A stretch of DNA of 62,151 nt from the IMG/VR virus record IMGVR_UViG_3300048831_000054, positions 1 to 62,151 of that record. One strand, given 5' to 3'. A program made the translations under genes and the position numbers. Below the pieces are notes generated by a model. The model did no database searches, was not told where the DNA came from, and worked only from the letters and a program-made list of their open reading frames with translations. Source of the stretch: a virus (lineage: Duplodnaviria > Caudoviricetes). Shown piece by piece: positions 1 through 62,151 of this stretch (its first letter is position 1; each line of letters opens with the position of its first letter).

Positions 1-1735
1 GGCGGTACGAGCCGCCGTCGTACGGCAGGAACGACACGCCCGACATCTCATCGAAGTGCTCCCACACGAACGCCCCGACCGCAGGCCACTCCTTCTCAGT
101 CACGTTGATGGTGACAGATGGCTTGTGCTCGCAGTAGTGGCGCTGGAACACCAGCCAGAGCTTGAGGTGCTGGATGGCGGAGAGCTGCTCGCGCAGCAGC
201 GCGCCCTCTGGCGCCTTCTTCGGGAAGGTGAACACCGTCGTGCTGTCCGGCTTCATGACGTCTGGCTCGGCGGGAACGCCGGCGGCGATCATGAACTTGG
301 TCAGCGGGTCCTTGTTGTCGGCGCGGACGCGGCGGAAGTAGAACTTGGCGTGGCGCGCGTGCAGGCCGCTGGCGCTGTCTACCTTCTGGGACACCGTGCC
401 GGATGGCTTGATGCAGGTGATGGCGGCTGACTGCTGGATGCCGAGGACCTCTGCGAACTCCTTATTGGTCTCGACGGCGACCTGGCGCAGCTCCTCAAGG
501 CGGGCCGGCAGCTCTGGGTCATCTGGGTTGTTGAGCAGCGGGTTGTCCAGCACGCCGGTCATTGACACGCCCAGCAACCGCTCCTCTTCCGTGTTGTTCT
601 TCCAGATCTTGCGCAGGTACGGGAAGTGCGTCAGCGTGGACTGGTACGTGCCGAGGATGGTGGCGATGCGGAACTTCCTCTTCAGCGTCTCCATCGTGTC
701 CCACGCGCGCACCACAACTTCCGTGAGGTTGCAGAACTGATACGGCCGGAGGATGATCTCGCTGCACGGGTTGGTGCCGAACTCGAAGTCGAACTTGCGG
801 CGCCCGTTGCGCTTGACCACCAGCTTGGCGGCCTCGCGGTTGAAGATGCCTCGCTCGCCTGACTTCGACTCATAGAGTGACAGCCACTCCTGCATGAAGA
901 TGCCGACGTCCGGGCGCTCAGTGTAGCACGCGCTGTTGTTGGCCAGGGCCCGCTGCGGCTGGCTCTCCCACCAGGCGCCTGCCTTGGCGTGGCGCATGCG
1001 GTCGTCAGAGAGGTTGGACAGGGAGATCATGGCCGAGCGGCGCACGCCACCGACGACCACCACCTCACCGATCTTGCACATGATGTCGTGGCACTCGAGG
1101 CTGGTCAGCTTGCGGCCGGCGGCTGCCTTGAACGTCTTCGTGACGAACTTGAACAGCTCGATCAGCGGGCCTGGGCCAGAGGCACGGCCGCCGAACGTCT
1201 TCAGGCGAGCACCGGCAGGGCGCACCTTTGAGGTGTCCCACTTAGGCGCCTCACCCGAGTACAGCATGGCGATGAGCTGGCGCAGCGCCTTGGCCCAACC
1301 TTCCTTGCTGTCATGCACGACGATGATGGAGTCGCTGTCAAAGATCAGCTCAGGGATCTCAGGCAGCTTGGTGACGTACTGGCGCTCGACGCTGAAGCCG
1401 ACGCCGGTACCGCAGAGGAGGATGTACATGGCCTCGTCAAAGGCCTTCTGGTCGTCAATCGGCAGGTACGAGCAGTTGTAGCCGGCCGTGTTGTCGCGCT
1501 CGAGGGCGGGGCCAGCCGTCATGATGGCCCGCATCGATGGCATCACGTGGTCGCCCTCAACGTTGGACTGCAGCTCCTTCAGCAGCTCAGGTGGGATGGT
1601 GTAGGTGAACTTTTCAAGCAGGTGCTTCGAGATGAAGTCAAAGTAGCGTTGCGCCGACTCTGCCCAGTTCTCTCGCCGTTTCTTGTCATCAAGGTAGCGA
1701 GCGTACCGGGATTTGGAAATGAACGTCTCATACAT
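1..1735 (-). CDS. nrdJ: Class II (B12-dependent, RTPR-like) ribonucleotide reductase, truncated at the window start
   Basis: Not in the ORF track because it runs off the window. Read manually from ATG 1735: MYETFISKSRYARYLDD..MPSMRAIMTAGPAL..GYNCSY..LLCGTGVGFSVE..VGGVRRSAMISL..GERGIFN..GTNPCSEIILRPYQFCNL..TCVKPSGTVSQ. Confidence 0.92.
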   Translation of the reverse strand, partial: MYETFISKSRYARYLDDKKRRENWAESAQRYFDFISKHLLEKFTYTIPPELLKELQSNVEGDHVMPSMRAIMTAGPALERDNTAGYNCSYLPIDDQKAFDEAMYILLCGTGVGFSVERQYVTKLPEIPELIFDSDSIIVVHDSKEGWAKALRQLIAMLYSGEAPKWDTSKVRPAGARLKTFGGRASGPGPLIELFKFVTKTFKAAAGRKLTSLECHDIMCKIGEVVVVGGVRRSAMISLSNLSDDRMRHAKAGAWWESQPQRALANNSACYTERPDVGIFMQEWLSLYESKSGERGIFNREAAKLVVKRNGRRKFDFEFGTNPCSEIILRPYQFCNLTEVVVRAWDTMETLKRKFRIATILGTYQSTLTHFPYLRKIWKNNTEEERLLGVSMTGVLDNPLLNNPDDPELPARLEELRQVAVETNKEFAEVLGIQQSAAITCIKPSGTVSQKVDSASGLHARHAKFYFRRVRADNKDPLTKFMIAAGVPAEPDVMKPDSTTVFTFPKKAPEGALLREQLSAIQHLKLWLVFQRHYCEHKPSVTINVTEKEWPAVGAFVWEHFDEMSGVSFLPYDGGSYR

Positions 1736-1828
1736 TTTTCTCTCTCCAACAATATACAAAGATCCGCCACCAGAGCGGTCCCCTTTTTCTAGAGCAAAAG
1801 ATCCCCTCGACGCGTCACTGCGTCAAAA

Positions 1829-2410
1829 TTAACGCCACACTCTTTGGAGGGTAAAGTCTCTTACTTCAGATATCCTGCGCATCCACCCGTTCAGGAAGAT
1901 GGTCTGTGATGGGTCTCTCTCAACGATCCGCCTGTAGAAGGCCTCTCTCAAGTCAGCGATGTTATTTATGACGGCCAGCCCATTCGCGTTCCTGAGAAGT
2001 CCGAACGTTTCTGGACCAAGGACGCCGTCGACCGTCGCGCCGAGCGCCTGCTGCAGGAACTTGATCGCGCGTACCACCCCGTGGTTTACAGCGCCGTCGA
2101 AGTGGATGATTGTAAGCGGGTCTGACAGCTGGTCACAGCCTGAGCCCTCCCAGTACCGCACGTAGTAGATCTCCATCGTCTGGGCCAGGTCGAGCGCCGC
2201 CACGTTCACGTCAGGGTTGGCGTTCTGCGCCACGCCGTACTTCGTCTCACCGCCTCGGTCGGCGCGCTCGTTCACGTACCCTACCTTGCGCCGCTGCAGC
2301 GCCGTATCCATGGCGCCACGAATGACATCTGGGTCGGTGGGGTCCCAGTGGGCGCCCACCTCATACAGCATGGCATGGTTGAAGGCCTCGGTGAAGTCCC
2401 GTGGGTACAA
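1829..2410 (-). CDS. Endolysin, glycoside hydrolase family 108 with C-terminal peptidoglycan-binding domain
   Basis: Motifs GYVN..D.GGETKYGV, FDGAVNHG, LQQALG..VDGVLGPET and FLNGWMRR. TTG start at 2410 lies 5 nt after GGAGG (ORF track uses GTG 2416). Confidence 0.85.
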   Translation of the reverse strand: MYPRDFTEAFNHAMLYEVGAHWDPTDPDVIRGAMDTALQRRKVGYVNERADRGGETKYGVAQNANPDVNVAALDLAQTMEIYYVRYWEGSGCDQLSDPLTIIHFDGAVNHGVVRAIKFLQQALGATVDGVLGPETFGLLRNANGLAVINNIADLREAFYRRIVERDPSQTIFLNGWMRRISEVRDFTLQRVWR

Positions 2411-2414
2411 GCGC

Positions 2415-2440
2415 ACCTCCCTGAATCAGGGAGGTATTTA
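2415..2440 (-). promoter_or_regulatory. Late promoter TAAATA overlapping a hairpin that sequesters the endolysin RBS
   Basis: Perfect inverted repeat acctccctga-a-tcagggaggt (2415-2435) contains GGAGG; TAAATA at 2435-2440. Confidence 0.75.
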
Positions 2441-2451
2441 CCGGCGCCGTG

Positions 2452-2967
2452 TCAGTGGGTGAGTAGGTCACCGACGACCTTGCTGCCAATGTACTTGTGA
2501 AGGTCGTGCGGTCCGATGACGACGGCGAGCTGCAGGACGCTGCCGTTTGGCTGCGTCACGGGGCCGACTGGATGCACCAGCGCCGTGGCCTTGTTGATCA
2601 TTGGGTGCACCACTGAGATCCTGTCACTGTAGTCAATGACGCGGACCTCAAGCGTTCGCAGGTTCATCTCGGTCGGCGAGAAGGAGTAGGCGAAGTACTG
2701 CGTGGTCGCGCAGTTTGGCACCGGCACCGTGTCGAGCTGGTACGTCTCGTGGTCGGTCACGAGGATGTTCCAGCAGGACGGGACCCAGAACTCGAAGTTG
2801 TTAACGCGGATCTTCATCCCTGGGCCTGTCGTCTCCTCGAGGTAGGTGATCTTTGACTGCACGAAGTCGCACAGCGTCGCGCTGAATGACCAGTGGTACT
2901 TCACCATCACTGGCGCCGTCAGGCTGTCAATGATGTACGGCTTGCCGTAGTCCGGTAGAATTAGCAT
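2452..2967 (-). CDS. Hypothetical protein downstream of uvsW
   Basis: 171-aa ORF starting 1 nt after the uvsW stop; codon usage matches neighbours. Confidence 0.75.
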   Translation of the reverse strand: MLILPDYGKPYIIDSLTAPVMVKYHWSFSATLCDFVQSKITYLEETTGPGMKIRVNNFEFWVPSCWNILVTDHETYQLDTVPVPNCATTQYFAYSFSPTEMNLRTLEVRVIDYSDRISVVHPMINKATALVHPVGPVTQPNGSVLQLAVVIGPHDLHKYIGSKVVGDLLTH

Positions 2968-2968
2968 C

Positions 2969-4390
2969 TCACTCCTTTACCTTGAGAACCTGCTTCTTGG
3001 ATATTGGGTACCTGGCCTCGTTGTAGTACTTCTGGCGCTCCTTGAAGTGCTTTCGTGACCACTTCAGCTTGCTGTGAATGTCAACGACGTGGACCGCCTG
3101 CTTGTCGTCGGCCAGCCGCAGCCCCCGGCCGATGGACTGGATGGCCTTGATGAATGACTTCCCAGGGTCAACCATCATAAGGCAGAACACGCGGTCGATG
3201 CTGATGCCCGTTGACGCGATGCCTGCCGAGGCGATCACGATGAGGTCGTTGCGCTGCTCGAACATGTCGTAGTGCTCACGGCGCAGGTCCTTGGGTGAGT
3301 CACCGTAGAGGAACACGCAGTCCTTGATAAGCATTGACAGCTTCTTGCCGAAGTCGATCGAGTTCACCAGCACGAGCGTGTTGCCGTGGGCCGCGCACTT
3401 GGAGATGATGAGATTGGCGATGATCTCCATCCGCGCTGGCGACTTGGACACGAACGCCTTCTCGGCGGCGTAGTCAGGGAACTCCTCGTCGACGTACGTC
3501 TCATTGAGCTCGATCGGCTCGATCTCAAGCTTGGCGAGGTAACCATTGTCTATGAGCCATGAGGCCGGGATCTCCTTGAGGATCGGGCCGATTGCTGACT
3601 GCAGGGAGAGCTGGTCCGACTGCGGCTTGGGGAAGGTGCCAGTGACGCCGAACCGGAACGGGATGTGCTTGCCGTCCTCATTCAGCAGCTTCTGCGCGAC
3701 GCTCGCCTTGATGCCGTGGGCCTCGTCCCAGATCAAGACCTGAAAGTCACGCAGGATGGCTGGGTTGTACTGCAGCGCCTGCCACGTGGCCACGACGTTC
3801 GCCTTGGTCACGTCCTTCTGGTCGCCGCTGTAGCAACCTGTCTCGAGCCCAAGCGCTGCATACCACTCAGCCGTCTGGTCGACGAGGTCAGCTGACGGCA
3901 CGATGGTGATGGTGCGGTACTCGGCGCGTGAGTAGATGTAGGCGATGCCTGCGGTGATTGAGGTCTTCCCGGCGCCGGTGCCTGCGATGATGAAGCCGCT
4001 GCCAGCGTCGATGCACGCGTTGATGCACTCAACCTGGTAGGGCCGCAGCTTGAACTTCTTACCGTACACCTCACGGTGCAGGAACATCAGCTCAGTGGCC
4101 GACTCGGCCGGGTTGGGCCAGACCTTTCGGTGGTCGACCAGCTCTACCTCGTAGCCCCACCCCTCAAGGTAAGGCAGCACCTGTGAGAGCAGGCGCTGGT
4201 AGGTCTTGCCGGTCTTCTCGAAGAAGCGGATCTTGCCGTCCCACCTGCCTAGCTTGTAGGCAGGCATGAAGAAGTAGCCGTCGACGTGCACGCCGAACTT
4301 GTTCCACAGGAACTCGATGTCCTGCGGCTCAAGCCCTCCCAGCGTGCACCAGACCTCGTCCCTGACGGTAAGGACGCACCGCTTAGGCAT
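2969..4390 (-). CDS. uvsW: UvsW-like SF2 DNA helicase
   Basis: WDGKIRFF, LRPYQ, GTGAGKT, DEAH, GVTGT, STGISI, QSIGRGLR. Confidence 0.92.
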   Translation of the reverse strand: MPKRCVLTVRDEVWCTLGGLEPQDIEFLWNKFGVHVDGYFFMPAYKLGRWDGKIRFFEKTGKTYQRLLSQVLPYLEGWGYEVELVDHRKVWPNPAESATELMFLHREVYGKKFKLRPYQVECINACIDAGSGFIIAGTGAGKTSITAGIAYIYSRAEYRTITIVPSADLVDQTAEWYAALGLETGCYSGDQKDVTKANVVATWQALQYNPAILRDFQVLIWDEAHGIKASVAQKLLNEDGKHIPFRFGVTGTFPKPQSDQLSLQSAIGPILKEIPASWLIDNGYLAKLEIEPIELNETYVDEEFPDYAAEKAFVSKSPARMEIIANLIISKCAAHGNTLVLVNSIDFGKKLSMLIKDCVFLYGDSPKDLRREHYDMFEQRNDLIVIASAGIASTGISIDRVFCLMMVDPGKSFIKAIQSIGRGLRLADDKQAVHVVDIHSKLKWSRKHFKERQKYYNEARYPISKKQVLKVKE

Positions 4391-4964
4391 CGTTCAGGAA
4401 GACGTAGATGGTGTCGCCGGTGGTGTCGTAGGAGTCCTTGCCTCCGCCTGCAGTGAAGTGCCGGACGATATTGAGGTTGTGGATCAGCATTGACCAGCTG
4501 ATCTCCACGGGCTTGTTGTTGCCAGTGAGCGTCGTGACAGTGACGACAGAGAGGTACGATGACACCGTATTGATGAACTTCGTGATGCCGATCATCTCCT
4601 TGGGAGTGATTGGGTTTTTCTCCGTCAGCTCAAGCGTTGAGCCATCGCGCAGGACGATGACGTAGGAGATGTCGGTCTTCACGGTGCTGGCTCCTTGAAT
4701 GAAGTTCAACTTTGGGGTGGCACTTGACTTCGCCACGTTGACATTGATGGTGCCACCAGTCGGAGCGAAGACACCGCCTGTGCCCTGGTTGCCGCCCGCT
4801 GGCTGGTAGTTCCCGCCGCCAGCCGGGGCGAAGGGTTGGCTGCCATCATCGTCAATGATGATGGTGATGGTCCCGTCGTCGTTCAACGTGACGTCAGTAC
4901 CACCGACATTGGAGAAGTCGAACTCAAAGTCCTGGATGTCGTCCGCGTCGGCCTGCTGGTGCAT
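4383..4964 (-). CDS. Hypothetical protein with acidic N-terminus and Gly-rich linker
   Basis: 193-aa ORF with AGGAG RBS, between uvsY and uvsW. Confidence 0.7.
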   Translation of the reverse strand: MHQQADADDIQDFEFDFSNVGGTDVTLNDDGTITIIIDDDGSQPFAPAGGGNYQPAGGNQGTGGVFAPTGGTINVNVAKSSATPKLNFIQGASTVKTDISYVIVLRDGSTLELTEKNPITPKEMIGITKFINTVSSYLSVVTVTTLTGNNKPVEISWSMLIHNLNIVRHFTAGGGKDSYDTTGDTIYVFLNDA

Positions 4965-4974
4965 GGTTGCTCCC

Positions 4975-5439
4975 TTAAAGAATCGCGTCCTGCAGCTCAG
5001 CGACGCGCAGTTTCGTGATGTGCGAGATCATCCAGCCCAGCTGCTTGAGGGCCTCAACGATGGCTCCCGCCTGGTCCTTGTGCAGCTTCACCTCGATCAG
5101 GATCTGGTTGAGCTCAACGATCTCTGGCTCACCGGCGATGTACGCCTGGATGTCCCGCGTCGAGAGCTGCCGTGAGTAGCCCTCGTTGTACTTCTTCCAC
5201 AGGCGCGACGTGACCTTCTCCTTCAGGTTCAGTACCCAGTCCTCCAGTGCCTTCAGCTCTTGGTGCGTCTGGTCGTAGCTCGACTGGTAGTGCGGCAGCG
5301 TTCGCGCGATCTCCTCCAGCCGCCTGCCCTCGACCTTGAAGATCGGCGCGGCGGCCTGGATCTTCTCCTCGTAGGAGGGCAGCACTGAGGCGAACTCAGT
5401 GAGCTTGTCTGACTCGAACTTCATGAGGAACGACACGCT
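4975..5439 (-). CDS. uvsY: UvsY-like recombination mediator
   Basis: Helical protein with KKYNEGYSRQLSTRDIQAYIAGE and C-terminal GWMISHITKLRVAEL; located next to uvsX/uvsW. Start uncertain. Confidence 0.75.
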   Translation of the reverse strand, partial: SVSFLMKFESDKLTEFASVLPSYEEKIQAAAPIFKVEGRRLEEIARTLPHYQSSYDQTHQELKALEDWVLNLKEKVTSRLWKKYNEGYSRQLSTRDIQAYIAGEPEIVELNQILIEVKLHKDQAGAIVEALKQLGWMISHITKLRVAELQDAIL

Positions 5440-5680
5440 ACCTCCTAATGACGATCTCACGACTCTCAGCGTCGTAGTCGATCAGCAAGTTTTCAATCAG
5501 CAGCGCGCCCTCGTTGATGACTATGAGGGGGTCGGCATTGACAATTATACCACCAGCACTGCCGCCGGAAAACGGCGTGAAGTGAAAGAGGCTGTTCGGT
5601 GCCAGGTGAATGTTCACGCCAGTGTACCCACCGCTCCTCAACAGGTCGGAGATCTTCTGGCGCGCGGCGGCGGTGATCAT
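5438..5680 (-). CDS. Small protein with HesB/IscA-like N-terminus, no cysteines
   Basis: MITAAARQKISDLL...LLIDYD resembles the IscA/HesB pattern. Confidence 0.45.
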   Translation of the reverse strand: MITAAARQKISDLLRSGGYTGVNIHLAPNSLFHFTPFSGGSAGGIIVNADPLIVINEGALLIENLLIDYDAESREIVIRR

Positions 5681-5690
5681 CGTGGGTGAG

Positions 5691-5721
5691 AAAAACGGGT
5701 CCAGGCGCGGGGCCTGGACCC
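5691..5721 (-). terminator. Rho-independent terminator
   Basis: Minus strand gggtccaggc-cccgc-gcctggaccc followed by gttttt. Confidence 0.75.
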
Positions 5722-5754
5722 TAAGTAGCTCTCGAAGAGGAGAAACGTGAGAGC

Positions 5755-5946
5755 TTATTCCTTGTCGGCGGGGACCAGGCTCAGGTCACCGATGACCTCC
5801 TTGACGCGCTTGAACAGCTTACCTGGGCTGTTCAGCACCTCACGCGTGGTCTCAGTGAACTCACCGGTCTCGCCCTTCGATGGGTAGGTCAGGATGAACC
5901 CGCCCTTGACGACGTCGATCGTGACTGCTTCTCCGTAGCTATTCAT
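5755..5946 (-). CDS. Small hypothetical protein (63 aa)
   Basis: MNSYGEAVTIDVVKGGFILTY...; ATG overlaps the uvsX stop region. Confidence 0.7.
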   Translation of the reverse strand: MNSYGEAVTIDVVKGGFILTYPSKGETGEFTETTREVLNSPGKLFKRVKEVIGDLSLVPADKE

Positions 5947-7012
5947 CCTTCTCTCCTTCCTTTGCTTCCTCAGTCCAGGACTCTTTATCGTCCATGAGCT
6001 GGAGGACATTGCGTTCGGCCTCGACCACGATCGGGTGGCTGAGGATCTTCTTGACCAGCTCGGCGTCAAGGTGCTTGGTCTGGAACTTGATGGGGTCCTG
6101 ACCCGGCAGCTCGACTGACTTCCAGGACCCAGCCGTCTTGACGACGCCCATGTCCTCCATCATGTCGAGGAAGCCTGAGTAGGGGTCCATGCCTGCGTCC
6201 CACGGGACCTCGACCTCGGTCTTCTGACCGACCTGCGCGAAGCGGGACTTGTAGGTCTCGACCTTCATGCGCACGCCGACCACCTCGGTACCTTCCTTCA
6301 GCTTGGCAGGGACGATGAGGAGGATCTGCGACGCCGAGTAGCGGATGGCGTTGTTGATGATCCAAAGGCCCTGGCCATTCATGAGGTCAGTGTTCGGGAA
6401 GACCTGGTGTGTCAGGCAGAATGCCATCGGCCCGCGCTTGATGCGCGACACGATGGTGCGCAGCATGTGCTTCGCCTGCTTGGCGCGCTGGCCTTGGTCG
6501 CCCTTCTGCACGCCCGACTTGAAGTGCTCGTCCTCGCTGTCGGTGATGAGCATGTCGAGTGAGTCCAGCGCGATGATGACGCGCGGGGCGTCAAAGTTGC
6601 GCATGCCGTACGACTTCTCGTACTGCCCGATGAACTCAGACACGACGTTGACGACGTCGTTGAACGTGGTCACGCCGGCGTACATGAACTTGTCCTCAGA
6701 CACGTCCATGCCGATGCGCTTCAGCCAGCCAATGTCGAGCGCATTCTCGCTGTCAAGCAGCAGGATAAAGGCGCCCTCTGCCTGCGCGTTCTTCAACGCG
6801 TTGCACAGGATGAACGACTTGCCAGCGCCGGACGGGCCGGCGAAGCAGGTGACGCGCCCCTGTGGGATGCCACGCGTGAAGCTGCCAGAGATCCGCTTGT
6901 TGAGCGCCAGGTTGCCAGTACTCGCCCAGAAGCGGGGCGGGCTGAAGTCCGTGATGATGTTGTCCATCTTGGACACGGTCTTCTTGAAGTCCTTGAGAAA
7001 GGAAAGCGTCAT
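5939..7012 (-). CDS. uvsX: UvsX/RecA-like recombinase
   Basis: STGNLALN, GIPQGRVTCFAGPSGAGKS, LDSENA, IALDSL, KSRF. Confidence 0.93.
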   Translation of the reverse strand: MTLSFLKDFKKTVSKMDNIITDFSPPRFWASTGNLALNKRISGSFTRGIPQGRVTCFAGPSGAGKSFILCNALKNAQAEGAFILLLDSENALDIGWLKRIGMDVSEDKFMYAGVTTFNDVVNVVSEFIGQYEKSYGMRNFDAPRVIIALDSLDMLITDSEDEHFKSGVQKGDQGQRAKQAKHMLRTIVSRIKRGPMAFCLTHQVFPNTDLMNGQGLWIINNAIRYSASQILLIVPAKLKEGTEVVGVRMKVETYKSRFAQVGQKTEVEVPWDAGMDPYSGFLDMMEDMGVVKTAGSWKSVELPGQDPIKFQTKHLDAELVKKILSHPIVVEAERNVLQLMDDKESWTEEAKEGEKDE

Positions 7013-7063
7013 AGGTAACTCCTTAGAGAGAGGAGGGCGGCCAAGACCACCCTCCTGTTAGAG

Positions 7064-7933
7064 TTACTTCGCGGCCTGAGCAGCCTTCGCGCGGGCGCGC
7101 AGCTGCTCAAGGACGGACGACGTGCTCTTCGTTGGCTCAGCTGCTGCTACGGGAGCCGTGGCGGCAGGTGCCTCCTCGGTCTTGACCGCAGCGACGGCGG
7201 CCAGCACTTGGGCCGGCGCGGCCTCTTCCTCGTCCTCATCCTCGGCCTTGAAGGCCTTGCCCGTCTGGTCAGCGATGAGCATCGCCTCCAGTGTGGCGCG
7301 GTCGATCTGCTTGGTGCGGAACGTCTTGAGGTCGTACAGCTCGATGCGCTCGATGATGGAGTCATCGAGGTCCGTCTGCTTCGGCGCGAAGTTGGACGTC
7401 GTGTACGAGTTCTGGCCGGAGCCTGTCTTCGTCTTGCGGAAGCGGAAGTTGTAGCCGCCCTTCAGCTCGAAGGGAGCCTCTTCCAGGTCACCAGACTGGA
7501 ACGCCGCCTGGATCTGCTTGAAGACCTGCGGGCCGAACTCAACCAGCTTGACGAGCTGGGACTGGTCGTGCTCGATCGGCGACTCGATCACGATGACCTG
7601 GCCGATGTAGCCCTTCTTCTTGTAGTACTTCTTGCCCATCGCCTCGTTCTCTTCGTCGTAGTACTTGCGCGCGAGGTCGCACACTGGGCAGGACTCGCCG
7701 TACATCGAGAGGCAGGGGACCTTCTTCTTCTCACCGTTGACGATGAGCTCGTGATTGAGGTTCTCAACCAGGAAGCCGAGGGGGTTCTCCTCGTCCAGGT
7801 CAGGCAGGAAGCGCACGACTGCGGTCGCACCTTCTTCCATCTTCCAGAAGGGGTAGAAAAGTTTCCAGGAGGGGTCTCCACCGCCGGTCTTCTGGGTGAA
7901 GGAGGCTTTCAGGGCGTCGAGGGATCGTTTCAT
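7064..7933 (-). CDS. gp32: gp32-like single-stranded DNA-binding protein
   Basis: VRFLPD, Zn ligands H..C.SMYGESCPVC, GYNF, Y..S.F, acidic/Ala-rich tail. Confidence 0.88.
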   Translation of the reverse strand: MKRSLDALKASFTQKTGGGDPSWKLFYPFWKMEEGATAVVRFLPDLDEENPLGFLVENLNHELIVNGEKKKVPCLSMYGESCPVCDLARKYYDEENEAMGKKYYKKKGYIGQVIVIESPIEHDQSQLVKLVEFGPQVFKQIQAAFQSGDLEEAPFELKGGYNFRFRKTKTGSGQNSYTTSNFAPKQTDLDDSIIERIELYDLKTFRTKQIDRATLEAMLIADQTGKAFKAEDEDEEEAAPAQVLAAVAAVKTEEAPAATAPVAAAEPTKSTSSVLEQLRARAKAAQAAK

Positions 7934-7979
7934 GGTTCAAACTCCTTGTGCAAAGGTTCAAAATGCAAACAGTGAAAGT

Positions 7980-8140
7980 ACGTAAGCACTTGCTTACGCA
8001 TCACTATTTATAGTGGCCGCTCAATCGAGCGTCCCTGTCAGCGGAGGGAAAGAAGGCCCGCCAGGACGGCGGGCCTCAAGTCAGCGGAGTTACTAAGAGA
8101 TGCAAGAACTATTCTAACACCCTGGCGGGTGCAGAAAACT
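7980..8140 (-). promoter_or_regulatory. gp32 leader with sigma70-like promoter, hairpins and TATAAATA late promoter
   Basis: TAGAAT at 8111-8116; hairpin 8054-8076; TATAAATA at 8005-8012; hairpin cgtaagca-ct-tgcttacg 7981-7998. Confidence 0.65.
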
Positions 8141-8922
8141 TACAGCCCACCGGCGGCGATCAGCTCCTTGATGAGCGGCTTCGTCGCCTGCCCGAACTCG
8201 CGGATCCAGCTGTCAGGCAGGCCCTGCTCGCGCCGCCGGTTCATCACCAGCTGGAGCGCGGCCGACTCAATCGCACCTTGGCCGCGCGTGCGAGGCACGC
8301 CCTCAAACGGCTCGAGCGTGCCCTCGTGGAACGTGACCTCACCGTTCTCAAGCAGCATTGTCACCACTGGCGCGCTGTTAGGCTCACCCTGCTCGGCGTT
8401 CATCAGCGTCAGCCAGAGCTTGACGTAGGGGAACGCCGCGCCGATGGTCTCCAGGTCAGTGGCGACCTCCTTCACCTCGGGCCACTTGCCGACGTTGTCA
8501 CAGTGGTAGATGCGCCCGTCAGGGTGGCACCAGCCGTAGGGGCCGTAGATGTACGCGCACGACGCCCAGCTGTTGGTGACGTACTCGGTCACCACCATCT
8601 TGAGCCGGTGCTTCAGCTCCTGCTCAACCTGCCATACCTTCTGCTGCCGCTCGCGTCGCTCGTCGGTCCACTCACCGCCAGCACCGTAGTCGTTGAGCTT
8701 GGTGATCAGGTCGTAGCCGAGCTCCTGCCGCGCCCACTCGTTCCACGCGTGGTTGTTGCCACCAGCGTACGGGCTGAAGTTCTGCAGGAAGTAGTCAGTG
8801 CGAAAGATGATGTCCTTCGCCTGTTCCGGCGTCACGGCAGGCCCGGTGATCAGGCACTGCGGCCACTTTGGCAGGCCGCGCGCGAGCGCGGCAACACGGT
8901 CGATCTTAAGCATAGAGGTCAC
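8140..8922 (-). CDS. Hypothetical phage protein
   Basis: 260-aa ORF (GLPKWPQCLITG, GPYGWCHPDG, NVGKWP); function not recognised. Confidence 0.75.
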   Translation of the reverse strand: MTSMLKIDRVAALARGLPKWPQCLITGPAVTPEQAKDIIFRTDYFLQNFSPYAGGNNHAWNEWARQELGYDLITKLNDYGAGGEWTDERRERQQKVWQVEQELKHRLKMVVTEYVTNSWASCAYIYGPYGWCHPDGRIYHCDNVGKWPEVKEVATDLETIGAAFPYVKLWLTLMNAEQGEPNSAPVVTMLLENGEVTFHEGTLEPFEGVPRTRGQGAIESAALQLVMNRRREQGLPDSWIREFGQATKPLIKELIAAGGL

Positions 8923-9469
8923 TCGTGAAGTTAAGGTTGCTGTTGTCGACGGTGCCGTCGACGACGATCAGCTCATCGCACTCGGTACCGAACATGAGGC
9001 CTTCCTGTCGCATGTACATCGCGCGCACGGCCTCCTCAGGCACTGACTTGTCGGCGCGTGACGCCTGCCGCGCGATCACCACTGCCAGCGGCGCCAGCAC
9101 CTCGACGCCAGTGATCGTGAACTTCTTCGCGCGCAGGTCATTCACCCAGCGGGCGCGCGACTTGCGCGTCAGGTTCGTGTTGTCGACGATCACCACGTCA
9201 TTCTCGGTGATGGCCTGGTTCCAGCGCTTCGTCACGTACTCGCTGAACAGCTGCGGGTTGTCGTTCGCGAACTTGAACGCCTCGGCGTACGCGCGCTTCG
9301 GGCAGCCGTGCTGCTGGTCCCACAGGTCCAGGCGCACCTGGTCCAGCGAGAAGATCGTCAGCTTCGGGCGGTTCACCCACGCGTACGGGCGCGTGATGAG
9401 GTCAACAACCGTCGACTTGCCTGAGCCCGACGGCCCGACCATCAAGAACGCCTGTTTTCTCCAAGCCAT
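8906..9469 (-). CDS. Polynucleotide-kinase-like P-loop kinase (AAA_33)
   Basis: MVGPSGSGKST, SLDQVR, VIVDNTNLTRKSR, RQASRADKSVP; ATG at 9469 with AAGGA RBS. Confidence 0.85.
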   Translation of the reverse strand: MAWRKQAFLMVGPSGSGKSTVVDLITRPYAWVNRPKLTIFSLDQVRLDLWDQQHGCPKRAYAEAFKFANDNPQLFSEYVTKRWNQAITENDVVIVDNTNLTRKSRARWVNDLRAKKFTITGVEVLAPLAVVIARQASRADKSVPEEAVRAMYMRQEGLMFGTECDELIVVDGTVDNSNLNFTSDLYA

Positions 9470-9558
9470 GTTAGTTTCCTTGTTCCGAGACGCACCGCTT
9501 CGGCTGCAGCGTCTGACGGCGGCAAGCGCAAGCAGCACTGCAATTTGATTCCAGAAGT

Positions 9559-10158
9559 TCACAGCGTCCTCCACTCCTTCAGCCACGCATTTACCGCGGC
9601 CAACTTCTGCTCCTGGTCATCCGAGGTCCTACCGTGCTGGTCGCACCAGAGCAGGCTGAGCCACGCGTCGTGAACGCCACGCTCGATCATCGATAGCTTC
9701 AGGGCCTTGCGCTTGCGCTCGTCCTTGAGCTGGAATGGAACGTGGTGCTCGATCATGAAGGCGATGTGCGACACGTCCATGACATCGAGCTCAAGCGCAG
9801 CGAGATCGTCCTTGTGTCGGAGCGCGTAGTCGACCCACATGCGAGCAGAGAGCTGCTCATGTCCATGGTAGGCGCGGTACTCGCCGCGGTCCTCCTTGAA
9901 CTTGATCACCTCGGCCGGCGGCTTGCCCACGTCGTGGAACAGGCAGGCGATGCCAGTCAGCGTGCAATCACGCGGTGAAAGGGCCTTCGCAACGTCGCGC
10001 CACAGCACGTCAAGCAGCATCTCCGTGTGGACCGCGACGTTGGCCTCACGGTGCCACGGCGAGTCCTCGACAGTACGCACCATGGCAGCCCACTCCGGGG
10101 ACTGCTTGAAGCGGGCCTCGAATGAGATGAACTCAACAATTTGCTGCACGGCGTCCAT
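9559..10158 (-). CDS. HD-domain phosphohydrolase
   Basis: SPWHREANVAVHT, CLFHDVGKP, GHEQLSA, IEHH, CDQHGR; start ATG 10158. Confidence 0.85.
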   Translation of the reverse strand: MDAVQQIVEFISFEARFKQSPEWAAMVRTVEDSPWHREANVAVHTEMLLDVLWRDVAKALSPRDCTLTGIACLFHDVGKPPAEVIKFKEDRGEYRAYHGHEQLSARMWVDYALRHKDDLAALELDVMDVSHIAFMIEHHVPFQLKDERKRKALKLSMIERGVHDAWLSLLWCDQHGRTSDDQEQKLAAVNAWLKEWRTL

Positions 10159-10165
10159 CAAAGTG

Positions 10166-10441
10166 TCACTCCTTGAAGATCTCGTCCAGAACGGCGTCGA
10201 GGAAGCGGAACGGCTCGCTGTCGGTGGCGCCCACTGCCTCGTATTCGCCCATGATCCGTACCATCGCGCGGTACGTTTCCTCGCGCGAGTACCCAGCGTT
10301 GACAAACTCGCTGAGCTTCTCGCTCAACGTCCGGGCGGCGCGGTCAGCGATCTCACCCATGGAGATGTAGAGCTGCCACTGCTGGGCAGTGAACTGCGCC
10401 AGGACCTTCACCGTCACCTGTCTCGTCAGTCCTCTCATCAC
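10166..10441 (-). CDS. Hypothetical protein
   Basis: 91-aa ORF with GATDSEP motif; ATGA overlap with upstream gene. Confidence 0.65.
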   Translation of the reverse strand: MMRGLTRQVTVKVLAQFTAQQWQLYISMGEIADRAARTLSEKLSEFVNAGYSREETYRAMVRIMGEYEAVGATDSEPFRFLDAVLDEIFKE

Positions 10442-10722
10442 ATGCTCCAGTAGGTCTCGCTCGACGGGTCGCAGCAGAGCGGTGTGTTGACCGGCTGCGT
10501 GAACTCTTGGCCCGACAGCAGGTTGCGCTTCGTCTCCTGCTTCTCGATGTGCGTGTAGAACTCACTGGCCTCGGCGATCGCGTAGTCGTCGCGATTGACC
10601 TTGCCCGCGTTGACCGCCCGCGTCAGGCCGGCCTTGGCCGAGCTGAGGTCGGCGTAGGTTCTGGCCCCGTTGCGCCGCTTCAGGATCCGCGTGGACTCTT
10701 TGTTGTAGATGACGAATGACAT
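10438..10722 (-). CDS. Hypothetical early protein
   Basis: AKAGLTR...NLLSGQEF..VNTPLCCDPSSETYWSM; GAGG RBS. Confidence 0.75.
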   Translation of the reverse strand: MSFVIYNKESTRILKRRNGARTYADLSSAKAGLTRAVNAGKVNRDDYAIAEASEFYTHIEKQETKRNLLSGQEFTQPVNTPLCCDPSSETYWSM

Positions 10723-10732
10723 GATGCGCTCC

Positions 10733-10978
10733 TCAGAAAGGTTGGCACATGTTCGGGAACCGCTCGGTGTCGTTGAACTGCTTCACCGCCCGCAGTCCAC
10801 CCAGCCACGCCGCGTCGCTGTCCGTGAAGACGAAGCCCGACGTGACGGTCGCGCAGACGTACTGGCGTGCGATGGGGAACTCCGGGGTGGGAGCTACGTG
10901 GCGAACGACGTCCATCTCAACCGCGAACTTGTCCAGCCGGCCGATAACTGCCTTGACCTTCGCTTCCACCTGGTTCAT
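10733..10978 (-). CDS. Hypothetical early protein
   Basis: GGAGG RBS before MNQVEAK; directly downstream of a sigma70-type promoter. Confidence 0.65.
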   Translation of the reverse strand: MNQVEAKVKAVIGRLDKFAVEMDVVRHVAPTPEFPIARQYVCATVTSGFVFTDSDAAWLGGLRAVKQFNDTERFPNMCQPF

Positions 10979-11004
10979 CCGTACCTCCACCATCCGATAG
11001 AAGC

Positions 11005-11034
11005 ATTATACAACAGGTCCCCGGAAAAGTACAC
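11005..11034 (-). promoter_or_regulatory. Sigma70-type pre-replicative promoter
   Basis: gTGTACT-N17-TATAAT. Confidence 0.7.
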
Positions 11035-11059
11035 AGGTTGACCCGGAATTGTAACAGGG

Positions 11060-11320
11060 CTACCGGCGCTTCCTCCAGGTGTATTCCTCACCGTCCGGGG
11101 TCTTTCCATCAACGATGCCATCAACGCCGGGCTTCGTGACGTTGTCTGAGTGCTCCATGGAGATGCAGACGTGCCTGAACCCCTCGTTGCGCTGCCGGTT
11201 GGCAAAGGCCAGCGCGTCGGTCAGTTGCAGTTCGGTGAACGTGCGGGCCTGCGGCTCGGACATGTTTGGGAACAGCCCCTCACCCGACCCTGGCTTGATC
11301 CAAAAGACGACAATGCTCAT
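11060..11320 (-). CDS. Hypothetical protein
   Basis: 86 aa ending KPGVDGIVDGKTPDGEEYTWRKRR. Confidence 0.7.
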   Translation of the reverse strand: MSIVVFWIKPGSGEGLFPNMSEPQARTFTELQLTDALAFANRQRNEGFRHVCISMEHSDNVTKPGVDGIVDGKTPDGEEYTWRKRR

Positions 11321-11326
11321 GGTTGA

Positions 11327-11356
11327 ATTCTATCACACCTCAGGCGTTGTCAAAAC
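11327..11356 (-). promoter_or_regulatory. Sigma70-type promoter
   Basis: GTTTTGACA...GTGTGA-TAGAAT. Confidence 0.6.
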
Positions 11357-12383
11357 CCGCCCGCAGCAGGTTCAGCTGCCTCTCGACCCGCCGCTCGAAC
11401 AGCTCGACCTGCCTTGGTTCTCGAAAGTCGCCATTGTACAGGTCGACACGCCTGACATCAGGCAGGTCATGGTAGGTCGAGGTGTAGAAGTCCCGCACCC
11501 ACACCGTGTTGTGAATGTTCAGCAGCAGGCCCCGCAGCACCTGGTAGGTCGTTGACTTCGCGGCGTCCACCTCCAGCACCAGCCGCGCCAGCGGCAGGCA
11601 GGCCTGCTCAAGCCGCGACTTTGAGCGCACGGCGTGGATGAGCGCGTTCACCTCAGTTACGGAGAACTGCTCAGAGGCCAGGATGTCCTCAACGTACCTG
11701 TCAAAGAGGTCGCTGCAGAGCTGCGGGTCGTCAAGGTCAAAGCTCGCCATCGTGATGGCGTGGCTGGCAAGCTCGCTGCGGTTGCCACGCGTCAGCTCAG
11801 GGTTGTCAAGGGACTTCAGCAGCAGCTCAAAGTACAGCCGCTTCTTGTGGAGCGGGCGCTCCATCTCCGACTCGAGGTGATCGATCGTCAGCGCATTGAC
11901 CTCCACCACGCTGACGTGGTGGTCTGGCAGGAACCCCTCGTGCACGTGGCCGACCCACCGGCCGGCCAGCTCGGTTGAGAAGCCACGAGTGAGCCAGGTG
12001 AAAAAGAGCCCAGAGCTGTCGGCGCGGCGAATGCTCCACGCCTCCGCCTCCGGCAGCGCCACCTGGTGCTGCCGCAGCCGCTCGTCAGTGTCCACCCAGA
12101 TGAAGTAGCTGGCGTCCTCCACCAGCGGGGCCGCCAGCTCAAGCAGGCAGTTCCTGAACGCTGAGAAGTTCACCTCGGCAAACGCGTTGCGGAAGATGAA
12201 CACGTTGTCGAAGTTCCTGGCGGTCTCTGCCGCCCCCTCAGCTGAGCCATCGGTCGCCCCTGTGTCCAGCATGATGACCTTGCTGGCCAGCGGCGCGTGG
12301 TGCGTGATGAAGTCCGCGACGTGCTTGACGTCGTCCCTGAAGATGTTCAGGATGATGGCGTCACGCCGAATGTCGAGAGTCAT
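11340..12383 (-). CDS. GT2-family (GT-A) glycosyltransferase with helical C-terminal domain
   Basis: MLDTGATDGS, NFSAFRN, WVDTDE (DxD), WVGHVHE. Confidence 0.8.
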   Translation of the reverse strand: MTLDIRRDAIILNIFRDDVKHVADFITHHAPLASKVIMLDTGATDGSAEGAAETARNFDNVFIFRNAFAEVNFSAFRNCLLELAAPLVEDASYFIWVDTDERLRQHQVALPEAEAWSIRRADSSGLFFTWLTRGFSTELAGRWVGHVHEGFLPDHHVSVVEVNALTIDHLESEMERPLHKKRLYFELLLKSLDNPELTRGNRSELASHAITMASFDLDDPQLCSDLFDRYVEDILASEQFSVTEVNALIHAVRSKSRLEQACLPLARLVLEVDAAKSTTYQVLRGLLLNIHNTVWVRDFYTSTYHDLPDVRRVDLYNGDFREPRQVELFERRVERQLNLLRAGFDNA

Positions 12384-12987
12384 AGATCTTTCCTAGGGAA
12401 GGCAGCAGGGTCTCAAACAGGCCAGAGAGGCTGGTCTTGTGCAGCTCCTCACGCACCTCAATGAATACCTCTCTTGGGTAGACATGCTGCAGCCACGCGT
12501 CGAGATAGGAGTAGTGGCCCCACACGTACAGCTTGATGAGCTCCTTGGCGATGGTGACCCACTCGTTCTTTGGGCTAAAGTCAAAGCGGTGCTCAGAGAC
12601 AACGATGTGCCGGGATGGCAGGAACAGGTTCGCGCTCACCTCAAAGTTGCGGTGGATGTGCACGTTCGTCAGCTGACGACGCGCCGCCTCAGTGTCCAGC
12701 ACCTTGACACCGCCGTGCTCATACGTAATCTCGTACTTGTTGGTCGACCAGTACTTGACCGGTCCTGTCTCATCCAGCACGGCTGTGACGTTGTCCAGCA
12801 CGTAGTTGTCGCCCTCGATCATCATGAACCTAGGACTGCGCACCTGGTCAAGCAGCCGCTCATAGGCGTTCTTGATCGAAGTGGCGCCAGAGCCGTCAAT
12901 CGCCGTGACCTTGCCTAGCACGTGCCGCGCACGGGCCAGGTTCTCCTCCCAGTTCAGCTCACCCGAGTATAAGAAGACGACATCCAC
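12361..12987 (-). CDS. Putative glycosyltransferase-like protein
   Basis: MDVVFLYSGELNWEEN..IDG..FMMIEGDNYV..YEHGGVK; GT-A-like pattern next to a GT2 gene. Confidence 0.55.
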   Translation of the reverse strand: MDVVFLYSGELNWEENLARARHVLGKVTAIDGSGATSIKNAYERLLDQVRSPRFMMIEGDNYVLDNVTAVLDETGPVKYWSTNKYEITYEHGGVKVLDTEAARRQLTNVHIHRNFEVSANLFLPSRHIVVSEHRFDFSPKNEWVTIAKELIKLYVWGHYSYLDAWLQHVYPREVFIEVREELHKTSLSGLFETLLPSLGKIYDSRHSA

Positions 12988-13261
12988 CTACCTGCTCCTC
13001 GCTGAAGGTATCTCGGAACTCGTTTCGCGTGAGTGACCTGAACAGCTCAACCTTGTCCTCGACGTGGTCGCGCTCATTGAAGCGGTAGGCGAGGAAGGAA
13101 CCGGCGCTGCCAAAGTGGGCGTCCAGCTTGCAGGCACAGTACATCGTCATGGAGTTGATGTAGCGGTGCACGTGGCCGTGCCGCTCCCAGTCCAGCTTGA
13201 ACGCGACGTCGTAGTTGCCTAGGACAGCGTCCCTCAGGTGCTCAAAGGTTGGTTCACTCAT
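12959..13261 (-). CDS. Hypothetical protein
   Basis: 100-aa ORF whose ATG is 6 nt downstream of TAAATA (13268-13273). Confidence 0.65.
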   Translation of the reverse strand: MSEPTFEHLRDAVLGNYDVAFKLDWERHGHVHRYINSMTMYCACKLDAHFGSAGSFLAYRFNERDHVEDKVELFRSLTRNEFRDTFSEEQVGGCRLLILG

Positions 13262-13280
13262 GCACGGTATTTACCGCGCG

Positions 13281-14825
13281 CTAGACCACCATGAAAGGCA
13301 TAGGTTCATCGCCGAACGTGTCCACCATGTCGGCGTCAGGTTCAACTGCCTCGTACACCAGCTGTCGCGCCGCCTCGTCGTAGGTCGACAGGCGGTTGAG
13401 CACCTTCATGACGACCAGCAACGCGGAGATGGCGTCGTCGGTGGCGCCGAGCTTTGCCTGGTACGTACCGTTGGCCGCGATGAAGTTCTTCAGCTCATAG
13501 ATGATGGTCTCGCTGTTGAGCTTGATCCCACCAGAGATCTTCTCGACCAGGTTCTTGAGTTGCATGCAGGCGACCAGCTTCGACTTTCCGGTGGTGTAGA
13601 CACCGAGCCGGCCAGGCGTCTCGTTGTACAGCTCGACGCCGTCGAGGTAGATGCCACCCTCAGGCGTCTCATCGTTCTGGATCATGGCGACGATCGCCTC
13701 ACCGACGCCGTTCCGCTCAAATGACCACATGACGTCGGCGCGCTGGCCCTTCTCATCTGGCTCGCGCAGGTGCTTCAGCAGCCACTTGAGCTTGGAGTAG
13801 ATGAGCGGGATGTTCACCGTGTTCAGCCTCAGCTCCGCCACCTGCACCAGCGCCGGGAACTCCAGCACCTGGATCGCAGTGAAGTCATTGCCGTTGCCTG
13901 TGGCCGGGTCCATCCCAACGAGGTAGGTCTTGTTCCCACCGATCTTGTCAGTCCAGAACTTGAACCCCATGTTCTCAGAGACCGGCACCTTGGGCGTCAG
14001 GTACACCAGCTTGATGCTGTCGATCAGCATGGCGTCGGAGGACAGGAACTCACACAGCACCTCCTGCCTGAACTTGCGCTCGCCTAGCTGGCCGCGCATC
14101 TCCTTCAGGTACTCCTCACCTCGCTCTGGGTGGCGGTCCCATGGGTAGTACAGCGGCTTGAAGCTGTTCTGCTCAGCATTGGCGGCGCGCCAGAGCTGCG
14201 CGAACAGCTCAGTGTCGCCATTCGGCGTGGAGCTGATGATGGCTGAACCGCCAGTCGACAGCGTCGGGGCCAGCGACGCCCACATGTTCTCTTGAATGCG
14301 CGGGTTGATGAACGCCAGCTCATCGAGGTACAGCTTGGAGATTGAGAGACCACGGCCCGTCTTCTCAGTCGTCGCCTCTGACTTGATGCGAGAGCCATTG
14401 TCAAACTCGATGTTGTGCTTGTTGTAGTACTTGCAGCCTGCCTTCAGCCAGTGCGGCATCTCCTCGTAGGCGAAGCGGATGCGGTCCATGATCTCCATGG
14501 CGTGGCCGTTGTTCTTCGAGGCGATGAGGATGGTCTGGTCATCATTGAACATCGCGTACCACAGCAGGTACATCGAGACCGTCTGCGTCTTGCCCATCTG
14601 GCGCGACAGGAGGGCGATCAGCCAGCGCTCCTGCTGCAGGTGCCGCACGAGCTCCTCTTGGTAGTCGTAGAGGTCAAAGAGGATCTTGCCGCGCGTCGGG
14701 TGCTGCAGGTAGACGTAGTTCTTGATGAAGTGCACCGGGTCGCGACCGCACCGGCGCAGCTCCTGTACGTTCGCAGGAGTGAACTCAGTCTCAGTGTGCG
14801 GGCGCTTGATGAATGGGTTTGGCAT
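13281..14825 (-). CDS. gp17: Terminase large subunit
   Basis: LYDYQ, SRQMGKT, YLDELAF, SSTPNG, FRQEVLCEF, GMDPATG, DDAISA. Confidence 0.95.
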   Translation of the reverse strand: MPNPFIKRPHTETEFTPANVQELRRCGRDPVHFIKNYVYLQHPTRGKILFDLYDYQEELVRHLQQERWLIALLSRQMGKTQTVSMYLLWYAMFNDDQTILIASKNNGHAMEIMDRIRFAYEEMPHWLKAGCKYYNKHNIEFDNGSRIKSEATTEKTGRGLSISKLYLDELAFINPRIQENMWASLAPTLSTGGSAIISSTPNGDTELFAQLWRAANAEQNSFKPLYYPWDRHPERGEEYLKEMRGQLGERKFRQEVLCEFLSSDAMLIDSIKLVYLTPKVPVSENMGFKFWTDKIGGNKTYLVGMDPATGNGNDFTAIQVLEFPALVQVAELRLNTVNIPLIYSKLKWLLKHLREPDEKGQRADVMWSFERNGVGEAIVAMIQNDETPEGGIYLDGVELYNETPGRLGVYTTGKSKLVACMQLKNLVEKISGGIKLNSETIIYELKNFIAANGTYQAKLGATDDAISALLVVMKVLNRLSTYDEAARQLVYEAVEPDADMVDTFGDEPMPFMVV

Positions 14826-15406
14826 TACTTGAAGATGAATTCCTTGATGGCCTTGACGGTGGCCTCGTCCTGCACCGCCTCAAAGTGGTTGGCGTACACG
14901 TCAACCTTCTTCTTGGCCAGTGACTTGCGCTGGGACTCCACCGTCACCACGCCGTCGTTGTCGCCAGAGATGAACGGCAGCGCGCCAGAGACGCTAATCA
15001 CTGACAGGAACGGTTGCTTTGGCTTGACCGTGGTGACCTCCCTGATGATCTTGCTGTGCGGTGACAGGTCCCTCAGGACATGGTAGCCGCCGTAGAACCA
15101 CTTCAGCGTCGAGGCCACGTGGCTGCCGCCGAACGGGGTGCCGATCGTGGCGATGCCGTTGATCTTCAGCCCAGGGGTCGCCCTCACGGCGAGCAGGTGG
15201 GCGATGATCCCGCCCAGGCTGTGGCCAACTATCCAGGTCGGCTCGCTGTCCGTGAGCTCCTCCAGCGCGGTGTGAAAGGAGTTCTCAATGTACTCACCGC
15301 TGTTGTACTCGATGAACTGCGCCTTGTGCTTGGGCAGCTGCGTCTTGATGAAGTTGAAGATCTTCGCTGAGCAGTTCAGACCGTGAATGTAGGTGATCTT
15401 TTCCAT
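14825..15406 (-). CDS. Alpha/beta hydrolase (lipase/esterase)
   Basis: IHG, GHSLGG nucleophile elbow, TPFGGS, NDGVV, NH. Confidence 0.85.
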   Translation of the reverse strand: MEKITYIHGLNCSAKIFNFIKTQLPKHKAQFIEYNSGEYIENSFHTALEELTDSEPTWIVGHSLGGIIAHLLAVRATPGLKINGIATIGTPFGGSHVASTLKWFYGGYHVLRDLSPHSKIIREVTTVKPKQPFLSVISVSGALPFISGDNDGVVTVESQRKSLAKKKVDVYANHFEAVQDEATVKAIKEFIFK

Positions 15407-15663
15407 GACTCGTTTAGCTGCCTCCTCACCGCCGGCCCAAATTTCAGGTTGATCGCCGCGTCGAGGTTTCGCTGGATGATGGCTAACCTAATTAGGTCAT
15501 TCCTAAACCTGTCAATCTGCGGTGCCGTTGGGCGAATTCCCTCGCGGTGGGCCTTGGCGATGGCCTGCATCAGCAGCTGGTCAACGACGTCGCTGTAGTG
15601 ATTGACACGCGCGCTGGTGACGGTAAAGGCCACGCGCGGTGGCCTGTCAGTGTCATCACGCAC
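15376..15663 (-). CDS. Hypothetical protein
   Basis: 95-aa ORF filling the gap in the operon. Confidence 0.55.
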   Translation of the reverse strand: MRDDTDRPPRVAFTVTSARVNHYSDVVDQLLMQAIAKAHREGIRPTAPQIDRFRNDLIRLAIIQRNLDAAINLKFGPAVRRQLNESWKRSPTFTV

Positions 15664-15665
15664 GG

Positions 15666-16010
15666 TCAGCCCTGCTCAGCCGCCCAGACTGCCTTCAGCT
15701 CGTCGCCAAATTCTCTCTCCATGTAGTCGCCGATCCAGGCAGATGGGTCACCTGTACGCGCCTTCATTGTGCCGTACGGCATCTCACTGTGCAGCTCATC
15801 ATAGAGAAAGTCCTCTACCTTGTCATCTGTGGCATTGTCAGCCAGCCAGGCGGCGATGCGCTTGACCATGTCAGCGTCCCCGTCAAGCTTGAAGTGATCT
15901 GCAATTGCATCCTCAAGAGCGGCACGGGCATCTCGCGCTGCATCACCGGCCTTGTCGAGTGGGTCTGGAGACGACTCACGGATGGACAGAAGTTCTCGAA
16001 TTAGGTTCAT
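15666..16010 (-). CDS. Putative internal head protein
   Basis: N-terminus MNLIRELLSIRE/S; contains EMPYGTMKARTGDP..WI. Confidence 0.7.
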   Translation of the reverse strand: MNLIRELLSIRESSPDPLDKAGDAARDARAALEDAIADHFKLDGDADMVKRIAAWLADNATDDKVEDFLYDELHSEMPYGTMKARTGDPSAWIGDYMEREFGDELKAVWAAEQG

Positions 16011-16023
16011 TGCTTCCTCTCAG

Positions 16024-16338
16024 TTATTCACCGACCTTAGCACGGTGCACCTCGCGGTCGAGGTTGGGTTTTGTGACAAATTGCTGGTACATCAGCGCGT
16101 AGGCCTGACGGTCAGTGATGTCACGGCCATGCAACTTCTTGAACATGTTGATCACCCGCTCGGCGGCGTCACCTGGGCGTGACCAGCGCGGCTGAATCAA
16201 CCACGCGGCGGCCTGCACGTACTCGTCATCAGTAAAGGTGGCGTCGTACTCGTTGCGCATCGCCTTGGCCACCTTCCTCGTGATGAGCGGGAAGTTGACC
16301 GCCTCGGTCAGCGCCAGCAGCTCTCGAATGATGCTCAT
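16024..16338 (-). CDS. Putative internal head protein
   Basis: N-terminus MSIIRELLALTE/A. Confidence 0.7.
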   Translation of the reverse strand: MSIIRELLALTEAVNFPLITRKVAKAMRNEYDATFTDDEYVQAAAWLIQPRWSRPGDAAERVINMFKKLHGRDITDRQAYALMYQQFVTKPNLDREVHRAKVGE

Positions 16339-18395
16339 TCGCTGAGGTCCTCGAACTCCACCTCAAGGTAGCCATCGAAGTTCAGCTTGTCTCGCAGGTC
16401 ATCACGAAACTTCTCAAGGTTGAAGCCCTTCTTCGGGTAGAACGCCACGGTCCAGAGCGTTGAGCCGCCGCTGTAGCCCTGGTGCTCAATGTCAATGCCA
16501 AGGTCCTTGACTGCCTTCACCAGCCGGTCACGCAGGCCCTGGCCGGCTGTCACGACGACACCTGGCACCTTCATCTTGGGCCAAGGCTTGTTCTCATACT
16601 TCTTGACTGGCTTCTTTTTCTTGGTCTTGTCCTCGGCACTCATGTCATCCAACCACTTGTCAAGTCCCACCTTGCGGCCGCTTGAGAACCGCACCTCGTC
16701 TGCCTCTTTTACTGGCCACCTGAATGTCAGCTTACCAATGTAGGCCAGGCCTACCTGGTTCGCGCCCAGGAAGCGAGGAGTGTTGAACTCCACGTGAACG
16801 TCGTGACCGGAGAACTTTCGTGCGATCTTCCACACTTGATTCTGATCTAGGTTCGCTGACCGCGCCTTGCTGAAGATGATGTTGACGCTGAAGGTGTCTT
16901 TCTTCTTTCCCCACGGCGCGATGATGACAGAGTCGGCCTTTAGCTCTCGGCGCAGGGCCTTCTCAAGGTCGGGGATGAAGTTCGTCTTGAGCGGGGCCGC
17001 AGCCTCCTGCACTGATTCCTGGTGCAGGTAATCACGGTATGGAGCTGCCCAGTACTTGAACTGCGCCACAGATGATTGGCGGTTGGCTGTCTTCGTGAGG
17101 TGTAGTGCGTGGTCCTTCGCCTCCTGCTCGCTACTGAACTTCAGCAGCTTGCCACCCTGGCGCACGGGAGCGGTGCGATTGCCAGTGACGCCACCTGAGA
17201 CGTTGGCCATGATGATGAACGTCTCGTCCGCTTCCTTCACGTTCTTGGGTGCCTTGTAAGGCTCAACCCAGTAGTTCATGAAGTCATAACCTAGCTTCTT
17301 TCGTTTCGCGTACGGTATGTTGTAGGCGTCCTTCGAAAGTTCCCGGGCGCGTGCCTCGGCCGCTGCCTTCGTTTGGTAGAGCCAGGGCTTGCTGGTGTCG
17401 ATCTTGAACTTCTGGTTGAACACCGGCTTGTATTCCTCTGGTTCTGTGAACTTGCCCATGATGTGCTTTCGTGACTTGATGACGTACTTGCGTCCCTCAT
17501 CAATTTCACGTCGGTCATGGATTACCAGGTCCTCAAGGTGCATGAGCTCGTCAAGCTCCTTGGTCGTCAGCTTGCGCTCCTTCTGCAGGGCGCGCAGCTC
17601 GTACATGCGGCGGCGCCACTTGTCAGTAGTAGCATCTTCCTTTAGCTTGAGCTGCCCTGCCAGCTTCGCGACCTTGAGGTCAAACAGCTTCGCGAGCTGC
17701 TGCACGTACTTCTCGTGCATCTCCTCATCAACGTTAAGAAACAGGTCAAAGACCGCGAATGAAGAAGGAAGCTGAGAAACGTACTTGGCTGGCACGCGGT
17801 CAGGGTACTGCCGCTTGAGGCGCTCGATTACCTCGTACGCGGCTTTGACTGCTGCGTCGCGGATCAGTGACACCTGCTCATCAGAGAAGCCAGTGCGCTT
17901 CAACTGTTCAACGGCAACCTTTGACGGCAAGAAGCGGCGCTTGTCACGGCTGATCATTAGGTCACTGAACCACTGATTCAGCTTGTTCCCAAGGCCTGGA
18001 CCGTACTTCTGGCCACGCACGATCTTCTTGGCAAGCTCCGCATCTTCCTTAATGCGACCATTCTGCAGTGACAACAGATAGTCCTCATCGCTGGCGGAGC
18101 AACCATACTCCTCTATGAAGTCATCAACATCGCCGACGGACATCTCAGATGGGTGCATGCCATCTGACCAGCGCATGAACTTCTGCAGCAGCGCCTTCTT
18201 GTCCGTCTGGCGCTGTTTGCCTTCAGTGACTTGCTTTCCGGCCTTGCGGTCATACGTGCCTACGCACTTGTCGCCCTTCATGGCGACGGTGCAGTCCATC
18301 TCCGCCTTCTCAAACTTGACGTCCTTGCCATGCTCGGCCCGGATGATCTTCATCCAGTCGGTGATGGTCGACTCTAGGATCTCACGGAATTTCAT
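16335..18395 (-). CDS. Putative internal head polyprotein
   Basis: MKFREILE/S leader plus about 7 internal (V/I/L)xE-(G/D/A) sites separating small basic domains. Confidence 0.7.
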   Translation of the reverse strand: MKFREILESTITDWMKIIRAEHGKDVKFEKAEMDCTVAMKGDKCVGTYDRKAGKQVTEGKQRQTDKKALLQKFMRWSDGMHPSEMSVGDVDDFIEEYGCSASDEDYLLSLQNGRIKEDAELAKKIVRGQKYGPGLGNKLNQWFSDLMISRDKRRFLPSKVAVEQLKRTGFSDEQVSLIRDAAVKAAYEVIERLKRQYPDRVPAKYVSQLPSSFAVFDLFLNVDEEMHEKYVQQLAKLFDLKVAKLAGQLKLKEDATTDKWRRRMYELRALQKERKLTTKELDELMHLEDLVIHDRREIDEGRKYVIKSRKHIMGKFTEPEEYKPVFNQKFKIDTSKPWLYQTKAAAEARARELSKDAYNIPYAKRKKLGYDFMNYWVEPYKAPKNVKEADETFIIMANVSGGVTGNRTAPVRQGGKLLKFSSEQEAKDHALHLTKTANRQSSVAQFKYWAAPYRDYLHQESVQEAAAPLKTNFIPDLEKALRRELKADSVIIAPWGKKKDTFSVNIIFSKARSANLDQNQVWKIARKFSGHDVHVEFNTPRFLGANQVGLAYIGKLTFRWPVKEADEVRFSSGRKVGLDKWLDDMSAEDKTKKKKPVKKYENKPWPKMKVPGVVVTAGQGLRDRLVKAVKDLGIDIEHQGYSGGSTLWTVAFYPKKGFNLEKFRDDLRDKLNFDGYLEVEFEDLSE

Positions 18396-18935
18396 TTAGA
18401 TCCCCGCTGACAGGTATTCCATTGATGGGAGCTCAAGGATCTTATCTGCGGCCTTGAGTACCTTCGTCGCCTTCTTCCAGTCATCTTTCGTCTGCAGCAT
18501 CAGGGTTCCCTTCTCAAAGTAGGCGTCAACGCCGGCGTCCTTGAGAACTGCCAGCACCTTGCGCTCGTAGCCCTCAGTCAAGGCCCCTTCCTCGATGGCA
18601 GACCCACGCGCGTGGAACTTTGCGCTGTGAGTCAGGTAGTCACGCAGCTCATCAAGAAGATCTTCAAGAGTTCCCCTCTCTTTGTTCTCGGTTTGAGAAG
18701 AGAAGCCCCAGTCACCGTCCTTTGTCTGGTAAACGTGGATCCTCTCATACCCAGGCTGTCCACGCTTTGCCTTGTAGACCACCCGTACGATCCACTCCTC
18801 ACTGGAGTCGTCGTCCTCAGCCGCCATAGGTTCATAGATCTTGACTCCCTTCAGGCCCTTCAGCGCCTTCATGATCTTCACATTTGTGCCGCCGAGCGAG
18901 ATGCGGCTGGCTTCAAAGAGTTCGTTGACCTTCAT
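18396..18935 (-). CDS. Putative internal head protein (two modules)
   Basis: MKVNELFE/A; internal AIEEGALTE/G; TAAATA at 18967-18972 upstream. Confidence 0.7.
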   Translation of the reverse strand: MKVNELFEASRISLGGTNVKIMKALKGLKGVKIYEPMAAEDDDSSEEWIVRVVYKAKRGQPGYERIHVYQTKDGDWGFSSQTENKERGTLEDLLDELRDYLTHSAKFHARGSAIEEGALTEGYERKVLAVLKDAGVDAYFEKGTLMLQTKDDWKKATKVLKAADKILELPSMEYLSAGI

Positions 18936-18972
18936 TGTTTTCCCTCAGGTTAATGAGCTGCGTTGCTATTTA

Positions 18973-19596
18973 TCACTCGCCACGAACGAGCTTCATAAAG
19001 TGCTGATAGCTCTGGTACTGCTCCAGCAGGTATTCGTGGTTGACGAGGACGACCTCATCGCACAGGAGCATGATCTCCGCGCCGCCCGCAAGCGCGCGGT
19101 CCATGTCAGTCGTCTTCCAGGTGACTTTGTCCAGAAAGTAGGCGGTGATCTCAGGCAGGTCCTCAACCGGCTTGGTGCGCGCCCTGTCACGGATCCACGT
19201 CGACAGCGTCAGCGAGTCGCCAAGCGGCCGGTCCTTCAGCATCGGGTTGTTTGAATAGCCGCCGGCCCAGAAGTACTTGAACTTGCCGACAGGGAAGACG
19301 CAGTGGACCGTGCCGTACGACCTAGCCTGCAGGAAGTGGCTCGTGCAGAAGACGGCCTCAGACCGGAGCCGGGCGCCAAACTTCCTCTCGAACCAGTCAT
19401 CCATTGCCTTGTGCACGTGCGGCTCAGTGTCAACCGGCCTGCGCTGCTTGTTGACTTTCTCGACTCGTACCGAGCTGCCTTTGCCTGTACCGCGCAGCAG
19501 CGGGTCCTCAACATTCATGGCGACGAAGGGCTGGCAACGCTCGGCAACCAGCTTGACGGCGTCAGCTGGTTTGGAAATGAAGTCACGGAAGCGCAT
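18973..19596 (-). CDS. Putative ADP-ribosyltransferase-fold internal protein (paralog A)
   Basis: MRFRDFI; LLRG...FCTS..QARSYG...AEIML. Confidence 0.6.
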   Translation of the reverse strand: MRFRDFISKPADAVKLVAERCQPFVAMNVEDPLLRGTGKGSSVRVEKVNKQRRPVDTEPHVHKAMDDWFERKFGARLRSEAVFCTSHFLQARSYGTVHCVFPVGKFKYFWAGGYSNNPMLKDRPLGDSLTLSTWIRDRARTKPVEDLPEITAYFLDKVTWKTTDMDRALAGGAEIMLLCDEVVLVNHEYLLEQYQSYQHFMKLVRGE

Positions 19597-20144
19597 CAGT
19601 CGGCCCTGTCAGCGTAGGTCCAGAAGTGCATCTGTCCCTTGTTGTTGGTCGTCCACCGGTAGGCCTTGCGCCCGTCCACAGTGATCTCCTCAACGTTAGC
19701 AGGCAGCGTGCCACGGTTCTTCACAGCGAATGGAGCATGGTGGTGCTTGACACCATTGATGACGCGCAGTCCCTCTTCATCCTTGTTCTTGGCCGCCATG
19801 GTGCCAGCGGCAATACCACCGGCCACGAGGCCAGCGATCGCCAGGTCCTTCCAGCCCTCCTCAAGCTGGAACTCATCCTCGTTGTCATGGTAGACGCGGC
19901 AGGTGAGGGTGTTCAGGCGCTGCATCGGGTGCAGGCGCAGGCGCTGCTGCACCTTCTGCGTCAGGTCTGGCTGGAAGCCCTCCTCACGTGGCACGTCCTG
20001 ACAGTCGGCGTGGATGTCAATGCGGTTGTCACCCTTGTCGATGACGTGGTGCACCTTGCACGCGACCAGCTCCTCCTCAGCGATGTGGTGGATCAGGTCC
20101 TCAAACTTCTCGACGGTGCTCTCAAGGAACTGCTTGAACCTCAT
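19596..20144 (-). CDS. Putative internal head protein (two modules)
   Basis: MRFKQFLE/S; internal LEE/GWKDLAIAGLVAGGIAAG hydrophobic segment. Confidence 0.7.
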   Translation of the reverse strand: MRFKQFLESTVEKFEDLIHHIAEEELVACKVHHVIDKGDNRIDIHADCQDVPREEGFQPDLTQKVQQRLRLHPMQRLNTLTCRVYHDNEDEFQLEEGWKDLAIAGLVAGGIAAGTMAAKNKDEEGLRVINGVKHHHAPFAVKNRGTLPANVEEITVDGRKAYRWTTNNKGQMHFWTYADRAD

Positions 20145-20773
20145 TTTCCAAACTCCTTGGCAATTAGCGGCAGCACCTGTTCATTGAAGAAGGGGCTGTC
20201 GTGTTGAAACGCGTAGTAGCTGCTGCAGGACACCATGATCTCATGCCTGGACTTCAGGGCCTCAGGCAGGTCCTTATCTGACCATGAAAAGCCGGTGAGG
20301 TCATTCTGAAAGTGGATCTCGTTGGTTTCCCAGTCCTCGTCCCAGTCATCATCAAGTAGCGGTTCAACGAGGTCACCATAGACGTCCTCAATCTCCTCTG
20401 ACCACACGAACTTGAACTCCCCGATAGGAAACACCACGTGCGTGGGACCAAAGGTGCGAGCAAATATGTCACTGCCAGTGACGAACAGTCCATCGCGCGC
20501 GTTCCACCCAAACCTTCGCTTGAACATCTCGTTCATCGCGTTGTGCACCAGCAGCGGGGTGTCCTTTGGCTTTCGGTACTTGGTGTGCTCAATGATGGCC
20601 CAGCCAGTCTTGGCGGTGCGAGTCGGTGGCATGCCACGAAATGGCACCTTGTAGCTGACGTCCTGCTCCGGGTCCTTGCTCAGTTCTAGCTGCGACAGGC
20701 AGGGGTGGCAGTCCTGGATGAACCGCTTCTCGTCAAACTTGGTCGCCTCAGTGATGAACTGCCTGAACCTCAT
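20141..20773 (-). CDS. Putative ADP-ribosyltransferase-fold internal protein (paralog B)
   Basis: MRFRQFITE/A; PFRG...FVTG..FARTFG...HEIMV. Confidence 0.6.
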   Translation of the reverse strand: MRFRQFITEATKFDEKRFIQDCHPCLSQLELSKDPEQDVSYKVPFRGMPPTRTAKTGWAIIEHTKYRKPKDTPLLVHNAMNEMFKRRFGWNARDGLFVTGSDIFARTFGPTHVVFPIGEFKFVWSEEIEDVYGDLVEPLLDDDWDEDWETNEIHFQNDLTGFSWSDKDLPEALKSRHEIMVSCSSYYAFQHDSPFFNEQVLPLIAKEFGK

Positions 20774-21411
20774 GTCACGTACCCCTCAGCCTTCAGCGTG
20801 GTGAGAAACTCTGGCGAGAAGTCCGTCGCCACTTCAATCAGGTAGTACTTGCCGTCCATGGACTTCAGCATCACCTCATTGCCGGAGGTGGCCGCCCGCT
20901 TGAGGTCAGTGTTGAACTTCCAGTCTATGGTGCTGCCCACCTGCTTGATGAGCTCCTCAATGGCCGCGTCCGTACGGTCCTCGAAGGAGAGGCCTGGCTG
21001 CTTGTGGCGCAGGTCGTTCTTCACGTTGTCGAAGTTGTGCACGAGGTCAACGACGTCCTCTGACCAGAGGTACTTGAATTCACCTACTGGAAAGATGAGG
21101 TACACGACACCGAACTCCTTGATCATCGAGTAGTCAGAGCTCACGAAGATGGCGTCGGACCGCGCCGCCCAGTTGAACTTCTGCCTGAAGATCGCGTCAA
21201 CGGCGTAGTGGACCTCGCGCTTGCTGTCACGCGGGCGGGTGCGCACCACGTGGCTCTTCATTCCCCAGTCATCTGGCCCATTGCTGGAGGCGTGCTTCAG
21301 CAGGTGGTGCGTTGACAGCCCCTTGATCTCGCTTAGGAACGGAGCGCAGTCCTTGAAGAACTTGTCGAAGTTGAACGAGGTGCCCTCAGCCAGGAAGTCC
21401 TTGAACCTCAT
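20770..21411 (-). CDS. Putative ADP-ribosyltransferase-fold internal protein (paralog C)
   Basis: MRFKDFLAE/G; LLKH...FVSS...EFG...NEVML. Confidence 0.55.
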   Translation of the reverse strand: MRFKDFLAEGTSFNFDKFFKDCAPFLSEIKGLSTHHLLKHASSNGPDDWGMKSHVVRTRPRDSKREVHYAVDAIFRQKFNWAARSDAIFVSSDYSMIKEFGVVYLIFPVGEFKYLWSEDVVDLVHNFDNVKNDLRHKQPGLSFEDRTDAAIEELIKQVGSTIDWKFNTDLKRAATSGNEVMLKSMDGKYYLIEVATDFSPEFLTTLKAEGYVT

Positions 21412-22139
21412 GACTTGTACCAGCCCTCTGTCTTCTTGCGGAGCTGCTCCTCGGGCATGATGGTCGGCACTAGGTACTTGCTGCCTTGCTTCCGCAGCTT
21501 GTCAAGCACCTGCCTACCGACCGGGTTGCTCACTGGCGCCGCGTAGAAGCCCTGCACCTTGCGGTAGGCGTCGAGCAGGAGGTCGTCTGTCAGCTCGTTG
21601 TCGTCGTTCTTCAGCACCTTGAAGAAGTCAAACTTGCCCTGAAAGTAGCGCTGGTCGGCCGCCGTCTGCTCGTGCACCTGCCGGATGAAGTCCTCATCGA
21701 TCACGCGGCCCACCTTCTGCGCGCGCTCATTCGCGCGGCGGATGGAGGTCTCAAGTGACGTGTCAACGAAGATCATGCCGACGTCGTAGCCCAGCGACTC
21801 GAGGATGCCGGTGCGGTGCAGGATGTTGGAGACGTCGTTGGACGTACCGTCAATGAAGAGCGGCAGCATGCCATTGAGGTTCGAGTACAGCGCGCCGCTC
21901 GTCATGCGCTGCGCCGCCTCCTTGAAGAAGGGCCAGTTCTCTGACGTCACGGCCCGCTTGAACTTCCTGGCGAGAAACTCGGAGGCGCGGTCAGTGTTGA
22001 CGACCCGCGGCTGCACGTCGCCAGCCAGGCGAGAGACCGTGTAGCTCTTGCCGGAGCCGGGCTCACCTGTCACGAAGATGGCCTTGAACAGGCCAGCGTC
22101 ATTGATCGACTCGTCTAGAAACTGTCTGAATGTTTTCAT
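21408..22139 (-). CDS. Zeta-toxin/AAA_33-like P-loop kinase with capsid-targeting-like leader
   Basis: MKTFRQFLDE/S; GEPGSGKS, FIDGT, LGYDVGMIFVDTSLETSIRRANER. Confidence 0.78.
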   Translation of the reverse strand: MKTFRQFLDESINDAGLFKAIFVTGEPGSGKSYTVSRLAGDVQPRVVNTDRASEFLARKFKRAVTSENWPFFKEAAQRMTSGALYSNLNGMLPLFIDGTSNDVSNILHRTGILESLGYDVGMIFVDTSLETSIRRANERAQKVGRVIDEDFIRQVHEQTAADQRYFQGKFDFFKVLKNDDNELTDDLLLDAYRKVQGFYAAPVSNPVGRQVLDKLRKQGSKYLVPTIMPEEQLRKKTEGWYKS

Positions 22140-23131
22140 TTGTCAAACACGAATCCCAAGTTACCCTTCAGCCGGCTTCCTACCTTTATACCAGGTTCCT
22201 GCAAGATCTTGTAAAACGTGTCTACTGAGATGCCAACGCACTGTCCTGAGAACCAGGCCTCACCCATTAACCTGAGCTCACCGGGCAGCTGCACTGAAAG
22301 TCGAAGCACTTTCGGATCCATATAGAAGTCAGCAATGACATTCAGACGGCGAGAGCGGTTATCTCGCAGCAGCGCCAGCAACTTACTGCCAGTCGGATTG
22401 ATTGACTGATTGACAGCGCGTCTAGCCAGCTTCATATCCATCTTGGTCTCAGCGTTGCGAGATAAGATGTTTCTCATGCTGCCACGGGTGCTTGCCTTGT
22501 TGTAGGCATCATCGACGTCATCTATGTTTCCAAGATCAAAGTTGTCAATCATTGAGTAAATGATTGCCTCTGGAGACTTTTCCGCCAGCGCAGCATTGAT
22601 GCGCGCTGCGCTGATGTACTTACTCTGCTTGTCTGGCTTTATGCCTAAATCGTACAGCGCGTCTCTTAGGAAACTATCAAAGTACTCAATATCCATGCTG
22701 CGCGTCAAGTTTTTATTGATGAAGTCATCTTCTCTTGAGACTGCCACTGGCGTTCCGTCAAAAGGCAGCATCACATACAAGTTTTGCCAGCTGTGTGAAA
22801 ATTGCCTCGCGTAGTGCATGTCTGATGAGCAGATGAATGACGCAGATCGTTTTGGGACTCCCTTGAGGTTGCTTGAGATGTCCATTGCCAGTTGGTAGAG
22901 GTTGCTGCTGTCTTTTGAAGTGCGTAGCGCGGCTGTGCTATCAAACACCATGACGCTTGATCCCGGTGACTGCTTGAACCCGCGAAACAGCACATTGCTG
23001 CTGGCAACATCACTTAGCGACTTGCGACAATGCTCATTTAGCAGCTCAATGCCACGCTTGACATTGACCTTTGACACCTTCCACTTTGAGGTGATCACTG
23101 TGGCCTCTGCTAGAAACTGCCTGAAGTTCAT
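22136..23131 (-). CDS. Putative ADP-ribosyltransferase-fold internal protein (paralog D)
   Basis: MNFRQFLAE/A; LFRG...PKRSASFICSS..YARQF...GEAWF. Confidence 0.6.
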   Translation of the reverse strand: MNFRQFLAEATVITSKWKVSKVNVKRGIELLNEHCRKSLSDVASSNVLFRGFKQSPGSSVMVFDSTAALRTSKDSSNLYQLAMDISSNLKGVPKRSASFICSSDMHYARQFSHSWQNLYVMLPFDGTPVAVSREDDFINKNLTRSMDIEYFDSFLRDALYDLGIKPDKQSKYISAARINAALAEKSPEAIIYSMIDNFDLGNIDDVDDAYNKASTRGSMRNILSRNAETKMDMKLARRAVNQSINPTGSKLLALLRDNRSRRLNVIADFYMDPKVLRLSVQLPGELRLMGEAWFSGQCVGISVDTFYKILQEPGIKVGSRLKGNLGFVFDK

Positions 23132-23586
23132 TTCGACTTGTCCACCTGCGCGTCATCGACCTGGATCATTCGCAGCAGCTCATTGCGGTCGGCCACGATC
23201 AGGTTGTTGGTTGTCTTGTTGCCGCTGCCGAAGGGCACAAACGTGCTTGCGCGCTTGCGCTCGATCTTGATCTTGGCACGGCTGTTCGCGGCGTTCAACG
23301 CGATGTTGAGGTAGTTGGCGGCGACCTCGGCGTTGCGGGCGGCGTAGCGCGGCTCGACCATCTCGGTCAGCGCAGTCTGGTTCTCAAAGGCGCCCATGGC
23401 AGCGTCGTAGACGTCATCGATCTTCTTCTCGATGATGATGTCCTCCTCGTCCTTCTGAGTGGCCTCTGCGACCGTGGCGCTCACCTCAGCCGTCATCGCG
23501 TACTGCTGCTCAATGTCAATGCTTGAGCTGCCTGACTCGATGTTCAGGACGTCCTCGAGCGGGTGCTCAATCTTGATCTTGCTCAT
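23128..23586 (-). CDS. Terminase small subunit-like protein
   Basis: Helical core PRYAARNAEVAANYL and C-terminal TTNNLIVADRNELL, resembling gp16-family proteins. Confidence 0.6.
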   Translation of the reverse strand: MSKIKIEHPLEDVLNIESGSSSIDIEQQYAMTAEVSATVAEATQKDEEDIIIEKKIDDVYDAAMGAFENQTALTEMVEPRYAARNAEVAANYLNIALNAANSRAKIKIERKRASTFVPFGSGNKTTNNLIVADRNELLRMIQVDDAQVDKSK

Positions 23587-24038
23587 GCTCTCTTCCTTGG
23601 CCTTCTTGGCTGCTTGGGCGCCTGCTTGAACAGGCTCGCCTCTGTGATGACTCGAAACTTCATGCCGTGCTGGCGGGCAAACAGGTCAGCCGCCTTCCAC
23701 TTGGCGTCATTGATGATCAGTGACAGCTTGTCATAGTCTGTCATGTTGGCGCGCTGCACTGATTCCTTCAGCGGCTTGATCTCAATGATCTCCTTCTGCA
23801 CGGCGCCGGCCTTGTCACGGTACACCACGATGAAGTCAGGGTAGTAGTAGTGCACCCTCGCGTCGGTCGGCTTCAGGTATGGGATCTTCAGCTCCTCGCT
23901 GCCCCACTTCAGCACCGCCTCAGACGCGTCGAAGAACTTCATGGCGCGCACCTCCCACGCCGACCTGAAGAAGATCTTCGTGGGGTCTCCCAGGTACTTG
24001 TCTGGGAACTTAGGTAGGAACCGTCCGCGGGCTGCCAT
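23583..24038 (-). CDS. gp4: Head completion nuclease (gp4/TnsA-like)
   Basis: KYLGD..FRSAWE, WGSEE..IPY, YYPDF, IEIKP, N.AKW.AA, ITE. Confidence 0.9.
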   Translation of the reverse strand: MAARGRFLPKFPDKYLGDPTKIFFRSAWEVRAMKFFDASEAVLKWGSEELKIPYLKPTDARVHYYYPDFIVVYRDKAGAVQKEIIEIKPLKESVQRANMTDYDKLSLIINDAKWKAADLFARQHGMKFRVITEASLFKQAPKQPRRPRKRA

Positions 24039-24041
24039 GGC

Positions 24042-25352
24042 TTATGGGAACGTCCCCGTCGGCGAGCCGCCGGTGCTCGAGTCCTTGACAGGGGCCGGAG
24101 GCGCGGTGCCAAAGACGGCGCCAGTGCTGAAGATGCTCTTCGTGGCGCTGAACAGCGACTTCTGCGCCTGCGTTGCCAGGCCCTGCCCAACGCGCGAGAG
24201 CTCACCCGCGACGATCGTGCCGCCCGGCGTCTTGCCGAGCGTCTTGAGCAGGAAGTTTGAGACCGACTGGTTGGCGGCGCGGATGGCCTGGTTGCCGATC
24301 ATCTCCGTCGCCTTCTGTGCGAAGTTGCCGAACAGCGACTGGCCACCAGGGCTGGCCGTCTCATTGCGGTAGACGGACGAGTCGTAGTTGCCGGCCTCTG
24401 ACAGGATGTCTTTGCCCTCCATCACCGGCGCGGTGTTGGCGAGGGTCGCCTGCTGGGCGTACGACATGTGCAGCGCGTCAAAGTTGAATGACAGCGACAG
24501 GTTGCTTGGACCACCACCGCTCGAGTAGTCGAGGTCATCCATGTTGATGTTGGTGATGCGTGGGTTGATGAAGTCGAAGTGAACGACCTTCACCCAGCTC
24601 TTTGGGTCTGAGTACCACGAGCCGCGTTCCACGAAGATCTGGCTGATGCGGATGCGGGTGAGTGGCTGGTTAGCCACCCCGCTGGAACTTGCGGGAATTG
24701 CCTGCAGCCCGCCACCGTCCAGGCCACCAAACGGCGGCGTGAACTCCATGCCACGGCGGTCAAAGCTCTGCACCGCCGCGTCGGTCACCGGCCGAGAGAT
24801 CGGCTGGTAGATCATGCGGTAGATGTTGGCGAAGTCCAGCGCGCGGTTACCGACGTCGTCTGTCAGCGTCATGCTGAGCTCGCGGTGCTTGATGCGCGTG
24901 AGCACGTGCGTCCGGTAGTTGTACATGTTCACCTCCTCGTACTCAAAGTCGACCTGTGGGCGGTCGATCTGAGTCACCATGAAGGTGAGGTTCTCCTCAA
25001 AGTCACGCGTCGTGACGTTGGTCCCGAACTGCTGGATGTACTCGTTCAGCGCCGGGTGAAAGGTAAAGCTGACCTTGAACAGGAACTTGAGCTTCGGGTC
25101 GAAATCGACCTGAAAGGCCTCAGTCAGGGCGGCGGCATAGCGGGTGGAGTCGCTGATGCGCGTCTGCGGGTCCTGCTGCGCGATGACGGTCTGCGCGTCG
25201 GTAGGGCCCGCGCCTGGTGGGTTCGTCTGGCCAAAGATGCTGCCCAGGGCGCCAGAGGCGAGGCCGCCGATGGCCGCGCCGAATGCGGCAAAGGCCTGCT
25301 GCTCAAGGGCGACGCCTGTGCTCTTGACAATGCCTGAGATGTCTGGGCTCAC
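24042..25352 (-). CDS. Tail-tube-fold protein (tube initiator/baseplate-like)
   Basis: PKLKFLFKV, IDRPQVDFEYEEVNMYN, DDLDYS parallel the tube protein at 26117. Confidence 0.65.
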   Translation of the reverse strand: MSPDISGIVKSTGVALEQQAFAAFGAAIGGLASGALGSIFGQTNPPGAGPTDAQTVIAQQDPQTRISDSTRYAAALTEAFQVDFDPKLKFLFKVSFTFHPALNEYIQQFGTNVTTRDFEENLTFMVTQIDRPQVDFEYEEVNMYNYRTHVLTRIKHRELSMTLTDDVGNRALDFANIYRMIYQPISRPVTDAAVQSFDRRGMEFTPPFGGLDGGGLQAIPASSSGVANQPLTRIRISQIFVERGSWYSDPKSWVKVVHFDFINPRITNINMDDLDYSSGGGPSNLSLSFNFDALHMSYAQQATLANTAPVMEGKDILSEAGNYDSSVYRNETASPGGQSLFGNFAQKATEMIGNQAIRAANQSVSNFLLKTLGKTPGGTIVAGELSRVGQGLATQAQKSLFSATKSIFSTGAVFGTAPPAPVKDSSTGGSPTGTFP

Positions 25353-25395
25353 GTGTGATCCTAAGGTGCGCGTTGCCTATTTATCAGGTCGCCAA

Positions 25396-25427
25396 GCAAA
25401 AAGAAAGGAAGCCGAAGCTTCCTTTCT
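25396..25427 (-). terminator. Rho-independent terminator with cUUCGg loop
   Basis: agaaaggaagc-ttcg-gcttcctttct-tttttg. Confidence 0.85.
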
Positions 25428-25444
25428 GTTGAGCGTCAGGCTGA

Positions 25445-26101
25445 TTAGGCCGCGATGACGGCTGCCGTGTCGTTCGACACTGCGGTGTCGGCACCAGCTG
25501 CGTTCGTCGCAGTGACCTCGACGTGCAGGACCGCACCAACGTCGCCGACAACTGGCGTGTAGGTGTTGGCCGTGGCGCCACCGATGGCGACGTCGTCGGC
25601 AAACCACTGGTACGTGTAGACGATGGTGCCACCACCTGTCCATGTGCCGTTGCTGACTGACAGTTCCTGACCTTCCTGCGCGGTGCCGGTGATGGCAGGC
25701 GCGACGGTGTTGGCTGGAACGTCGATGACGGCGGCGGTACCAGCAGATGTTGCCGAGGCAGCGCCGTCGACGTTCGTCGCGGTGACGGTACAGGTGATGA
25801 CGGCGCCGAGGTCGGCGAGTACCAGCGTGTACGTGCTGGCTGTCGCACCGCCGATCGCAACACCACCGCGCTTCCACGCGTACGTGTAGCTGATGCCACC
25901 GCCGGTCCAAGTGCCCGTCGTGACGGACAGCTGCTGACCGACCCACGCGCTGCCTGAGATCACAGGCAGGGCAGTGTTGGCAGGAACGCCAGCAGCGGCG
26001 TCGAAGTCGGTGCGCCAGTCCTCACGGGCATCCTCCCTCCAGTCCTCTTTCCAGTCCTTGCGAACTCCAGCGACGGAGTCAAGCATTGTCGCGATAGTCA
26101 T
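25445..26101 (-). CDS. Virion decoration protein with two tandem Ig-like domains
   Basis: Two repeats PANT..P.I.G....GQ.LSV..GTWTGG...Y.Y.W......IGGAT..TYT. Confidence 0.8.
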   Translation of the reverse strand: MTIATMLDSVAGVRKDWKEDWREDAREDWRTDFDAAAGVPANTALPVISGSAWVGQQLSVTTGTWTGGGISYTYAWKRGGVAIGGATASTYTLVLADLGAVITCTVTATNVDGAASATSAGTAAVIDVPANTVAPAITGTAQEGQELSVSNGTWTGGGTIVYTYQWFADDVAIGGATANTYTPVVGDVGAVLHVEVTATNAAGADTAVSNDTAAVIAA

Positions 26102-26116
26102 TTCGTGCGTCTCCTA

Positions 26117-26707
26117 TTAGAGGTTGCCGTTGAGGGCAGTGCCGTAGCCCGCACCCGTCAGCTCGTGGCGAGCGTGATCGAAGCGGATCGACAGTTGAAT
26201 GGTAACTGCGTCTGAGGAGCTGTAATCAAGGTCGCCCCAGTTCGCAGATGCGATGTAGCAGCCCTCAAGCTTCCATGTCTCGACGACGGCCTCGTTGCCG
26301 TCAAGCTGCTCGAGGATCGTGCCGAACTTGTAGTCACTGCCGGTCGCAGCGCTGTTCAGCCACTGGCCAGGAAGGTCAGCACCGATGAGGCGCTTCTGCG
26401 TCTCAAGCTGTCCCTGCACGGCGTACGATGCCAGGCCGGTAATGTCGTCCTCGATCGTGAGGTTGATCGGCTGGTACGTGTGCTTGCCGGCAACGTAGGC
26501 CACGCTGTTGTAGCGGTGAATCTCAACCTCTTGGAACTCGACGTTCGGGCGGTCAATCATTGTGGCTTGTCTTGTGATCTCACGCGAGCTCGCTCCTGGT
26601 ACCAGGCGGGCCAGACCAACGAAGGTCACCTGCCAGCGGTACTTCTGCTTTGGCATCAAGACACCGAAGCCGGCGCCCGGGATACCCATGTTTGAAAGTG
26701 TGGCCAT
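26117..26707 (-). CDS. gp19: Tail tube protein
   Basis: MPKQKYRW.V.F, DRPNVEF, YVAGKHTYQPI, WKLEGC, GDLDYS, IRFDHA; downstream of sheath. Confidence 0.85.
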   Translation of the reverse strand: MATLSNMGIPGAGFGVLMPKQKYRWQVTFVGLARLVPGASSREITRQATMIDRPNVEFQEVEIHRYNSVAYVAGKHTYQPINLTIEDDITGLASYAVQGQLETQKRLIGADLPGQWLNSAATGSDYKFGTILEQLDGNEAVVETWKLEGCYIASANWGDLDYSSSDAVTIQLSIRFDHARHELTGAGYGTALNGNL

Positions 26708-26791
26708 TGTTTCTCCTTTTACTTGCCTGTGGTGTCAAGAGCGTGTCTTACACCGTTTTATTTATCGGGTCAACCTAATTTCCGGTCCCGG

Positions 26792-27148
26792 TCACACGAG
26801 GTTCTCAAGCTTGTACTTTGCCTTGTACACCATGGAGATCAGCGTGTCCCAGTCATTGAGCAGGTGGGTGTCAGCGGGATTGAAGGAGGCCTTGGCCCCC
26901 TCCGCAAAGGTGGCAAGCTCACGCACGAAGGTGACCGCGTCCTGGCGGTTGAATGGCTGGACGACGGCGCTCGTCAGGTCAAGCAGGCCGTACTTGCCCT
27001 GGTACGTCTCAGCGAGCGCGTCGGCCTGGGCAAGGATGCCATCATACAGGTCACCAAGGGCAAGGTGGGCGGCGAATGAGCGGGTCTTCAGGTGCAGCTC
27101 GTGAGCTACGTCCCTGGCCTGAAACAACGTGGCGATGAGATCTTTCAT
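26792..27148 (-). CDS. Ferritin/Dps-like four-helix protein
   Basis: AHELHL.TRSFAAHLALGDLYD...D.LAE.YQG, YKLENL. Confidence 0.7.
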   Translation of the reverse strand: MKDLIATLFQARDVAHELHLKTRSFAAHLALGDLYDGILAQADALAETYQGKYGLLDLTSAVVQPFNRQDAVTFVRELATFAEGAKASFNPADTHLLNDWDTLISMVYKAKYKLENLV

Positions 27149-27186
27149 GTCAGTTGGTAGGGCCTTGCGGCCCTACCATCCGTTGG

Positions 27187-29031
27187 TTAGCCCGGCATCT
27201 GCGCGCCAGTTGCCAGCACGCGGATTGGGATGTAGATGAATTCAGCCGCCTTGACTGGCTTGATCGCGACGTCGAGGTACATCTCGTTACGGTCAATACG
27301 GTCTGGCGTGTTGTTCGACTCATCGCACAGCGTGGCAAAGTCGTACAGACCGCGCTTGGCCATGATGTCGTTCAGGAAGCCATCTGCCGACGCCTTGAAG
27401 TTGTCGCGCGTGATCTTGTCGTTCGGTTCGAAGACGAACGGGAACGAGTTCTTGCGCAGCTGACGCTTCATGTACATCACCAGGCGCATTACGTTGATGC
27501 GATCAAGCGCTGAGGCAGCCGGCGCCGAGGTCTTCTGACCCCAGACCAGCAGGCCGCGGCCTGGGAAGAACACGATCGGGTTGATGTTCTTGAAGAACTC
27601 GTACAGGTCGTCACGCTGGCCTTGGTTCAGGTTGGCGACGTTGAACGTCGTTGCCTGACCCAGCGTGCCTGAGACGTAGCCGACCTCAGCGACACCCGAG
27701 ACCACGCCGCGCCGAGCGCCGGCTGGGGCGAACCAGACGTACGACTGGTTGTCGCTGTAGGCGTAGGTGCGGGCGGCGATACCCGACGGGGCGCAGCAGA
27801 CGTTGCGGCCGTCGAGGTTGGAGGCGAGGCCCCATGGGTAGTAGTACGCGACGTTCGTTGACGACTCGCGCTCCGAGGAGAGCGCCCAGACGGCGACCTG
27901 CTCAGGGGTCTTGGTGACCGGCGTGTCGGCGATGACGAAGGCCTCGTCCTGCACAGTGTTGCTCAGGGCGATCAGCTCGTCGACGACCTCTGGGTAACCA
28001 GGGCAGAGGATCAGGTTGTACTCGTAGATCTCCGAGCGGACTTCCTGGTTGCTGTTGATCTCCGACTGCAGGGCCGTCACGATCGAGACGCGCTTGGCAG
28101 CGTCGTTCGCGCCCAGCGGGTTGTTGATGTTGACGTTGGCGAACGTGATGGTGAACTCATCACCGGCCACAAAGGCAGTGGTGCCAGCGGTGATCATGAA
28201 GCTGATGTAGTCGCTGACGTAGGCCGTGCCGACGATGCCCGGCAGGATGGTGCCAGTGATCGAGCCGGTGACGGTGAAGTTGGTCGCGTTCGTGAACTCG
28301 ACGGTCCAGACCTCAGCGATGGCGTCCTCACCTGGCAGCAGGCTCGTCATCGTGCCGTTGCCGGTGGCTGGGACTGTCGTCGGCGCGTAGACCAGGTCGA
28401 ACTCGAAGTAGTCGCCGGCGACGAACGGGGTCGAGCCAGAGGTGACCGTGAAGTTCACCTTGGTTGACGTGAAAGCCACGCCGACGGTGCCGTTGCCAAT
28501 GATGCCGGAGACCGAACCTTGGACGGTGAACTCGGTGGCAGACGTGAAGATGATGTCGATGCTCTCCAGCCGCACGAACGGCGAGGAGGCGGTCGGCGTG
28601 GTCATCGTGCCGTTGCCGGCGGCGGTCAGGACCGGGGTCGTCGCCACTGGAACGCCAGCGCCGATGAATGTGACGGCGGCGTCTGACAGGTCAACATTGG
28701 CACGGACAACGTAGGCGCGGTTGCCGATGCCGAGGAACTGGTTGAGGGCGAACAGGCCGTACTCATTGCGGGCGTCGCCGTGGAACTCATTGCCACCACC
28801 GTCGCGCCAGAAGTAAGGGATGCCGTACAGCTGCGTGCTCTGGCCGATGGAGGTAACCGTGCGGACGACCGAGTGCTCGTTCGTGCCAGCGGCCGGGGTG
28901 ATGCCATTCGGCTGCGTCTTGCCAGCGCGCGTCGCGACGAAGAACAGCGGGACAGTTGGGGCCGCTGCTGGGATGTAGAACGACTCGTCGATGACCGTTA
29001 CGCTGACGCCTGGGCTGACTAGTGTTGCCAT
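27187..29031 (-). CDS. gp18: Tail sheath protein
   Basis: LVSPGVSVTVIDES, WFAPAG.RRG, INPI, WGQKT, LDRINV.RL, FEPND, PVKAAEFIYI. Confidence 0.95.
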   Translation of the reverse strand: MATLVSPGVSVTVIDESFYIPAAAPTVPLFFVATRAGKTQPNGITPAAGTNEHSVVRTVTSIGQSTQLYGIPYFWRDGGGNEFHGDARNEYGLFALNQFLGIGNRAYVVRANVDLSDAAVTFIGAGVPVATTPVLTAAGNGTMTTPTASSPFVRLESIDIIFTSATEFTVQGSVSGIIGNGTVGVAFTSTKVNFTVTSGSTPFVAGDYFEFDLVYAPTTVPATGNGTMTSLLPGEDAIAEVWTVEFTNATNFTVTGSITGTILPGIVGTAYVSDYISFMITAGTTAFVAGDEFTITFANVNINNPLGANDAAKRVSIVTALQSEINSNQEVRSEIYEYNLILCPGYPEVVDELIALSNTVQDEAFVIADTPVTKTPEQVAVWALSSERESSTNVAYYYPWGLASNLDGRNVCCAPSGIAARTYAYSDNQSYVWFAPAGARRGVVSGVAEVGYVSGTLGQATTFNVANLNQGQRDDLYEFFKNINPIVFFPGRGLLVWGQKTSAPAASALDRINVMRLVMYMKRQLRKNSFPFVFEPNDKITRDNFKASADGFLNDIMAKRGLYDFATLCDESNNTPDRIDRNEMYLDVAIKPVKAAEFIYIPIRVLATGAQMPG

Positions 29032-29138
29032 TGAATTTCTCCTTGTCTCTTAGTTGTACCGGTTCTAAACCATCACGCCGGTGTTTGGACAGGGATATTT
29101 ACGGGAGTGACAATTTTTCCGGTCAAATTTCAAGCAAC

Positions 29139-29924
29139 TTACGACTCGTGCTGGGGCAGGCCGGGCAGCTTGAAGTTCGGGTCGGTTGAGTCCATCTCGA
29201 AGTTGCCGTAGATGATCTCGAACGGCACCATGTTGCCGTTCTCGTCGAACTCATTGACGTTGAAGCCCTTGAGGTCACCGATCTGCACGAAGATCTTGCG
29301 CACCATCTCGTCCTTGATGTCGACGGGCGCCGAGATCCAGATCGGGATGCTGAACGAGAGGGACCAGGTGATGATCCGGCGGTCGCCGCCTGGCGCGTAG
29401 TTCTCCTCATTGCTGATGCCGATCAGCTCAACCGTCGTCAGCTTGGACCAGTCGAAGGCAGCGTCAGACGTCTGGATCTGCAGGCCAGGGTCAAACAGCA
29501 TCAGGATCTGTTCAATGATCTGGTGCAGCTGGTTGGTGTTTGACGCGTAGATGGACAGCTCGACCGTCATCTGGTACGGGATCGGCATGACGCGCGTGAC
29601 CGTGCGCAGGTCCTCAGGGTAGACGCCCCCGCGTGGCAGGAACACGCGCTTGTCAACGACTCCCGTGCCCTTCCTGTACGGAGAGAGGTCGATGCTGGAG
29701 ATGTGGGCGGCCATGATGGGCAGCACGAACGGCTTGTTCTGCGTGTTGCCGGCCTGCAGCGCGGCCACAACGCGATCCTTGCTGCCAACGGTGATCGGGA
29801 CGGTGATGTACTCGGGAACGTCGCACTCACCGACTCCGGTCTGCACCCGCAGCCCGCTGAAGATGTTGCAGAACTGCAGCAGGAAGCTGCGCAGCTGGCC
29901 CTCGTAGAAGTAGAAGTCAATCAT
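29139..29924 (-). CDS. gp15: Tail sheath stabilizer/terminator
   Basis: YFYEGQLRSFLLQF..IFS, MPIPYQMTVEL, QIIEQILMLFDP; true start ATG 29924. Confidence 0.82.
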   Translation of the reverse strand: MIDFYFYEGQLRSFLLQFCNIFSGLRVQTGVGECDVPEYITVPITVGSKDRVVAALQAGNTQNKPFVLPIMAAHISSIDLSPYRKGTGVVDKRVFLPRGGVYPEDLRTVTRVMPIPYQMTVELSIYASNTNQLHQIIEQILMLFDPGLQIQTSDAAFDWSKLTTVELIGISNEENYAPGGDRRIITWSLSFSIPIWISAPVDIKDEMVRKIFVQIGDLKGFNVNEFDENGNMVPFEIIYGNFEMDSTDPNFKLPGLPQHES

Positions 29925-30609
29925 TGTCGTCCTTTGGTGGTGTGAGCTTGGTGCTACCAACGTACTTGAGGTGTGAGGTATTGAACCACACCGTAGACTC
30001 AACATCCCAGCCGTAGGTGAATGAATCGGAGTCACTGTAGCCGCTGTGGTGAGCAGCGTCAAAGTACTTGGCCAGCAGGTCCCATGGGAAGTGCACGCGC
30101 AGGTAAGACGAGCCAGAGGGCTCGTCTTTTCCGACCAGGTCCTGGTCCTGCGCCCAAAAGTAGAACTGCTCGGCGTACGACAGGTCAAAGACCCGCGGCT
30201 CGCCCTCAATTTTAAGCAGGTAACCTTCACTTGGGACCCACGACTTGAAGTTCTGCCGCATGAACTTCAGCCAGTCGCTCCAGTGCGTGCCGCCTGGGCC
30301 CTTTCTCGCGGTGCTCGTCCAGAGGCCCTGGTTTGGCTTGTTGCCACCGGCGCGTGGCACGTAGTTGACGAGGACCGGTGGCCGGTCCTCAGTGACCTCC
30401 TTCGCGGCAGTGTAGTAGCGCCAATCTCGCTGGCGCTTTAGCCGCTCGGCAGGGTCTATCCTCTTCGGAACAAACAGCTGCAGCCTGTCAATTTCAAACA
30501 GGTGCCACGTCAGGTGGTTCTGCATGTCCCTGAGCGTGTCAAAGGCTCGCCCACCTGATAGAGTTTCAGGGGCCTTTTTTCTTGCCTCGAGGAACGTCTT
30601 GAACCGCAT
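29917..30609 (-). CDS. Putative internal head protein
   Basis: MRFKTFLE/A leader; NKPNQGLWTS...YFDA...GWDVESTVWFN. Confidence 0.65.
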   Translation of the reverse strand: MRFKTFLEARKKAPETLSGGRAFDTLRDMQNHLTWHLFEIDRLQLFVPKRIDPAERLKRQRDWRYYTAAKEVTEDRPPVLVNYVPRAGGNKPNQGLWTSTARKGPGGTHWSDWLKFMRQNFKSWVPSEGYLLKIEGEPRVFDLSYAEQFYFWAQDQDLVGKDEPSGSSYLRVHFPWDLLAKYFDAAHHSGYSDSDSFTYGWDVESTVWFNTSHLKYVGSTKLTPPKDDND

Positions 30610-30617
30610 GTCTCAGC

Positions 30618-30683
30618 CTAGGGTGTCGGCGATGTGCTTCCGTAGTCCACTTTTGGCAGTTGGAAGATCTCTGTCAGTTTCAT
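30618..30683 (-). CDS. 21-aa mini-ORF resembling a capsid-targeting leader
   Basis: GGAG RBS, then MKLTEIFQLPKVDYGSTSPTP*. Confidence 0.35.
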   Translation of the reverse strand: MKLTEIFQLPKVDYGSTSPTP

Positions 30684-30693
30684 TGCTATCTCC

Positions 30694-32577
30694 TTAGATC
30701 TGCTTCTTTCCTAGCCCGACGCGGGTGCTCGAGTCTAGGATCTTGCGTACGGACGGCTTCGTCGATGAGTATTGGCCCCGCCGGTCGGTCTCGACGTATA
30801 GCCAGCGGTTCTTGTAGGCCGAGTAGCGGTACAGGCGAGGGGCGATCTCAAGGTTCTGCGGGTAGTACAGGCGGAAGTAGTCGCCATCATTGACGGTGGT
30901 GACGTCAGGCAGGCGGCTGCCCTCGCCGTACGGCTCGCCGTTAGGTGGCAGGCCGTCCTCAATGTAGTTGCCCTGCGTGCCGTCAAATGGCGCAGCTGGT
31001 GGGTTGCCGTGCTCATTGACCGGCAGCTGCACTCGCGGCAGCACGGCGCCGATGGTAGACGTCTGGTCGTCTGAGCCGACCTCAGGCACCGCCTTCGCCG
31101 CCTGCTTGGCGATCTCCTCGCTGATGGTCAGCGGCGTCGTGTCGATCTGGTCACCCACGCCGTCGGCGAGGATGCTGTCAGTCGTGAGGTACTTCTGCGT
31201 GTCAATGGTGCCGAAGATGTCGCGCGTCTCCTGCGACGGTAGCGCCTGCTGCGCGCTGAAGCGGTATAGCGTTGGGCGCCACGCCGTGGCGTAGCCCTCT
31301 GCCGCCCAGCCAGTGTCGGTCACCTCAAGGAACTTCCTGACGGGCAGGAGGTTCTGATCGTACTGCAGGTCTGGGCGCACCTCGATGATGTCACCAGTGA
31401 TGATTGGCCGGCCAAGCACCGCCACCATCGTGTTGAACGAGCAGGTGAAGGAGTACTGGTCCAGGATCTGCAGGCCAAACTTGCTGAGGTCAGAGATCGA
31501 GTCAATAGGTGAGTACTGGCACTTCAGCTGCAGCGAGACCGGCGCGTAGTCACGGTCACGGTTCTCATTGAAGAACAGGTCCTGGATGTCGTTGATGTTC
31601 GACGGCGCGCTGTCGAGCACGTCAAGGGCCATCACCTCCCAGCTGCCAGTGCCGGTGAAGAGCGTCGGTGAGATGCGAACGGCCTTGGCGAGCAGCGGTG
31701 ACTGGAACTTCAGGAAGGTGGAGTTGATCGTCTGCTGCAGGTTGAATACGCCCTGGCGCCGCCACACGTAGTTCAGCGGCACCGTGAAGAGGTCACCCGC
31801 GACGAAGGGGACCGTTCCGTTGGTGATCGTGAATTCAACGAGCGGGGTTGAGAACTTCACGCCGACCGTGGCGACGCCGTAGGCCTGCAGCGGGCGGCCG
31901 GGGATGGTGGCGGCGACGAGGAACGTGGTAGGCGACGTGGCCATCACGCTGACGACTGCCTGAGTCGCGCTGAGGCCGAGCTGGTCGATGGTCAGCGTGC
32001 CGTCACCAGCGCCGCTGAACTGGATGGTGCCGACCTCAGTCTCCCCGTCGGCCGTGTCGATCCTGACCTGGCGCGCGTACGCGTTGACGTTGTTTGCCTG
32101 AGTGATGGCGATGCCGGCGATCTCCTGCCAGTTGGGCCGAGGCGCCTCGTTCTGCGGGTACTGCGTGTCGTCGAAGTACTTGAAGCCGAAGTCAAGGGCG
32201 ATGAAGCTGCCAAGCACACCAGGCCCAGTACCGGCGGACGCCCAGCCAGCGCCGCCCAGCTCATCAAGCCCACGACCAGGGAGGAAGGGGCTCGAGAACA
32301 GCGTGCCGTTGGCCAGCACCGAGCCCTGCCCCTGCTCGTGGACGCCGAGCAGTTTGTAGACGTTGATCGGCGCGCCGTTGATGTTGAGCACCTCAGCAAC
32401 GTAGGATTCCTGGTTGGCGAGCTCCTGGTTGGAGCACTCGTCGTCCTTCCCTGAGATCTGCCACTCACCGACGCACGTCTCAACGGGCGTGTATGGTGGC
32501 GGTAGGACTGGAGGCGGGTTGTTCGGGTCGTTGAGACTTCCGGCACCGGCGTCGCAGGCTAGAGTTGGTAGCGGCAT
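30694..32577 (-). CDS. Neck protein, gp14-like, extended
   Basis: INVYKLLG, IQDLFFNENRDRDY, DLSKFGL, LGRPIITGDIIE, LEVTD; position between gp13 and gp15. Confidence 0.75.
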   Translation of the reverse strand: MPLPTLACDAGAGSLNDPNNPPPVLPPPYTPVETCVGEWQISGKDDECSNQELANQESYVAEVLNINGAPINVYKLLGVHEQGQGSVLANGTLFSSPFLPGRGLDELGGAGWASAGTGPGVLGSFIALDFGFKYFDDTQYPQNEAPRPNWQEIAGIAITQANNVNAYARQVRIDTADGETEVGTIQFSGAGDGTLTIDQLGLSATQAVVSVMATSPTTFLVAATIPGRPLQAYGVATVGVKFSTPLVEFTITNGTVPFVAGDLFTVPLNYVWRRQGVFNLQQTINSTFLKFQSPLLAKAVRISPTLFTGTGSWEVMALDVLDSAPSNINDIQDLFFNENRDRDYAPVSLQLKCQYSPIDSISDLSKFGLQILDQYSFTCSFNTMVAVLGRPIITGDIIEVRPDLQYDQNLLPVRKFLEVTDTGWAAEGYATAWRPTLYRFSAQQALPSQETRDIFGTIDTQKYLTTDSILADGVGDQIDTTPLTISEEIAKQAAKAVPEVGSDDQTSTIGAVLPRVQLPVNEHGNPPAAPFDGTQGNYIEDGLPPNGEPYGEGSRLPDVTTVNDGDYFRLYYPQNLEIAPRLYRYSAYKNRWLYVETDRRGQYSSTKPSVRKILDSSTRVGLGKKQI

Positions 32578-33485
32578 TAGAGTCCCAGCTTCTTGTTGAG
32601 GTCGTACTTGTCGAAGAGGTCGGCAATCGGGTCGGTGTTCTCGGCGTGTGTGTACGCCTCAAGATTGACCAGCCCGACATCACCCTGCACCCACACCTCC
32701 CGCTTGAAAGGAACGTTTAGATTCAGCCCTGTCTGGATCTCGAAGTTGTGCTTCACTGGGTTGATCACCCTCGTGAAGTACGCGTACATGTTCTTGACGC
32801 CCTGCTGCTCCATCAGCTCGATCAGCTCTGTCAGGCCGTTGACTGAGTTCTCGCGGATGATGAAGGAGCGAAGTTCACCGTCCTCGTCCTGCTCGCGCGC
32901 CTTCTTCAGCTCGGCCTCCATCTTCTCGCGCTGCCTGGACAGGCTCTCAATAGTGACGTCCTGCAGCGCGTCGAGCAGCTCATGTCTCTCCGTCGGGTGA
33001 TCAATGCGCAGCAGCTTGAAGGCCGTGCTGAGGTCATCCATCAGGCCGTCAAGTGAGTCCACGCTCGGCCTGAATGAGTTCCAGAGGTCGTCACCTGGGC
33101 AGATCGCCACCTTCGCGTTGTCAGGGATCAGCACGAAGTGCACGGTGCCAAATGACTCCGCCACCTTGGGGCTGCTGCTGCAGATATAGGACTTTGACCG
33201 CTTCGGGTAGCCCTTCCACACCTCGGAGTTGTCCATCCACAGGGTGTAGTAGTTCTCCGTGTTGGCGGAGACGCGCGTGAAGTCATTGGTGTTCTTGCGC
33301 CCAAAGAGGACGTCGCTTTCCATGCCGCGAAATATCGCGCTGTGCTTGGCGTTCTGCAGGTACCCGCGGCAGTTCGCCAGCGCCCAGTCGGCCAGCTCCT
33401 GAGCGTCTACGCGCGTGACGTTGTAGTCACCGCGGCCGTCAGTGTGGTACTGGTTGATGGACTCAATGAACTGTCTAAAGCGCAT
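32577..33485 (-). CDS. Putative ADP-ribosyltransferase-fold internal protein (paralog E)
   Basis: MRFRQFIE/S; IFRG...YPKRSKSYICSSS..AESFG...REVWV. Confidence 0.62.
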   Translation of the reverse strand: MRFRQFIESINQYHTDGRGDYNVTRVDAQELADWALANCRGYLQNAKHSAIFRGMESDVLFGRKNTNDFTRVSANTENYYTLWMDNSEVWKGYPKRSKSYICSSSPKVAESFGTVHFVLIPDNAKVAICPGDDLWNSFRPSVDSLDGLMDDLSTAFKLLRIDHPTERHELLDALQDVTIESLSRQREKMEAELKKAREQDEDGELRSFIIRENSVNGLTELIELMEQQGVKNMYAYFTRVINPVKHNFEIQTGLNLNVPFKREVWVQGDVGLVNLEAYTHAENTDPIADLFDKYDLNKKLGL

Positions 33486-33488
33486 CGA

Positions 33489-35408
33489 TCACCCAACCAG
33501 GAAGGCGCAGTTGCCGAAATTGACGCCACCATTGCCGACCTCGTAATCATTGATCTGGCGGAGCAGCTCCTCGAAGTCAGCGCGCGCCTCTGAGATCAGC
33601 AGGTCACCGTTAAGCGTCAGACCACCGTTCGGTCCAGGCAGCGTGCTGTACTTGCTGCGGATCATGCCGAGCATCTCCTTCAGCTCAGCGTGCGCCCAGC
33701 CCTGGATCCACTGCTTGGCCCAGCGGTCAAGCAGCAGCTCCTGCTCGGTGCGCTCAAGCGCGCACTCCAGCACCACTCGCTCCGCGTCCTTCATGGCGCG
33801 CCGGTGGATGGTCAGCTGGCGGGACGGCTCGTGCCAGGTGAAGGTGATGTTGCCAGCGAAGATCTTCTCGAAGCGCTCTGAGGCCTCATGCATCAGGTGC
33901 AGCGCGAGCGTGTCGACAAAGGCGCCGTTGAAGTACTGCTGGAAGAACGCCTGCGCGTAGAGGTTGGCCTCCGTCGACAGGGCGGTCACGCCCAGCATGC
34001 TGATGCGGTGGATCTTCAGCACGTTCACGATCTTGTGGCTGTCATCACGTGGGTCATTCAGGTAGTACGTGGTCTGCCCCTTCTTCAGGGTGAACAGCAC
34101 GTAGCGGTGCTCGTACGCGTTGTCTGCGCGGCGCCGAAACTCATCCAGCGCGTTGTCGATGGCGACGTTGAACTGCTCCTCGCCCAGCTCGACGCAGACG
34201 CTCGGCCAGCCCATCTGCCCCTTGAGGATGCGGATCAGGCGCAGGCGCTCGTCATACGAGCCGTCGGTACCGACGCCCACCTTGTCGGTGCTCGGCGTGC
34301 CCTCCTCCTTGGAGTCGGCCTTGACCCACTCAGAGCCGGTCCAGATGAGCAGGTCGTGCACGGTACGGTCATAGAAGAAGTCACCGACCTTGGGGACCTT
34401 CGGGCGGACCGGACCGAAGTACGGGTCCATCAGCTGGATGTTCACCCACTCCGTGCCATTGTAGAACTGCACGAGGTCATTTGACAGCTGGAACCACTGG
34501 CCTAGCGTGAAGACGTACGCGTCACCGTAGGCGTGGCCGCCAGACGGCGCGTTGTTCGTCTTGAAGAAGATGGTGCCAGGGTCTGGGTTCTCTGGGAAGG
34601 TGGCGCTGTTGGCGACCGTCCCATTGGGCAGCGTCAGCCACGCGGCACCTGCCTTGACGCGCAGGGTCGCAGGCACTGCCACGACGTCGTCTGGCGCGGT
34701 ATTACCGATGCTGCCTAGGCCCTGTACCCAGTCGCCGTTGTGGAACACGAACAGGTGGTTGGCGGCGGTGTCAACGAAGGCGGCGTTCGGCCAGGTGGGT
34801 GGGCGCGGGCCTGTAGGAACCGTCTCGGACGAGGCGGGGACCCATGCCTGCACGGTTGAGTTCCAAGACAGCACCCGCCCCGTAGAGACGTCGTAGTAGA
34901 CCTGTCCGTTCGTCGGGTTGCTGGGTGGGACGTTCGCCACGTCGATAGAGCCGGCGTAGGTGTCTGAGCTCTTCTCAAAGCGGGACGACTCGAGCGGGTA
35001 CGACTGCACGCCGATCGGAAAGTACTGGAGCACGCTTGACGCGGCGTGGATGGAGGCGTAGTAGATGGTGTTGTCCTGGACGTTCGTGACGTCCACGAAC
35101 AGCTGGTCATCGATGTCGTCGCCAAAGTAGCCGTACTTGGCGGCGATGACCACTGAGTCGTCGATCTTGTCTACCGGCGCCAGCCAGTCGGTTGACGGGG
35201 CGTAGCGTGTGCCGTCCTCTGGGAAGTCAAGGCCAGAAAATGGCTTGTCTGACAGCAGCACCACGTAGCCGTCCGTCACCTCGAGGGGCGCGGTCGGGAG
35301 CGTCCAGGAGACGCGGAGAGTCGTCGCACCTGTCTTCTGCAGGGTGACGGTCATCTCGCGACCTTCAACCCAGAGCTCGTGGGTGGTCTGCTGAAGCGTG
35401 TCGGCCAT
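33489..35408 (-). CDS. gp13: Neck protein gp13-like with large N-terminal extension
   Basis: C-terminal MGWPSVCVEL, LGMIRSKYSTLPGPNGGLTLNGD.L. Confidence 0.82.
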   Translation of the reverse strand: MADTLQQTTHELWVEGREMTVTLQKTGATTLRVSWTLPTAPLEVTDGYVVLLSDKPFSGLDFPEDGTRYAPSTDWLAPVDKIDDSVVIAAKYGYFGDDIDDQLFVDVTNVQDNTIYYASIHAASSVLQYFPIGVQSYPLESSRFEKSSDTYAGSIDVANVPPSNPTNGQVYYDVSTGRVLSWNSTVQAWVPASSETVPTGPRPPTWPNAAFVDTAANHLFVFHNGDWVQGLGSIGNTAPDDVVAVPATLRVKAGAAWLTLPNGTVANSATFPENPDPGTIFFKTNNAPSGGHAYGDAYVFTLGQWFQLSNDLVQFYNGTEWVNIQLMDPYFGPVRPKVPKVGDFFYDRTVHDLLIWTGSEWVKADSKEEGTPSTDKVGVGTDGSYDERLRLIRILKGQMGWPSVCVELGEEQFNVAIDNALDEFRRRADNAYEHRYVLFTLKKGQTTYYLNDPRDDSHKIVNVLKIHRISMLGVTALSTEANLYAQAFFQQYFNGAFVDTLALHLMHEASERFEKIFAGNITFTWHEPSRQLTIHRRAMKDAERVVLECALERTEQELLLDRWAKQWIQGWAHAELKEMLGMIRSKYSTLPGPNGGLTLNGDLLISEARADFEELLRQINDYEVGNGGVNFGNCAFLVG

Positions 35409-35454
35409 TTGGCAACTTCCTAGGTAAGTCGATCCAAGCTATATTTACGTGCAA

Positions 35455-36390
35455 TCACGTGGTGGGCGCACGTTTCCTGGTGATGTCCTTCCAGGCCGCG
35501 ATGAAGTCAAGCGGGTCGATGGTCGGTGACCAGCCATCGGGGCGCAGTGAGGGGTCGGCCATGGTCAGGTGCGGCTCGCTAATGAAGGCAGGTCGAGGCT
35601 TGACCCTGAGGGTGGTGCCCTGCGCGAAGGCGGCGATGATGTCGTTGTCAGAGTACTTGGCGTTGCTGGCCCCGAGCTCATAGGTGGGGCGGCACGTGGA
35701 GCGCAGCATGCCGCTCATCAGCTCGGTGAGGACGGCCTGCAGGCCTCTCACCACGTCGGCGACGTGGGTGTGATCTCGAACCTGCGTGCCATCGCCGCTC
35801 ACCTCAAAGTCCGTCCCCATCATGATGCACTCCTGGCAGCGCCGGAAGATTGAGCTGTCCTGGCCACGGAACGGTTCACCTGGCCCAAACACGCTGAACA
35901 ACCTGACGGTCGTCGCGATCACGTCAAACGTCTGACTGTAGAGGCGGGTCAGCTGCTCGCCCTGCTGCTTCGACAGGGCGTGAGGGTTCAGGGTAATGCT
36001 GTCGAGCATGGCGTCACCGCTTGAGATGTACATGAAGCGGGTGAACGGGTGACGGCGGCAGTACTCAAGCAGCGTGAGCGTGCTGCGGTAGCTGCTTGAC
36101 AGGGTGTCACCGGGCCGCTCAAGCGACAGCGCGTGGCCTGGAAGGTCAGCCAGGTGGATGATGACGTCAAAGCCGGGGTGGGGCCGGCCAATGATGTTCA
36201 TGAGGTTCGGGATGACGCGCCACAGGCCAATGTCGTGCATGAAGTCAGTGACGGTACCAGCGAAGCTAACGACACGCTCATCGCGGGTGGTGCCTGCGGC
36301 GTCGACGCTGACGACCTCATGCTGCCCAGCCAAGGCGGTGCACAGGTGAGTGCCAATGAAGCCGGCCCCGCCGGTCACGAGGATTCTCAC
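35455..36390 (-). CDS. NAD-dependent epimerase/dehydratase (extended SDR)
   Basis: ILVTGGAGFIG, IIHLA, PHALSK, RLFSVFGP, GDGTQVRD. Confidence 0.88.
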   Translation of the reverse strand: MRILVTGGAGFIGTHLCTALAGQHEVVSVDAAGTTRDERVVSFAGTVTDFMHDIGLWRVIPNLMNIIGRPHPGFDVIIHLADLPGHALSLERPGDTLSSSYRSTLTLLEYCRRHPFTRFMYISSGDAMLDSITLNPHALSKQQGEQLTRLYSQTFDVIATTVRLFSVFGPGEPFRGQDSSIFRRCQECIMMGTDFEVSGDGTQVRDHTHVADVVRGLQAVLTELMSGMLRSTCRPTYELGASNAKYSDNDIIAAFAQGTTLRVKPRPAFISEPHLTMADPSLRPDGWSPTIDPLDFIAAWKDITRKRAPTT

Positions 36391-36434
36391 GCCATTCTCC
36401 AGGATAAATAAGCCACCGAGAACAGGAGGCGCAC

Positions 36435-36620
36435 GTGCAAAGATTTAAGCATCACGTATTTATGCCTGGCGAGACGGTCCAGGCCGTGCTACGCCGGTAC
36501 AACGGGCAGGTACTGACGCCCGCTCAGCTCACGGAGTTGGGAAGGGAGTACAACAGGTTGAATGGGACGAACGTCCCGCGCGCCGGTGACCAGCGCAAGG
36601 TCCCACTGCTAGAGCGGTAG
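36435..36620 (+). CDS. Small LysM-like protein
   Basis: HVFMPGETV..V.RRYN...NRLN...PRAGDQ.KVP; GGAGG RBS; TAAATA at 36405-36410. Confidence 0.6.
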   Translation: MQRFKHHVFMPGETVQAVLRRYNGQVLTPAQLTELGREYNRLNGTNVPRAGDQRKVPLLER

Positions 36621-37064
36621 CAGCACGAAGCAGTTCAGCTCTGCCGTCTCGGTCTTGAACCAGTCGGTCGACTGCCTGAACCCCGCCGCCTCGTAGGCCG
36701 GCAGCGCCTGCTGCCGAGGGATCGACCAGACGTAGCGCTTCTTCTCGAGCCGTGCCTGCTCAATCGTCGCCCCAAGCAGCAGCCTTGAGAGACCGAGGCC
36801 GCGGTAGAGCGGGTGCACGTAGAGGCCGCGCGAGCGGTACATCTTCCACGTTGCGTGACCTGAGTTGACGGCGACGAGGTTGCCGCCCTCAAACACCCCG
36901 AAGAAAGAAGGTATCTGCTTGATCAGTTCCCAGTAGTCGTAGATGTATGGGTGGAACCCATACATGATCGTTGACACTGGCTCGATCTTTGAGGAGCGTC
37001 CTGGCCACAGCTCAGTTTCCCAAACGGTAGAGATCTCTTCCCAGGTAACTCGCTCAACCTTCAC
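36609..37064 (-). CDS. GNAT acetyltransferase
   Basis: RSRGLYVHPLYRGLGLS..LL, YEAAGF; likely GTG start 37064. Confidence 0.82.
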   Translation of the reverse strand: MKVERVTWEEISTVWETELWPGRSSKIEPVSTIMYGFHPYIYDYWELIKQIPSFFGVFEGGNLVAVNSGHATWKMYRSRGLYVHPLYRGLGLSRLLLGATIEQARLEKKRYVWSIPRQQALPAYEAAGFRQSTDWFKTETAELNCFVLLPL

Positions 37065-37065
37065 T

Positions 37066-37356
37066 TTATTCCGTGAGGTACCGCTGCAGGGCATTTAGCT
37101 TGAACTCAAGCACGTGCTTTTCTGTCCGTAACGCTGCTAAGGTCTCAACACAGGTATCGTTGCCCAGCGAGCGAACGTTCATGTTCCAGCTGCCGCGTAG
37201 GTCCTTGATTGCCTCGTTGACCAACGTAAGCTCTTCAGCCAGCCGTTGGGCATTTTCTTGTGAAAGTGGTCTCACTGTTGTCTCCTTAGAGGACGGCGCT
37301 CGCCTTGAAGGTCTTAGCGATCGCGCCAACTGCCTCAGGCGTTCCATAAAGTTCAT
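37066..37356 (-). CDS. Hypothetical protein
   Basis: 96-aa ORF bridging denV-like and GNAT genes. Confidence 0.5.
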   Translation of the reverse strand: MNFMERLRQLARSLRPSRRAPSSKETTVRPLSQENAQRLAEELTLVNEAIKDLRGSWNMNVRSLGNDTCVETLAALRTEKHVLEFKLNALQRYLTE

Positions 37357-38038
37357 TCAAGTTTCTCACTAATGTCGTGACGCTGTCTGCGGCGGGGCTC
37401 TTCTTCTTGCTGAGGAACTTGCTGGCGTCAGCCGCCCTCGCCGCTGGATCTCCAAGCACCCACACCCTGCGCACTCTGTCAAGGAACCAAGGCGGCACGT
37501 CGCCGTGCTTCCACTTGGCGAAGCGCCACTTGCTGCCCGCGTAGTAGTTGCGGTAGGACTCCACCACGTCCGCAGTCTTGTAGCAGTCAGGCATCGCAGG
37601 CGGCGGCAGCGTAAAGCCACCCGACTTCAGGTTCTTGGGCGGGAACTTGAGGAACGGCAGCACCGTCTCGGCAGACTTGTACGTGCGGCCGTAGCGACGC
37701 TTGTACTCGTCCAGCAGCTCAAGCAGGAACTGCACGTGAAATTCGTAGTTCTCGCGCGACGCCATCGTCCACCTCGTGGTGGGGTGGTTGACGTGCGACT
37801 GCGCGTAGCACTTCTGGTCCTTGATGCCAAAGCGCTCGCCGTCGAAGTGAAACGTCTCACCGGTCAGCACGTAGAACTTTTTCTTTCTGGGAGTGAGCGC
37901 GGTGACCATGTCGCCGTCAAGCAGCCTGTGCGCGGTTGACAGCATCTGGCAGGACTCAAGCGGCATCTTGACGATGTGCTTGTCAACGTGCCAGCGCGCG
38001 GCCAGGATGGGGTCGTGATCGAGGTAGAAGAGGTTCAT
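37286..38038 (-). CDS. Pyrimidine-dimer DNA glycosylase (DenV-like family)
   Basis: MNLFYLD, DKHIVKMPLESCQMLST, H.NHP..RW, EYKRRYGR, AMPD, YRNYY. Confidence 0.78.
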   Translation of the reverse strand: MNLFYLDHDPILAARWHVDKHIVKMPLESCQMLSTAHRLLDGDMVTALTPRKKKFYVLTGETFHFDGERFGIKDQKCYAQSHVNHPTTRWTMASRENYEFHVQFLLELLDEYKRRYGRTYKSAETVLPFLKFPPKNLKSGGFTLPPPAMPDCYKTADVVESYRNYYAGSKWRFAKWKHGDVPPWFLDRVRRVWVLGDPAARAADASKFLSKKKSPAADSVTTLVRNLNELYGTPEAVGAIAKTFKASAVL

Positions 38039-38044
38039 GCAGGT

Positions 38045-38075
38045 ATTATATCACACTGCTGAACCAGGGTGAAAC
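38045..38075 (-). promoter_or_regulatory. Sigma70-type promoter
   Basis: GTTTCAC...GTGTGA-TATAAT. Confidence 0.65.
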
Positions 38076-39283
38076 TACAGGCCGACGGTCCCGATCAGGT
38101 CAACGTGCTGCAGAACGTCGTCAAGCGTGTACTGGATCCTGACGAGTGACTGCGCATTGTACAGGTTGAGCCCTGCAGTGTTCACCCTGTGCAGGCCCCG
38201 CCTGCCTGCCTCAAACGCCGCGTTCAGCTTCTCGACCATGCGGTCAGAGCTGGTAGGGTCGGCCTTGAAGGCGTCGTCGATCCACGCGATGTCGTCAGAC
38301 ACCACGACTGGGACACCGACGGAGACGGCGTCGGCGGTCACGATGTTGAAGGTCTCGCTGAAGCTGACCTGCATGGTGAGGTCCATTGTGGCAACGAACG
38401 GCACGAACACCGCGTGCGGCATCCACGTGTGCTCCACCAGCTCAATCCCGGTCTGGCCACCGAAGACGCTGGCCAGCGCGTTGTAGACTGCGTTGCTGCC
38501 GCTGTTCTCAAGCCGAGAGACGTTCATGTGAAAGCGCAGCTGGCGCCCTACCTGCCTCGCGAAACGGATGGCGGCGATCGCCTGGATCAGCTGGTTCTTG
38601 AGGGGACGGATCGCGCCGAAGCAGCCGATGTCAATCGTCAGGGACTGGTCGTCGTGGACCCAGTTGTCAGGGTACTCGGCGTAGTAGTAGTTGGTAAACT
38701 CGACGACCTTCTGCGCCGCCTCCTCAGGCGTGAGGCCGGCGCGCTGGATGACCACCTCGCGCAGGTCGCGCAGGGAGGCCAGCGAGTTGGTGGCAACGTA
38801 CACGTTCCTGATCTTGACCAGCTCTGGGATCCAGGCCAGTGGGAAGCCCTCAAGCGCCAGGAACGGGATGTTGCTGTGGTTGCGCACCACCCACTTCACC
38901 GTCGGGTGCAGCTGACGCAGCACTCGCAGCTTCGCAGGCGTGACCCAGAAGGCCTCAATGATCACGATGTCTGGGCGAAAGCGGAACACCTCTCGGTCAA
39001 TGGAGTTGGCGTCGATGACCTGGATGACCTCAGACAGCACCTCCTCGTTGTTGATCCCGCTCTCACCTAGGATGAGGCTGACCATCCTGGCAGAGTTCGC
39101 CAGGCCGGATGACAGGCCGGATGAGTAGCCGCCCTCGCTGTACACGCCCTCGCTGTAGCCACCCTCGCTGTACACCGGCGCGCACGAGTCGCTGTATGGG
39201 TTGCTGTACGTCCCGCTGTACGTGTCGTACGCGTCGGCGTACGGCGACTCACGGAACTTGATTAGGAACTGGATCTTGATCAC
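38075..39283 (-). CDS. GT-B (GT4-like) glycosyltransferase
   Basis: GCFGAIRPLKNQ, QVSFSETFNIVTADAV..GVPVVVS; TAAATA at 39308-39313. Confidence 0.8.
   Translation of the reverse strand: MIKIQFLIKFRESPYADAYDTYSGTYSNPYSDSCAPVYSEGGYSEGVYSEGGYSSGLSSGLANSARMVSLILGESGINNEEVLSEVIQVIDANSIDREVFRFRPDIVIIEAFWVTPAKLRVLRQLHPTVKWVVRNHSNIPFLALEGFPLAWIPELVKIRNVYVATNSLASLRDLREVVIQRAGLTPEEAAQKVVEFTNYYYAEYPDNWVHDDQSLTIDIGCFGAIRPLKNQLIQAIAAIRFARQVGRQLRFHMNVSRLENSGSNAVYNALASVFGGQTGIELVEHTWMPHAVFVPFVATMDLTMQVSFSETFNIVTADAVSVGVPVVVSDDIAWIDDAFKADPTSSDRMVEKLNAAFEAGRRGLHRVNTAGLNLYNAQSLVRIQYTLDDVLQHVDLIGTVGL
39125..39175. repeat. 15-bp coding tandem repeat (YSEGG/YSEGV)
   Basis: gccctcgctgtacac / gccctcgctgtagcc / accctcgctgtacac. 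Confidence 0.8.
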
Positions 39284-39310
39284 GAAACTACCCCCACGTT
39301 GGTGAGGTAT

Positions 39311-40000
39311 TTACACTGCCCTCTGGAAAACTCTCAAGCAGTGCGTGTGGCTGGGGCCTTCAGTGCCTGCAGGGACGCGCGGAAAGATATCAACTCCCGC
39401 GCTGTTGAAGAACTCGGTGCTCCGCTGCAGGGTGCTCTGGTTGCCGATGATGGTACTGATGCAGGGAATAGAGAAGTCATGGCGCCAGGTCGCGCCGACC
39501 AGGTCCTTGATGATGACGATGCCACCTACCTTCAGCTGGCTGTCCAGCCCGGCAAAGATTTCGCGCTGAAAGTTCCAGCCTCCGTTGAAGAACCGGTACG
39601 GGTTGACCGTGTCATCAGCTGGAAGCTGCTCACTCAGAGGCGCGTTGCAGATGATGACGTCAAATGGCAGCTCAGGCAGCGGGTCAACCGTGACCTGCCA
39701 CACGTCAGCTACGTAGCTGCGCACGCGCGCCTGCTTCTCCGGCGGCAGCAGGCGCTTGGTGTTCTCGATGGCGAAACCTACTGAAGTCGCATCGATATCC
39801 GTCATCACGAGCTCAGTGATAGCATCAAGGGCCAGCAGTGTGATACCAATCGCCCCGCAGCCGCAGCCGAGATCTAAAGCGCGCCGCTGTCCCGGCACGA
39901 GCAGGTCATCGATGATGGTCTGGCAGAGCGACACCATGTGCAGCCCACCGCAGCCGACCCAGCTGTTGGTGACAAAGTTGTTTTCCGTCAGAGTGGCCAT
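39311..40000 (-). CDS. SAM-dependent methyltransferase (MTS/PrmC-like)
   Basis: ALDLGCGCGAIG, TDID, FDVIICNAP. Confidence 0.82.
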   Translation of the reverse strand: MATLTENNFVTNSWVGCGGLHMVSLCQTIIDDLLVPGQRRALDLGCGCGAIGITLLALDAITELVMTDIDATSVGFAIENTKRLLPPEKQARVRSYVADVWQVTVDPLPELPFDVIICNAPLSEQLPADDTVNPYRFFNGGWNFQREIFAGLDSQLKVGGIVIIKDLVGATWRHDFSIPCISTIIGNQSTLQRSTEFFNSAGVDIFPRVPAGTEGPSHTHCLRVFQRAV

Positions 40001-40893
40001 TGCTGCCTCACTTGTGGTAAGAACGCGCCGAAGCTGACCCGCTGGTAGACACCGTCCTTGTCAAACGCGCTCCACTCGGGAGAGCCATCACCTAGCCCAA
40101 ACAGAATGCTGTGGCTCGGCATCAGCCTTAGCTCCTGACAGATGCGCAGCTGGGTGTCACGGTACTTCTCGTAGAGGTAGTCGCTTCCGAACTGGTGAAA
40201 GAGCGGCAACACCGCCGCCATGCCGGTGCGGGCAACGTAGCCCCTGATGTGTAGCAGCGCGACGCTTGGCGGCGGGTTCTTTGAGAAGATCATGCCGACG
40301 CGCATGAACGGAACGTTAAAGCACTTGCTCACGCTGAACGCGACGGTCTCAACGTCATAGCTCGCGAGGTCAACCTTGACGTTAGAGCAGAAGCCAAAGA
40401 AGGCGCAGTCAACGAGCACTGGTGCACCTGCGTCCTTTGCCTGCTGCAGCACCTGCTCGGTGAGGGGGTGCTGACAGCCGCTACCTGCAAATGGCACGCT
40501 GATGATGAGGGCGTCACCCTGGCCCAGCGACGGTTCGTCCTCGTACCACTTCCAGTTCATGCCGTTCTGCTCAAGCAGCAGCCTCGTTCCTGGGTATTCT
40601 GCCTTCAAGATCCTGAAGCGTCGCTCGCGGTGCTGCAGCAGGAACTGCTCAATTACGTGTGTCACGGCGAAGCTGCACATGCGCTGGTAACCTGTGAGGG
40701 TGCCTAGGAAGTTTCGCTTCGAGCTGAGGATCCAGTCGGCGTATGTGTCAGTGAATTCCTTGATCAGGTTCGCGTCACCAACCTTCAAGTGAATGTCTGT
40801 CAGCTGCTGTGAGTTAAGCTGCGCACGGATCTCTAGGTCACGAACTGGCTCAGCGGCGGCCTTGGCCCTACCAAGCGGTGTATCTCTAAACAT
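39988..40893 (-). CDS. PLP-dependent aminotransferase-like enzyme
   Basis: ISVPF, VLVDCAF, FSVSK (PLP lysine), RVG. Confidence 0.72.
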   Translation of the reverse strand: MFRDTPLGRAKAAAEPVRDLEIRAQLNSQQLTDIHLKVGDANLIKEFTDTYADWILSSKRNFLGTLTGYQRMCSFAVTHVIEQFLLQHRERRFRILKAEYPGTRLLLEQNGMNWKWYEDEPSLGQGDALIISVPFAGSGCQHPLTEQVLQQAKDAGAPVLVDCAFFGFCSNVKVDLASYDVETVAFSVSKCFNVPFMRVGMIFSKNPPPSVALLHIRGYVARTGMAAVLPLFHQFGSDYLYEKYRDTQLRICQELRLMPSHSILFGLGDGSPEWSAFDKDGVYQRVSFGAFLPQVRQQWPL

Positions 40894-41491
40894 TGTTGTA
40901 GACTCCTTCCAGTCGCTCGCGTCGGTATGGCATTAGGTCGGCGCCTGGGTCATACGTGTCAAACAGCAGGTGAATTCTTAGATTGACATTCAGCGCATTG
41001 ATGGCGGTGTGCAGCTTTCGAGGGTTCAGTGAGTAGAGGCGGCCCTCTTCAGGCATGCGCAGCACCACCTCGTCAACGATGAACATGCAGAGCTGTGGGT
41101 GCGTCTTAAGTGGAACGTGGTACCTGATGGGATCAACGTCTATGTGGTAGCTGTAGCAGCTCCTGGCGCGCAGGACCGCCCAGCGGATCCTGCCAACTGG
41201 AAATTCTGACAGCGCCCGGACCTCCTCAATGACCTGTTCGGTGTACGTTCCCTTGAGACGCGGGTGCAGGAACTTGAACTCATCTAGCGCGACGTCCTTC
41301 ACGCCGTTCTTGACATAGGCGAGGGACCCAACAAAGTCGTTCAACATTGCCACCTCATCTGTCGTCTCACCTCGGTGAGACAGCGTGCGAGACTGGTCCA
41401 TTGGGACCTGCAGCGCAGTGAAGATTGAAGTGACTTCCTGGGTGATGCGGGCGGCGTCGAACCTCTGCTCGAGCTCTGTGATGTCTGGCAC
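40886..41491 (-). CDS. 2OG-Fe(II) oxygenase, Asp/Asn beta-hydroxylase-like
   Basis: GRIR, CYSYHID (HxD), RYHVPL, HTAIN, RIHL; TAAATA at 41515-41520. Confidence 0.8.
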   Translation of the reverse strand: MPDITELEQRFDAARITQEVTSIFTALQVPMDQSRTLSHRGETTDEVAMLNDFVGSLAYVKNGVKDVALDEFKFLHPRLKGTYTEQVIEEVRALSEFPVGRIRWAVLRARSCYSYHIDVDPIRYHVPLKTHPQLCMFIVDEVVLRMPEEGRLYSLNPRKLHTAINALNVNLRIHLLFDTYDPGADLMPYRRERLEGVYNNV

Positions 41492-41526
41492 GGTGTGCTC
41501 CTCTGCTGGTGCCGTATTTACAGTGA

Positions 41527-41554
41527 CAAAAAGGGGAGCCGAAGCTCCCCTTTT
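41527..41554 (-). terminator. Rho-independent terminator with cUUCGg loop after major capsid gene
   Basis: aaggggagc-ttcg-gctcccc-ttttt. Confidence 0.88.
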
Positions 41555-41581
41555 GGATGGTGCGTTTGCTGCCGTCGTGGA

Positions 41582-42802
41582 TTAGACGAACGTCAGGTTG
41601 GCAACCGAGATGCGGCCGTAGTAGTCCGCCGAGTTGCCCAGCGACGTGGAGGTCGACGTGAACGTCGCCTTGCCGTAGCGGGTCATCAGCGAAACGTGTG
41701 GGTTGAACGTGTTAGGATCAACCACGACACCCGACGACATCAGTGGGATGTATGGGCAGTAGAAGTAGCCGGCGTCCATCTCACCCGAGCCACCCTTGAA
41801 GCCGAGGAGGACGTCCTCAGTGCCAGTCTGGTGGTAGATGTAGGTGTAGACCTTGATCGAGCCGTTCAGCGTGCCGACCAGCTTGGTGTTGTTCGGACCA
41901 TCGAACGAGCCGGCGACGGCTGGCGCGAAGACCGACTTGGAAGCGCTCTGCAGGACAGAGACCACCAGTGGGGAGACAACGATCCAGTTGGCTGGACCAC
42001 GACGCGTCTTGCGAGCGATCTCGTTCGCGACCTTGTTGACCAGGACGCCCAGGACTGCGTGGCGGTCGCCAACGTAGTTCGGAACACCCGTGAACGTGCC
42101 GTTCATGTCGAAAGCTTCGACAGTGCCGGCCAGCGTGGTCAGGTCAGCGATGATCTCGTTGTCGATTTCACCAACGATCGCTGCGGACAGCGAGGCGGTG
42201 ATTTCGGCTTCGAGATCGAGACCGTGCGATGCCTTGAGGTCCTGCATGGCTTCTGGCGTCCAGCGGGCCTGCAGCTTGCGCGAGCCAGCCGTGACCGTCT
42301 GCTTCAGGACTTCCAGCGTCATGTGCTTACCACCGAAACCTTCGTAGTCGGCAGTGTCAGCGGCCAGGCCGTCAGACGTGGCAGCCGTCAGGGCTGGCGG
42401 GTAGCCAGTCGTGCCGACGTCAGCTGACGAGTAGAAGCGACGCATCTTGCCAGCGACATTGCTGAACACCTCATCACCGGCGACGATGTCGGTGCCCGTT
42501 GGGGCATCGGCAGCCTCGGTGAACAGGAAGCGCAGCGAGTACACCAGGCCGACCGGGCCGGACATCGGCTGAACGCCGACGAGCTCGGTGGCGATGGTGC
42601 CCGGGATGATACGGCGGATCATCGGGATGACGATCTTCTGGAAGTTGCCGATGGCAGCGGCGTTGGTGCCGAGAGCCGAGGCAGTTTCCGCCAGGTAGGC
42701 CTTCTGGTTCTCCAGAACGGGAGCGACGATGGCCTTCTTGCGCTCTGACAGACCTTCCAGGAGGGTCTCCTTGGTTTCGGTCCAGTTTTCAAATAGTTCC
42801 AT
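41582..42802 (-). CDS. gp23: Major capsid protein
   Basis: LENQ, GVQPMSGPVGL, SRKLQARWT.EAMQDL..HGLD.E, FYCPYIPL, TRYG; true start MELFENW at 42802. Confidence 0.96.
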   Translation of the reverse strand: MELFENWTETKETLLEGLSERKKAIVAPVLENQKAYLAETASALGTNAAAIGNFQKIVIPMIRRIIPGTIATELVGVQPMSGPVGLVYSLRFLFTEAADAPTGTDIVAGDEVFSNVAGKMRRFYSSADVGTTGYPPALTAATSDGLAADTADYEGFGGKHMTLEVLKQTVTAGSRKLQARWTPEAMQDLKASHGLDLEAEITASLSAAIVGEIDNEIIADLTTLAGTVEAFDMNGTFTGVPNYVGDRHAVLGVLVNKVANEIARKTRRGPANWIVVSPLVVSVLQSASKSVFAPAVAGSFDGPNNTKLVGTLNGSIKVYTYIYHQTGTEDVLLGFKGGSGEMDAGYFYCPYIPLMSSGVVVDPNTFNPHVSLMTRYGKATFTSTSTSLGNSADYYGRISVANLTFV

Positions 42803-42830
42803 GTGGTTTCTCCTCTTCGAGAACTTGGTG

Positions 42831-43742
42831 TTATTGGAGGCCTGCAAGGCGGCGCAGTTGGGCTTTCGCGTCACTGGCTGGTGCCTGCTTGGCTTGAGCT
42901 GCAGCTTCAACTACCGCTGCTTCCTCGCCTGTTACGACAACGTTAGCCTGCTCGGTGAGAACAGGTGCTGCAGCGTCAGAGGCCTTGGCATCGGCAGGAG
43001 CGTCTTGCTTTTGCTCCTCTTTCAGCACACGACCAATGAAGTGGTTGTAGGCTTCTTCCAGGCGGGTCGTCTCGACGTTCGCCAGTACGAAAGCCATCTG
43101 CTCACGCTTCTTACCTGACAGCGGAGCAAGGATCTTTTCAAGCTTCGACTCGCGGACCAGCTTGGCCTGCGCTTCTTCCAGCTTGTTGATGTTCTGCTGC
43201 GCATCACGCAGCTTGTCGAGGGCAGCCGTCAGCTGGGCCTGCACTGAGTCCTCGTCCGCGAACTTCATATACTCGTTCACGAACGCCTCGAAGATGCGGC
43301 GGCCAAACTCGTTCTGCTTGACAACGTCCAGGTCCTCGCGAAGCTCCTCGAGTTCTTCCGACAGGCGGAGCTCGAAGAAGGCGTCCATCTTGTCAACGAG
43401 CTGGTCCAGCTCCTTGGCAAGCTCTTCAGCCATGCGGTGCTTCTCCTCGACCAGCTGGGCAGCTGCCTCAGCCTTGAGGTCGCGGTAGTCCTGGATGTCT
43501 CCGATCAGCTCGGCAACTTCCTCTTCAAGCTTGGAAGCCACGAACTTCTCAACGCTCTCGATCAAGGCCTCACGCTCGGTTGCCCACTGTTCTGCAAGCT
43601 CGCTGCGCACCTCGACGGAGACTTCCTCGCGAACGATCGTCTTGTACTGCTCGACGGCGGCCGTCCACTGAGATGAGATCTCTGCCTTGGCTTCCTCGCT
43701 GAGGAGCTCGGAGCTCAGCAGTTTTTGAAGGATTTCATCCAT
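42831..43742 (-). CDS. gp22: Prohead core scaffold protein
   Basis: Glu-rich coiled coil with NEFGRRIFEAF, directly upstream of gp23. Confidence 0.85.
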   Translation of the reverse strand: MDEILQKLLSSELLSEEAKAEISSQWTAAVEQYKTIVREEVSVEVRSELAEQWATEREALIESVEKFVASKLEEEVAELIGDIQDYRDLKAEAAAQLVEEKHRMAEELAKELDQLVDKMDAFFELRLSEELEELREDLDVVKQNEFGRRIFEAFVNEYMKFADEDSVQAQLTAALDKLRDAQQNINKLEEAQAKLVRESKLEKILAPLSGKKREQMAFVLANVETTRLEEAYNHFIGRVLKEEQKQDAPADAKASDAAAPVLTEQANVVVTGEEAAVVEAAAQAKQAPASDAKAQLRRLAGLQ

Positions 43743-43920
43743 GGGTTCTCCTTTATTCGTTAGGGGATTAGAGCGAGCTTTTCGCGCGGCTCTAACAACT
43801 CAAATTCGCGCTCTCAAACTAGAAACATGATGCAATTAAGCGTTTCTATTTATGAAAACGCGCCAAAAAGCGCCAAAAACCAAGCGTTTCTGGCGCCAAG
43901 AAAGCTGCTAAGAAGCGTTC

Positions 43921-44148
43921 TTACTCTGTCGTCGTGTCGTCGGTACCTGTCGGTTCGCCGTCGGTTAGGTCAGCGTCAGCAGCGGTCGTTACCTCCGGCT
44001 CCACGTCAGCCTCAGGTGCCAGACCGGCAAGGTCCCGCATCTTTGACGTCAGGTAGTTGTGAAGGTCCATCGTTGCCTCCTCGGGCTTGTCATTGATGAG
44101 CCCGTTCAGCATGCTTCTTAGAAGTTCTCGCTTGTCTTGGTCGGCCAT
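43921..44148 (-). CDS. Small acidic prohead core protein (gp67-like)
   Basis: Acidic 75 aa, upstream of scaffold; TATAAATA at 44198-44205. Confidence 0.6.
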   Translation of the reverse strand: MADQDKRELLRSMLNGLINDKPEEATMDLHNYLTSKMRDLAGLAPEADVEPEVTTAADADLTDGEPTGTDDTTTE

Positions 44149-44231
44149 TCTCTATCTCCTTATGTGGCGCGGGCTGTGAGACCGCGTTGTGGGGAAGTAT
44201 TTATAGGACCCTTCCCATTAGTCCTAAGCGT

Positions 44232-44429
44232 TCAACGATCTTGAACTGCTGCGGCCTTGATGTGACTGTTCAAAAACGTCTTCCAGTCCCTGAACGGCAT
44301 GGACTTCTGCGTTGCCCAGGCCCAGAGCAGATTCTCACGCTCAGCCTCCGTCTTCTGAAGAAAGTCAGCAACTGAAATTCCCTCGCAGAGGTTGTAGGCG
44401 GTCAGTTCCTTCAGGCGCGCGAGGTCCAT
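44232..44429 (-). CDS. Small putative head protein
   Basis: MDLARLKELT..LCE/G; located in the head operon. Confidence 0.6.
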   Translation of the reverse strand: MDLARLKELTAYNLCEGISVADFLQKTEAERENLLWAWATQKSMPFRDWKTFLNSHIKAAAVQDR

Positions 44430-44431
44430 TG

Positions 44432-44860
44432 TCAGTCTCCCTTGGCGATAAAGGCCTTGAGACGTTTCACGACGCCGGCGTAGCCAGCCTGTCCCTTCCA
44501 GTCGCTCTTCTCCAGCTTTTCCAGGACATCTTTAGCCAGGTCCTGCAGGTGGTCCTCAGAGGCCCATGGCTGGAGGCGCTCGCCGATGATCATCGCGACG
44601 TTCATGACGCCGTCCGTGTTGTACTGGTTGCCCTTGTCCTTGAGCGCCTTGCGGAGCTCCCTCACGATGACGCCTGTCATGTCGTAGGCGAGGTCTGCTG
44701 CAGAATCTGAACCGCCGACAGTCAGGCCAGAGAAGCCCTCAGTGACGCTCAGCCCATGGATCGGGCACTTCGAGTTGGCGCGCTTCTCGGTTGGGCAGGT
44801 GCAGCCCTTGAGCCGCTCGTCCTTCCACTTCCCGTCAAGCAGTTCCTTGAGGATGCTCAT
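44432..44860 (-). CDS. Putative internal head protein
   Basis: MSILKELL; CTC...CPIH Zn-like motif; VTE/G site. Confidence 0.65.
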   Translation of the reverse strand: MSILKELLDGKWKDERLKGCTCPTEKRANSKCPIHGLSVTEGFSGLTVGGSDSAADLAYDMTGVIVRELRKALKDKGNQYNTDGVMNVAMIIGERLQPWASEDHLQDLAKDVLEKLEKSDWKGQAGYAGVVKRLKAFIAKGD

Positions 44861-45159
44861 TGGGCCCTCTCGATGATGTGCTGGTACATGTTCTGGAAAG
44901 CAACGATCGCCTCTTCCAGCTTGACCTGCGCACGGCGGCTCAGCTCGACTGACGAAGTGTCAAAGTTCCTGTCGGTGGCCTTGAGGTGGGCTTTCCAGTC
45001 ATCCGAGATCACGATGTCACGGGCCTCTTCCAGCAGCTTCTGCAGCTTGTCAACATCCGCGTCAAATTCGCTGGACTCGTCGTAACCTTCAGTAACTGCC
45101 GCCTCAAGTGCAACATTGGGCTGAACACCAAGTGAAAGCAGGTCTTGAATGAGCGACAT
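44857..45159 (-). CDS. Putative internal head protein
   Basis: True start MSLIQDLL (45159); ALE/A and VTE/G sites. Confidence 0.65.
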   Translation of the reverse strand: MSLIQDLLSLGVQPNVALEAAVTEGYDESSEFDADVDKLQKLLEEARDIVISDDWKAHLKATDRNFDTSSVELSRRAQVKLEEAIVAFQNMYQHIIERAQ

Positions 45160-45160
45160 G

Positions 45161-45772
45161 TTACTTCCTCGTGATGGAATCGATGAATTTCTTGATCTCG
45201 GCGGCGAAGAACTTCTGCGCCTTCGAGTCGTGCAGCACGGCCTCAGCCAGCGTCTGCACCTTCGGTGCCTCAAGCGCCTCGCGCACGACATCTGGGTAGC
45301 AACCCGGGCCGGATGGCTGGGCGACGATGTCAACCGTCACGAACTGGAAGTCCTCGACCATGCCCTCGTTGGTGACGTTGCCGGTGCCGCGTGAGGAGAC
45401 ACCCAGCTTCATGCCACCCTCAATGAGCTGGCGAACGATCATGCCGCTCGGGGTGTTCAGGACCTTGCACTTGCCGACGGCGTTGTCACCGTCCATGTAC
45501 GCCTCGGTGATGATGTGCGAGACGTTCTTGAGGTCGATGGACAGGTTGTCGGGGTGGTTGAGCTCACCGGCGACGTACGTGCCTTCCTTGGCGCGCTCAT
45601 TGATGACACCCACCGCCTTCTCAATCTCTGAGCGAGGGTACACGCGCTGGTTGAGGTTCTTCTGCTCGGCGGCCATCATGCGGCCGGCCAGGTAGAGGTT
45701 CTTCGCAGCGTCGCGCGACTCGATCAGCTGGGCCTGCGCAGGCGTGAAGTGCTCGATGAGAACTTGCTTCAT
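45161..45772 (-). CDS. gp21: Prohead protease
   Basis: N.N.RVYP, GELNHP, VSHII, TPSG, GVSSRGTG, DIVAQPS. Confidence 0.95.
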   Translation of the reverse strand: MKQVLIEHFTPAQAQLIESRDAAKNLYLAGRMMAAEQKNLNQRVYPRSEIEKAVGVINERAKEGTYVAGELNHPDNLSIDLKNVSHIITEAYMDGDNAVGKCKVLNTPSGMIVRQLIEGGMKLGVSSRGTGNVTNEGMVEDFQFVTVDIVAQPSGPGCYPDVVREALEAPKVQTLAEAVLHDSKAQKFFAAEIKKFIDSITRK

Positions 45773-45857
45773 TGTGGCTCCTTTTGTCCGGGAAGCGTTC
45801 GCTTCCCTTGCCTAACTTGTAGGCCTATTTATCAGGAGGAGCCTGAAAACCTGCTAA

Positions 45858-47519
45858 TTACGCCTCACCGGCTGCCTTCGCCGCCGCGGCAGGCTTGGGA
45901 CCCTTAGGAGGTGGGGCCTCCTCAGGCGGCGGCTCCTCGGGCGGGAGTCCCTCTTCCGGCGGCAGGCCTTCGTCTGGAGGTACCTCCTCAGGCTCGCTCA
46001 CCGTGATCTCCTTACGGTTCTCGTAGACGGCTGGGTCGTAGATCTGCTGGATGTCAGCGACCTCACCCTCCTCACCCATGGCCGTGTCATTGATGCTGCG
46101 CTCCTCCTTGATCATGGCCTCGTTCATCTGGATGTCATCGTCTGTCAGGCCGAGGTAGCGCTTCAGGATGAAGCGGCGTGACAGGTACTTCACGCCCTCG
46201 ATCGAGTTGAAGGAGTTGATGAGGTCGGCGTCGAGGGCGGCCTGGCGGTACAGCGCGAAGTTCTGCGGGTCTGGCAGGACCAGGTTGAAGATGTCGTAGT
46301 CGAGGTTGATGCCGGCGACCTGGAGGTAGATCTTGAACTGCTCGTCAAACACCTCCTCGAGCGAGGCCTGCAGGCGGATGACGAAGTTGGCGAACCGCAG
46401 CTCCTCGATGTAGGCGATGCCCACCTTGCCGTCGCTGTACTGGGCGCCCTGCGCGTCCTGGCCGACCATGTAGGAAGTCGGCACGCGCAGGCCGCGGAAC
46501 AGCTTGTCAGTGAACGTCTTGAGGGTGACGGTGCCGAAGTCCTCAGTACCACCAGGCAGAGTCTCAACGCGCGAGCCCCGGCCAGTGGCCGAGACCGGAA
46601 AGAAGTAGTCCTCTTGGATGGAGTCCGGGTTGTACTGCGAGTCCGTCTGGTTCATGTTCTGCGTGTTCGGGATCCGCTTCTGCCGGATGTCATTGCGGAT
46701 CTGCTCGAGGTACTGCTTCACGCGCTGCGGCGGGATGTTACCGACGTCAACGTAGAACACGCGGCGCTCTGGGGCGCGCACGATGCGGTAGATGATGATC
46801 GAGTCCTCAAGCATCGTGATCTTCTGCCAGACGTTGAAGACCGGCTGCAGGACGGACATGCCGAACGGTTGGTTCTCACCCATCTCGTCGCCCAGCGTGA
46901 AGTGCAGCATGGCGGCGGCAGGGATGATCTCAACGGTCTGGTCGCTCAGGGCCCGGCCATTGGCGGTGAACGCGGATGGCCGCACGTGGTAGGCGATCTT
47001 CTCACCCTCTGGCGAGACCTCAATGCCGATGACGCGCGTTGGGTCAATGTACTCCCAGGGCTGCGTGTCTGACTTCTTGCGGAAGAAGCAGTCGCCGTAC
47101 TTCACCAGGGTGCGCGCGATCTTGTACACCTTCGTCTTCAGGTTGTGCAGCTTGGACCAGTGGCGCAGCGCGGCGCGGATGGTCGTCATGACGTTGTCGG
47201 CGACGTCTTGGTTGTCCTCGGTCTGGTAGTCGATGGTGAATGGCAGGCCGGTGCGCTTGTCTGGGTTAGAGATCTCCTCGGCGATGATGTCGAGGGCGCG
47301 TGCGACGTCGTCACGGTCCATCTGCTCGTACTGCTTGTAGCGCATCATGCGTGACGACGCGCCCTTCAGCAGGTTCGAGAACCACGACATTGACGAGAAG
47401 CCGGCGTAGCCGGCAACGTTCAGGTTGTACGCGTCGTCGAGCACCTGGCTCTTAGGCTGGTACGCGGCCTTGCGTGAGGCCGGTGTAACGATTCGCCAGA
47501 AGTCTACGAGGGTTGCCAT
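45858..47519 (-). CDS. gp20: Portal protein
   Basis: LEDSIIIYRIVRAPERRVFYVDVGNIP, EDYFFP, RGSRVETLPGG, EELRF. Confidence 0.95.
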   Translation of the reverse strand: MATLVDFWRIVTPASRKAAYQPKSQVLDDAYNLNVAGYAGFSSMSWFSNLLKGASSRMMRYKQYEQMDRDDVARALDIIAEEISNPDKRTGLPFTIDYQTEDNQDVADNVMTTIRAALRHWSKLHNLKTKVYKIARTLVKYGDCFFRKKSDTQPWEYIDPTRVIGIEVSPEGEKIAYHVRPSAFTANGRALSDQTVEIIPAAAMLHFTLGDEMGENQPFGMSVLQPVFNVWQKITMLEDSIIIYRIVRAPERRVFYVDVGNIPPQRVKQYLEQIRNDIRQKRIPNTQNMNQTDSQYNPDSIQEDYFFPVSATGRGSRVETLPGGTEDFGTVTLKTFTDKLFRGLRVPTSYMVGQDAQGAQYSDGKVGIAYIEELRFANFVIRLQASLEEVFDEQFKIYLQVAGINLDYDIFNLVLPDPQNFALYRQAALDADLINSFNSIEGVKYLSRRFILKRYLGLTDDDIQMNEAMIKEERSINDTAMGEEGEVADIQQIYDPAVYENRKEITVSEPEEVPPDEGLPPEEGLPPEEPPPEEAPPPKGPKPAAAAKAAGEA

Positions 47520-47526
47520 CTGCGTC

Positions 47527-50500
47527 CTATTGTTTCACGGAGTAGTAGAGCCGCTGCGGCGGTAGGCCGGTGGTCGGCACCTTCAGGTTGATCACCTTCG
47601 AGTCCTCCGCAGTTTCAATGAGCTTACCAAGCGCGGTGTTTGTTTCCTTCACGAGGGCCAGCAGGTCAGGGAAGCCGCTGATCGCGAGTACTGCCGGGGC
47701 CGTGTCAGCGGTATTTAACGATTGATTGTCCTTAGCGGTACGGGCCTCGTCGATGGTGGCGCCCTGTGCCACCTTGCGATCTGCATCTGCCGTTGGAACC
47801 TCAACCTTTGCAGGTTTTGGCGGCTCTACCTCAGCCTTCACTCCAGTGGCGTTCCAGTCATCAACTATGGCGCCAATCAGGCCACCGCCAGCAGTGCCGA
47901 TCAGGGTGCCAAAGAGCGTGCCAAGCCCAGGAATTACCGATCCTGCGATGCCGCCGACCAGCGCACCAAGCTGAGCGCCGGTCTGGGCGCCCGAGCCAGC
48001 GCCAAGCGCGCCCGCGCCAGCGGCCGCAACACTTCCAGCCGCCGCGCCTGCCAGGCCACCAAGGCCAGCCCGCCCAATTCCACGCGCCAGCGGCGCCGCC
48101 GCGGACGCGCCCGCCGCGATAGCCGCCCGGGCACCAGCCCCTGCCAGCGCGTTGAGCGCGGCGGTGGAGGCCACTGTCGCTAGCAGGTGCGCCCCGAGGG
48201 CGGCCGCCGAGGCCGCCAGCATTCCTGGCAGCGAGTTCTGCAGGAACGCCTTGAAGATGTTGAAGCCCTCCATCACGTCTGCGACCGCGCGGGCACCTTG
48301 CGCGGCCTTGGCCGCGGCGTCACGCTCAGCCTGCGTCGTCACCGCGCCCTGCTGCTCGGCCTGCCGCATCTTCAGCGCGGCCTGCGTCTGCGCGTCCAGG
48401 TTCAGGAACCCACCTGCCTCCGCGATGACGTCCATGATGGCGCGCTGCGCCTCTGAGGCGCCGGGCCCGCGCCGCTCCATGTAGCGCTCCTGCAGCTTCG
48501 CCAGCAGGTTCAGGCGCTCGGTCTCTTCCTCAGGGGTACGGTAGCCGCTGCGCTCCAGCTGGTTCAGGCGCATGGCCTCCTGCGTGCTGAAGCCCATGCC
48601 GATGGCGCCCGCCATCAGGCGGCCTGCCTTGCCGAAGCGCTCCCTGAACGAGGTGCGGCGCTGCTCGGCCTGCAGCTGCACCAGCCGCATCGCCTCTTCC
48701 TTCTGCAGCCCGAGCACCTGGTAGTTGTCCTTGAGCGCGATCAGCTCTCTGGCCCGCGCCGTCCTGGCCTCGCCCTGCAGGCCCATGAGCTCCTCAAAGA
48801 TGACGCCTGAGCCAGTCAGCTCGGAGTTCTGCCGCAGGTACTCCTCAGCGGTGATGTCCACCACTCCAGCGAGGCGCTGGAAGTTGGTCATCGTCTCCTT
48901 GATGTAGCGGTTCATGCCGTCACGGTCACGCACGTTGACGCCAGAGGTGAATGCCTGCGTGATGGCCGGGCCGAACATCTGCGCTGACTGCGCAGTGGTG
49001 TAGCCGAAGTCCCTGAACGTCTGACCAACGTCCTTCAGCGTCTGGTCAAAACCCTTTGCCCCGCCCTGCACGGCCATGAAGCGCTTGTTCTCCTGCAGCA
49101 GCTTGACCATGTCACCAAAGGCCATGCCCATGCGCAGCGCCTGCCAGTGAACGCCGAGGAAGGTGTCAGGGACCTGCTTGATGTTGAAGTCCTCAAGCTC
49201 CCTCCACGCGGTTGCGATCTTGCCGGCGATGGCGGCGGCCGACCCAAAGGCGGCGAGCTTGCCAATGACTTTATCGATCCCACCAGTCAGCAGGAGCAGG
49301 CGACCATTGGAGGTACCTAGCTGCTGGACCATTCTTCCAAGCGGCGTCAGGTTGGACAGCACCTGCGTCCTGAACTGGCCGAGGGCGCCAGAGGTGGAGC
49401 CAAACATCCTGCCAAGCTGGTTCAGCGTGTTCTGCGCCGCCGCGCCCGCGCCAGGGGTCGGGCCCAGCTGCTGCTGGGCGGCATAAGTCTGCAGCGCCGC
49501 GTCAAGGGCGCGGTCAGCGCGTCGAACGTCGTCAGCGCCGCCAAACAGCCGCGCGTTGGCGAGCGCGTCCTGCAGGCGAATGATCTCGTCCTGCAGGTCA
49601 CCCATTGGCAGCAGCGACGCCCTGAACTTCGCGACGAACTCGTCAAAGGTGAGCGGGATCCCCTCGACCACTGGGTTGAGGATGCCCTCGGCGCCCTCAA
49701 GCATGCCGGCGGCGTGCTGCTGAAGGAGCGTGCGGTAGATGGCCTGCAGAGAGTTGAGGTCCTCAGCGGCGAGATGCGTCGCCGTCAGCCCGCCTGCGGT
49801 GATGCGCTCAAGCAGCCGCTGCGTCACGGCTGTCAGGTTACCGCCGACCTCTCCGGCAAAGCGCTCGGCCGCCACCTGCTGCGCCGCCTGCGTCTCCATC
49901 ATCGCGTGATGGATGTTGCGCATGTCAGCGAAGTTGAGGTCTGCCCTCAGCAGGTTGGTGTCGGCGTCGATCGCGTTCATGCGGCGCAGCATCTGCGCGC
50001 CGAGAGAGCTTGACTGACGGAAGACCTCTAGCTCAGCGCGAAAGCGCTCCCTGAACACTGCCTGCTGCGCCGCCGTCATGTCATTGAGGTTCTGCATGCC
50101 CTCATTGATGCTGACGTTCATCGCGTAGTTGGTGCGCGCGGCGTCAGTGGCGAGGCGGCTGAGGTTGCTTACCAGCCCGCGGCTCTGCACTCCAAAGCCA
50201 AGGATGCTGGTGCCAAGCAGGGACTGCGACTGTGCCAGGTCATTGGTTGACCGCATCAGGCCGCTGAGCGCCTGTGACTGGCTGCGGTAACGCGTTGTCA
50301 GCTCTGCGGCGGAGGTGCCGGCGACGTTGGCGCCTTCCGTGAAGTCATCAAGCGAGGAGGCGGCCTCATCGAGGGCGTTGCGGTACTCGTCGCTGTGGTC
50401 TCGGCCGCGCCGCGGCCTGCCAGGCTGCCCAAAGCCGGCGGTGGTGTCAAGACCAGGGTTGAGGTTGCCGCCGGCACGGACGCCCTGCGCGCGCAGCGCC

Positions 50501-50565
50501 TGGACCTGAAGGTCATACAGGCGGTTCAGCGATCTGACGATCTCTTGGGAATCAAGGTCGGCCAT
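47527..50565 (-). CDS. Tape-measure-like / baseplate hub protein
   Basis: 1012-aa helical Ala/Gln-rich protein with Gly/Ala hydrophobic glycine-zipper segment near the C-terminus; divergent from hub genes. Confidence 0.6.
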   Translation of the reverse strand: MADLDSQEIVRSLNRLYDLQVQALRAQGVRAGGNLNPGLDTTAGFGQPGRPRRGRDHSDEYRNALDEAASSLDDFTEGANVAGTSAAELTTRYRSQSQALSGLMRSTNDLAQSQSLLGTSILGFGVQSRGLVSNLSRLATDAARTNYAMNVSINEGMQNLNDMTAAQQAVFRERFRAELEVFRQSSSLGAQMLRRMNAIDADTNLLRADLNFADMRNIHHAMMETQAAQQVAAERFAGEVGGNLTAVTQRLLERITAGGLTATHLAAEDLNSLQAIYRTLLQQHAAGMLEGAEGILNPVVEGIPLTFDEFVAKFRASLLPMGDLQDEIIRLQDALANARLFGGADDVRRADRALDAALQTYAAQQQLGPTPGAGAAAQNTLNQLGRMFGSTSGALGQFRTQVLSNLTPLGRMVQQLGTSNGRLLLLTGGIDKVIGKLAAFGSAAAIAGKIATAWRELEDFNIKQVPDTFLGVHWQALRMGMAFGDMVKLLQENKRFMAVQGGAKGFDQTLKDVGQTFRDFGYTTAQSAQMFGPAITQAFTSGVNVRDRDGMNRYIKETMTNFQRLAGVVDITAEEYLRQNSELTGSGVIFEELMGLQGEARTARARELIALKDNYQVLGLQKEEAMRLVQLQAEQRRTSFRERFGKAGRLMAGAIGMGFSTQEAMRLNQLERSGYRTPEEETERLNLLAKLQERYMERRGPGASEAQRAIMDVIAEAGGFLNLDAQTQAALKMRQAEQQGAVTTQAERDAAAKAAQGARAVADVMEGFNIFKAFLQNSLPGMLAASAAALGAHLLATVASTAALNALAGAGARAAIAAGASAAAPLARGIGRAGLGGLAGAAAGSVAAAGAGALGAGSGAQTGAQLGALVGGIAGSVIPGLGTLFGTLIGTAGGGLIGAIVDDWNATGVKAEVEPPKPAKVEVPTADADRKVAQGATIDEARTAKDNQSLNTADTAPAVLAISGFPDLLALVKETNTALGKLIETAEDSKVINLKVPTTGLPPQRLYYSVKQ

Positions 50566-50597
50566 TGGCAGTGATTTTTAACCTGGTCAGTGAGGTG

Positions 50598-50631
50598 TAA
50601 ATAGGTACCGTACAGCGTCAGGTCATATTTA
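50598..50631. promoter_or_regulatory. Face-to-face pair of TAAATA late promoters
   Basis: TAAATA on + at 50598-50603 and on - at 50626-50631. Confidence 0.65.
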
Positions 50632-50669
50632 TCCCCACCAGAAATTATCCAGATTCACAGAGGAAGCGC

Positions 50670-51449
50670 ATGACACAACCTGCAAACCCACTGCTTGAGA
50701 AGCTGAAGCTGCCAGGCAGGATCTTTGAGCTACCAAGTCGAGGCCTCTTCTACACCAACGGTGAGCTCGCCGGCGGGGCCGAGATCCACGTCCACGCGCT
50801 CTCGGCGATGGACGAGATCAACCTCAAGAACCCAGATCAGCTGTTCAGCGGCAAGGCGGTCGAGGCCGTGCTGCCCAGCTGCGTCGACGGTGTGCTGAAG
50901 CCAAATCAGCTGCTGGCCAAGGACGTCGACGCCATCATGCTGTTCCTGCGCACCGTCACGTACGGGCCAGCCCTTGAGCTGCGGGCGCGGCACACGTGTG
51001 AGAACGCGAAGGAGCACTCCTACACGCTCAACGTTGACGAGATCATCGCTGACATGAAGCCGATCGACCCGACGACGGTCGAGGCCAGCTTCACGGTGAC
51101 GATGCCGAACGGTCAGGTCGTCAAGCTCCGGCCATCCAGGTACTCCAACATGGTGGAGCTGATCAAGGAGAACACCAACAAGAAGACGTTCTCAGTGGAG
51201 GACCAGAAGCACAACCTGCTACGGATGCTGCTTGACCTGATCAAGTCGGTCGACGGGATCGAGGATGAGAAGCTGATCAGTGAGTGGCTGCAGCAGGTGC
51301 AGACGACCTGGGTGTCTCAGATCACGCAGCAGATCGAGAAGGCCCACGCGTGGGGGCCAGACCTGTCAAGGAAGGTGAAGTGCAAGGACTGCGGTGAGGA
51401 GTTCACCATCGACGTCCCCATCAACCCAATATCTTTTTTCACCGAATGA
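50670..51449 (+). CDS. Baseplate hub assembly protein, gp26-like
   Basis: NPLL, LPSRGLFY, DVDAIMLFLRTVTYG, C-terminal CKDC..F.IDVPINPISFF. Confidence 0.78.
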   Translation: MTQPANPLLEKLKLPGRIFELPSRGLFYTNGELAGGAEIHVHALSAMDEINLKNPDQLFSGKAVEAVLPSCVDGVLKPNQLLAKDVDAIMLFLRTVTYGPALELRARHTCENAKEHSYTLNVDEIIADMKPIDPTTVEASFTVTMPNGQVVKLRPSRYSNMVELIKENTNKKTFSVEDQKHNLLRMLLDLIKSVDGIEDEKLISEWLQQVQTTWVSQITQQIEKAHAWGPDLSRKVKCKDCGEEFTIDVPINPISFFTE

Positions 51450-51670
51450 TCAGTACTGGAGATGGGCCCGCCATCCAGAAGATGATGAACTCGCTGGGCG
51501 GAGAGATCCGCGCGCTGGTGAAGCAGGCCTTTGAGCTGTCGTACTTCTCCCGCGGGGCCTGGTCCTACAGCGCCGTGCTGCAGATGACGGCGGCCGAGCG
51601 AGAGATCGCTGCTGAGTTCCTGAACGAGCGGCTGAAGCTGGCGTTCAAGATGCAGCACCCAGTATTCTGA
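51446..51670 (+). CDS. Baseplate hub assembly catalyst, gp51-like
   Basis: LSYFSRGAWSY..V.QMT..ERE; ATGA overlap with gp26-like gene. Confidence 0.65.
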   Translation: MISTGDGPAIQKMMNSLGGEIRALVKQAFELSYFSRGAWSYSAVLQMTAAEREIAAEFLNERLKLAFKMQHPVF

Positions 51671-51720
51671 TCAGTCCCTGAGTTCAGACACTTCTAGGGG
51701 ACGCAGGCTGATTTGTGATG

Positions 51721-52251
51721 TTATTCAAGTTCTAACAAGGAGCGTTCACCGGCCACATAACAGAGAAGTCGACCATGATTGATCCCTAAAGTTTCAGCGG
51801 TTCTGCGCCATGACCCAAGTGGGTTTGTATTTTTCTTCGGTTGTGGGTGCGCCATGGGACCCATTTCCAAAGCTTTCTTATACAGCGCTTTTTCCTGTTC
51901 AGATAGCTTAGTTCGTGGGAGGCGACACTGACGTTTTACGCTCTCTCGTGTTACTTGCTTATGTCGAGGGTGAATCATTTTCGATGGCGAAGCTTTATGA
52001 CTTTCTAGGAACTCAATTATGTTGTCGAAGAATGTTCTGGCTTCTATGTGCTGTAGTGACCATTCGATAAATCCTAAGGCACGATTACATCGGTCATGCA
52101 TCACCGATCGTATGAATCCATTTGAATGATCATGGTCTAGAACTAGATCATGCATTTCAATCTCAGTCTTACAGAGTGGACACTGTCGTTTTTGATTTTC
52201 CCACAACTGTAATTTTAGCGGGTGACATTCGCTGTGTTTCAGTCGGCGCAT
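51721..52251 (-). mobile_element. Free-standing endonuclease VII-family homing endonuclease
   Basis: QKRQCPLC, VLDHDHSNGFIRSVMHDRCN.ALG; DNA visibly more AT-rich than flanks. Confidence 0.78.
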
Positions 52252-53512
52252 CTTCAGATTCCTTGACGGTAATTTTCAAGTTAAGCTCAGTCAATATTCT
52301 TGACATGAGCTTCTCAGTCGTTTCGTTATTTATAATGCCGTCAAGACCGTCATGCAATTGAATTCCTTGATTACCAAGGGCCTGCCAGAGGGCGTGGCGC
52401 GCCGACCGCTCCCACTGGAAGTAGAGGGTGAACACCTCCTTCTGGCCGGCGAGCGTCGGTTTCTTACCGAGAAACAGGCACACCTCGCGCTTCGCCTTCC
52501 TGTACTGCTTCGCCAGGTGTGACAGCCGGTCACCGCAGGTGATGAGCTGGGTGGTGGAGAGGTGCGGCGCGAACTGCCTCACTATACGGACCGCCTCTGA
52601 CCGGCCGCTGCCAGCGGCGAGCATCGTGCCTGAGATGTTTGACCCGTTGGCCAGCGACATGACCAGCCGCTTGACGACCGACAGGTTCTCCTCAGTCACG
52701 TCGAGGTGCAGGAGCTTCCCGCAGATCTCGGCCCTGAACTCCTTCTTCGTCTCGTCAAGCCTGAACAGGTCAGGGAACTTGAGGCGCAGCTGCTGCTCCC
52801 TGCCGGCGTGCTTGCGCTTGAGGTAGGAGAGCAGGAACTGCGTAAAGGCGTTCTCGATGTCGACGGACGTGCCGAACAGCTGGTGCCTAAGCCAGCTCGG
52901 CCAGGTCTCAATGGCGCGGATGGGCCAGACTGACGTGTCACGGGCCTTCAGCCTGCCTGACGGGCGAAAGTAGAAGTCGACGACCGGGCCCTGCCGCTGC
53001 AGCCACTCGACCTGCGCGATGAGGTCCAGCCGGCCATCGGCCCGCAGGCGCGTGAGCACCGCCTGGCTGACTGGCCGCACGCTGACGGCGCTCTTGAGAA
53101 AGACCGACGCGTTGGGTGGCCGGCCTGGGTCAAACGTGACGCGCTCAGCCAGCCGCTCGATCTCGGCCACCAGCCTAGGTGACAGCTTCTTGGCGCGGAC
53201 GAGGGTCGGCGCCGCGTTCCCGTTGATGTTGAAGCCGAGGCGGTCGATCGTGAAGAACTTCTCCAGGATCACCCGCGCGTCTGCTGACCCGCCTGGCACC
53301 CGCGACAGGTACAGCTCCTCAGTGAGGAAGCCAGGGGACGAGCGCTGGTGCCTGGTCAGGCGGTGCCAGGCGAGGGCCACCGAGATGATGAGGCCCTGCC
53401 GCTGGCGGCGCTTGCGCCACCAGGTGCCCTTGAGCTGAAAGAATTTCCCTACGTAGAGGGGGTGCTCGCGCGGCAGCTCGTCGCCAAGCTTGACCGCGTT
53501 AAAGAGGAGCAC
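52169..53512 (-). CDS. Hypothetical protein with family-A polymerase-like motifs
   Basis: SGR...SVDIENAF..FL, KRLVMSLANG, QLHDGL. Confidence 0.5.
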   Translation of the reverse strand: MLLFNAVKLGDELPREHPLYVGKFFQLKGTWWRKRRQRQGLIISVALAWHRLTRHQRSSPGFLTEELYLSRVPGGSADARVILEKFFTIDRLGFNINGNAAPTLVRAKKLSPRLVAEIERLAERVTFDPGRPPNASVFLKSAVSVRPVSQAVLTRLRADGRLDLIAQVEWLQRQGPVVDFYFRPSGRLKARDTSVWPIRAIETWPSWLRHQLFGTSVDIENAFTQFLLSYLKRKHAGREQQLRLKFPDLFRLDETKKEFRAEICGKLLHLDVTEENLSVVKRLVMSLANGSNISGTMLAAGSGRSEAVRIVRQFAPHLSTTQLITCGDRLSHLAKQYRKAKREVCLFLGKKPTLAGQKEVFTLYFQWERSARHALWQALGNQGIQLHDGLDGIINNETTEKLMSRILTELNLKITVKESEDAPTETQRMSPAKITVVGKSKTTVSTL

Positions 53513-53801
53513 TGGTCACCACCTTCTCGGTGACCTCCTCCTGCGTGGCTGGTGTGACAGGGCCGTCCCACGGCATTGGGAGCTTGCGCCTGCCGTTCGC
53601 GCGGCGCTTCAGCTCACGGTAGACGCCCTTGGGGCACTTGGGGTCCAGCACGGTCGGTCCTTGAATTGGGCCAGCGGTTCCTGCGTTAACACCAGGAATC
53701 TGAAAGTGGCCGTAGCGTGCCCACTCTTTTCCATCAATGACACCTTTTTCAGCAAACTGCCGGGTCAAGAGGCGGAGCTTCTTTGCAAGTTTCTCGTTCA
53801 T
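53499..53801 (-). CDS. Hypothetical basic protein
   Basis: 100-aa ORF, ATGA-coupled. Confidence 0.65.
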   Translation of the reverse strand: MNEKLAKKLRLLTRQFAEKGVIDGKEWARYGHFQIPGVNAGTAGPIQGPTVLDPKCPKGVYRELKRRANGRRKLPMPWDGPVTPATQEEVTEKVVTSAPL

Positions 53802-54445
53802 AGTTTTCCTGAGTAGCGAGGGTTGAGGTCAGAGTCCACGTGATCGACCAGGTAGCCGTGGGGCTGGCGGTAGAGGAGGACCTCCCACCTGTCAACGCTC
53901 GCGGTCCCTAGCTTTCCAAGCTTCGGTCTGACTATTATAAACTGCACGGCCTCAGTTGGTAACTTCAGGCCCTCGATGTAGACCGGGGCCTCACCGCCAA
54001 AGACCGTCAGGCTGTGCAGCTCTCCGAGCGCCGAGTGCCGGTGCAGCTGAACCTCTGACTTGTCCTGCACCTTCCTGAGGTCAAAGGTGCTGGCGGGGAA
54101 CTGCGCCGAGTGGTGCGTCGTTGGGTTGGGCGTGATCATGGTGCGCCGGCCCTTGGACCTGGCAAGGTGCGAGCAGATGGCCTCGAGGAAGGCCGAGTGG
54201 GCGCGGGCGCTCAGCTGTGGCCGCACCTTGCCGATGGCGGTGCGCAGCTCATCGCGCTCAGGTGGCATGAAGGGCAGGTTGGAGCTGGCCTGGCGGGAGA
54301 TGTACGGGGCGACGTACTCAGCGGCGCGGTAGTACAGCTCGTAGTACGCCGCGACGACCTTCAGCAGGTCGCCGAAGTCGGGGTGCTGCGCGGTGCGATA
54401 GAGGTCGTGCTTGGCGGCCCAGCGTGGTGTCAGGTGCTCAGTCAT
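53798..54445 (-). CDS. Hypothetical protein
   Basis: 215-aa ORF, ATGA-coupled. Confidence 0.7.
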   Translation of the reverse strand: MTEHLTPRWAAKHDLYRTAQHPDFGDLLKVVAAYYELYYRAAEYVAPYISRQASSNLPFMPPERDELRTAIGKVRPQLSARAHSAFLEAICSHLARSKGRRTMITPNPTTHHSAQFPASTFDLRKVQDKSEVQLHRHSALGELHSLTVFGGEAPVYIEGLKLPTEAVQFIIVRPKLGKLGTASVDRWEVLLYRQPHGYLVDHVDSDLNPRYSGKL

Positions 54446-55056
54446 TCTGGAACTTTGATGTCAAACGCTGGGACAGGCTCAAGCGGAGGGCCCGTGTACG
54501 CCTTGTCGTACCAGAAGTAGGGAAACTTCAGCAGCGTGTTGAGCTCAAACACGTCAACCATCAGGCGCTGGCCCTCGAAGGTGTAGGAGATGGAGATGTT
54601 CGGTGGTGTCGGCCTCAGGCCAACGGTGGTCAGGACCGCGGCGAAAGTGGGCGTGTGGTTCCACTTGAAGATCAGCATCGCCATCTTTCCAACCTTGGCG
54701 GCGTCAGTCTCCGCCTCGTTGAACCACTTGAAGAAGTTGGCCGAGCCGGTCACCAGCGACGTGAAGTTGTCGGGGGTCTTGTAGAACTTGGTCTCGATGG
54801 AGAAGTTGAACCTCAGGTTGGTGTCCTTCTCGTTCGTCGGCACGACATCCCCGACGAACAGCTTGAGGGCGTCAGCGCCGAACAGCTTGCCGATCGTGTC
54901 GAAGTTCTTACCGCCCACCCGCGCGCCTGAGCCCTGGGTGCGGATGAAGTTGAGCGGCTGTAGGTGCTGCGTCAGCAGTTTTGCCACCTGTGACTCAAAC
55001 CCGTTACCTTTAGATTTGGAGTTAGTTCGTTTCTTTTTGTCTTTGGGCACGTCCAT
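54442..55056 (-). CDS. PD-(D/E)xK Holliday junction resolvase-like nuclease
   Basis: SKSKGNGFESQVAKLL, RTQGSGA, GDVV, IETKFY. Confidence 0.75.
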   Translation of the reverse strand: MDVPKDKKKRTNSKSKGNGFESQVAKLLTQHLQPLNFIRTQGSGARVGGKNFDTIGKLFGADALKLFVGDVVPTNEKDTNLRFNFSIETKFYKTPDNFTSLVTGSANFFKWFNEAETDAAKVGKMAMLIFKWNHTPTFAAVLTTVGLRPTPPNISISYTFEGQRLMVDVFELNTLLKFPYFWYDKAYTGPPLEPVPAFDIKVPE

Positions 55057-55750
55057 CTTTTTCCATCCTTGCTAACTGGCGAGACGTGATACCCAGCTGA
55101 CGCTCAGCATCTTTTCCCGAGTTATACGTAACACCATCAATGACAAAACGAACAGCATTGCTTGGCGTCTTACCTAGGTTCTTTTTCCCGACACTTTTCA
55201 TGGCAATCGCAAGTTCAGGAGCTCGTTTCTTTTGGGCTAATGACATCTTTTGTCGAGTTTCAGCACTTTTGCATTTTCCTCTTAGACCTTCAGAAGTTCT
55301 TGCCTTGTGATATTCGGATAGCGGTTTACCGCGTCTAGCATTTCCCCAGAGAGCCTTTCGTTCTGCTTCGCTCAATGAAGCCGCAAAATTTTTCAATGAT
55401 GCACTTATTTTTGCAGCTATCTCATCTTTTCGCTCGAACGTTTGTGGACCCCATCCACCTGCTGCCCTTGCAATGTTGAATAGCTTCCGTCCTGATGAAG
55501 CCAATGCATCAATGTGAGCGTTTTCACGTTCAAAGAATTCTGTCTTGCTGTATGTCTCAATTGATTCGAGAATAACAAAGGAAAAACTTCCTGCCCCGTA
55601 TTTTTCCCACGCGCGCTGGAGATTGATGTTAAAATGCTTGCCGGCATTTAAGAGGTTCTGATGTTCCTTCCAGCGCCCTGAGAAATTTTTGGCGGAGCCA
55701 ACGTACACCTTACCGTTGGCTCGACAGCAAATTTTATAGATCCCTCCCAT
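55022..55750 (-). mobile_element. Free-standing GIY-YIG (Seg-like) homing endonuclease with NUMOD3 repeats
   Basis: GIYKI...YVGSA..RWKEH, E..RE, KSAETRQKMS; AT-rich; TAAATA at 55755-55760. Confidence 0.88.
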
Positions 55751-55784
55751 GCGTTATTTACATTGTGAAGGGAAAACAAAGGGC

Positions 55785-57557
55785 TCAGGTCAAGGCCTCC
55801 TCTACCTCATCTATCTGCGCATCATGGTCAACGATGCTTGAGAAACCGTTCTGCTTGCGAACGATGATCTGCCTGTCAAACCGTCCAATGGCCTCAGGCC
55901 GGTGGGAGATGATCCACAGCCCCAGCCCGTCGTCACGTGTCTTCTGCTTCAGCAGCTTGAACACCGCCTCAACTCCAGCGCCGTCCAGCGACGCGTCAAT
56001 CTCGTCAATGAACAGGCAGTTCACCTTGCTGTGCAGGTGGTGCAACACGTCCCTGAAGGCCAGCGAGAGCGAGAGGTTGACGCGCTTCTTCTCACCGCTG
56101 GATAGGTTGCCGAAGTCCAGCTCACGCCCAAACTCAGACACTGTGCAGCTCATGTCGTCGTCAAACTTCACCACGTGCGGCAGGCCTAGCTGCTTGGTGT
56201 AGTGAATTAGTCGCGCGTTCAGGAACGGGATGGTGCGGTTGATGATGCGGCGGCGGATGAAGGAGTTCTTGTCGGTCAGCAGCTTCAGCAGGAACTGCTG
56301 GTGCTCCTGCTCCTTCTTCAGCTCGTCAAGCACGTCGTACGTCACCTTCTTTACCGCGTGCTGCTTGAGCGCCTCATACGCCTCAACGTGCGGGTTGGTA
56401 GCGTTCACCGTCTCGTCGATGCGCTGCTGCGCGGTGAGGGCGCTGGTCTCGGCGCGGACGGCGTCGGCCAGTGACTTGAACTTCATGAGCTCTCGCGCAC
56501 CTGCCAGCTGGCCCTCGACGTCCGCCAGTTCAGTCTCAAACTGATCAATGACCGTCTCAAGCTCCTTCAGCCGTGTCTTACGCTTATCTAGGAACGTCTG
56601 CTTCTCCACCAGCCTGTCAGCCGCGCCTTCATACTGCTGCAGGCAGTAGGGGCACTTGTCCTCTGTCAGGTGCTTCAGCTCCGTCTCGACCTTCTTGATG
56701 TCGGCGGTAACGCTCGAGCGGTCCTTCCTGGCGATGCTGAGGTGCGAGGTGACGCTGACCTGCCTGGTAGACAGCTGCTCCACTAGCGCGTGTAGCTCCC
56801 TCTCGGTGGCCATGTCGCAGTCGCTCAGCAGCTCAAGCTCCCCCTCAAGATTCTTGAGGTAGCTCACGCGGTCATCTTCCCAGCGCTTGACCCTCGCCTC
56901 AGCGTCGGTCAGCTGCTTGTTGTAGAGCGCGACAGCGGCCTCCTGCTCCTTGATGATTGCCTCTTGCACGCTGATGGAACCTTCCGTCCCCTTGATGATC
57001 TCCTTCAGCTTGACGGCCTTCTCTGTCAGCAGCGTGATGTTAAACAGCTCCTCAATGAGCTGGCGCTGCGGGTGAACCGGCAGCAGCAGGAACGGGGTGG
57101 AGTTGCCCGAGAAGATGATGATCTTGGTGAAGAGGTCGTACGACAGGCCGATGATCTCCTCAACGAACCGGTCATTCTCACTGACGCTGTCGAGCGTCAC
57201 GTCCTGGTTGTTGCAGAAGATCTGGATGTTGGTCTGCTCACCGCGGCAGCGGTAGATCTCGTACTCGTCCTCACCCTTGGTAAAGGTGAGTCGCACCTCC
57301 ATCAGCGTGCTGCGCGCCCCGTTCGTGGAGTTGATGAGGCGCTGCAGACCGATGTTGTCAAACGGCTTGTTGTAGATGGCGTAGCAGATGGCGTTGATGA
57401 TGGTGGTCTTCCCAGCCCCGTTGTTGCTGCTGGCGTCAACGTTCTCACCCTGGATGAGGGTGCTGCCGTAGTTGCCTAGGTCAACCTCAGTCAGCTGGTT
57501 GCCGAAGCTGAGAAAGTTGCGCAGCTGCAGCGCCTTGAAGGTGATGGGAATGCTCAT
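55785..57557 (-). CDS. gp46: Recombination endonuclease subunit (Rad50/SbcC-like)
   Basis: RNFLSFGN, NGAGKTT, CPYC hook, LSSGEKKR, FIDEIDASLD, ISH; start MSIPITF at 57557. Confidence 0.93.
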   Translation of the reverse strand: MSIPITFKALQLRNFLSFGNQLTEVDLGNYGSTLIQGENVDASSNNGAGKTTIINAICYAIYNKPFDNIGLQRLINSTNGARSTLMEVRLTFTKGEDEYEIYRCRGEQTNIQIFCNNQDVTLDSVSENDRFVEEIIGLSYDLFTKIIIFSGNSTPFLLLPVHPQRQLIEELFNITLLTEKAVKLKEIIKGTEGSISVQEAIIKEQEAAVALYNKQLTDAEARVKRWEDDRVSYLKNLEGELELLSDCDMATERELHALVEQLSTRQVSVTSHLSIARKDRSSVTADIKKVETELKHLTEDKCPYCLQQYEGAADRLVEKQTFLDKRKTRLKELETVIDQFETELADVEGQLAGARELMKFKSLADAVRAETSALTAQQRIDETVNATNPHVEAYEALKQHAVKKVTYDVLDELKKEQEHQQFLLKLLTDKNSFIRRRIINRTIPFLNARLIHYTKQLGLPHVVKFDDDMSCTVSEFGRELDFGNLSSGEKKRVNLSLSLAFRDVLHHLHSKVNCLFIDEIDASLDGAGVEAVFKLLKQKTRDDGLGLWIISHRPEAIGRFDRQIIVRKQNGFSSIVDHDAQIDEVEEALT

Positions 57558-57564
57558 CTTGGCC

Positions 57565-57795
57565 TTATTCCGTGACGGCGAACGTCCTGACGAAGGCCTC
57601 TTCCTCGGCAGACAGCGGGCCAAAGCTGCCGCCGACCACCTTCAGCAGCCAGCCCTCGGTCTCCTCCCTGCTGATCTTGCCAAGGAAGTCGTTGATGCGC
57701 TCCTGCGTGATGATGCACTCGCTGCCATTGGCAGCGAACACCAGCTCCTGCTTGCCGGTCTCTGGTCCTACTCGCTTCTGACATGTCAGTCTCAT
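57565..57795 (-). CDS. Hypothetical protein
   Basis: 76 aa with GGAG RBS between gp47 and gp46. Confidence 0.6.
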   Translation of the reverse strand: MRLTCQKRVGPETGKQELVFAANGSECIITQERINDFLGKISREETEGWLLKVVGGSFGPLSAEEEAFVRTFAVTE

Positions 57796-57805
57796 TTGCT
57801 TCTCC

Positions 57806-58852
57806 TTACAGGCGGTGGTAGATGTTGATGAGGCGCTCAGGGTCTATCGTGCTGGTGCCGGTAACGCCGGTCTGCAGCAGCTTCACGACGGCGTCATTGA
57901 GAGAGCTGAGCTCGAAGCTCTCAATGCTGTCATCGCCGGCGATGGCCTCCTGCCGTTCGAACAGGTTCTCCTCAAGGGCGAACTCACGCAGTCCAAGGCT
58001 GGTCACCATCTCCTCTCGCAGGGCCTGCGCCTCCGAGTAGAGGATCTCGGTGTCGATCGTGCACCGCACCCGGCACTTCGGTGGAAAATCGGTGTGGCCC
58101 TCAAGGACCTTTGACAGCCGGATCTTTCTGAAGGACGGTGCCTGGTCCCAGTTCAGGAACCAGACGGACTCATCGGCGGTGTTCAAGAAGCAGCACCCCC
58201 GCTCATCATCGCCCGCATCACCGTAGTCCATCGGAAACGTGTTACCTATGTAGATGACGTTGTCACGCACCTGTCGCTTGTGAAAGTGCCCTGAGAAGAT
58301 GTACTTTGGGTCCTTGAAGAGCGTGTGCTCGGGACCATGCTCCATGACCCGGTCTGACCCGGTCACCAGAAAGTTCCTGAACTCAAAGTGGCCCAGCCAG
58401 TATTTAACCTTTCCGAACTTGACCAGCTCTGGGTACTCACCCTTGAACATGAATGGGCAGAGCAGCAGGTCCTCGAAGACCTCAGGTTCATTGATGAGCC
58501 GGACGTTCGGCAGGTCCTCAAAGACGCGCGTGGAGAAGATCTTGCGGTTCTCACGGTGGTAGAGGTCGTGGTTGCCAATCACGATGAAGATCGGCAGCCC
58601 AAGTGAGTTCAGCTCCTTCAGTGCCTCGTGCGCGTACGTGAGCGTCAGCACGTTGACGGCGTTGCGGTTCTCGAACCAGTCACCCAGGAAGGCAACGTGC
58701 GTCACGCCACCCTCCCTCTTCACCTGCTGGCAGAACCACTTGACGAAGTCGAGGCAGTCCTGGTTGTGCTGGATGGAGTTGCTGCGCTTGCCAAAGTGGA
58801 TGTCAGTGAACATCGCCACTTTCTTGGCGGCGAACTTCTTCGGTGCCGCCAT
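57806..58852 (-). CDS. gp47: Recombination nuclease subunit (Mre11/SbcD-like)
   Basis: TDIHFG, LGDWF, GNHD, GHFE, FSGHFH. Confidence 0.93.
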   Translation of the reverse strand: MAAPKKFAAKKVAMFTDIHFGKRSNSIQHNQDCLDFVKWFCQQVKREGGVTHVAFLGDWFENRNAVNVLTLTYAHEALKELNSLGLPIFIVIGNHDLYHRENRKIFSTRVFEDLPNVRLINEPEVFEDLLLCPFMFKGEYPELVKFGKVKYWLGHFEFRNFLVTGSDRVMEHGPEHTLFKDPKYIFSGHFHKRQVRDNVIYIGNTFPMDYGDAGDDERGCCFLNTADESVWFLNWDQAPSFRKIRLSKVLEGHTDFPPKCRVRCTIDTEILYSEAQALREEMVTSLGLREFALEENLFERQEAIAGDDSIESFELSSLNDAVVKLLQTGVTGTSTIDPERLINIYHRL

Positions 58853-59587
58853 TTACTTCTTGGCCTTCTTCGTCTTCAGCAGCTTCTTCGTCTTCTTGAC
58901 GGCCGTCTTTGCCTTCTTTGCCACCTCCTTCGGAACTCTCGGCTTCTTCTCCTTGACGACGACCTGGCCGTCAACGATCTCCACCTGCGACTTCTTGTAG
59001 ATGGTCACCTTTCCTGGCAGCATGGACGCCGGCACCCGCCGCTTGGCGACGACCTTTGGCACGTAGGCGGCGGGGCTGATGTTCTCTGGTAGGATCTGCT
59101 CCTCATCCTCAGGCTCTGCGTGCTCCTTCTCCAGGTTCTCAGGAAGTGGCAGGTCATCAGACTCGATCGCCTCAAGCAGCCGCTCCTCCTTCTCCTTCTC
59201 AAGGAAGTTGAACGAGGGGTTCGCGCCGGCGTCGACCAGCAGCGAGTCACGGATGTTGCGGTGCTTCCGCTCGTCGTGCTTGTACTGCTGGAAGCAGTTG
59301 TGGATCGCGGTGGTGTAGTAGGCGAAAGGGTTGCTTGACTTGGCAGGGTCGAACTTCAAGGCGTTCTGGCACAGGTTGGCCATGGCGAGCGCCACCATGT
59401 CCTCCCGGTACGAGTAGCCGGAGAACCAGGACTTACGGGAGTACCGCTCGGCGATCAGCAGGAGCATCCTGGCGAGCCGGTCTGTCACTCGCCCGAGCTG
59501 CTTTGCCTCGAGAACTGCGGGAAGGAGCTGCGCGTTTGTTACGTAGTGGCCCTTCGTGCTGGTGGCCTTCTCTCTCTTTACCTTCAA
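58853..59587 (-). CDS. gp55: Late-transcription sigma factor
   Basis: HYVTN..LL, IAERYS, YSYREDM, KFDP.KS.NPFAYYT; T4-like gene order 55-47-46. Confidence 0.87.
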   Translation of the reverse strand: MKVKREKATSTKGHYVTNAQLLPAVLEAKQLGRVTDRLARMLLLIAERYSRKSWFSGYSYREDMVALAMANLCQNALKFDPAKSSNPFAYYTTAIHNCFQQYKHDERKHRNIRDSLLVDAGANPSFNFLEKEKEERLLEAIESDDLPLPENLEKEHAEPEDEEQILPENISPAAYVPKVVAKRRVPASMLPGKVTIYKKSQVEIVDGQVVVKEKKPRVPKEVAKKAKTAVKKTKKLLKTKKAKK

Positions 59588-59634
59588 AGTGTTGTCTCCT
59601 CGACGACGGTTGATCTTTCGCGTGGAGATGTTAC

Positions 59635-59664
59635 ATTATAACACGCGAGGTGGTGCTGAAAAAC
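59635..59664 (-). promoter_or_regulatory. Sigma70-type promoter for the gp55-47-46 operon
   Basis: GTTTTTC-N17-TATAAT, with GTGT just before the -10. Confidence 0.65.
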
Positions 59665-59735
59665 GGAAGTGCGTTTTGGGAGAATCTTTTGCAGGATAAA
59701 TATCCAAGCCTCACTACTGTCCATAGGGCGCCCGC

Positions 59736-60449
59736 ATGAACCTCGACGAGCAACTTGAACTTTCCGTCCTCCTCGAGGACGTTCCACCACCTGGAGACAA
59801 GCGGGTGGCCGTTGCCATTGGCCGCTTCAACCCACCGACCAAGGGCCACTACAAGCTGATTGACACCGTGAAGAAGTTCATCAGGGAGCGCAAGGACCTG
59901 AACCTGCAGGCCTCACCGGCGGTAGTGGTGATTGGTGGTGGTAAGTCCGATCAGGACAAGCAGCGCAACCCGCTCTCAGTGGACGAGCGTATTTACTACA
60001 TGCAGAACTCAGGAAATGCCAATGGCGTGACCTTCAGGTCAGCGAAGAACGCGTTCGAGGCCTTCGCGCAGCTGCGTACCTCCGGCCTTGAACCTATCGC
60101 CATCGCCGCCGGGTCCGACCGCGCGGAGGACTACCTGCGGATGCTGGACCAGTACTGGAAGGATGAGAAAGGCCGGCCAATCAAGCACTACAAGATTGAC
60201 CTGCCGCGCGCAGACAGCGCTGTCAAGGACAAGGGCGGTGACAAGGTGCAGCAGATGGATTCGATCCTCGCCGCCCTCAAGGACGGTGACGGCGTTGGGA
60301 TCGAGCACGTCTCAGGTTCGCTGGCCCGTCGCGCCGCCGAGCTGGGCTACTTTGAGGAGTTCGTGAAGATCACCGGCCTTGAGAAGAACGTGGCGGTCGC
60401 CAAGAGCCTGTACAAGAAGGTCCGCGCCGCCATTGGGAGCAAGGAATAA
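59736..60449 (+). CDS. Cytidyltransferase-like (HIGH) nucleotidyltransferase
   Basis: GRFNPPTKGH, RNPLS, AGSDR, SGSLAR; TAAATA at 59697-59702. Confidence 0.78.
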   Translation: MNLDEQLELSVLLEDVPPPGDKRVAVAIGRFNPPTKGHYKLIDTVKKFIRERKDLNLQASPAVVVIGGGKSDQDKQRNPLSVDERIYYMQNSGNANGVTFRSAKNAFEAFAQLRTSGLEPIAIAAGSDRAEDYLRMLDQYWKDEKGRPIKHYKIDLPRADSAVKDKGGDKVQQMDSILAALKDGDGVGIEHVSGSLARRAAELGYFEEFVKITGLEKNVAVAKSLYKKVRAAIGSKE

Positions 60450-61630
60450 TGTCCCTGTTCTCCAGCCTCGGCCAGCTCGCCAGCTCCACGATTGGCAGCT
60501 CACTTGGCGGGGTAGTGTCGGCGGGCATCGGCTCGGTGACGCAGGCTGCGCAGGCCGGTCTCGCCGCGGCCGGCCAGATCTTCAGCGACGCCAACCCGTC
60601 CGTGACGCAGAAGAAGGCTGAGGCCATTGGCCAGCTTGGTTCATCGGGTCAGCTGCCGTCATTCAAGAAGGTGTCAGACGTCACCATTGAGACGAGCGAC
60701 GACCAGACAAACACACCGAGCGGCTTCAATCAGGTCCGGCTTGACCCGTTTGGTAAGCCGATCGTGCGCGTGCAGTCGCAGGCCAGGACAATGCCCACAA
60801 TGGGCAGCACGGAGTCTGACAACAAGACGCTTGACTTCATGGTGAGCCTGAGGGCCCAGACGGCGTCGGTTGACTCTGCGACCGGCGCGGTTGCCGTTCG
60901 CGCCCAGGTGCTCTTCACCGTCTCACCCACGATCTCTGAGCGTAGGTCGGCCGACTACGATCAGCTGCAGCTGCTTCACCACCCCGGGCAGATCCTCAAG
61001 TACAAGTGGACCAACACCCGCTCATGGACGATCAACGGCCGGCTGGTGTCAAGGAACGGCGAGGAGGCCGAGAGGAATCTCACCTACCTGAACTACATCC
61101 GCTCGTGGGTGATGCCGTTTACCGGTGAGGGAACGGCCGCCGCCAAGGAGACGAAGGCGTGGCTGGGTGCACCTCCGCCGGTCCTCGTGCTGTCTGCGTA
61201 TGGGGAAAAGATGGTCGGACCCGTGCCTGTGGTGCTGAAGGACTACAGCTGGGAATTCCCAAATGAGGTCGACTACATTGAGACGTCGGTTACCAAGGTC
61301 CCGTTCCCGACAATTATCACCGTGGCGCTGAACGTGGACGAGGCCTACTCACCGGCCGAGTACAGCGGGTTTGACTGGATCAAGTACCTCGAGGGCAACC
61401 TAGATGGCAGCGCCTTCAGGGCAGTGAGCGCGGCGCAGGTGAGAAAGAACAAGACGACGGCCGCGGAAACACCGGTGTCTGCCACGGCCGACAGCGGCCT
61501 GTCAGAGCTGAGTTCGGTTGATGACCTGATCAAGAACGCGAGCGCCGACTACAACCGATTCACAGATTCAATAAGCTCGGCGCCTACCGCGCTGGCATCA
61601 TGGGTTGATGGAGCCATCAGTGGCGGCTAA
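60449..61630 (+). CDS. Baseplate/tail-tube-initiator-like protein
   Basis: SPTISE..SADY, GAPPPVLVLSAYG...PVV...YSWEFPNEVDY; precedes a gp53-like gene. Confidence 0.55.
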   Translation: MSLFSSLGQLASSTIGSSLGGVVSAGIGSVTQAAQAGLAAAGQIFSDANPSVTQKKAEAIGQLGSSGQLPSFKKVSDVTIETSDDQTNTPSGFNQVRLDPFGKPIVRVQSQARTMPTMGSTESDNKTLDFMVSLRAQTASVDSATGAVAVRAQVLFTVSPTISERRSADYDQLQLLHHPGQILKYKWTNTRSWTINGRLVSRNGEEAERNLTYLNYIRSWVMPFTGEGTAAAKETKAWLGAPPPVLVLSAYGEKMVGPVPVVLKDYSWEFPNEVDYIETSVTKVPFPTIITVALNVDEAYSPAEYSGFDWIKYLEGNLDGSAFRAVSAAQVRKNKTTAAETPVSATADSGLSELSSVDDLIKNASADYNRFTDSISSAPTALASWVDGAISGG

Positions 61631-62003
61631 GAACAACCAGAACAGCCTGTTCGCGACTCAGTCCCGCTTCATCAAGGGCGGCACTGCTGAGACTGCCAAC
61701 AACCGGATCGAGTGGTGGGAGAGGACGATCTTCCAGCCTGACGTCACCGACGTGTTCTACGTGATCGAGGACATCTACGACCGTAGGCCTGACCAGATCG
61801 CCGCGGTCTTCTTCAATGACCCGCGCCTGTGGTGGTTCATCGCTCAGTTCAACAACATTCTTGACCCATTCAGCGAGATGGTCACTGGCACCGTGCTGCG
61901 CCTGCCCACCGCCGAGCGCGCCTCGCTCATGCTGACTGGTAAGCCTGGCGGCATTGCATCGAAGCGCGAGCTCACACCCACCATCTCAGCAGTAATCGTC
62001 TGA
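61620..62003 (+). CDS. Baseplate wedge protein, gp53/LysM-like
   Basis: RPDQIA..FFNDPRLWWFIAQFNNILDP.....G..LRLP; GTG start 61620. Confidence 0.75.
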   Translation: MAAKNNQNSLFATQSRFIKGGTAETANNRIEWWERTIFQPDVTDVFYVIEDIYDRRPDQIAAVFFNDPRLWWFIAQFNNILDPFSEMVTGTVLRLPTAERASLMLTGKPGGIASKRELTPTISAVIV

Positions 62004-62151
62004 TGTCTGACTTTGACAACGTTCTCGACTCTTACCGGTCGTACTCTTACCATCACCTGCTGCTCGTCGCCAACAACACGGAGAGCCTGCGAAAGCTAAC
62101 TGACAGCACAAATGGCAACGCGTCGTTTCTTGAGGCGGTGCAGAAGGCAGG
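62003..62151 (+). CDS. Baseplate-associated protein, N-terminal fragment (truncated)
   Basis: MSDFDNVLDSYRSYSYHHLLL... open to the window end. Confidence 0.55.
   Translation, partial: MSDFDNVLDSYRSYSYHHLLLVANNTESLRKLTDSTNGNASFLEAVQKA

Follow-up and report, generated by a model that had tools for sequence, protein, structure and literature searches.

The DNA analysed here, referred to as the window, is a stretch of 62,151 nucleotides from an uncultured T4-like jumbo phage, representing a fragment that is ∼19% complete. Its genes include those for a prohead protease of the gp21 family, a portal protein, a scaffold protein and a capsid protein of the gp23 family. The protease and T4 gp21 share 32% identity, and their GELNHP and GVSSRG stretches align. 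The predicted maturation site of the capsid protein (YLAE38/T) aligns with the FLTE/A site of T4 gp23, indicating that the phage uses maturation sites of the x-x-Glu type, here one of the L-x-E kind. The scaffold gene (42831–43742) adjoins the capsid gene and has no Pfam match; its N-terminus is nearly identical to that of the gene at the same position in RsoM2USA, and its counterpart at locus L004 matches T4_CASP. A preliminary description of this DNA had placed protease-type sites in three head proteins and each was found: the capsid protein has YLAE/T, the scaffold protein VLTE/Q and the protease LIE/S.

The gene studied here is a 686-codon open reading frame, which exists as originally described (Table 1). 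It abuts the stop codon of the upstream gene and shares 4 nt with the downstream gene. Its product starts with a short leader and is then divided by Glu-containing sites into eight modules, six of which have a pI of 7.7–10.1.

Table 1. Features of the 686-residue protein and of the head genes discussed in the text. A slash marks the predicted position of cleavage.
Feature	Residues	Coordinates	Strand	Mass (kDa)	Remarks
Target ORF	686 aa	16335-18395	−		ATG start
Leader	1–8	18372..18395	−		MKFREILE/S; T4 CTS-like; ends in I-L-E site
Module 1	9–58	18222..18371	−	5.7	Ends VTE58/G
Module 2	59–117	18045..18221	−	6.8	Acidic; ends IKE117/D
Module 3	118–253	17637..18044	−	15.6	Basic; ends LKE253/D
Module 4	254–300	17496..17636	−	5.9	Charged; ends IDE300/G
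Module 5	301–388	17232..17495	−	10.6	Basic; ends VKE388/A
Module 6	389–464	17004..17231	−	8.5	Core VSGGVTGxR...YW; ends VQE464/A
Module 7	465–564	16704..17003	−	11.3	Basic; ends VKE564/A
Module 8	565–686	16338..16703	−	14	Ends ...FEDLSE at stop codon
Ten consecutive leader-bearing genes, including the target		15666..23131	−		Leaders at N-termini; between tail-tube region and terminase
Prohead protease, gp21 family (Peptidase_S77)		45161..45772	−		Pfam PF03420, E = 1.8e-25
Major capsid protein, gp23 family		41582..42802	−		Pfam PF07068, E = 1.8e-94

The leader resembles the T4 capsid-targeting sequence (CTS). By pattern match it is a propeptide of the CTS type ending in hydrophobic-x-Glu and, at 8 residues, it is slightly shorter than those of T4. 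At least 12 genes in the window encode a CTS-like leader. Several (MKTFRQFLDE/S, MNFRQFLAE/A, MRFKQFLE/S and the target's own MKFREILE/S) resemble the MKTYQEFIAE/A leader of T4 IPII and IPIII, and another, MSIIRELLALTE/A, is comparable to the T4 Alt leader MELITELFDE. The positions reported to be important in the experimentally defined T4 CTS are an aromatic residue at 4, a hydrophobic residue at 7–8 and Glu at 10 (PMC9026906), and the pattern of the window leaders agrees with T4 at these positions. The leader genes sit in structural blocks, beside genes for the protease, scaffold, capsid, tail tube and terminase, and the arrangement of the ten-gene cluster recurs in L002, L009 and RsoM2USA.

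All of the sites named in the preliminary description are present in the 686-residue protein, as are the two copies of VKEADE, which do not result from a DNA duplication. Searching for DNA repeats at the joints gave none of note. The original list omitted five further [LIV]xE sequences (E96, E191, E224, E283 and E686), where the following residue is Y, R, E or L or, in the case of E686, the protein ends. The total number of [LIV]xE sequences is not enriched (13 compared to 9.9 ± 2.7 in shuffled sequences; p = 0.17), and neither is [LI]xE (7 compared to 6.4 expected). Where [LIV]xE is followed by A, G, S, D or T there are 8 occurrences compared to 2.9 expected (p about 0.007, for a pattern set post hoc after inspecting the data), and all eight fall at module boundaries. 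Flank hydropathy did not separate joint from interior sites in this protein. The T4 cleavage consensus is L/I-x-E, and half of the inner sites here have Val at P3 (V58, V388, V464 and V564). Cleavage by gp21-type proteases has been described simply as C-terminal to Glu (PMC5694885, PMC10052503, PMC9026906).

An exhaustive profile search gave 88 matches. Two of these, P0002 and P0003, are full-length homologs. Each of the others covers a single module (∼115–256, 389–455 or 601–686), either alone or at a different position, in proteins of 63–1125 residues. The preliminary description had suggested comparing homologs to see whether modules come and go exactly at the sites, and this is what both full-length homologs display: losses and gains of whole modules at the sites are their sole difference from the target. 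In P0002, module 2 is missing through a deletion lying exactly between E58 and D118, and an extra module of ∼75 residues, flanked by LNE/D and LME/A, lies directly before module 7. In P0003, module 3 is missing, with the deletion falling exactly at both its joints. Module 5 is missing from both, the gap lying exactly between E300 and A389. The leader and module 7 are kept in both, as are module 1 (with the joint VKE/D in P0002 and VTE/D in P0003) and module 4 (ending MRE/S in P0002 and VDE/E in P0003), the latter being probably helical as judged from its sequence. Module 2 is retained in P0003. For modules 1, 2, 4, 5 and 7 the comparison is one of presence or absence among these three proteins; modules 3, 6 and 8 are also found as separate proteins, which agrees with a working definition of viral polyproteins by which the units of one ORF exist separately as well. 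The exhaustive profile search gave no relatives of module 1 beyond P0002 and P0003, and another profile search gave no support for module 1 as a member of a widespread ‘W’ module.

Module 3 is the most widespread, with 43 domain matches in the collected proteins. It can occupy any position and occurs twice in P0004. Stand-alone versions with their own leader are found in head-gene clusters; at loci L003–L008, a gene for a leader plus module 3 alone has the protease gene on one side and the scaffold/capsid genes on the other. From the 43 matches we hand-picked 31 leader-type proteins. In all 31 the residue immediately before module 3 is Glu, with P3 being L, I, V or F in 28 and T in three leaders of stand-alone module 3, and this joint is kept although the upstream sequences differ. 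The end of the module is mostly [IL](V)KE/. Module 6 gave 25 domain matches, including stand-alone proteins of 63–91 residues, and a copy with 74% identity lies C-terminally in P0094, a different leader protein and the sole find in a search for shorter forms of the target. Module 8 consists of a Lys-rich linker (565–600) and a core domain (601–686), the latter with 27 domain matches. Its stand-alone copies are 95–101 residues long with a leader directly in front (e.g. MKLQEIVMVE/SKIP...), and in most matches the domain ends with [LIM]xE followed by 0–3 residues. Modules 5 and 6 had been proposed to be paralogs; a BLAST match with E = 0.14 over 7 residues and a match of the module 6 family profile to module 5 with E = 0.0067 over 19 residues (in an eight-sequence database) only hint at such a relationship.

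The association of sites with module boundaries extends to the wider family. Among 38 related proteins of at least 250 residues each, 46% of 211 homology breakpoints were at most 3 residues from [LIVF]xE, compared to 14% for random positions. With the boundaries of module 3 removed, 38% of the remaining 155 were near [LIVF]xE. For 85 of the 211 there was no [LIVFMT]xE within 4 residues. The P1′ residue, which played no part in site selection, was S, A, D or G at 102 of 145 joints, compared to 95 of 262 interior sites (Fisher p = 4e-11). Cutting the 38 proteins in silico at [LIVF]xE/[SADG] produced 214 fragments of at least 30 residues; 169 match another protein, 98 of them end to end (a ratio of 0.58), whereas random cuts gave 12.9 ± 3.3 end-to-end matches. 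Seven control motifs, among them ones with E replaced by D or K, with the order reversed or with a non-small P1′, gave ratios of 0.06–0.28. When fragments were grouped into families, the 38 proteins yielded 226 fragments, with 31 shared module families, arranged in differing orders, and 105 singletons. An unrelated family of leader proteins behaves alike: its forms of 645, 553 and 510 residues differ by indels whose start directly follows VVKE/ or AIKE/. The modules evolve as independent units. The joint motif is conserved and specific across the protein family, and we treat the joints as putative cleavage sites.

These data bear on whether the protein belongs to the virion at all. The N-terminal motif might instead provide a context for translation initiation or some other targeting, with Glu at the joints reflecting a Lys/Glu-rich composition. 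The link to the head is drawn from sequence and gene context, the related proteins contain 8% Glu and 11.5% Lys, and [LIV]xE as a whole is at the chance level in the target. We nevertheless regard this explanation as very improbable: control motifs built on the same compositional logic perform much worse than the joint motif, the leader genes lie inside structural gene blocks and the leader agrees with the T4 CTS at the positions reported to be important.

A stronger competitor, albeit one that we consider unlikely, is a head-packaged multidomain protein that loses its leader alone and persists as beads on a string. The joint motif would then be a linker ‘grammar’ or a by-product of recombination and would not be cut efficiently. 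The T4 precedent is in keeping with this, as cutting there is confined to the ends: internal proteins lose a propeptide of 10–19 residues, and Alt is trimmed at both its N- and its C-terminus (PMC9026906). An ESM Atlas model of the 686-residue protein (pTM 0.22, pLDDT 0.55) fits loosely linked domains and is silent on cutting, and the next module may partly explain the S or D after Glu, as a helix N-cap. In addition, inner sites such as IRE/A and VSE/A lie inside module 3 of some homologs; the motif alone is therefore insufficient. Against this alternative, a hydrophobic P3 (28 of 31) and Glu (31 of 31) precede module 3 whatever lies upstream, a small P1′ is far commoner at joints than at interior sites, and the joints have the same logo as the sites in the leaders and the capsid protein. 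Moreover, the motif is kept at the protein level across phages with a GC content of 0.43 to 0.60 which, together with the lack of DNA repeats at the joints, argues against a DNA recombination signal.

If the chain is cut, the pieces might be waste rather than cargo: the protein could be a prohead core or filler component, chopped to be cleared from the head ahead of DNA packaging or while it proceeds. Such clearance is what repeated sites are documented to serve (PMC5694885, PMC10052503, PMC9026906), stand-alone module 3 is located where T4 has small core genes, and the capsid of a jumbo-size genome needs a large core. However, a separate scaffold gene adjoins the capsid gene, and the pieces are conserved domains of 47–136 residues, mostly basic, rather than short peptides. 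The same modules also occur as single leader-plus-module genes, the format that internal proteins have in T4, and we infer that shuffling this extreme is seen more typically among conflict proteins than among scaffolds. A core or filler role appears improbable, less so than a protein foreign to the virion and more so than an uncut chain.

We searched widely for known relatives. The target, its modules and its relatives gave nothing above noise in Pfam, PHROGs, NCBIfam or PDB sequences, and no Pfam or NCBIfam family was found in the target or in nine relatives of 267–1125 residues. Neither the target protein nor its modules had a match in a collection of 50,697 phage records or in the closest cultured relative. 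Scans with the full-length alignment gave no relatives with genomic context among viral contigs and metagenomes, the same being true of P0019 against metagenomes and of module 8 against viral contigs. ESM Atlas returned no usable feature matches, with all structural rows at TM < 0.5. T4 Alt has nearly the same length (682 residues) and was considered as a homolog; it has no sequence similarity to the target. More generally, comparison with the phage collection, PHROGs, T4 Alt and PDB sequences showed no homology between the target and known internal proteins, Alt included. Literature searches, covering titles and the beginnings of abstracts of the papers listed, gave no description of leader-led polyproteins in T4-like phages.

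The explanation that we favour, with somewhat better than even confidence, is that the 686-residue protein serves as a cargo polyprotein in the phage head. The 8-residue leader would carry the whole chain into the prohead core, where the gp21-family protease, presumed to be the one encoded in the window, would cut after Glu at [L/I/V]-x-E followed by S, A, D or G. This would remove the leader and free about eight small, mostly basic modules of 5.7–15.6 kDa, which would stay alongside the DNA inside the head, as T4 internal proteins do, and would probably be ejected into the host. The polyprotein reading of the preliminary description is supported in part: modules are gained and lost at the sites, a pattern that generalises to the related-protein family, the leader is CTS-like and a gp21-family protease is encoded. 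With several modules behind one leader and a cutting motif at every joint, several small proteins are probably loaded into the head as one chain. We infer that the protein is targeted to the head, that its inner joints are cleaved, that the products stay in the head and are later ejected, and any function that they have in the host; that the modules are effectors is conjecture.

A broader proposal, which we advance tentatively and with rather less than even confidence, is that an uncultured, T4-like and probably jumbo clade keeps a combinatorial library of dozens of small orphan modules, loaded into heads as cleavable strings with [L/V/I]-x-E/[SADG] as a universal connector. If so, the connector would let modules move between leader-plus-module genes and polyproteins of up to ∼1100 residues, and one leader would deliver a changeable, equimolar set of injected proteins, which by analogy with T4 IPI may plausibly inhibit host defences.

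Cutting at the joints would mean that a tailed DNA phage naturally uses a polyprotein strategy, with release by the head maturation protease and addressing by a T4-type leader. It would explain how the heads of large phages can be stocked with many small proteins in fixed ratio, and would provide a simple sequence rule for spotting virion cargo in metagenomic phages. The more than 30 module families without known relatives would become candidates for early-acting, injected proteins. The joints would also offer a design rule for the delivery of multiple passenger proteins by T4-type capsids.

Cargo delivery as a polyprotein had been called unusual for a tailed phage, which is fair but not absolute, there being several precedents. 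We regard the system as a variant of the T4 internal-protein system. Like the target, T4 IPI, IPII, IPIII and Alt have a short N-terminal leader ending in hydrophobic-x-Glu and a protease of the gp21 family. In T4, as here, many unrelated proteins have the leader alone in common, the products are mostly basic (described as such in PMC9026906) and the gene set is hypervariable (PMC3012670, PMC9026906). The T4 internal proteins are described as single units cut at the leader alone, Alt also being cut near its C-terminus (PMC9026906), whereas here about eight modules follow a single leader, and every joint has a site.

That proteases of this type cut head proteins at several sites is itself established. 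The T4 core proteins gp22, gp67 and gp68 and the long propeptides of phiKZ, 201phi2-1 and SPN3US head proteins have several sites per chain, as predicted for the target, with homologous proteases cutting after Glu (PMC5694885, PMC10052503, PMC9026906). In those systems, as described, the repeated sites break a scaffold or propeptide into pieces that leave the head, whereas the pieces of the target are conserved domains that occur independently. The giant-phage motif is A/S/G-x-E, in contrast to L, V or I at P3 in the joints here, and searches of the phage collection and PHROGs gave no homology to these proteins or to the phiKZ-type inner-body protein families.

The ‘polyvalent proteins’ of Iyer, Burroughs, Anand, de Souza and Aravind (2017; PMC5512222) are virion-delivered multidomain proteins with predicted self-processing. 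They resemble the target in having many domains per polypeptide and extensive shuffling; 2–15 distinct domains in shuffled architectures is their defining range, and the target has ∼8 modules. Delivery with the DNA followed by proteolytic release has been proposed for them, with an explicit analogy to RNA-virus polyproteins (PMC5512222). Their domains are described as recognisable enzymatic or effector domains, thought to be cut apart by an embedded MPTase peptidase (PMC5512222). Pfam and NCBIfam searches of the target and nine relatives gave no such effector or enzymatic domains and no MPTase; for the target, cutting would fall to the prohead protease, a separate protein that would act on a defined motif at the joints.

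Finally, T4 packages engineered IPIII/CTS fusions (Hong & Black; Mullaney & Black, as cited in PMC9026906), in which, as proposed for the target, one leader brings what is fused behind it, there a foreign protein, into the head and is itself processed by the protease. Those fusions are artificial and have one passenger, whereas the gene family described here occurs naturally and combines multiple passengers with inner sites.

The 686-aa target open reading frame is squeezed tightly between its neighbour genes. The preliminary description had read it as a polyprotein cut by the prohead protease into about eight mini-proteins, and all eight sites that it named are present, as is VKEADE, which occurs two times. 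The motif [LIV]xE is found 13 times in the target compared to 9.9 ± 2.7 in shuffled sequences, and its count is therefore not enriched. The eight named sites are precisely those where a small residue (S, G, D or A) follows the glutamate; 2.9 such sites are expected by chance (p ~0.007, for a pattern defined post hoc). Five sites were omitted: E686, which closes the chain, and four with Y, R, E or L in the next position. The proposed paralogy of units 301-388 and 389-464 came down to a weak likeness. Six of the eight modules are basic.

Features of the window and their positions
Feature	Position	Strand	Match or remark
Large terminase	13281-14825	-	
Small alpha/beta hydrolase	14825-15406	-	lipase-like GHSLGG motif
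Leader-bearing genes	15666-23131, 32577-33485, 44232-45063	-	
Target	16335-18395	-	leader MKFREILE/S
Three leader-gene paralogs	18973-19596, 20141-20773, 20770-21411	-	phrog_11975/phrog_15932, unknown function
182-aa leader protein	19596-20144	-	
Leader-kinase fusion	21408-22139	-	leader MKTFRQFLDE/S; PF06414, E = 2e-11
TnsA-like endonuclease N-terminal domain	23583-24038	-	PF08722, E = 1.6e-19
gp23-family capsid protein	41582-42802	-	PF07068
Scaffold-like protein	42831-43742	-	
75-aa gene, acidic tail	43921-44148	-	
gp21-family protease	45161-45772	-	PF03420, E = 1.8e-25
Portal	45858-47519	-	PF07230
1012-aa ORF	47527-50565	-	no Pfam match

Among 5.8 billion clustered proteins, there were only two full-length relatives of the target, P0002 (606 aa) and P0003 (465 aa). 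A comparison of homologs had been suggested as a check, and its outcome was positive: in both, entire modules are gained or lost at the predicted joints relative to the target. P0002 lacks residues 59-117, where its sequence runs ...VKE/DAELAKK..., and residues 301-388 (...MRE/SFMVMG...), and has an additional module of ~75 aa flanked by LNE/D and LME/A. P0003 lacks residues 118-253 (...DLKE/DATTDKW...) and also 301-388. At every site common to the three proteins, the hydrophobic-x-Glu is kept.

When 1.84 billion representatives were searched exhaustively with a profile, 88 matches emerged, each of which, beyond P0002 and P0003, covers one module only. Module 3 (residues ~115-256) can stand anywhere in the chain, in proteins that range from 131 to 1125 aa, with two copies in P0004, a 1023-aa polyprotein. 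The core of module 8 (residues ~601-686) stands alone at 95-101 aa or is C-terminal in larger proteins, and module 6 (residues ~389-455) stands alone at 63-91 aa or is embedded within larger proteins. Shorter forms were also looked for, which yielded P0094 (267 aa): its C-terminal module shares 74% identity with module 6, and its leader and remaining modules differ from those of the target. No module matched a known family in Pfam, PHROGs, NCBIfam or PDB sequence searches.

The stand-alone proteins of the module-6 family (P0068-P0088, 63-91 aa) share the core VSGGVTGxR...A..A..L...F.YW, and have no leader and no Pfam or PHROG match. The N-terminal module (residues 9-95) of the 182-aa leader protein corresponds to residues 851-949 of P0004 (43% identity); modules are therefore exchanged between polyproteins and single leader genes. 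The 75-aa gene lies between protease and scaffold, and the N-terminal part of its product matches the start of P0041, in which a module-8 domain and a 'W' module follow. In another phage, a gene of the head module is thus joined to cargo modules.

In all 31 leader-type proteins picked from 43 module-3 domain hits, the residue preceding module 3 is glutamate. P3 is L, I, V or F in 28 of these and T in three, P1′ is S or D, and the upstream sequences are unrelated; the C-terminal end of the module is mostly [IL](V)KE/. These flanking motifs are missing in distant leaderless stand-alone copies and are therefore not part of the fold. In stand-alone module-8 proteins, a leader ending in [LIV]xE abuts the domain (e.g. 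MKLQEIVMVE/SKIP...), whose own end is ...DL(V)E plus 0-3 residues.

In the full set of 38 collected proteins (250 aa or longer), 46% of 211 homology breakpoints lay at most 3 residues from an [LIVF]xE site, compared to 14% for random positions; with module-3 boundaries excluded, the value was 38% of 155. For 85 of the 211 there was no such site within 4 residues. The joint logo (125 distinct contexts) gave P3 L58/V39/I13, P2 K37/A18 and P1′ S29/A24/D22/G18. P1′ was left free when the joint sites were selected, and was small in 102 of 145 joint sites versus 95 of 262 interior sites (p = 4e-11). In-silico cleavage of the 38 proteins at [LIVF]xE/[SADG] produced 214 fragments of 30 aa or more; 169 matched another protein, and 98 of these matches ran end to end, covering at least 85% on both sides (ratio 0.58). 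Random cuts gave 12.9 ± 3.3 end-to-end matches, and seven control motifs, which preserve the homologous-position effect, gave ratios of 0.06-0.28. The fragments clustered into 31 shared module families and 105 singletons, in clearly shuffled architectures (e.g. F3-F0-F1-.-F9 versus.-F0-F6-F15-F1-.-F9-F7). In an unrelated leader protein family from the fetched loci (645-, 553- and 510-aa forms), indels begin exactly after VVKE/ or AIKE/. The joint motif is maintained across phages of GC 0.43 to 0.60 and there are no DNA repeats at the joints of the target gene; selection therefore acts on the peptide, not the DNA. We conclude that the feature is real and non-trivial.

The main weaknesses of the cleaved-polyprotein reading are the inner copies of the motif held by some module-3 homologs and the valine at P3 of four of the target's seven inner sites. 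The S or D after the glutamate could also be partly explained as a helix N-cap. We regard an intact multidomain cargo, from which the leader alone is removed, as unlikely, and cleavage at several inner joints as fairly probable.

The window (62,151 bases, GC ~0.6) is a viral contig estimated at ~19% of the genome, and the phage is therefore probably of jumbo size. Its minus strand carries a T4-type head module with sheath and tail-tube-like protein genes. The nearest cultured relative by capsid protein is Ralstonia phage RsoM2USA (343.8 kb; 64.8% identity). The previously proposed capsid protein site, YLAE38/T, is present and aligns with T4 gp23 FLTE/A, which we take to be where T4 gp23 is cut in maturation, after Glu65. 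The T4 database record lists gp23 as cleaved by gp21. Immediately upstream of the portal gene is the 1012-aa ORF, with a long Ala/Gly-rich C-terminal part.

The T4 capsid-targeting sequence (CTS) is MKTYQEFIAE/A in IPII and IPIII, and the T4 Alt N-terminus is MELITELFDE. At least 12 genes in the window have CTS-like N-termini, namely those of the target and the kinase fusion, MNFRQFLAE/A, MRFRQFITE/A, MRFKDFLAE/G, MRFKQFLE/S, MKVNELFE/A, MRFRQFIE/S, MSIIRELLALTE/A, MNLIRELLSIRE/S, MSILKELLDGK and others, in two flavours (M[KR]F[RK]xF[LI]xE and MS[IL][IL]xELL). In a review (PMC9026906), positions 4 and 7 of the T4 CTS are described as important for targeting and 8 and 10 for processing; the 10-residue leaders of the window carry F, F, L/I and E there. 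Ten leader genes are consecutive in one block between the tail-tube region and terminase, and further ones sit between protease and scaffold; three paralogs excepted, they have the leader alone in common. We found no homology of the target to members of the T4 internal-protein system (phage collection, PHROGs, T4 Alt); with such leaders and neighbours, a protein without virion association is very improbable.

The block is syntenic in the fetched loci L002 and L009 (leader genes, alpha/beta hydrolase, terminase). A block of leader genes also adjoins the terminase in RsoM2USA, where the hydrolase gene is missing. The hydrolase gene of the window is directly upstream of the large terminase, a position that the gene keeps in L002 and L009. 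In L003-L008, one small gene between protease and scaffold/capsid genes encodes 'leader + module 3', approximately at the site of gp67 and gp68 in T4. The TnsA-like gene lies within the structural gene block, and L002, L004 and RsoM2USA_260 likewise have it beside the leader cluster. The kinase fusion carries a Zeta-toxin-family P-loop domain that passes the Pfam cut-off; an enzyme therefore also bears the leader, as T4 Alt does. The product of the fusion is a candidate head-packaged enzyme, with homologs bearing the same leader in L004 (2599-3315) and RsoM2USA_254. An array of ~ten paralogs of 186-210 aa, mostly with MKLxEI... or MRLTEI... N-termini, adjoins the leader-gene cluster beside the terminase in RsoM2USA (175363-182072; L015). 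This cultured relative therefore also carries leader-type genes; none of the target's modules was found in it.

We propose that the leader would carry the chain into the prohead core, as its pattern and gene context suggest. The gp21-family protease would cut after Glu at the leader and seven joints, where the comparative signal is strong. The modules (predicted sizes 5.7-15.6 kDa) would stay with the DNA and then be ejected, by analogy with T4 internal proteins. We give delivery into the host an even chance and hold an anti-defence or takeover role only tentatively; that the shuffling pattern fits conflict proteins is conjecture. In PMC5694885, PMC10052503 and PMC9026906, multi-site cutting by gp21-type proteases is documented in T4 core proteins and phiKZ/SPN3US propeptides, where it serves clearance. 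The target could likewise be core filler chopped for clearance; with modules that also exist as stand-alone proteins, this seems distinctly improbable.

In the portions of the literature covered, we found no description of leader-led, protease-jointed polyproteins in T4-like phages. The target is similar in logic to polyvalent proteins (PMC5512222), but their known domains and embedded peptidase are missing from it. Its proposed working is like that of the T4 CTS/internal-protein system, whereas its multi-passenger format is foreign to it.
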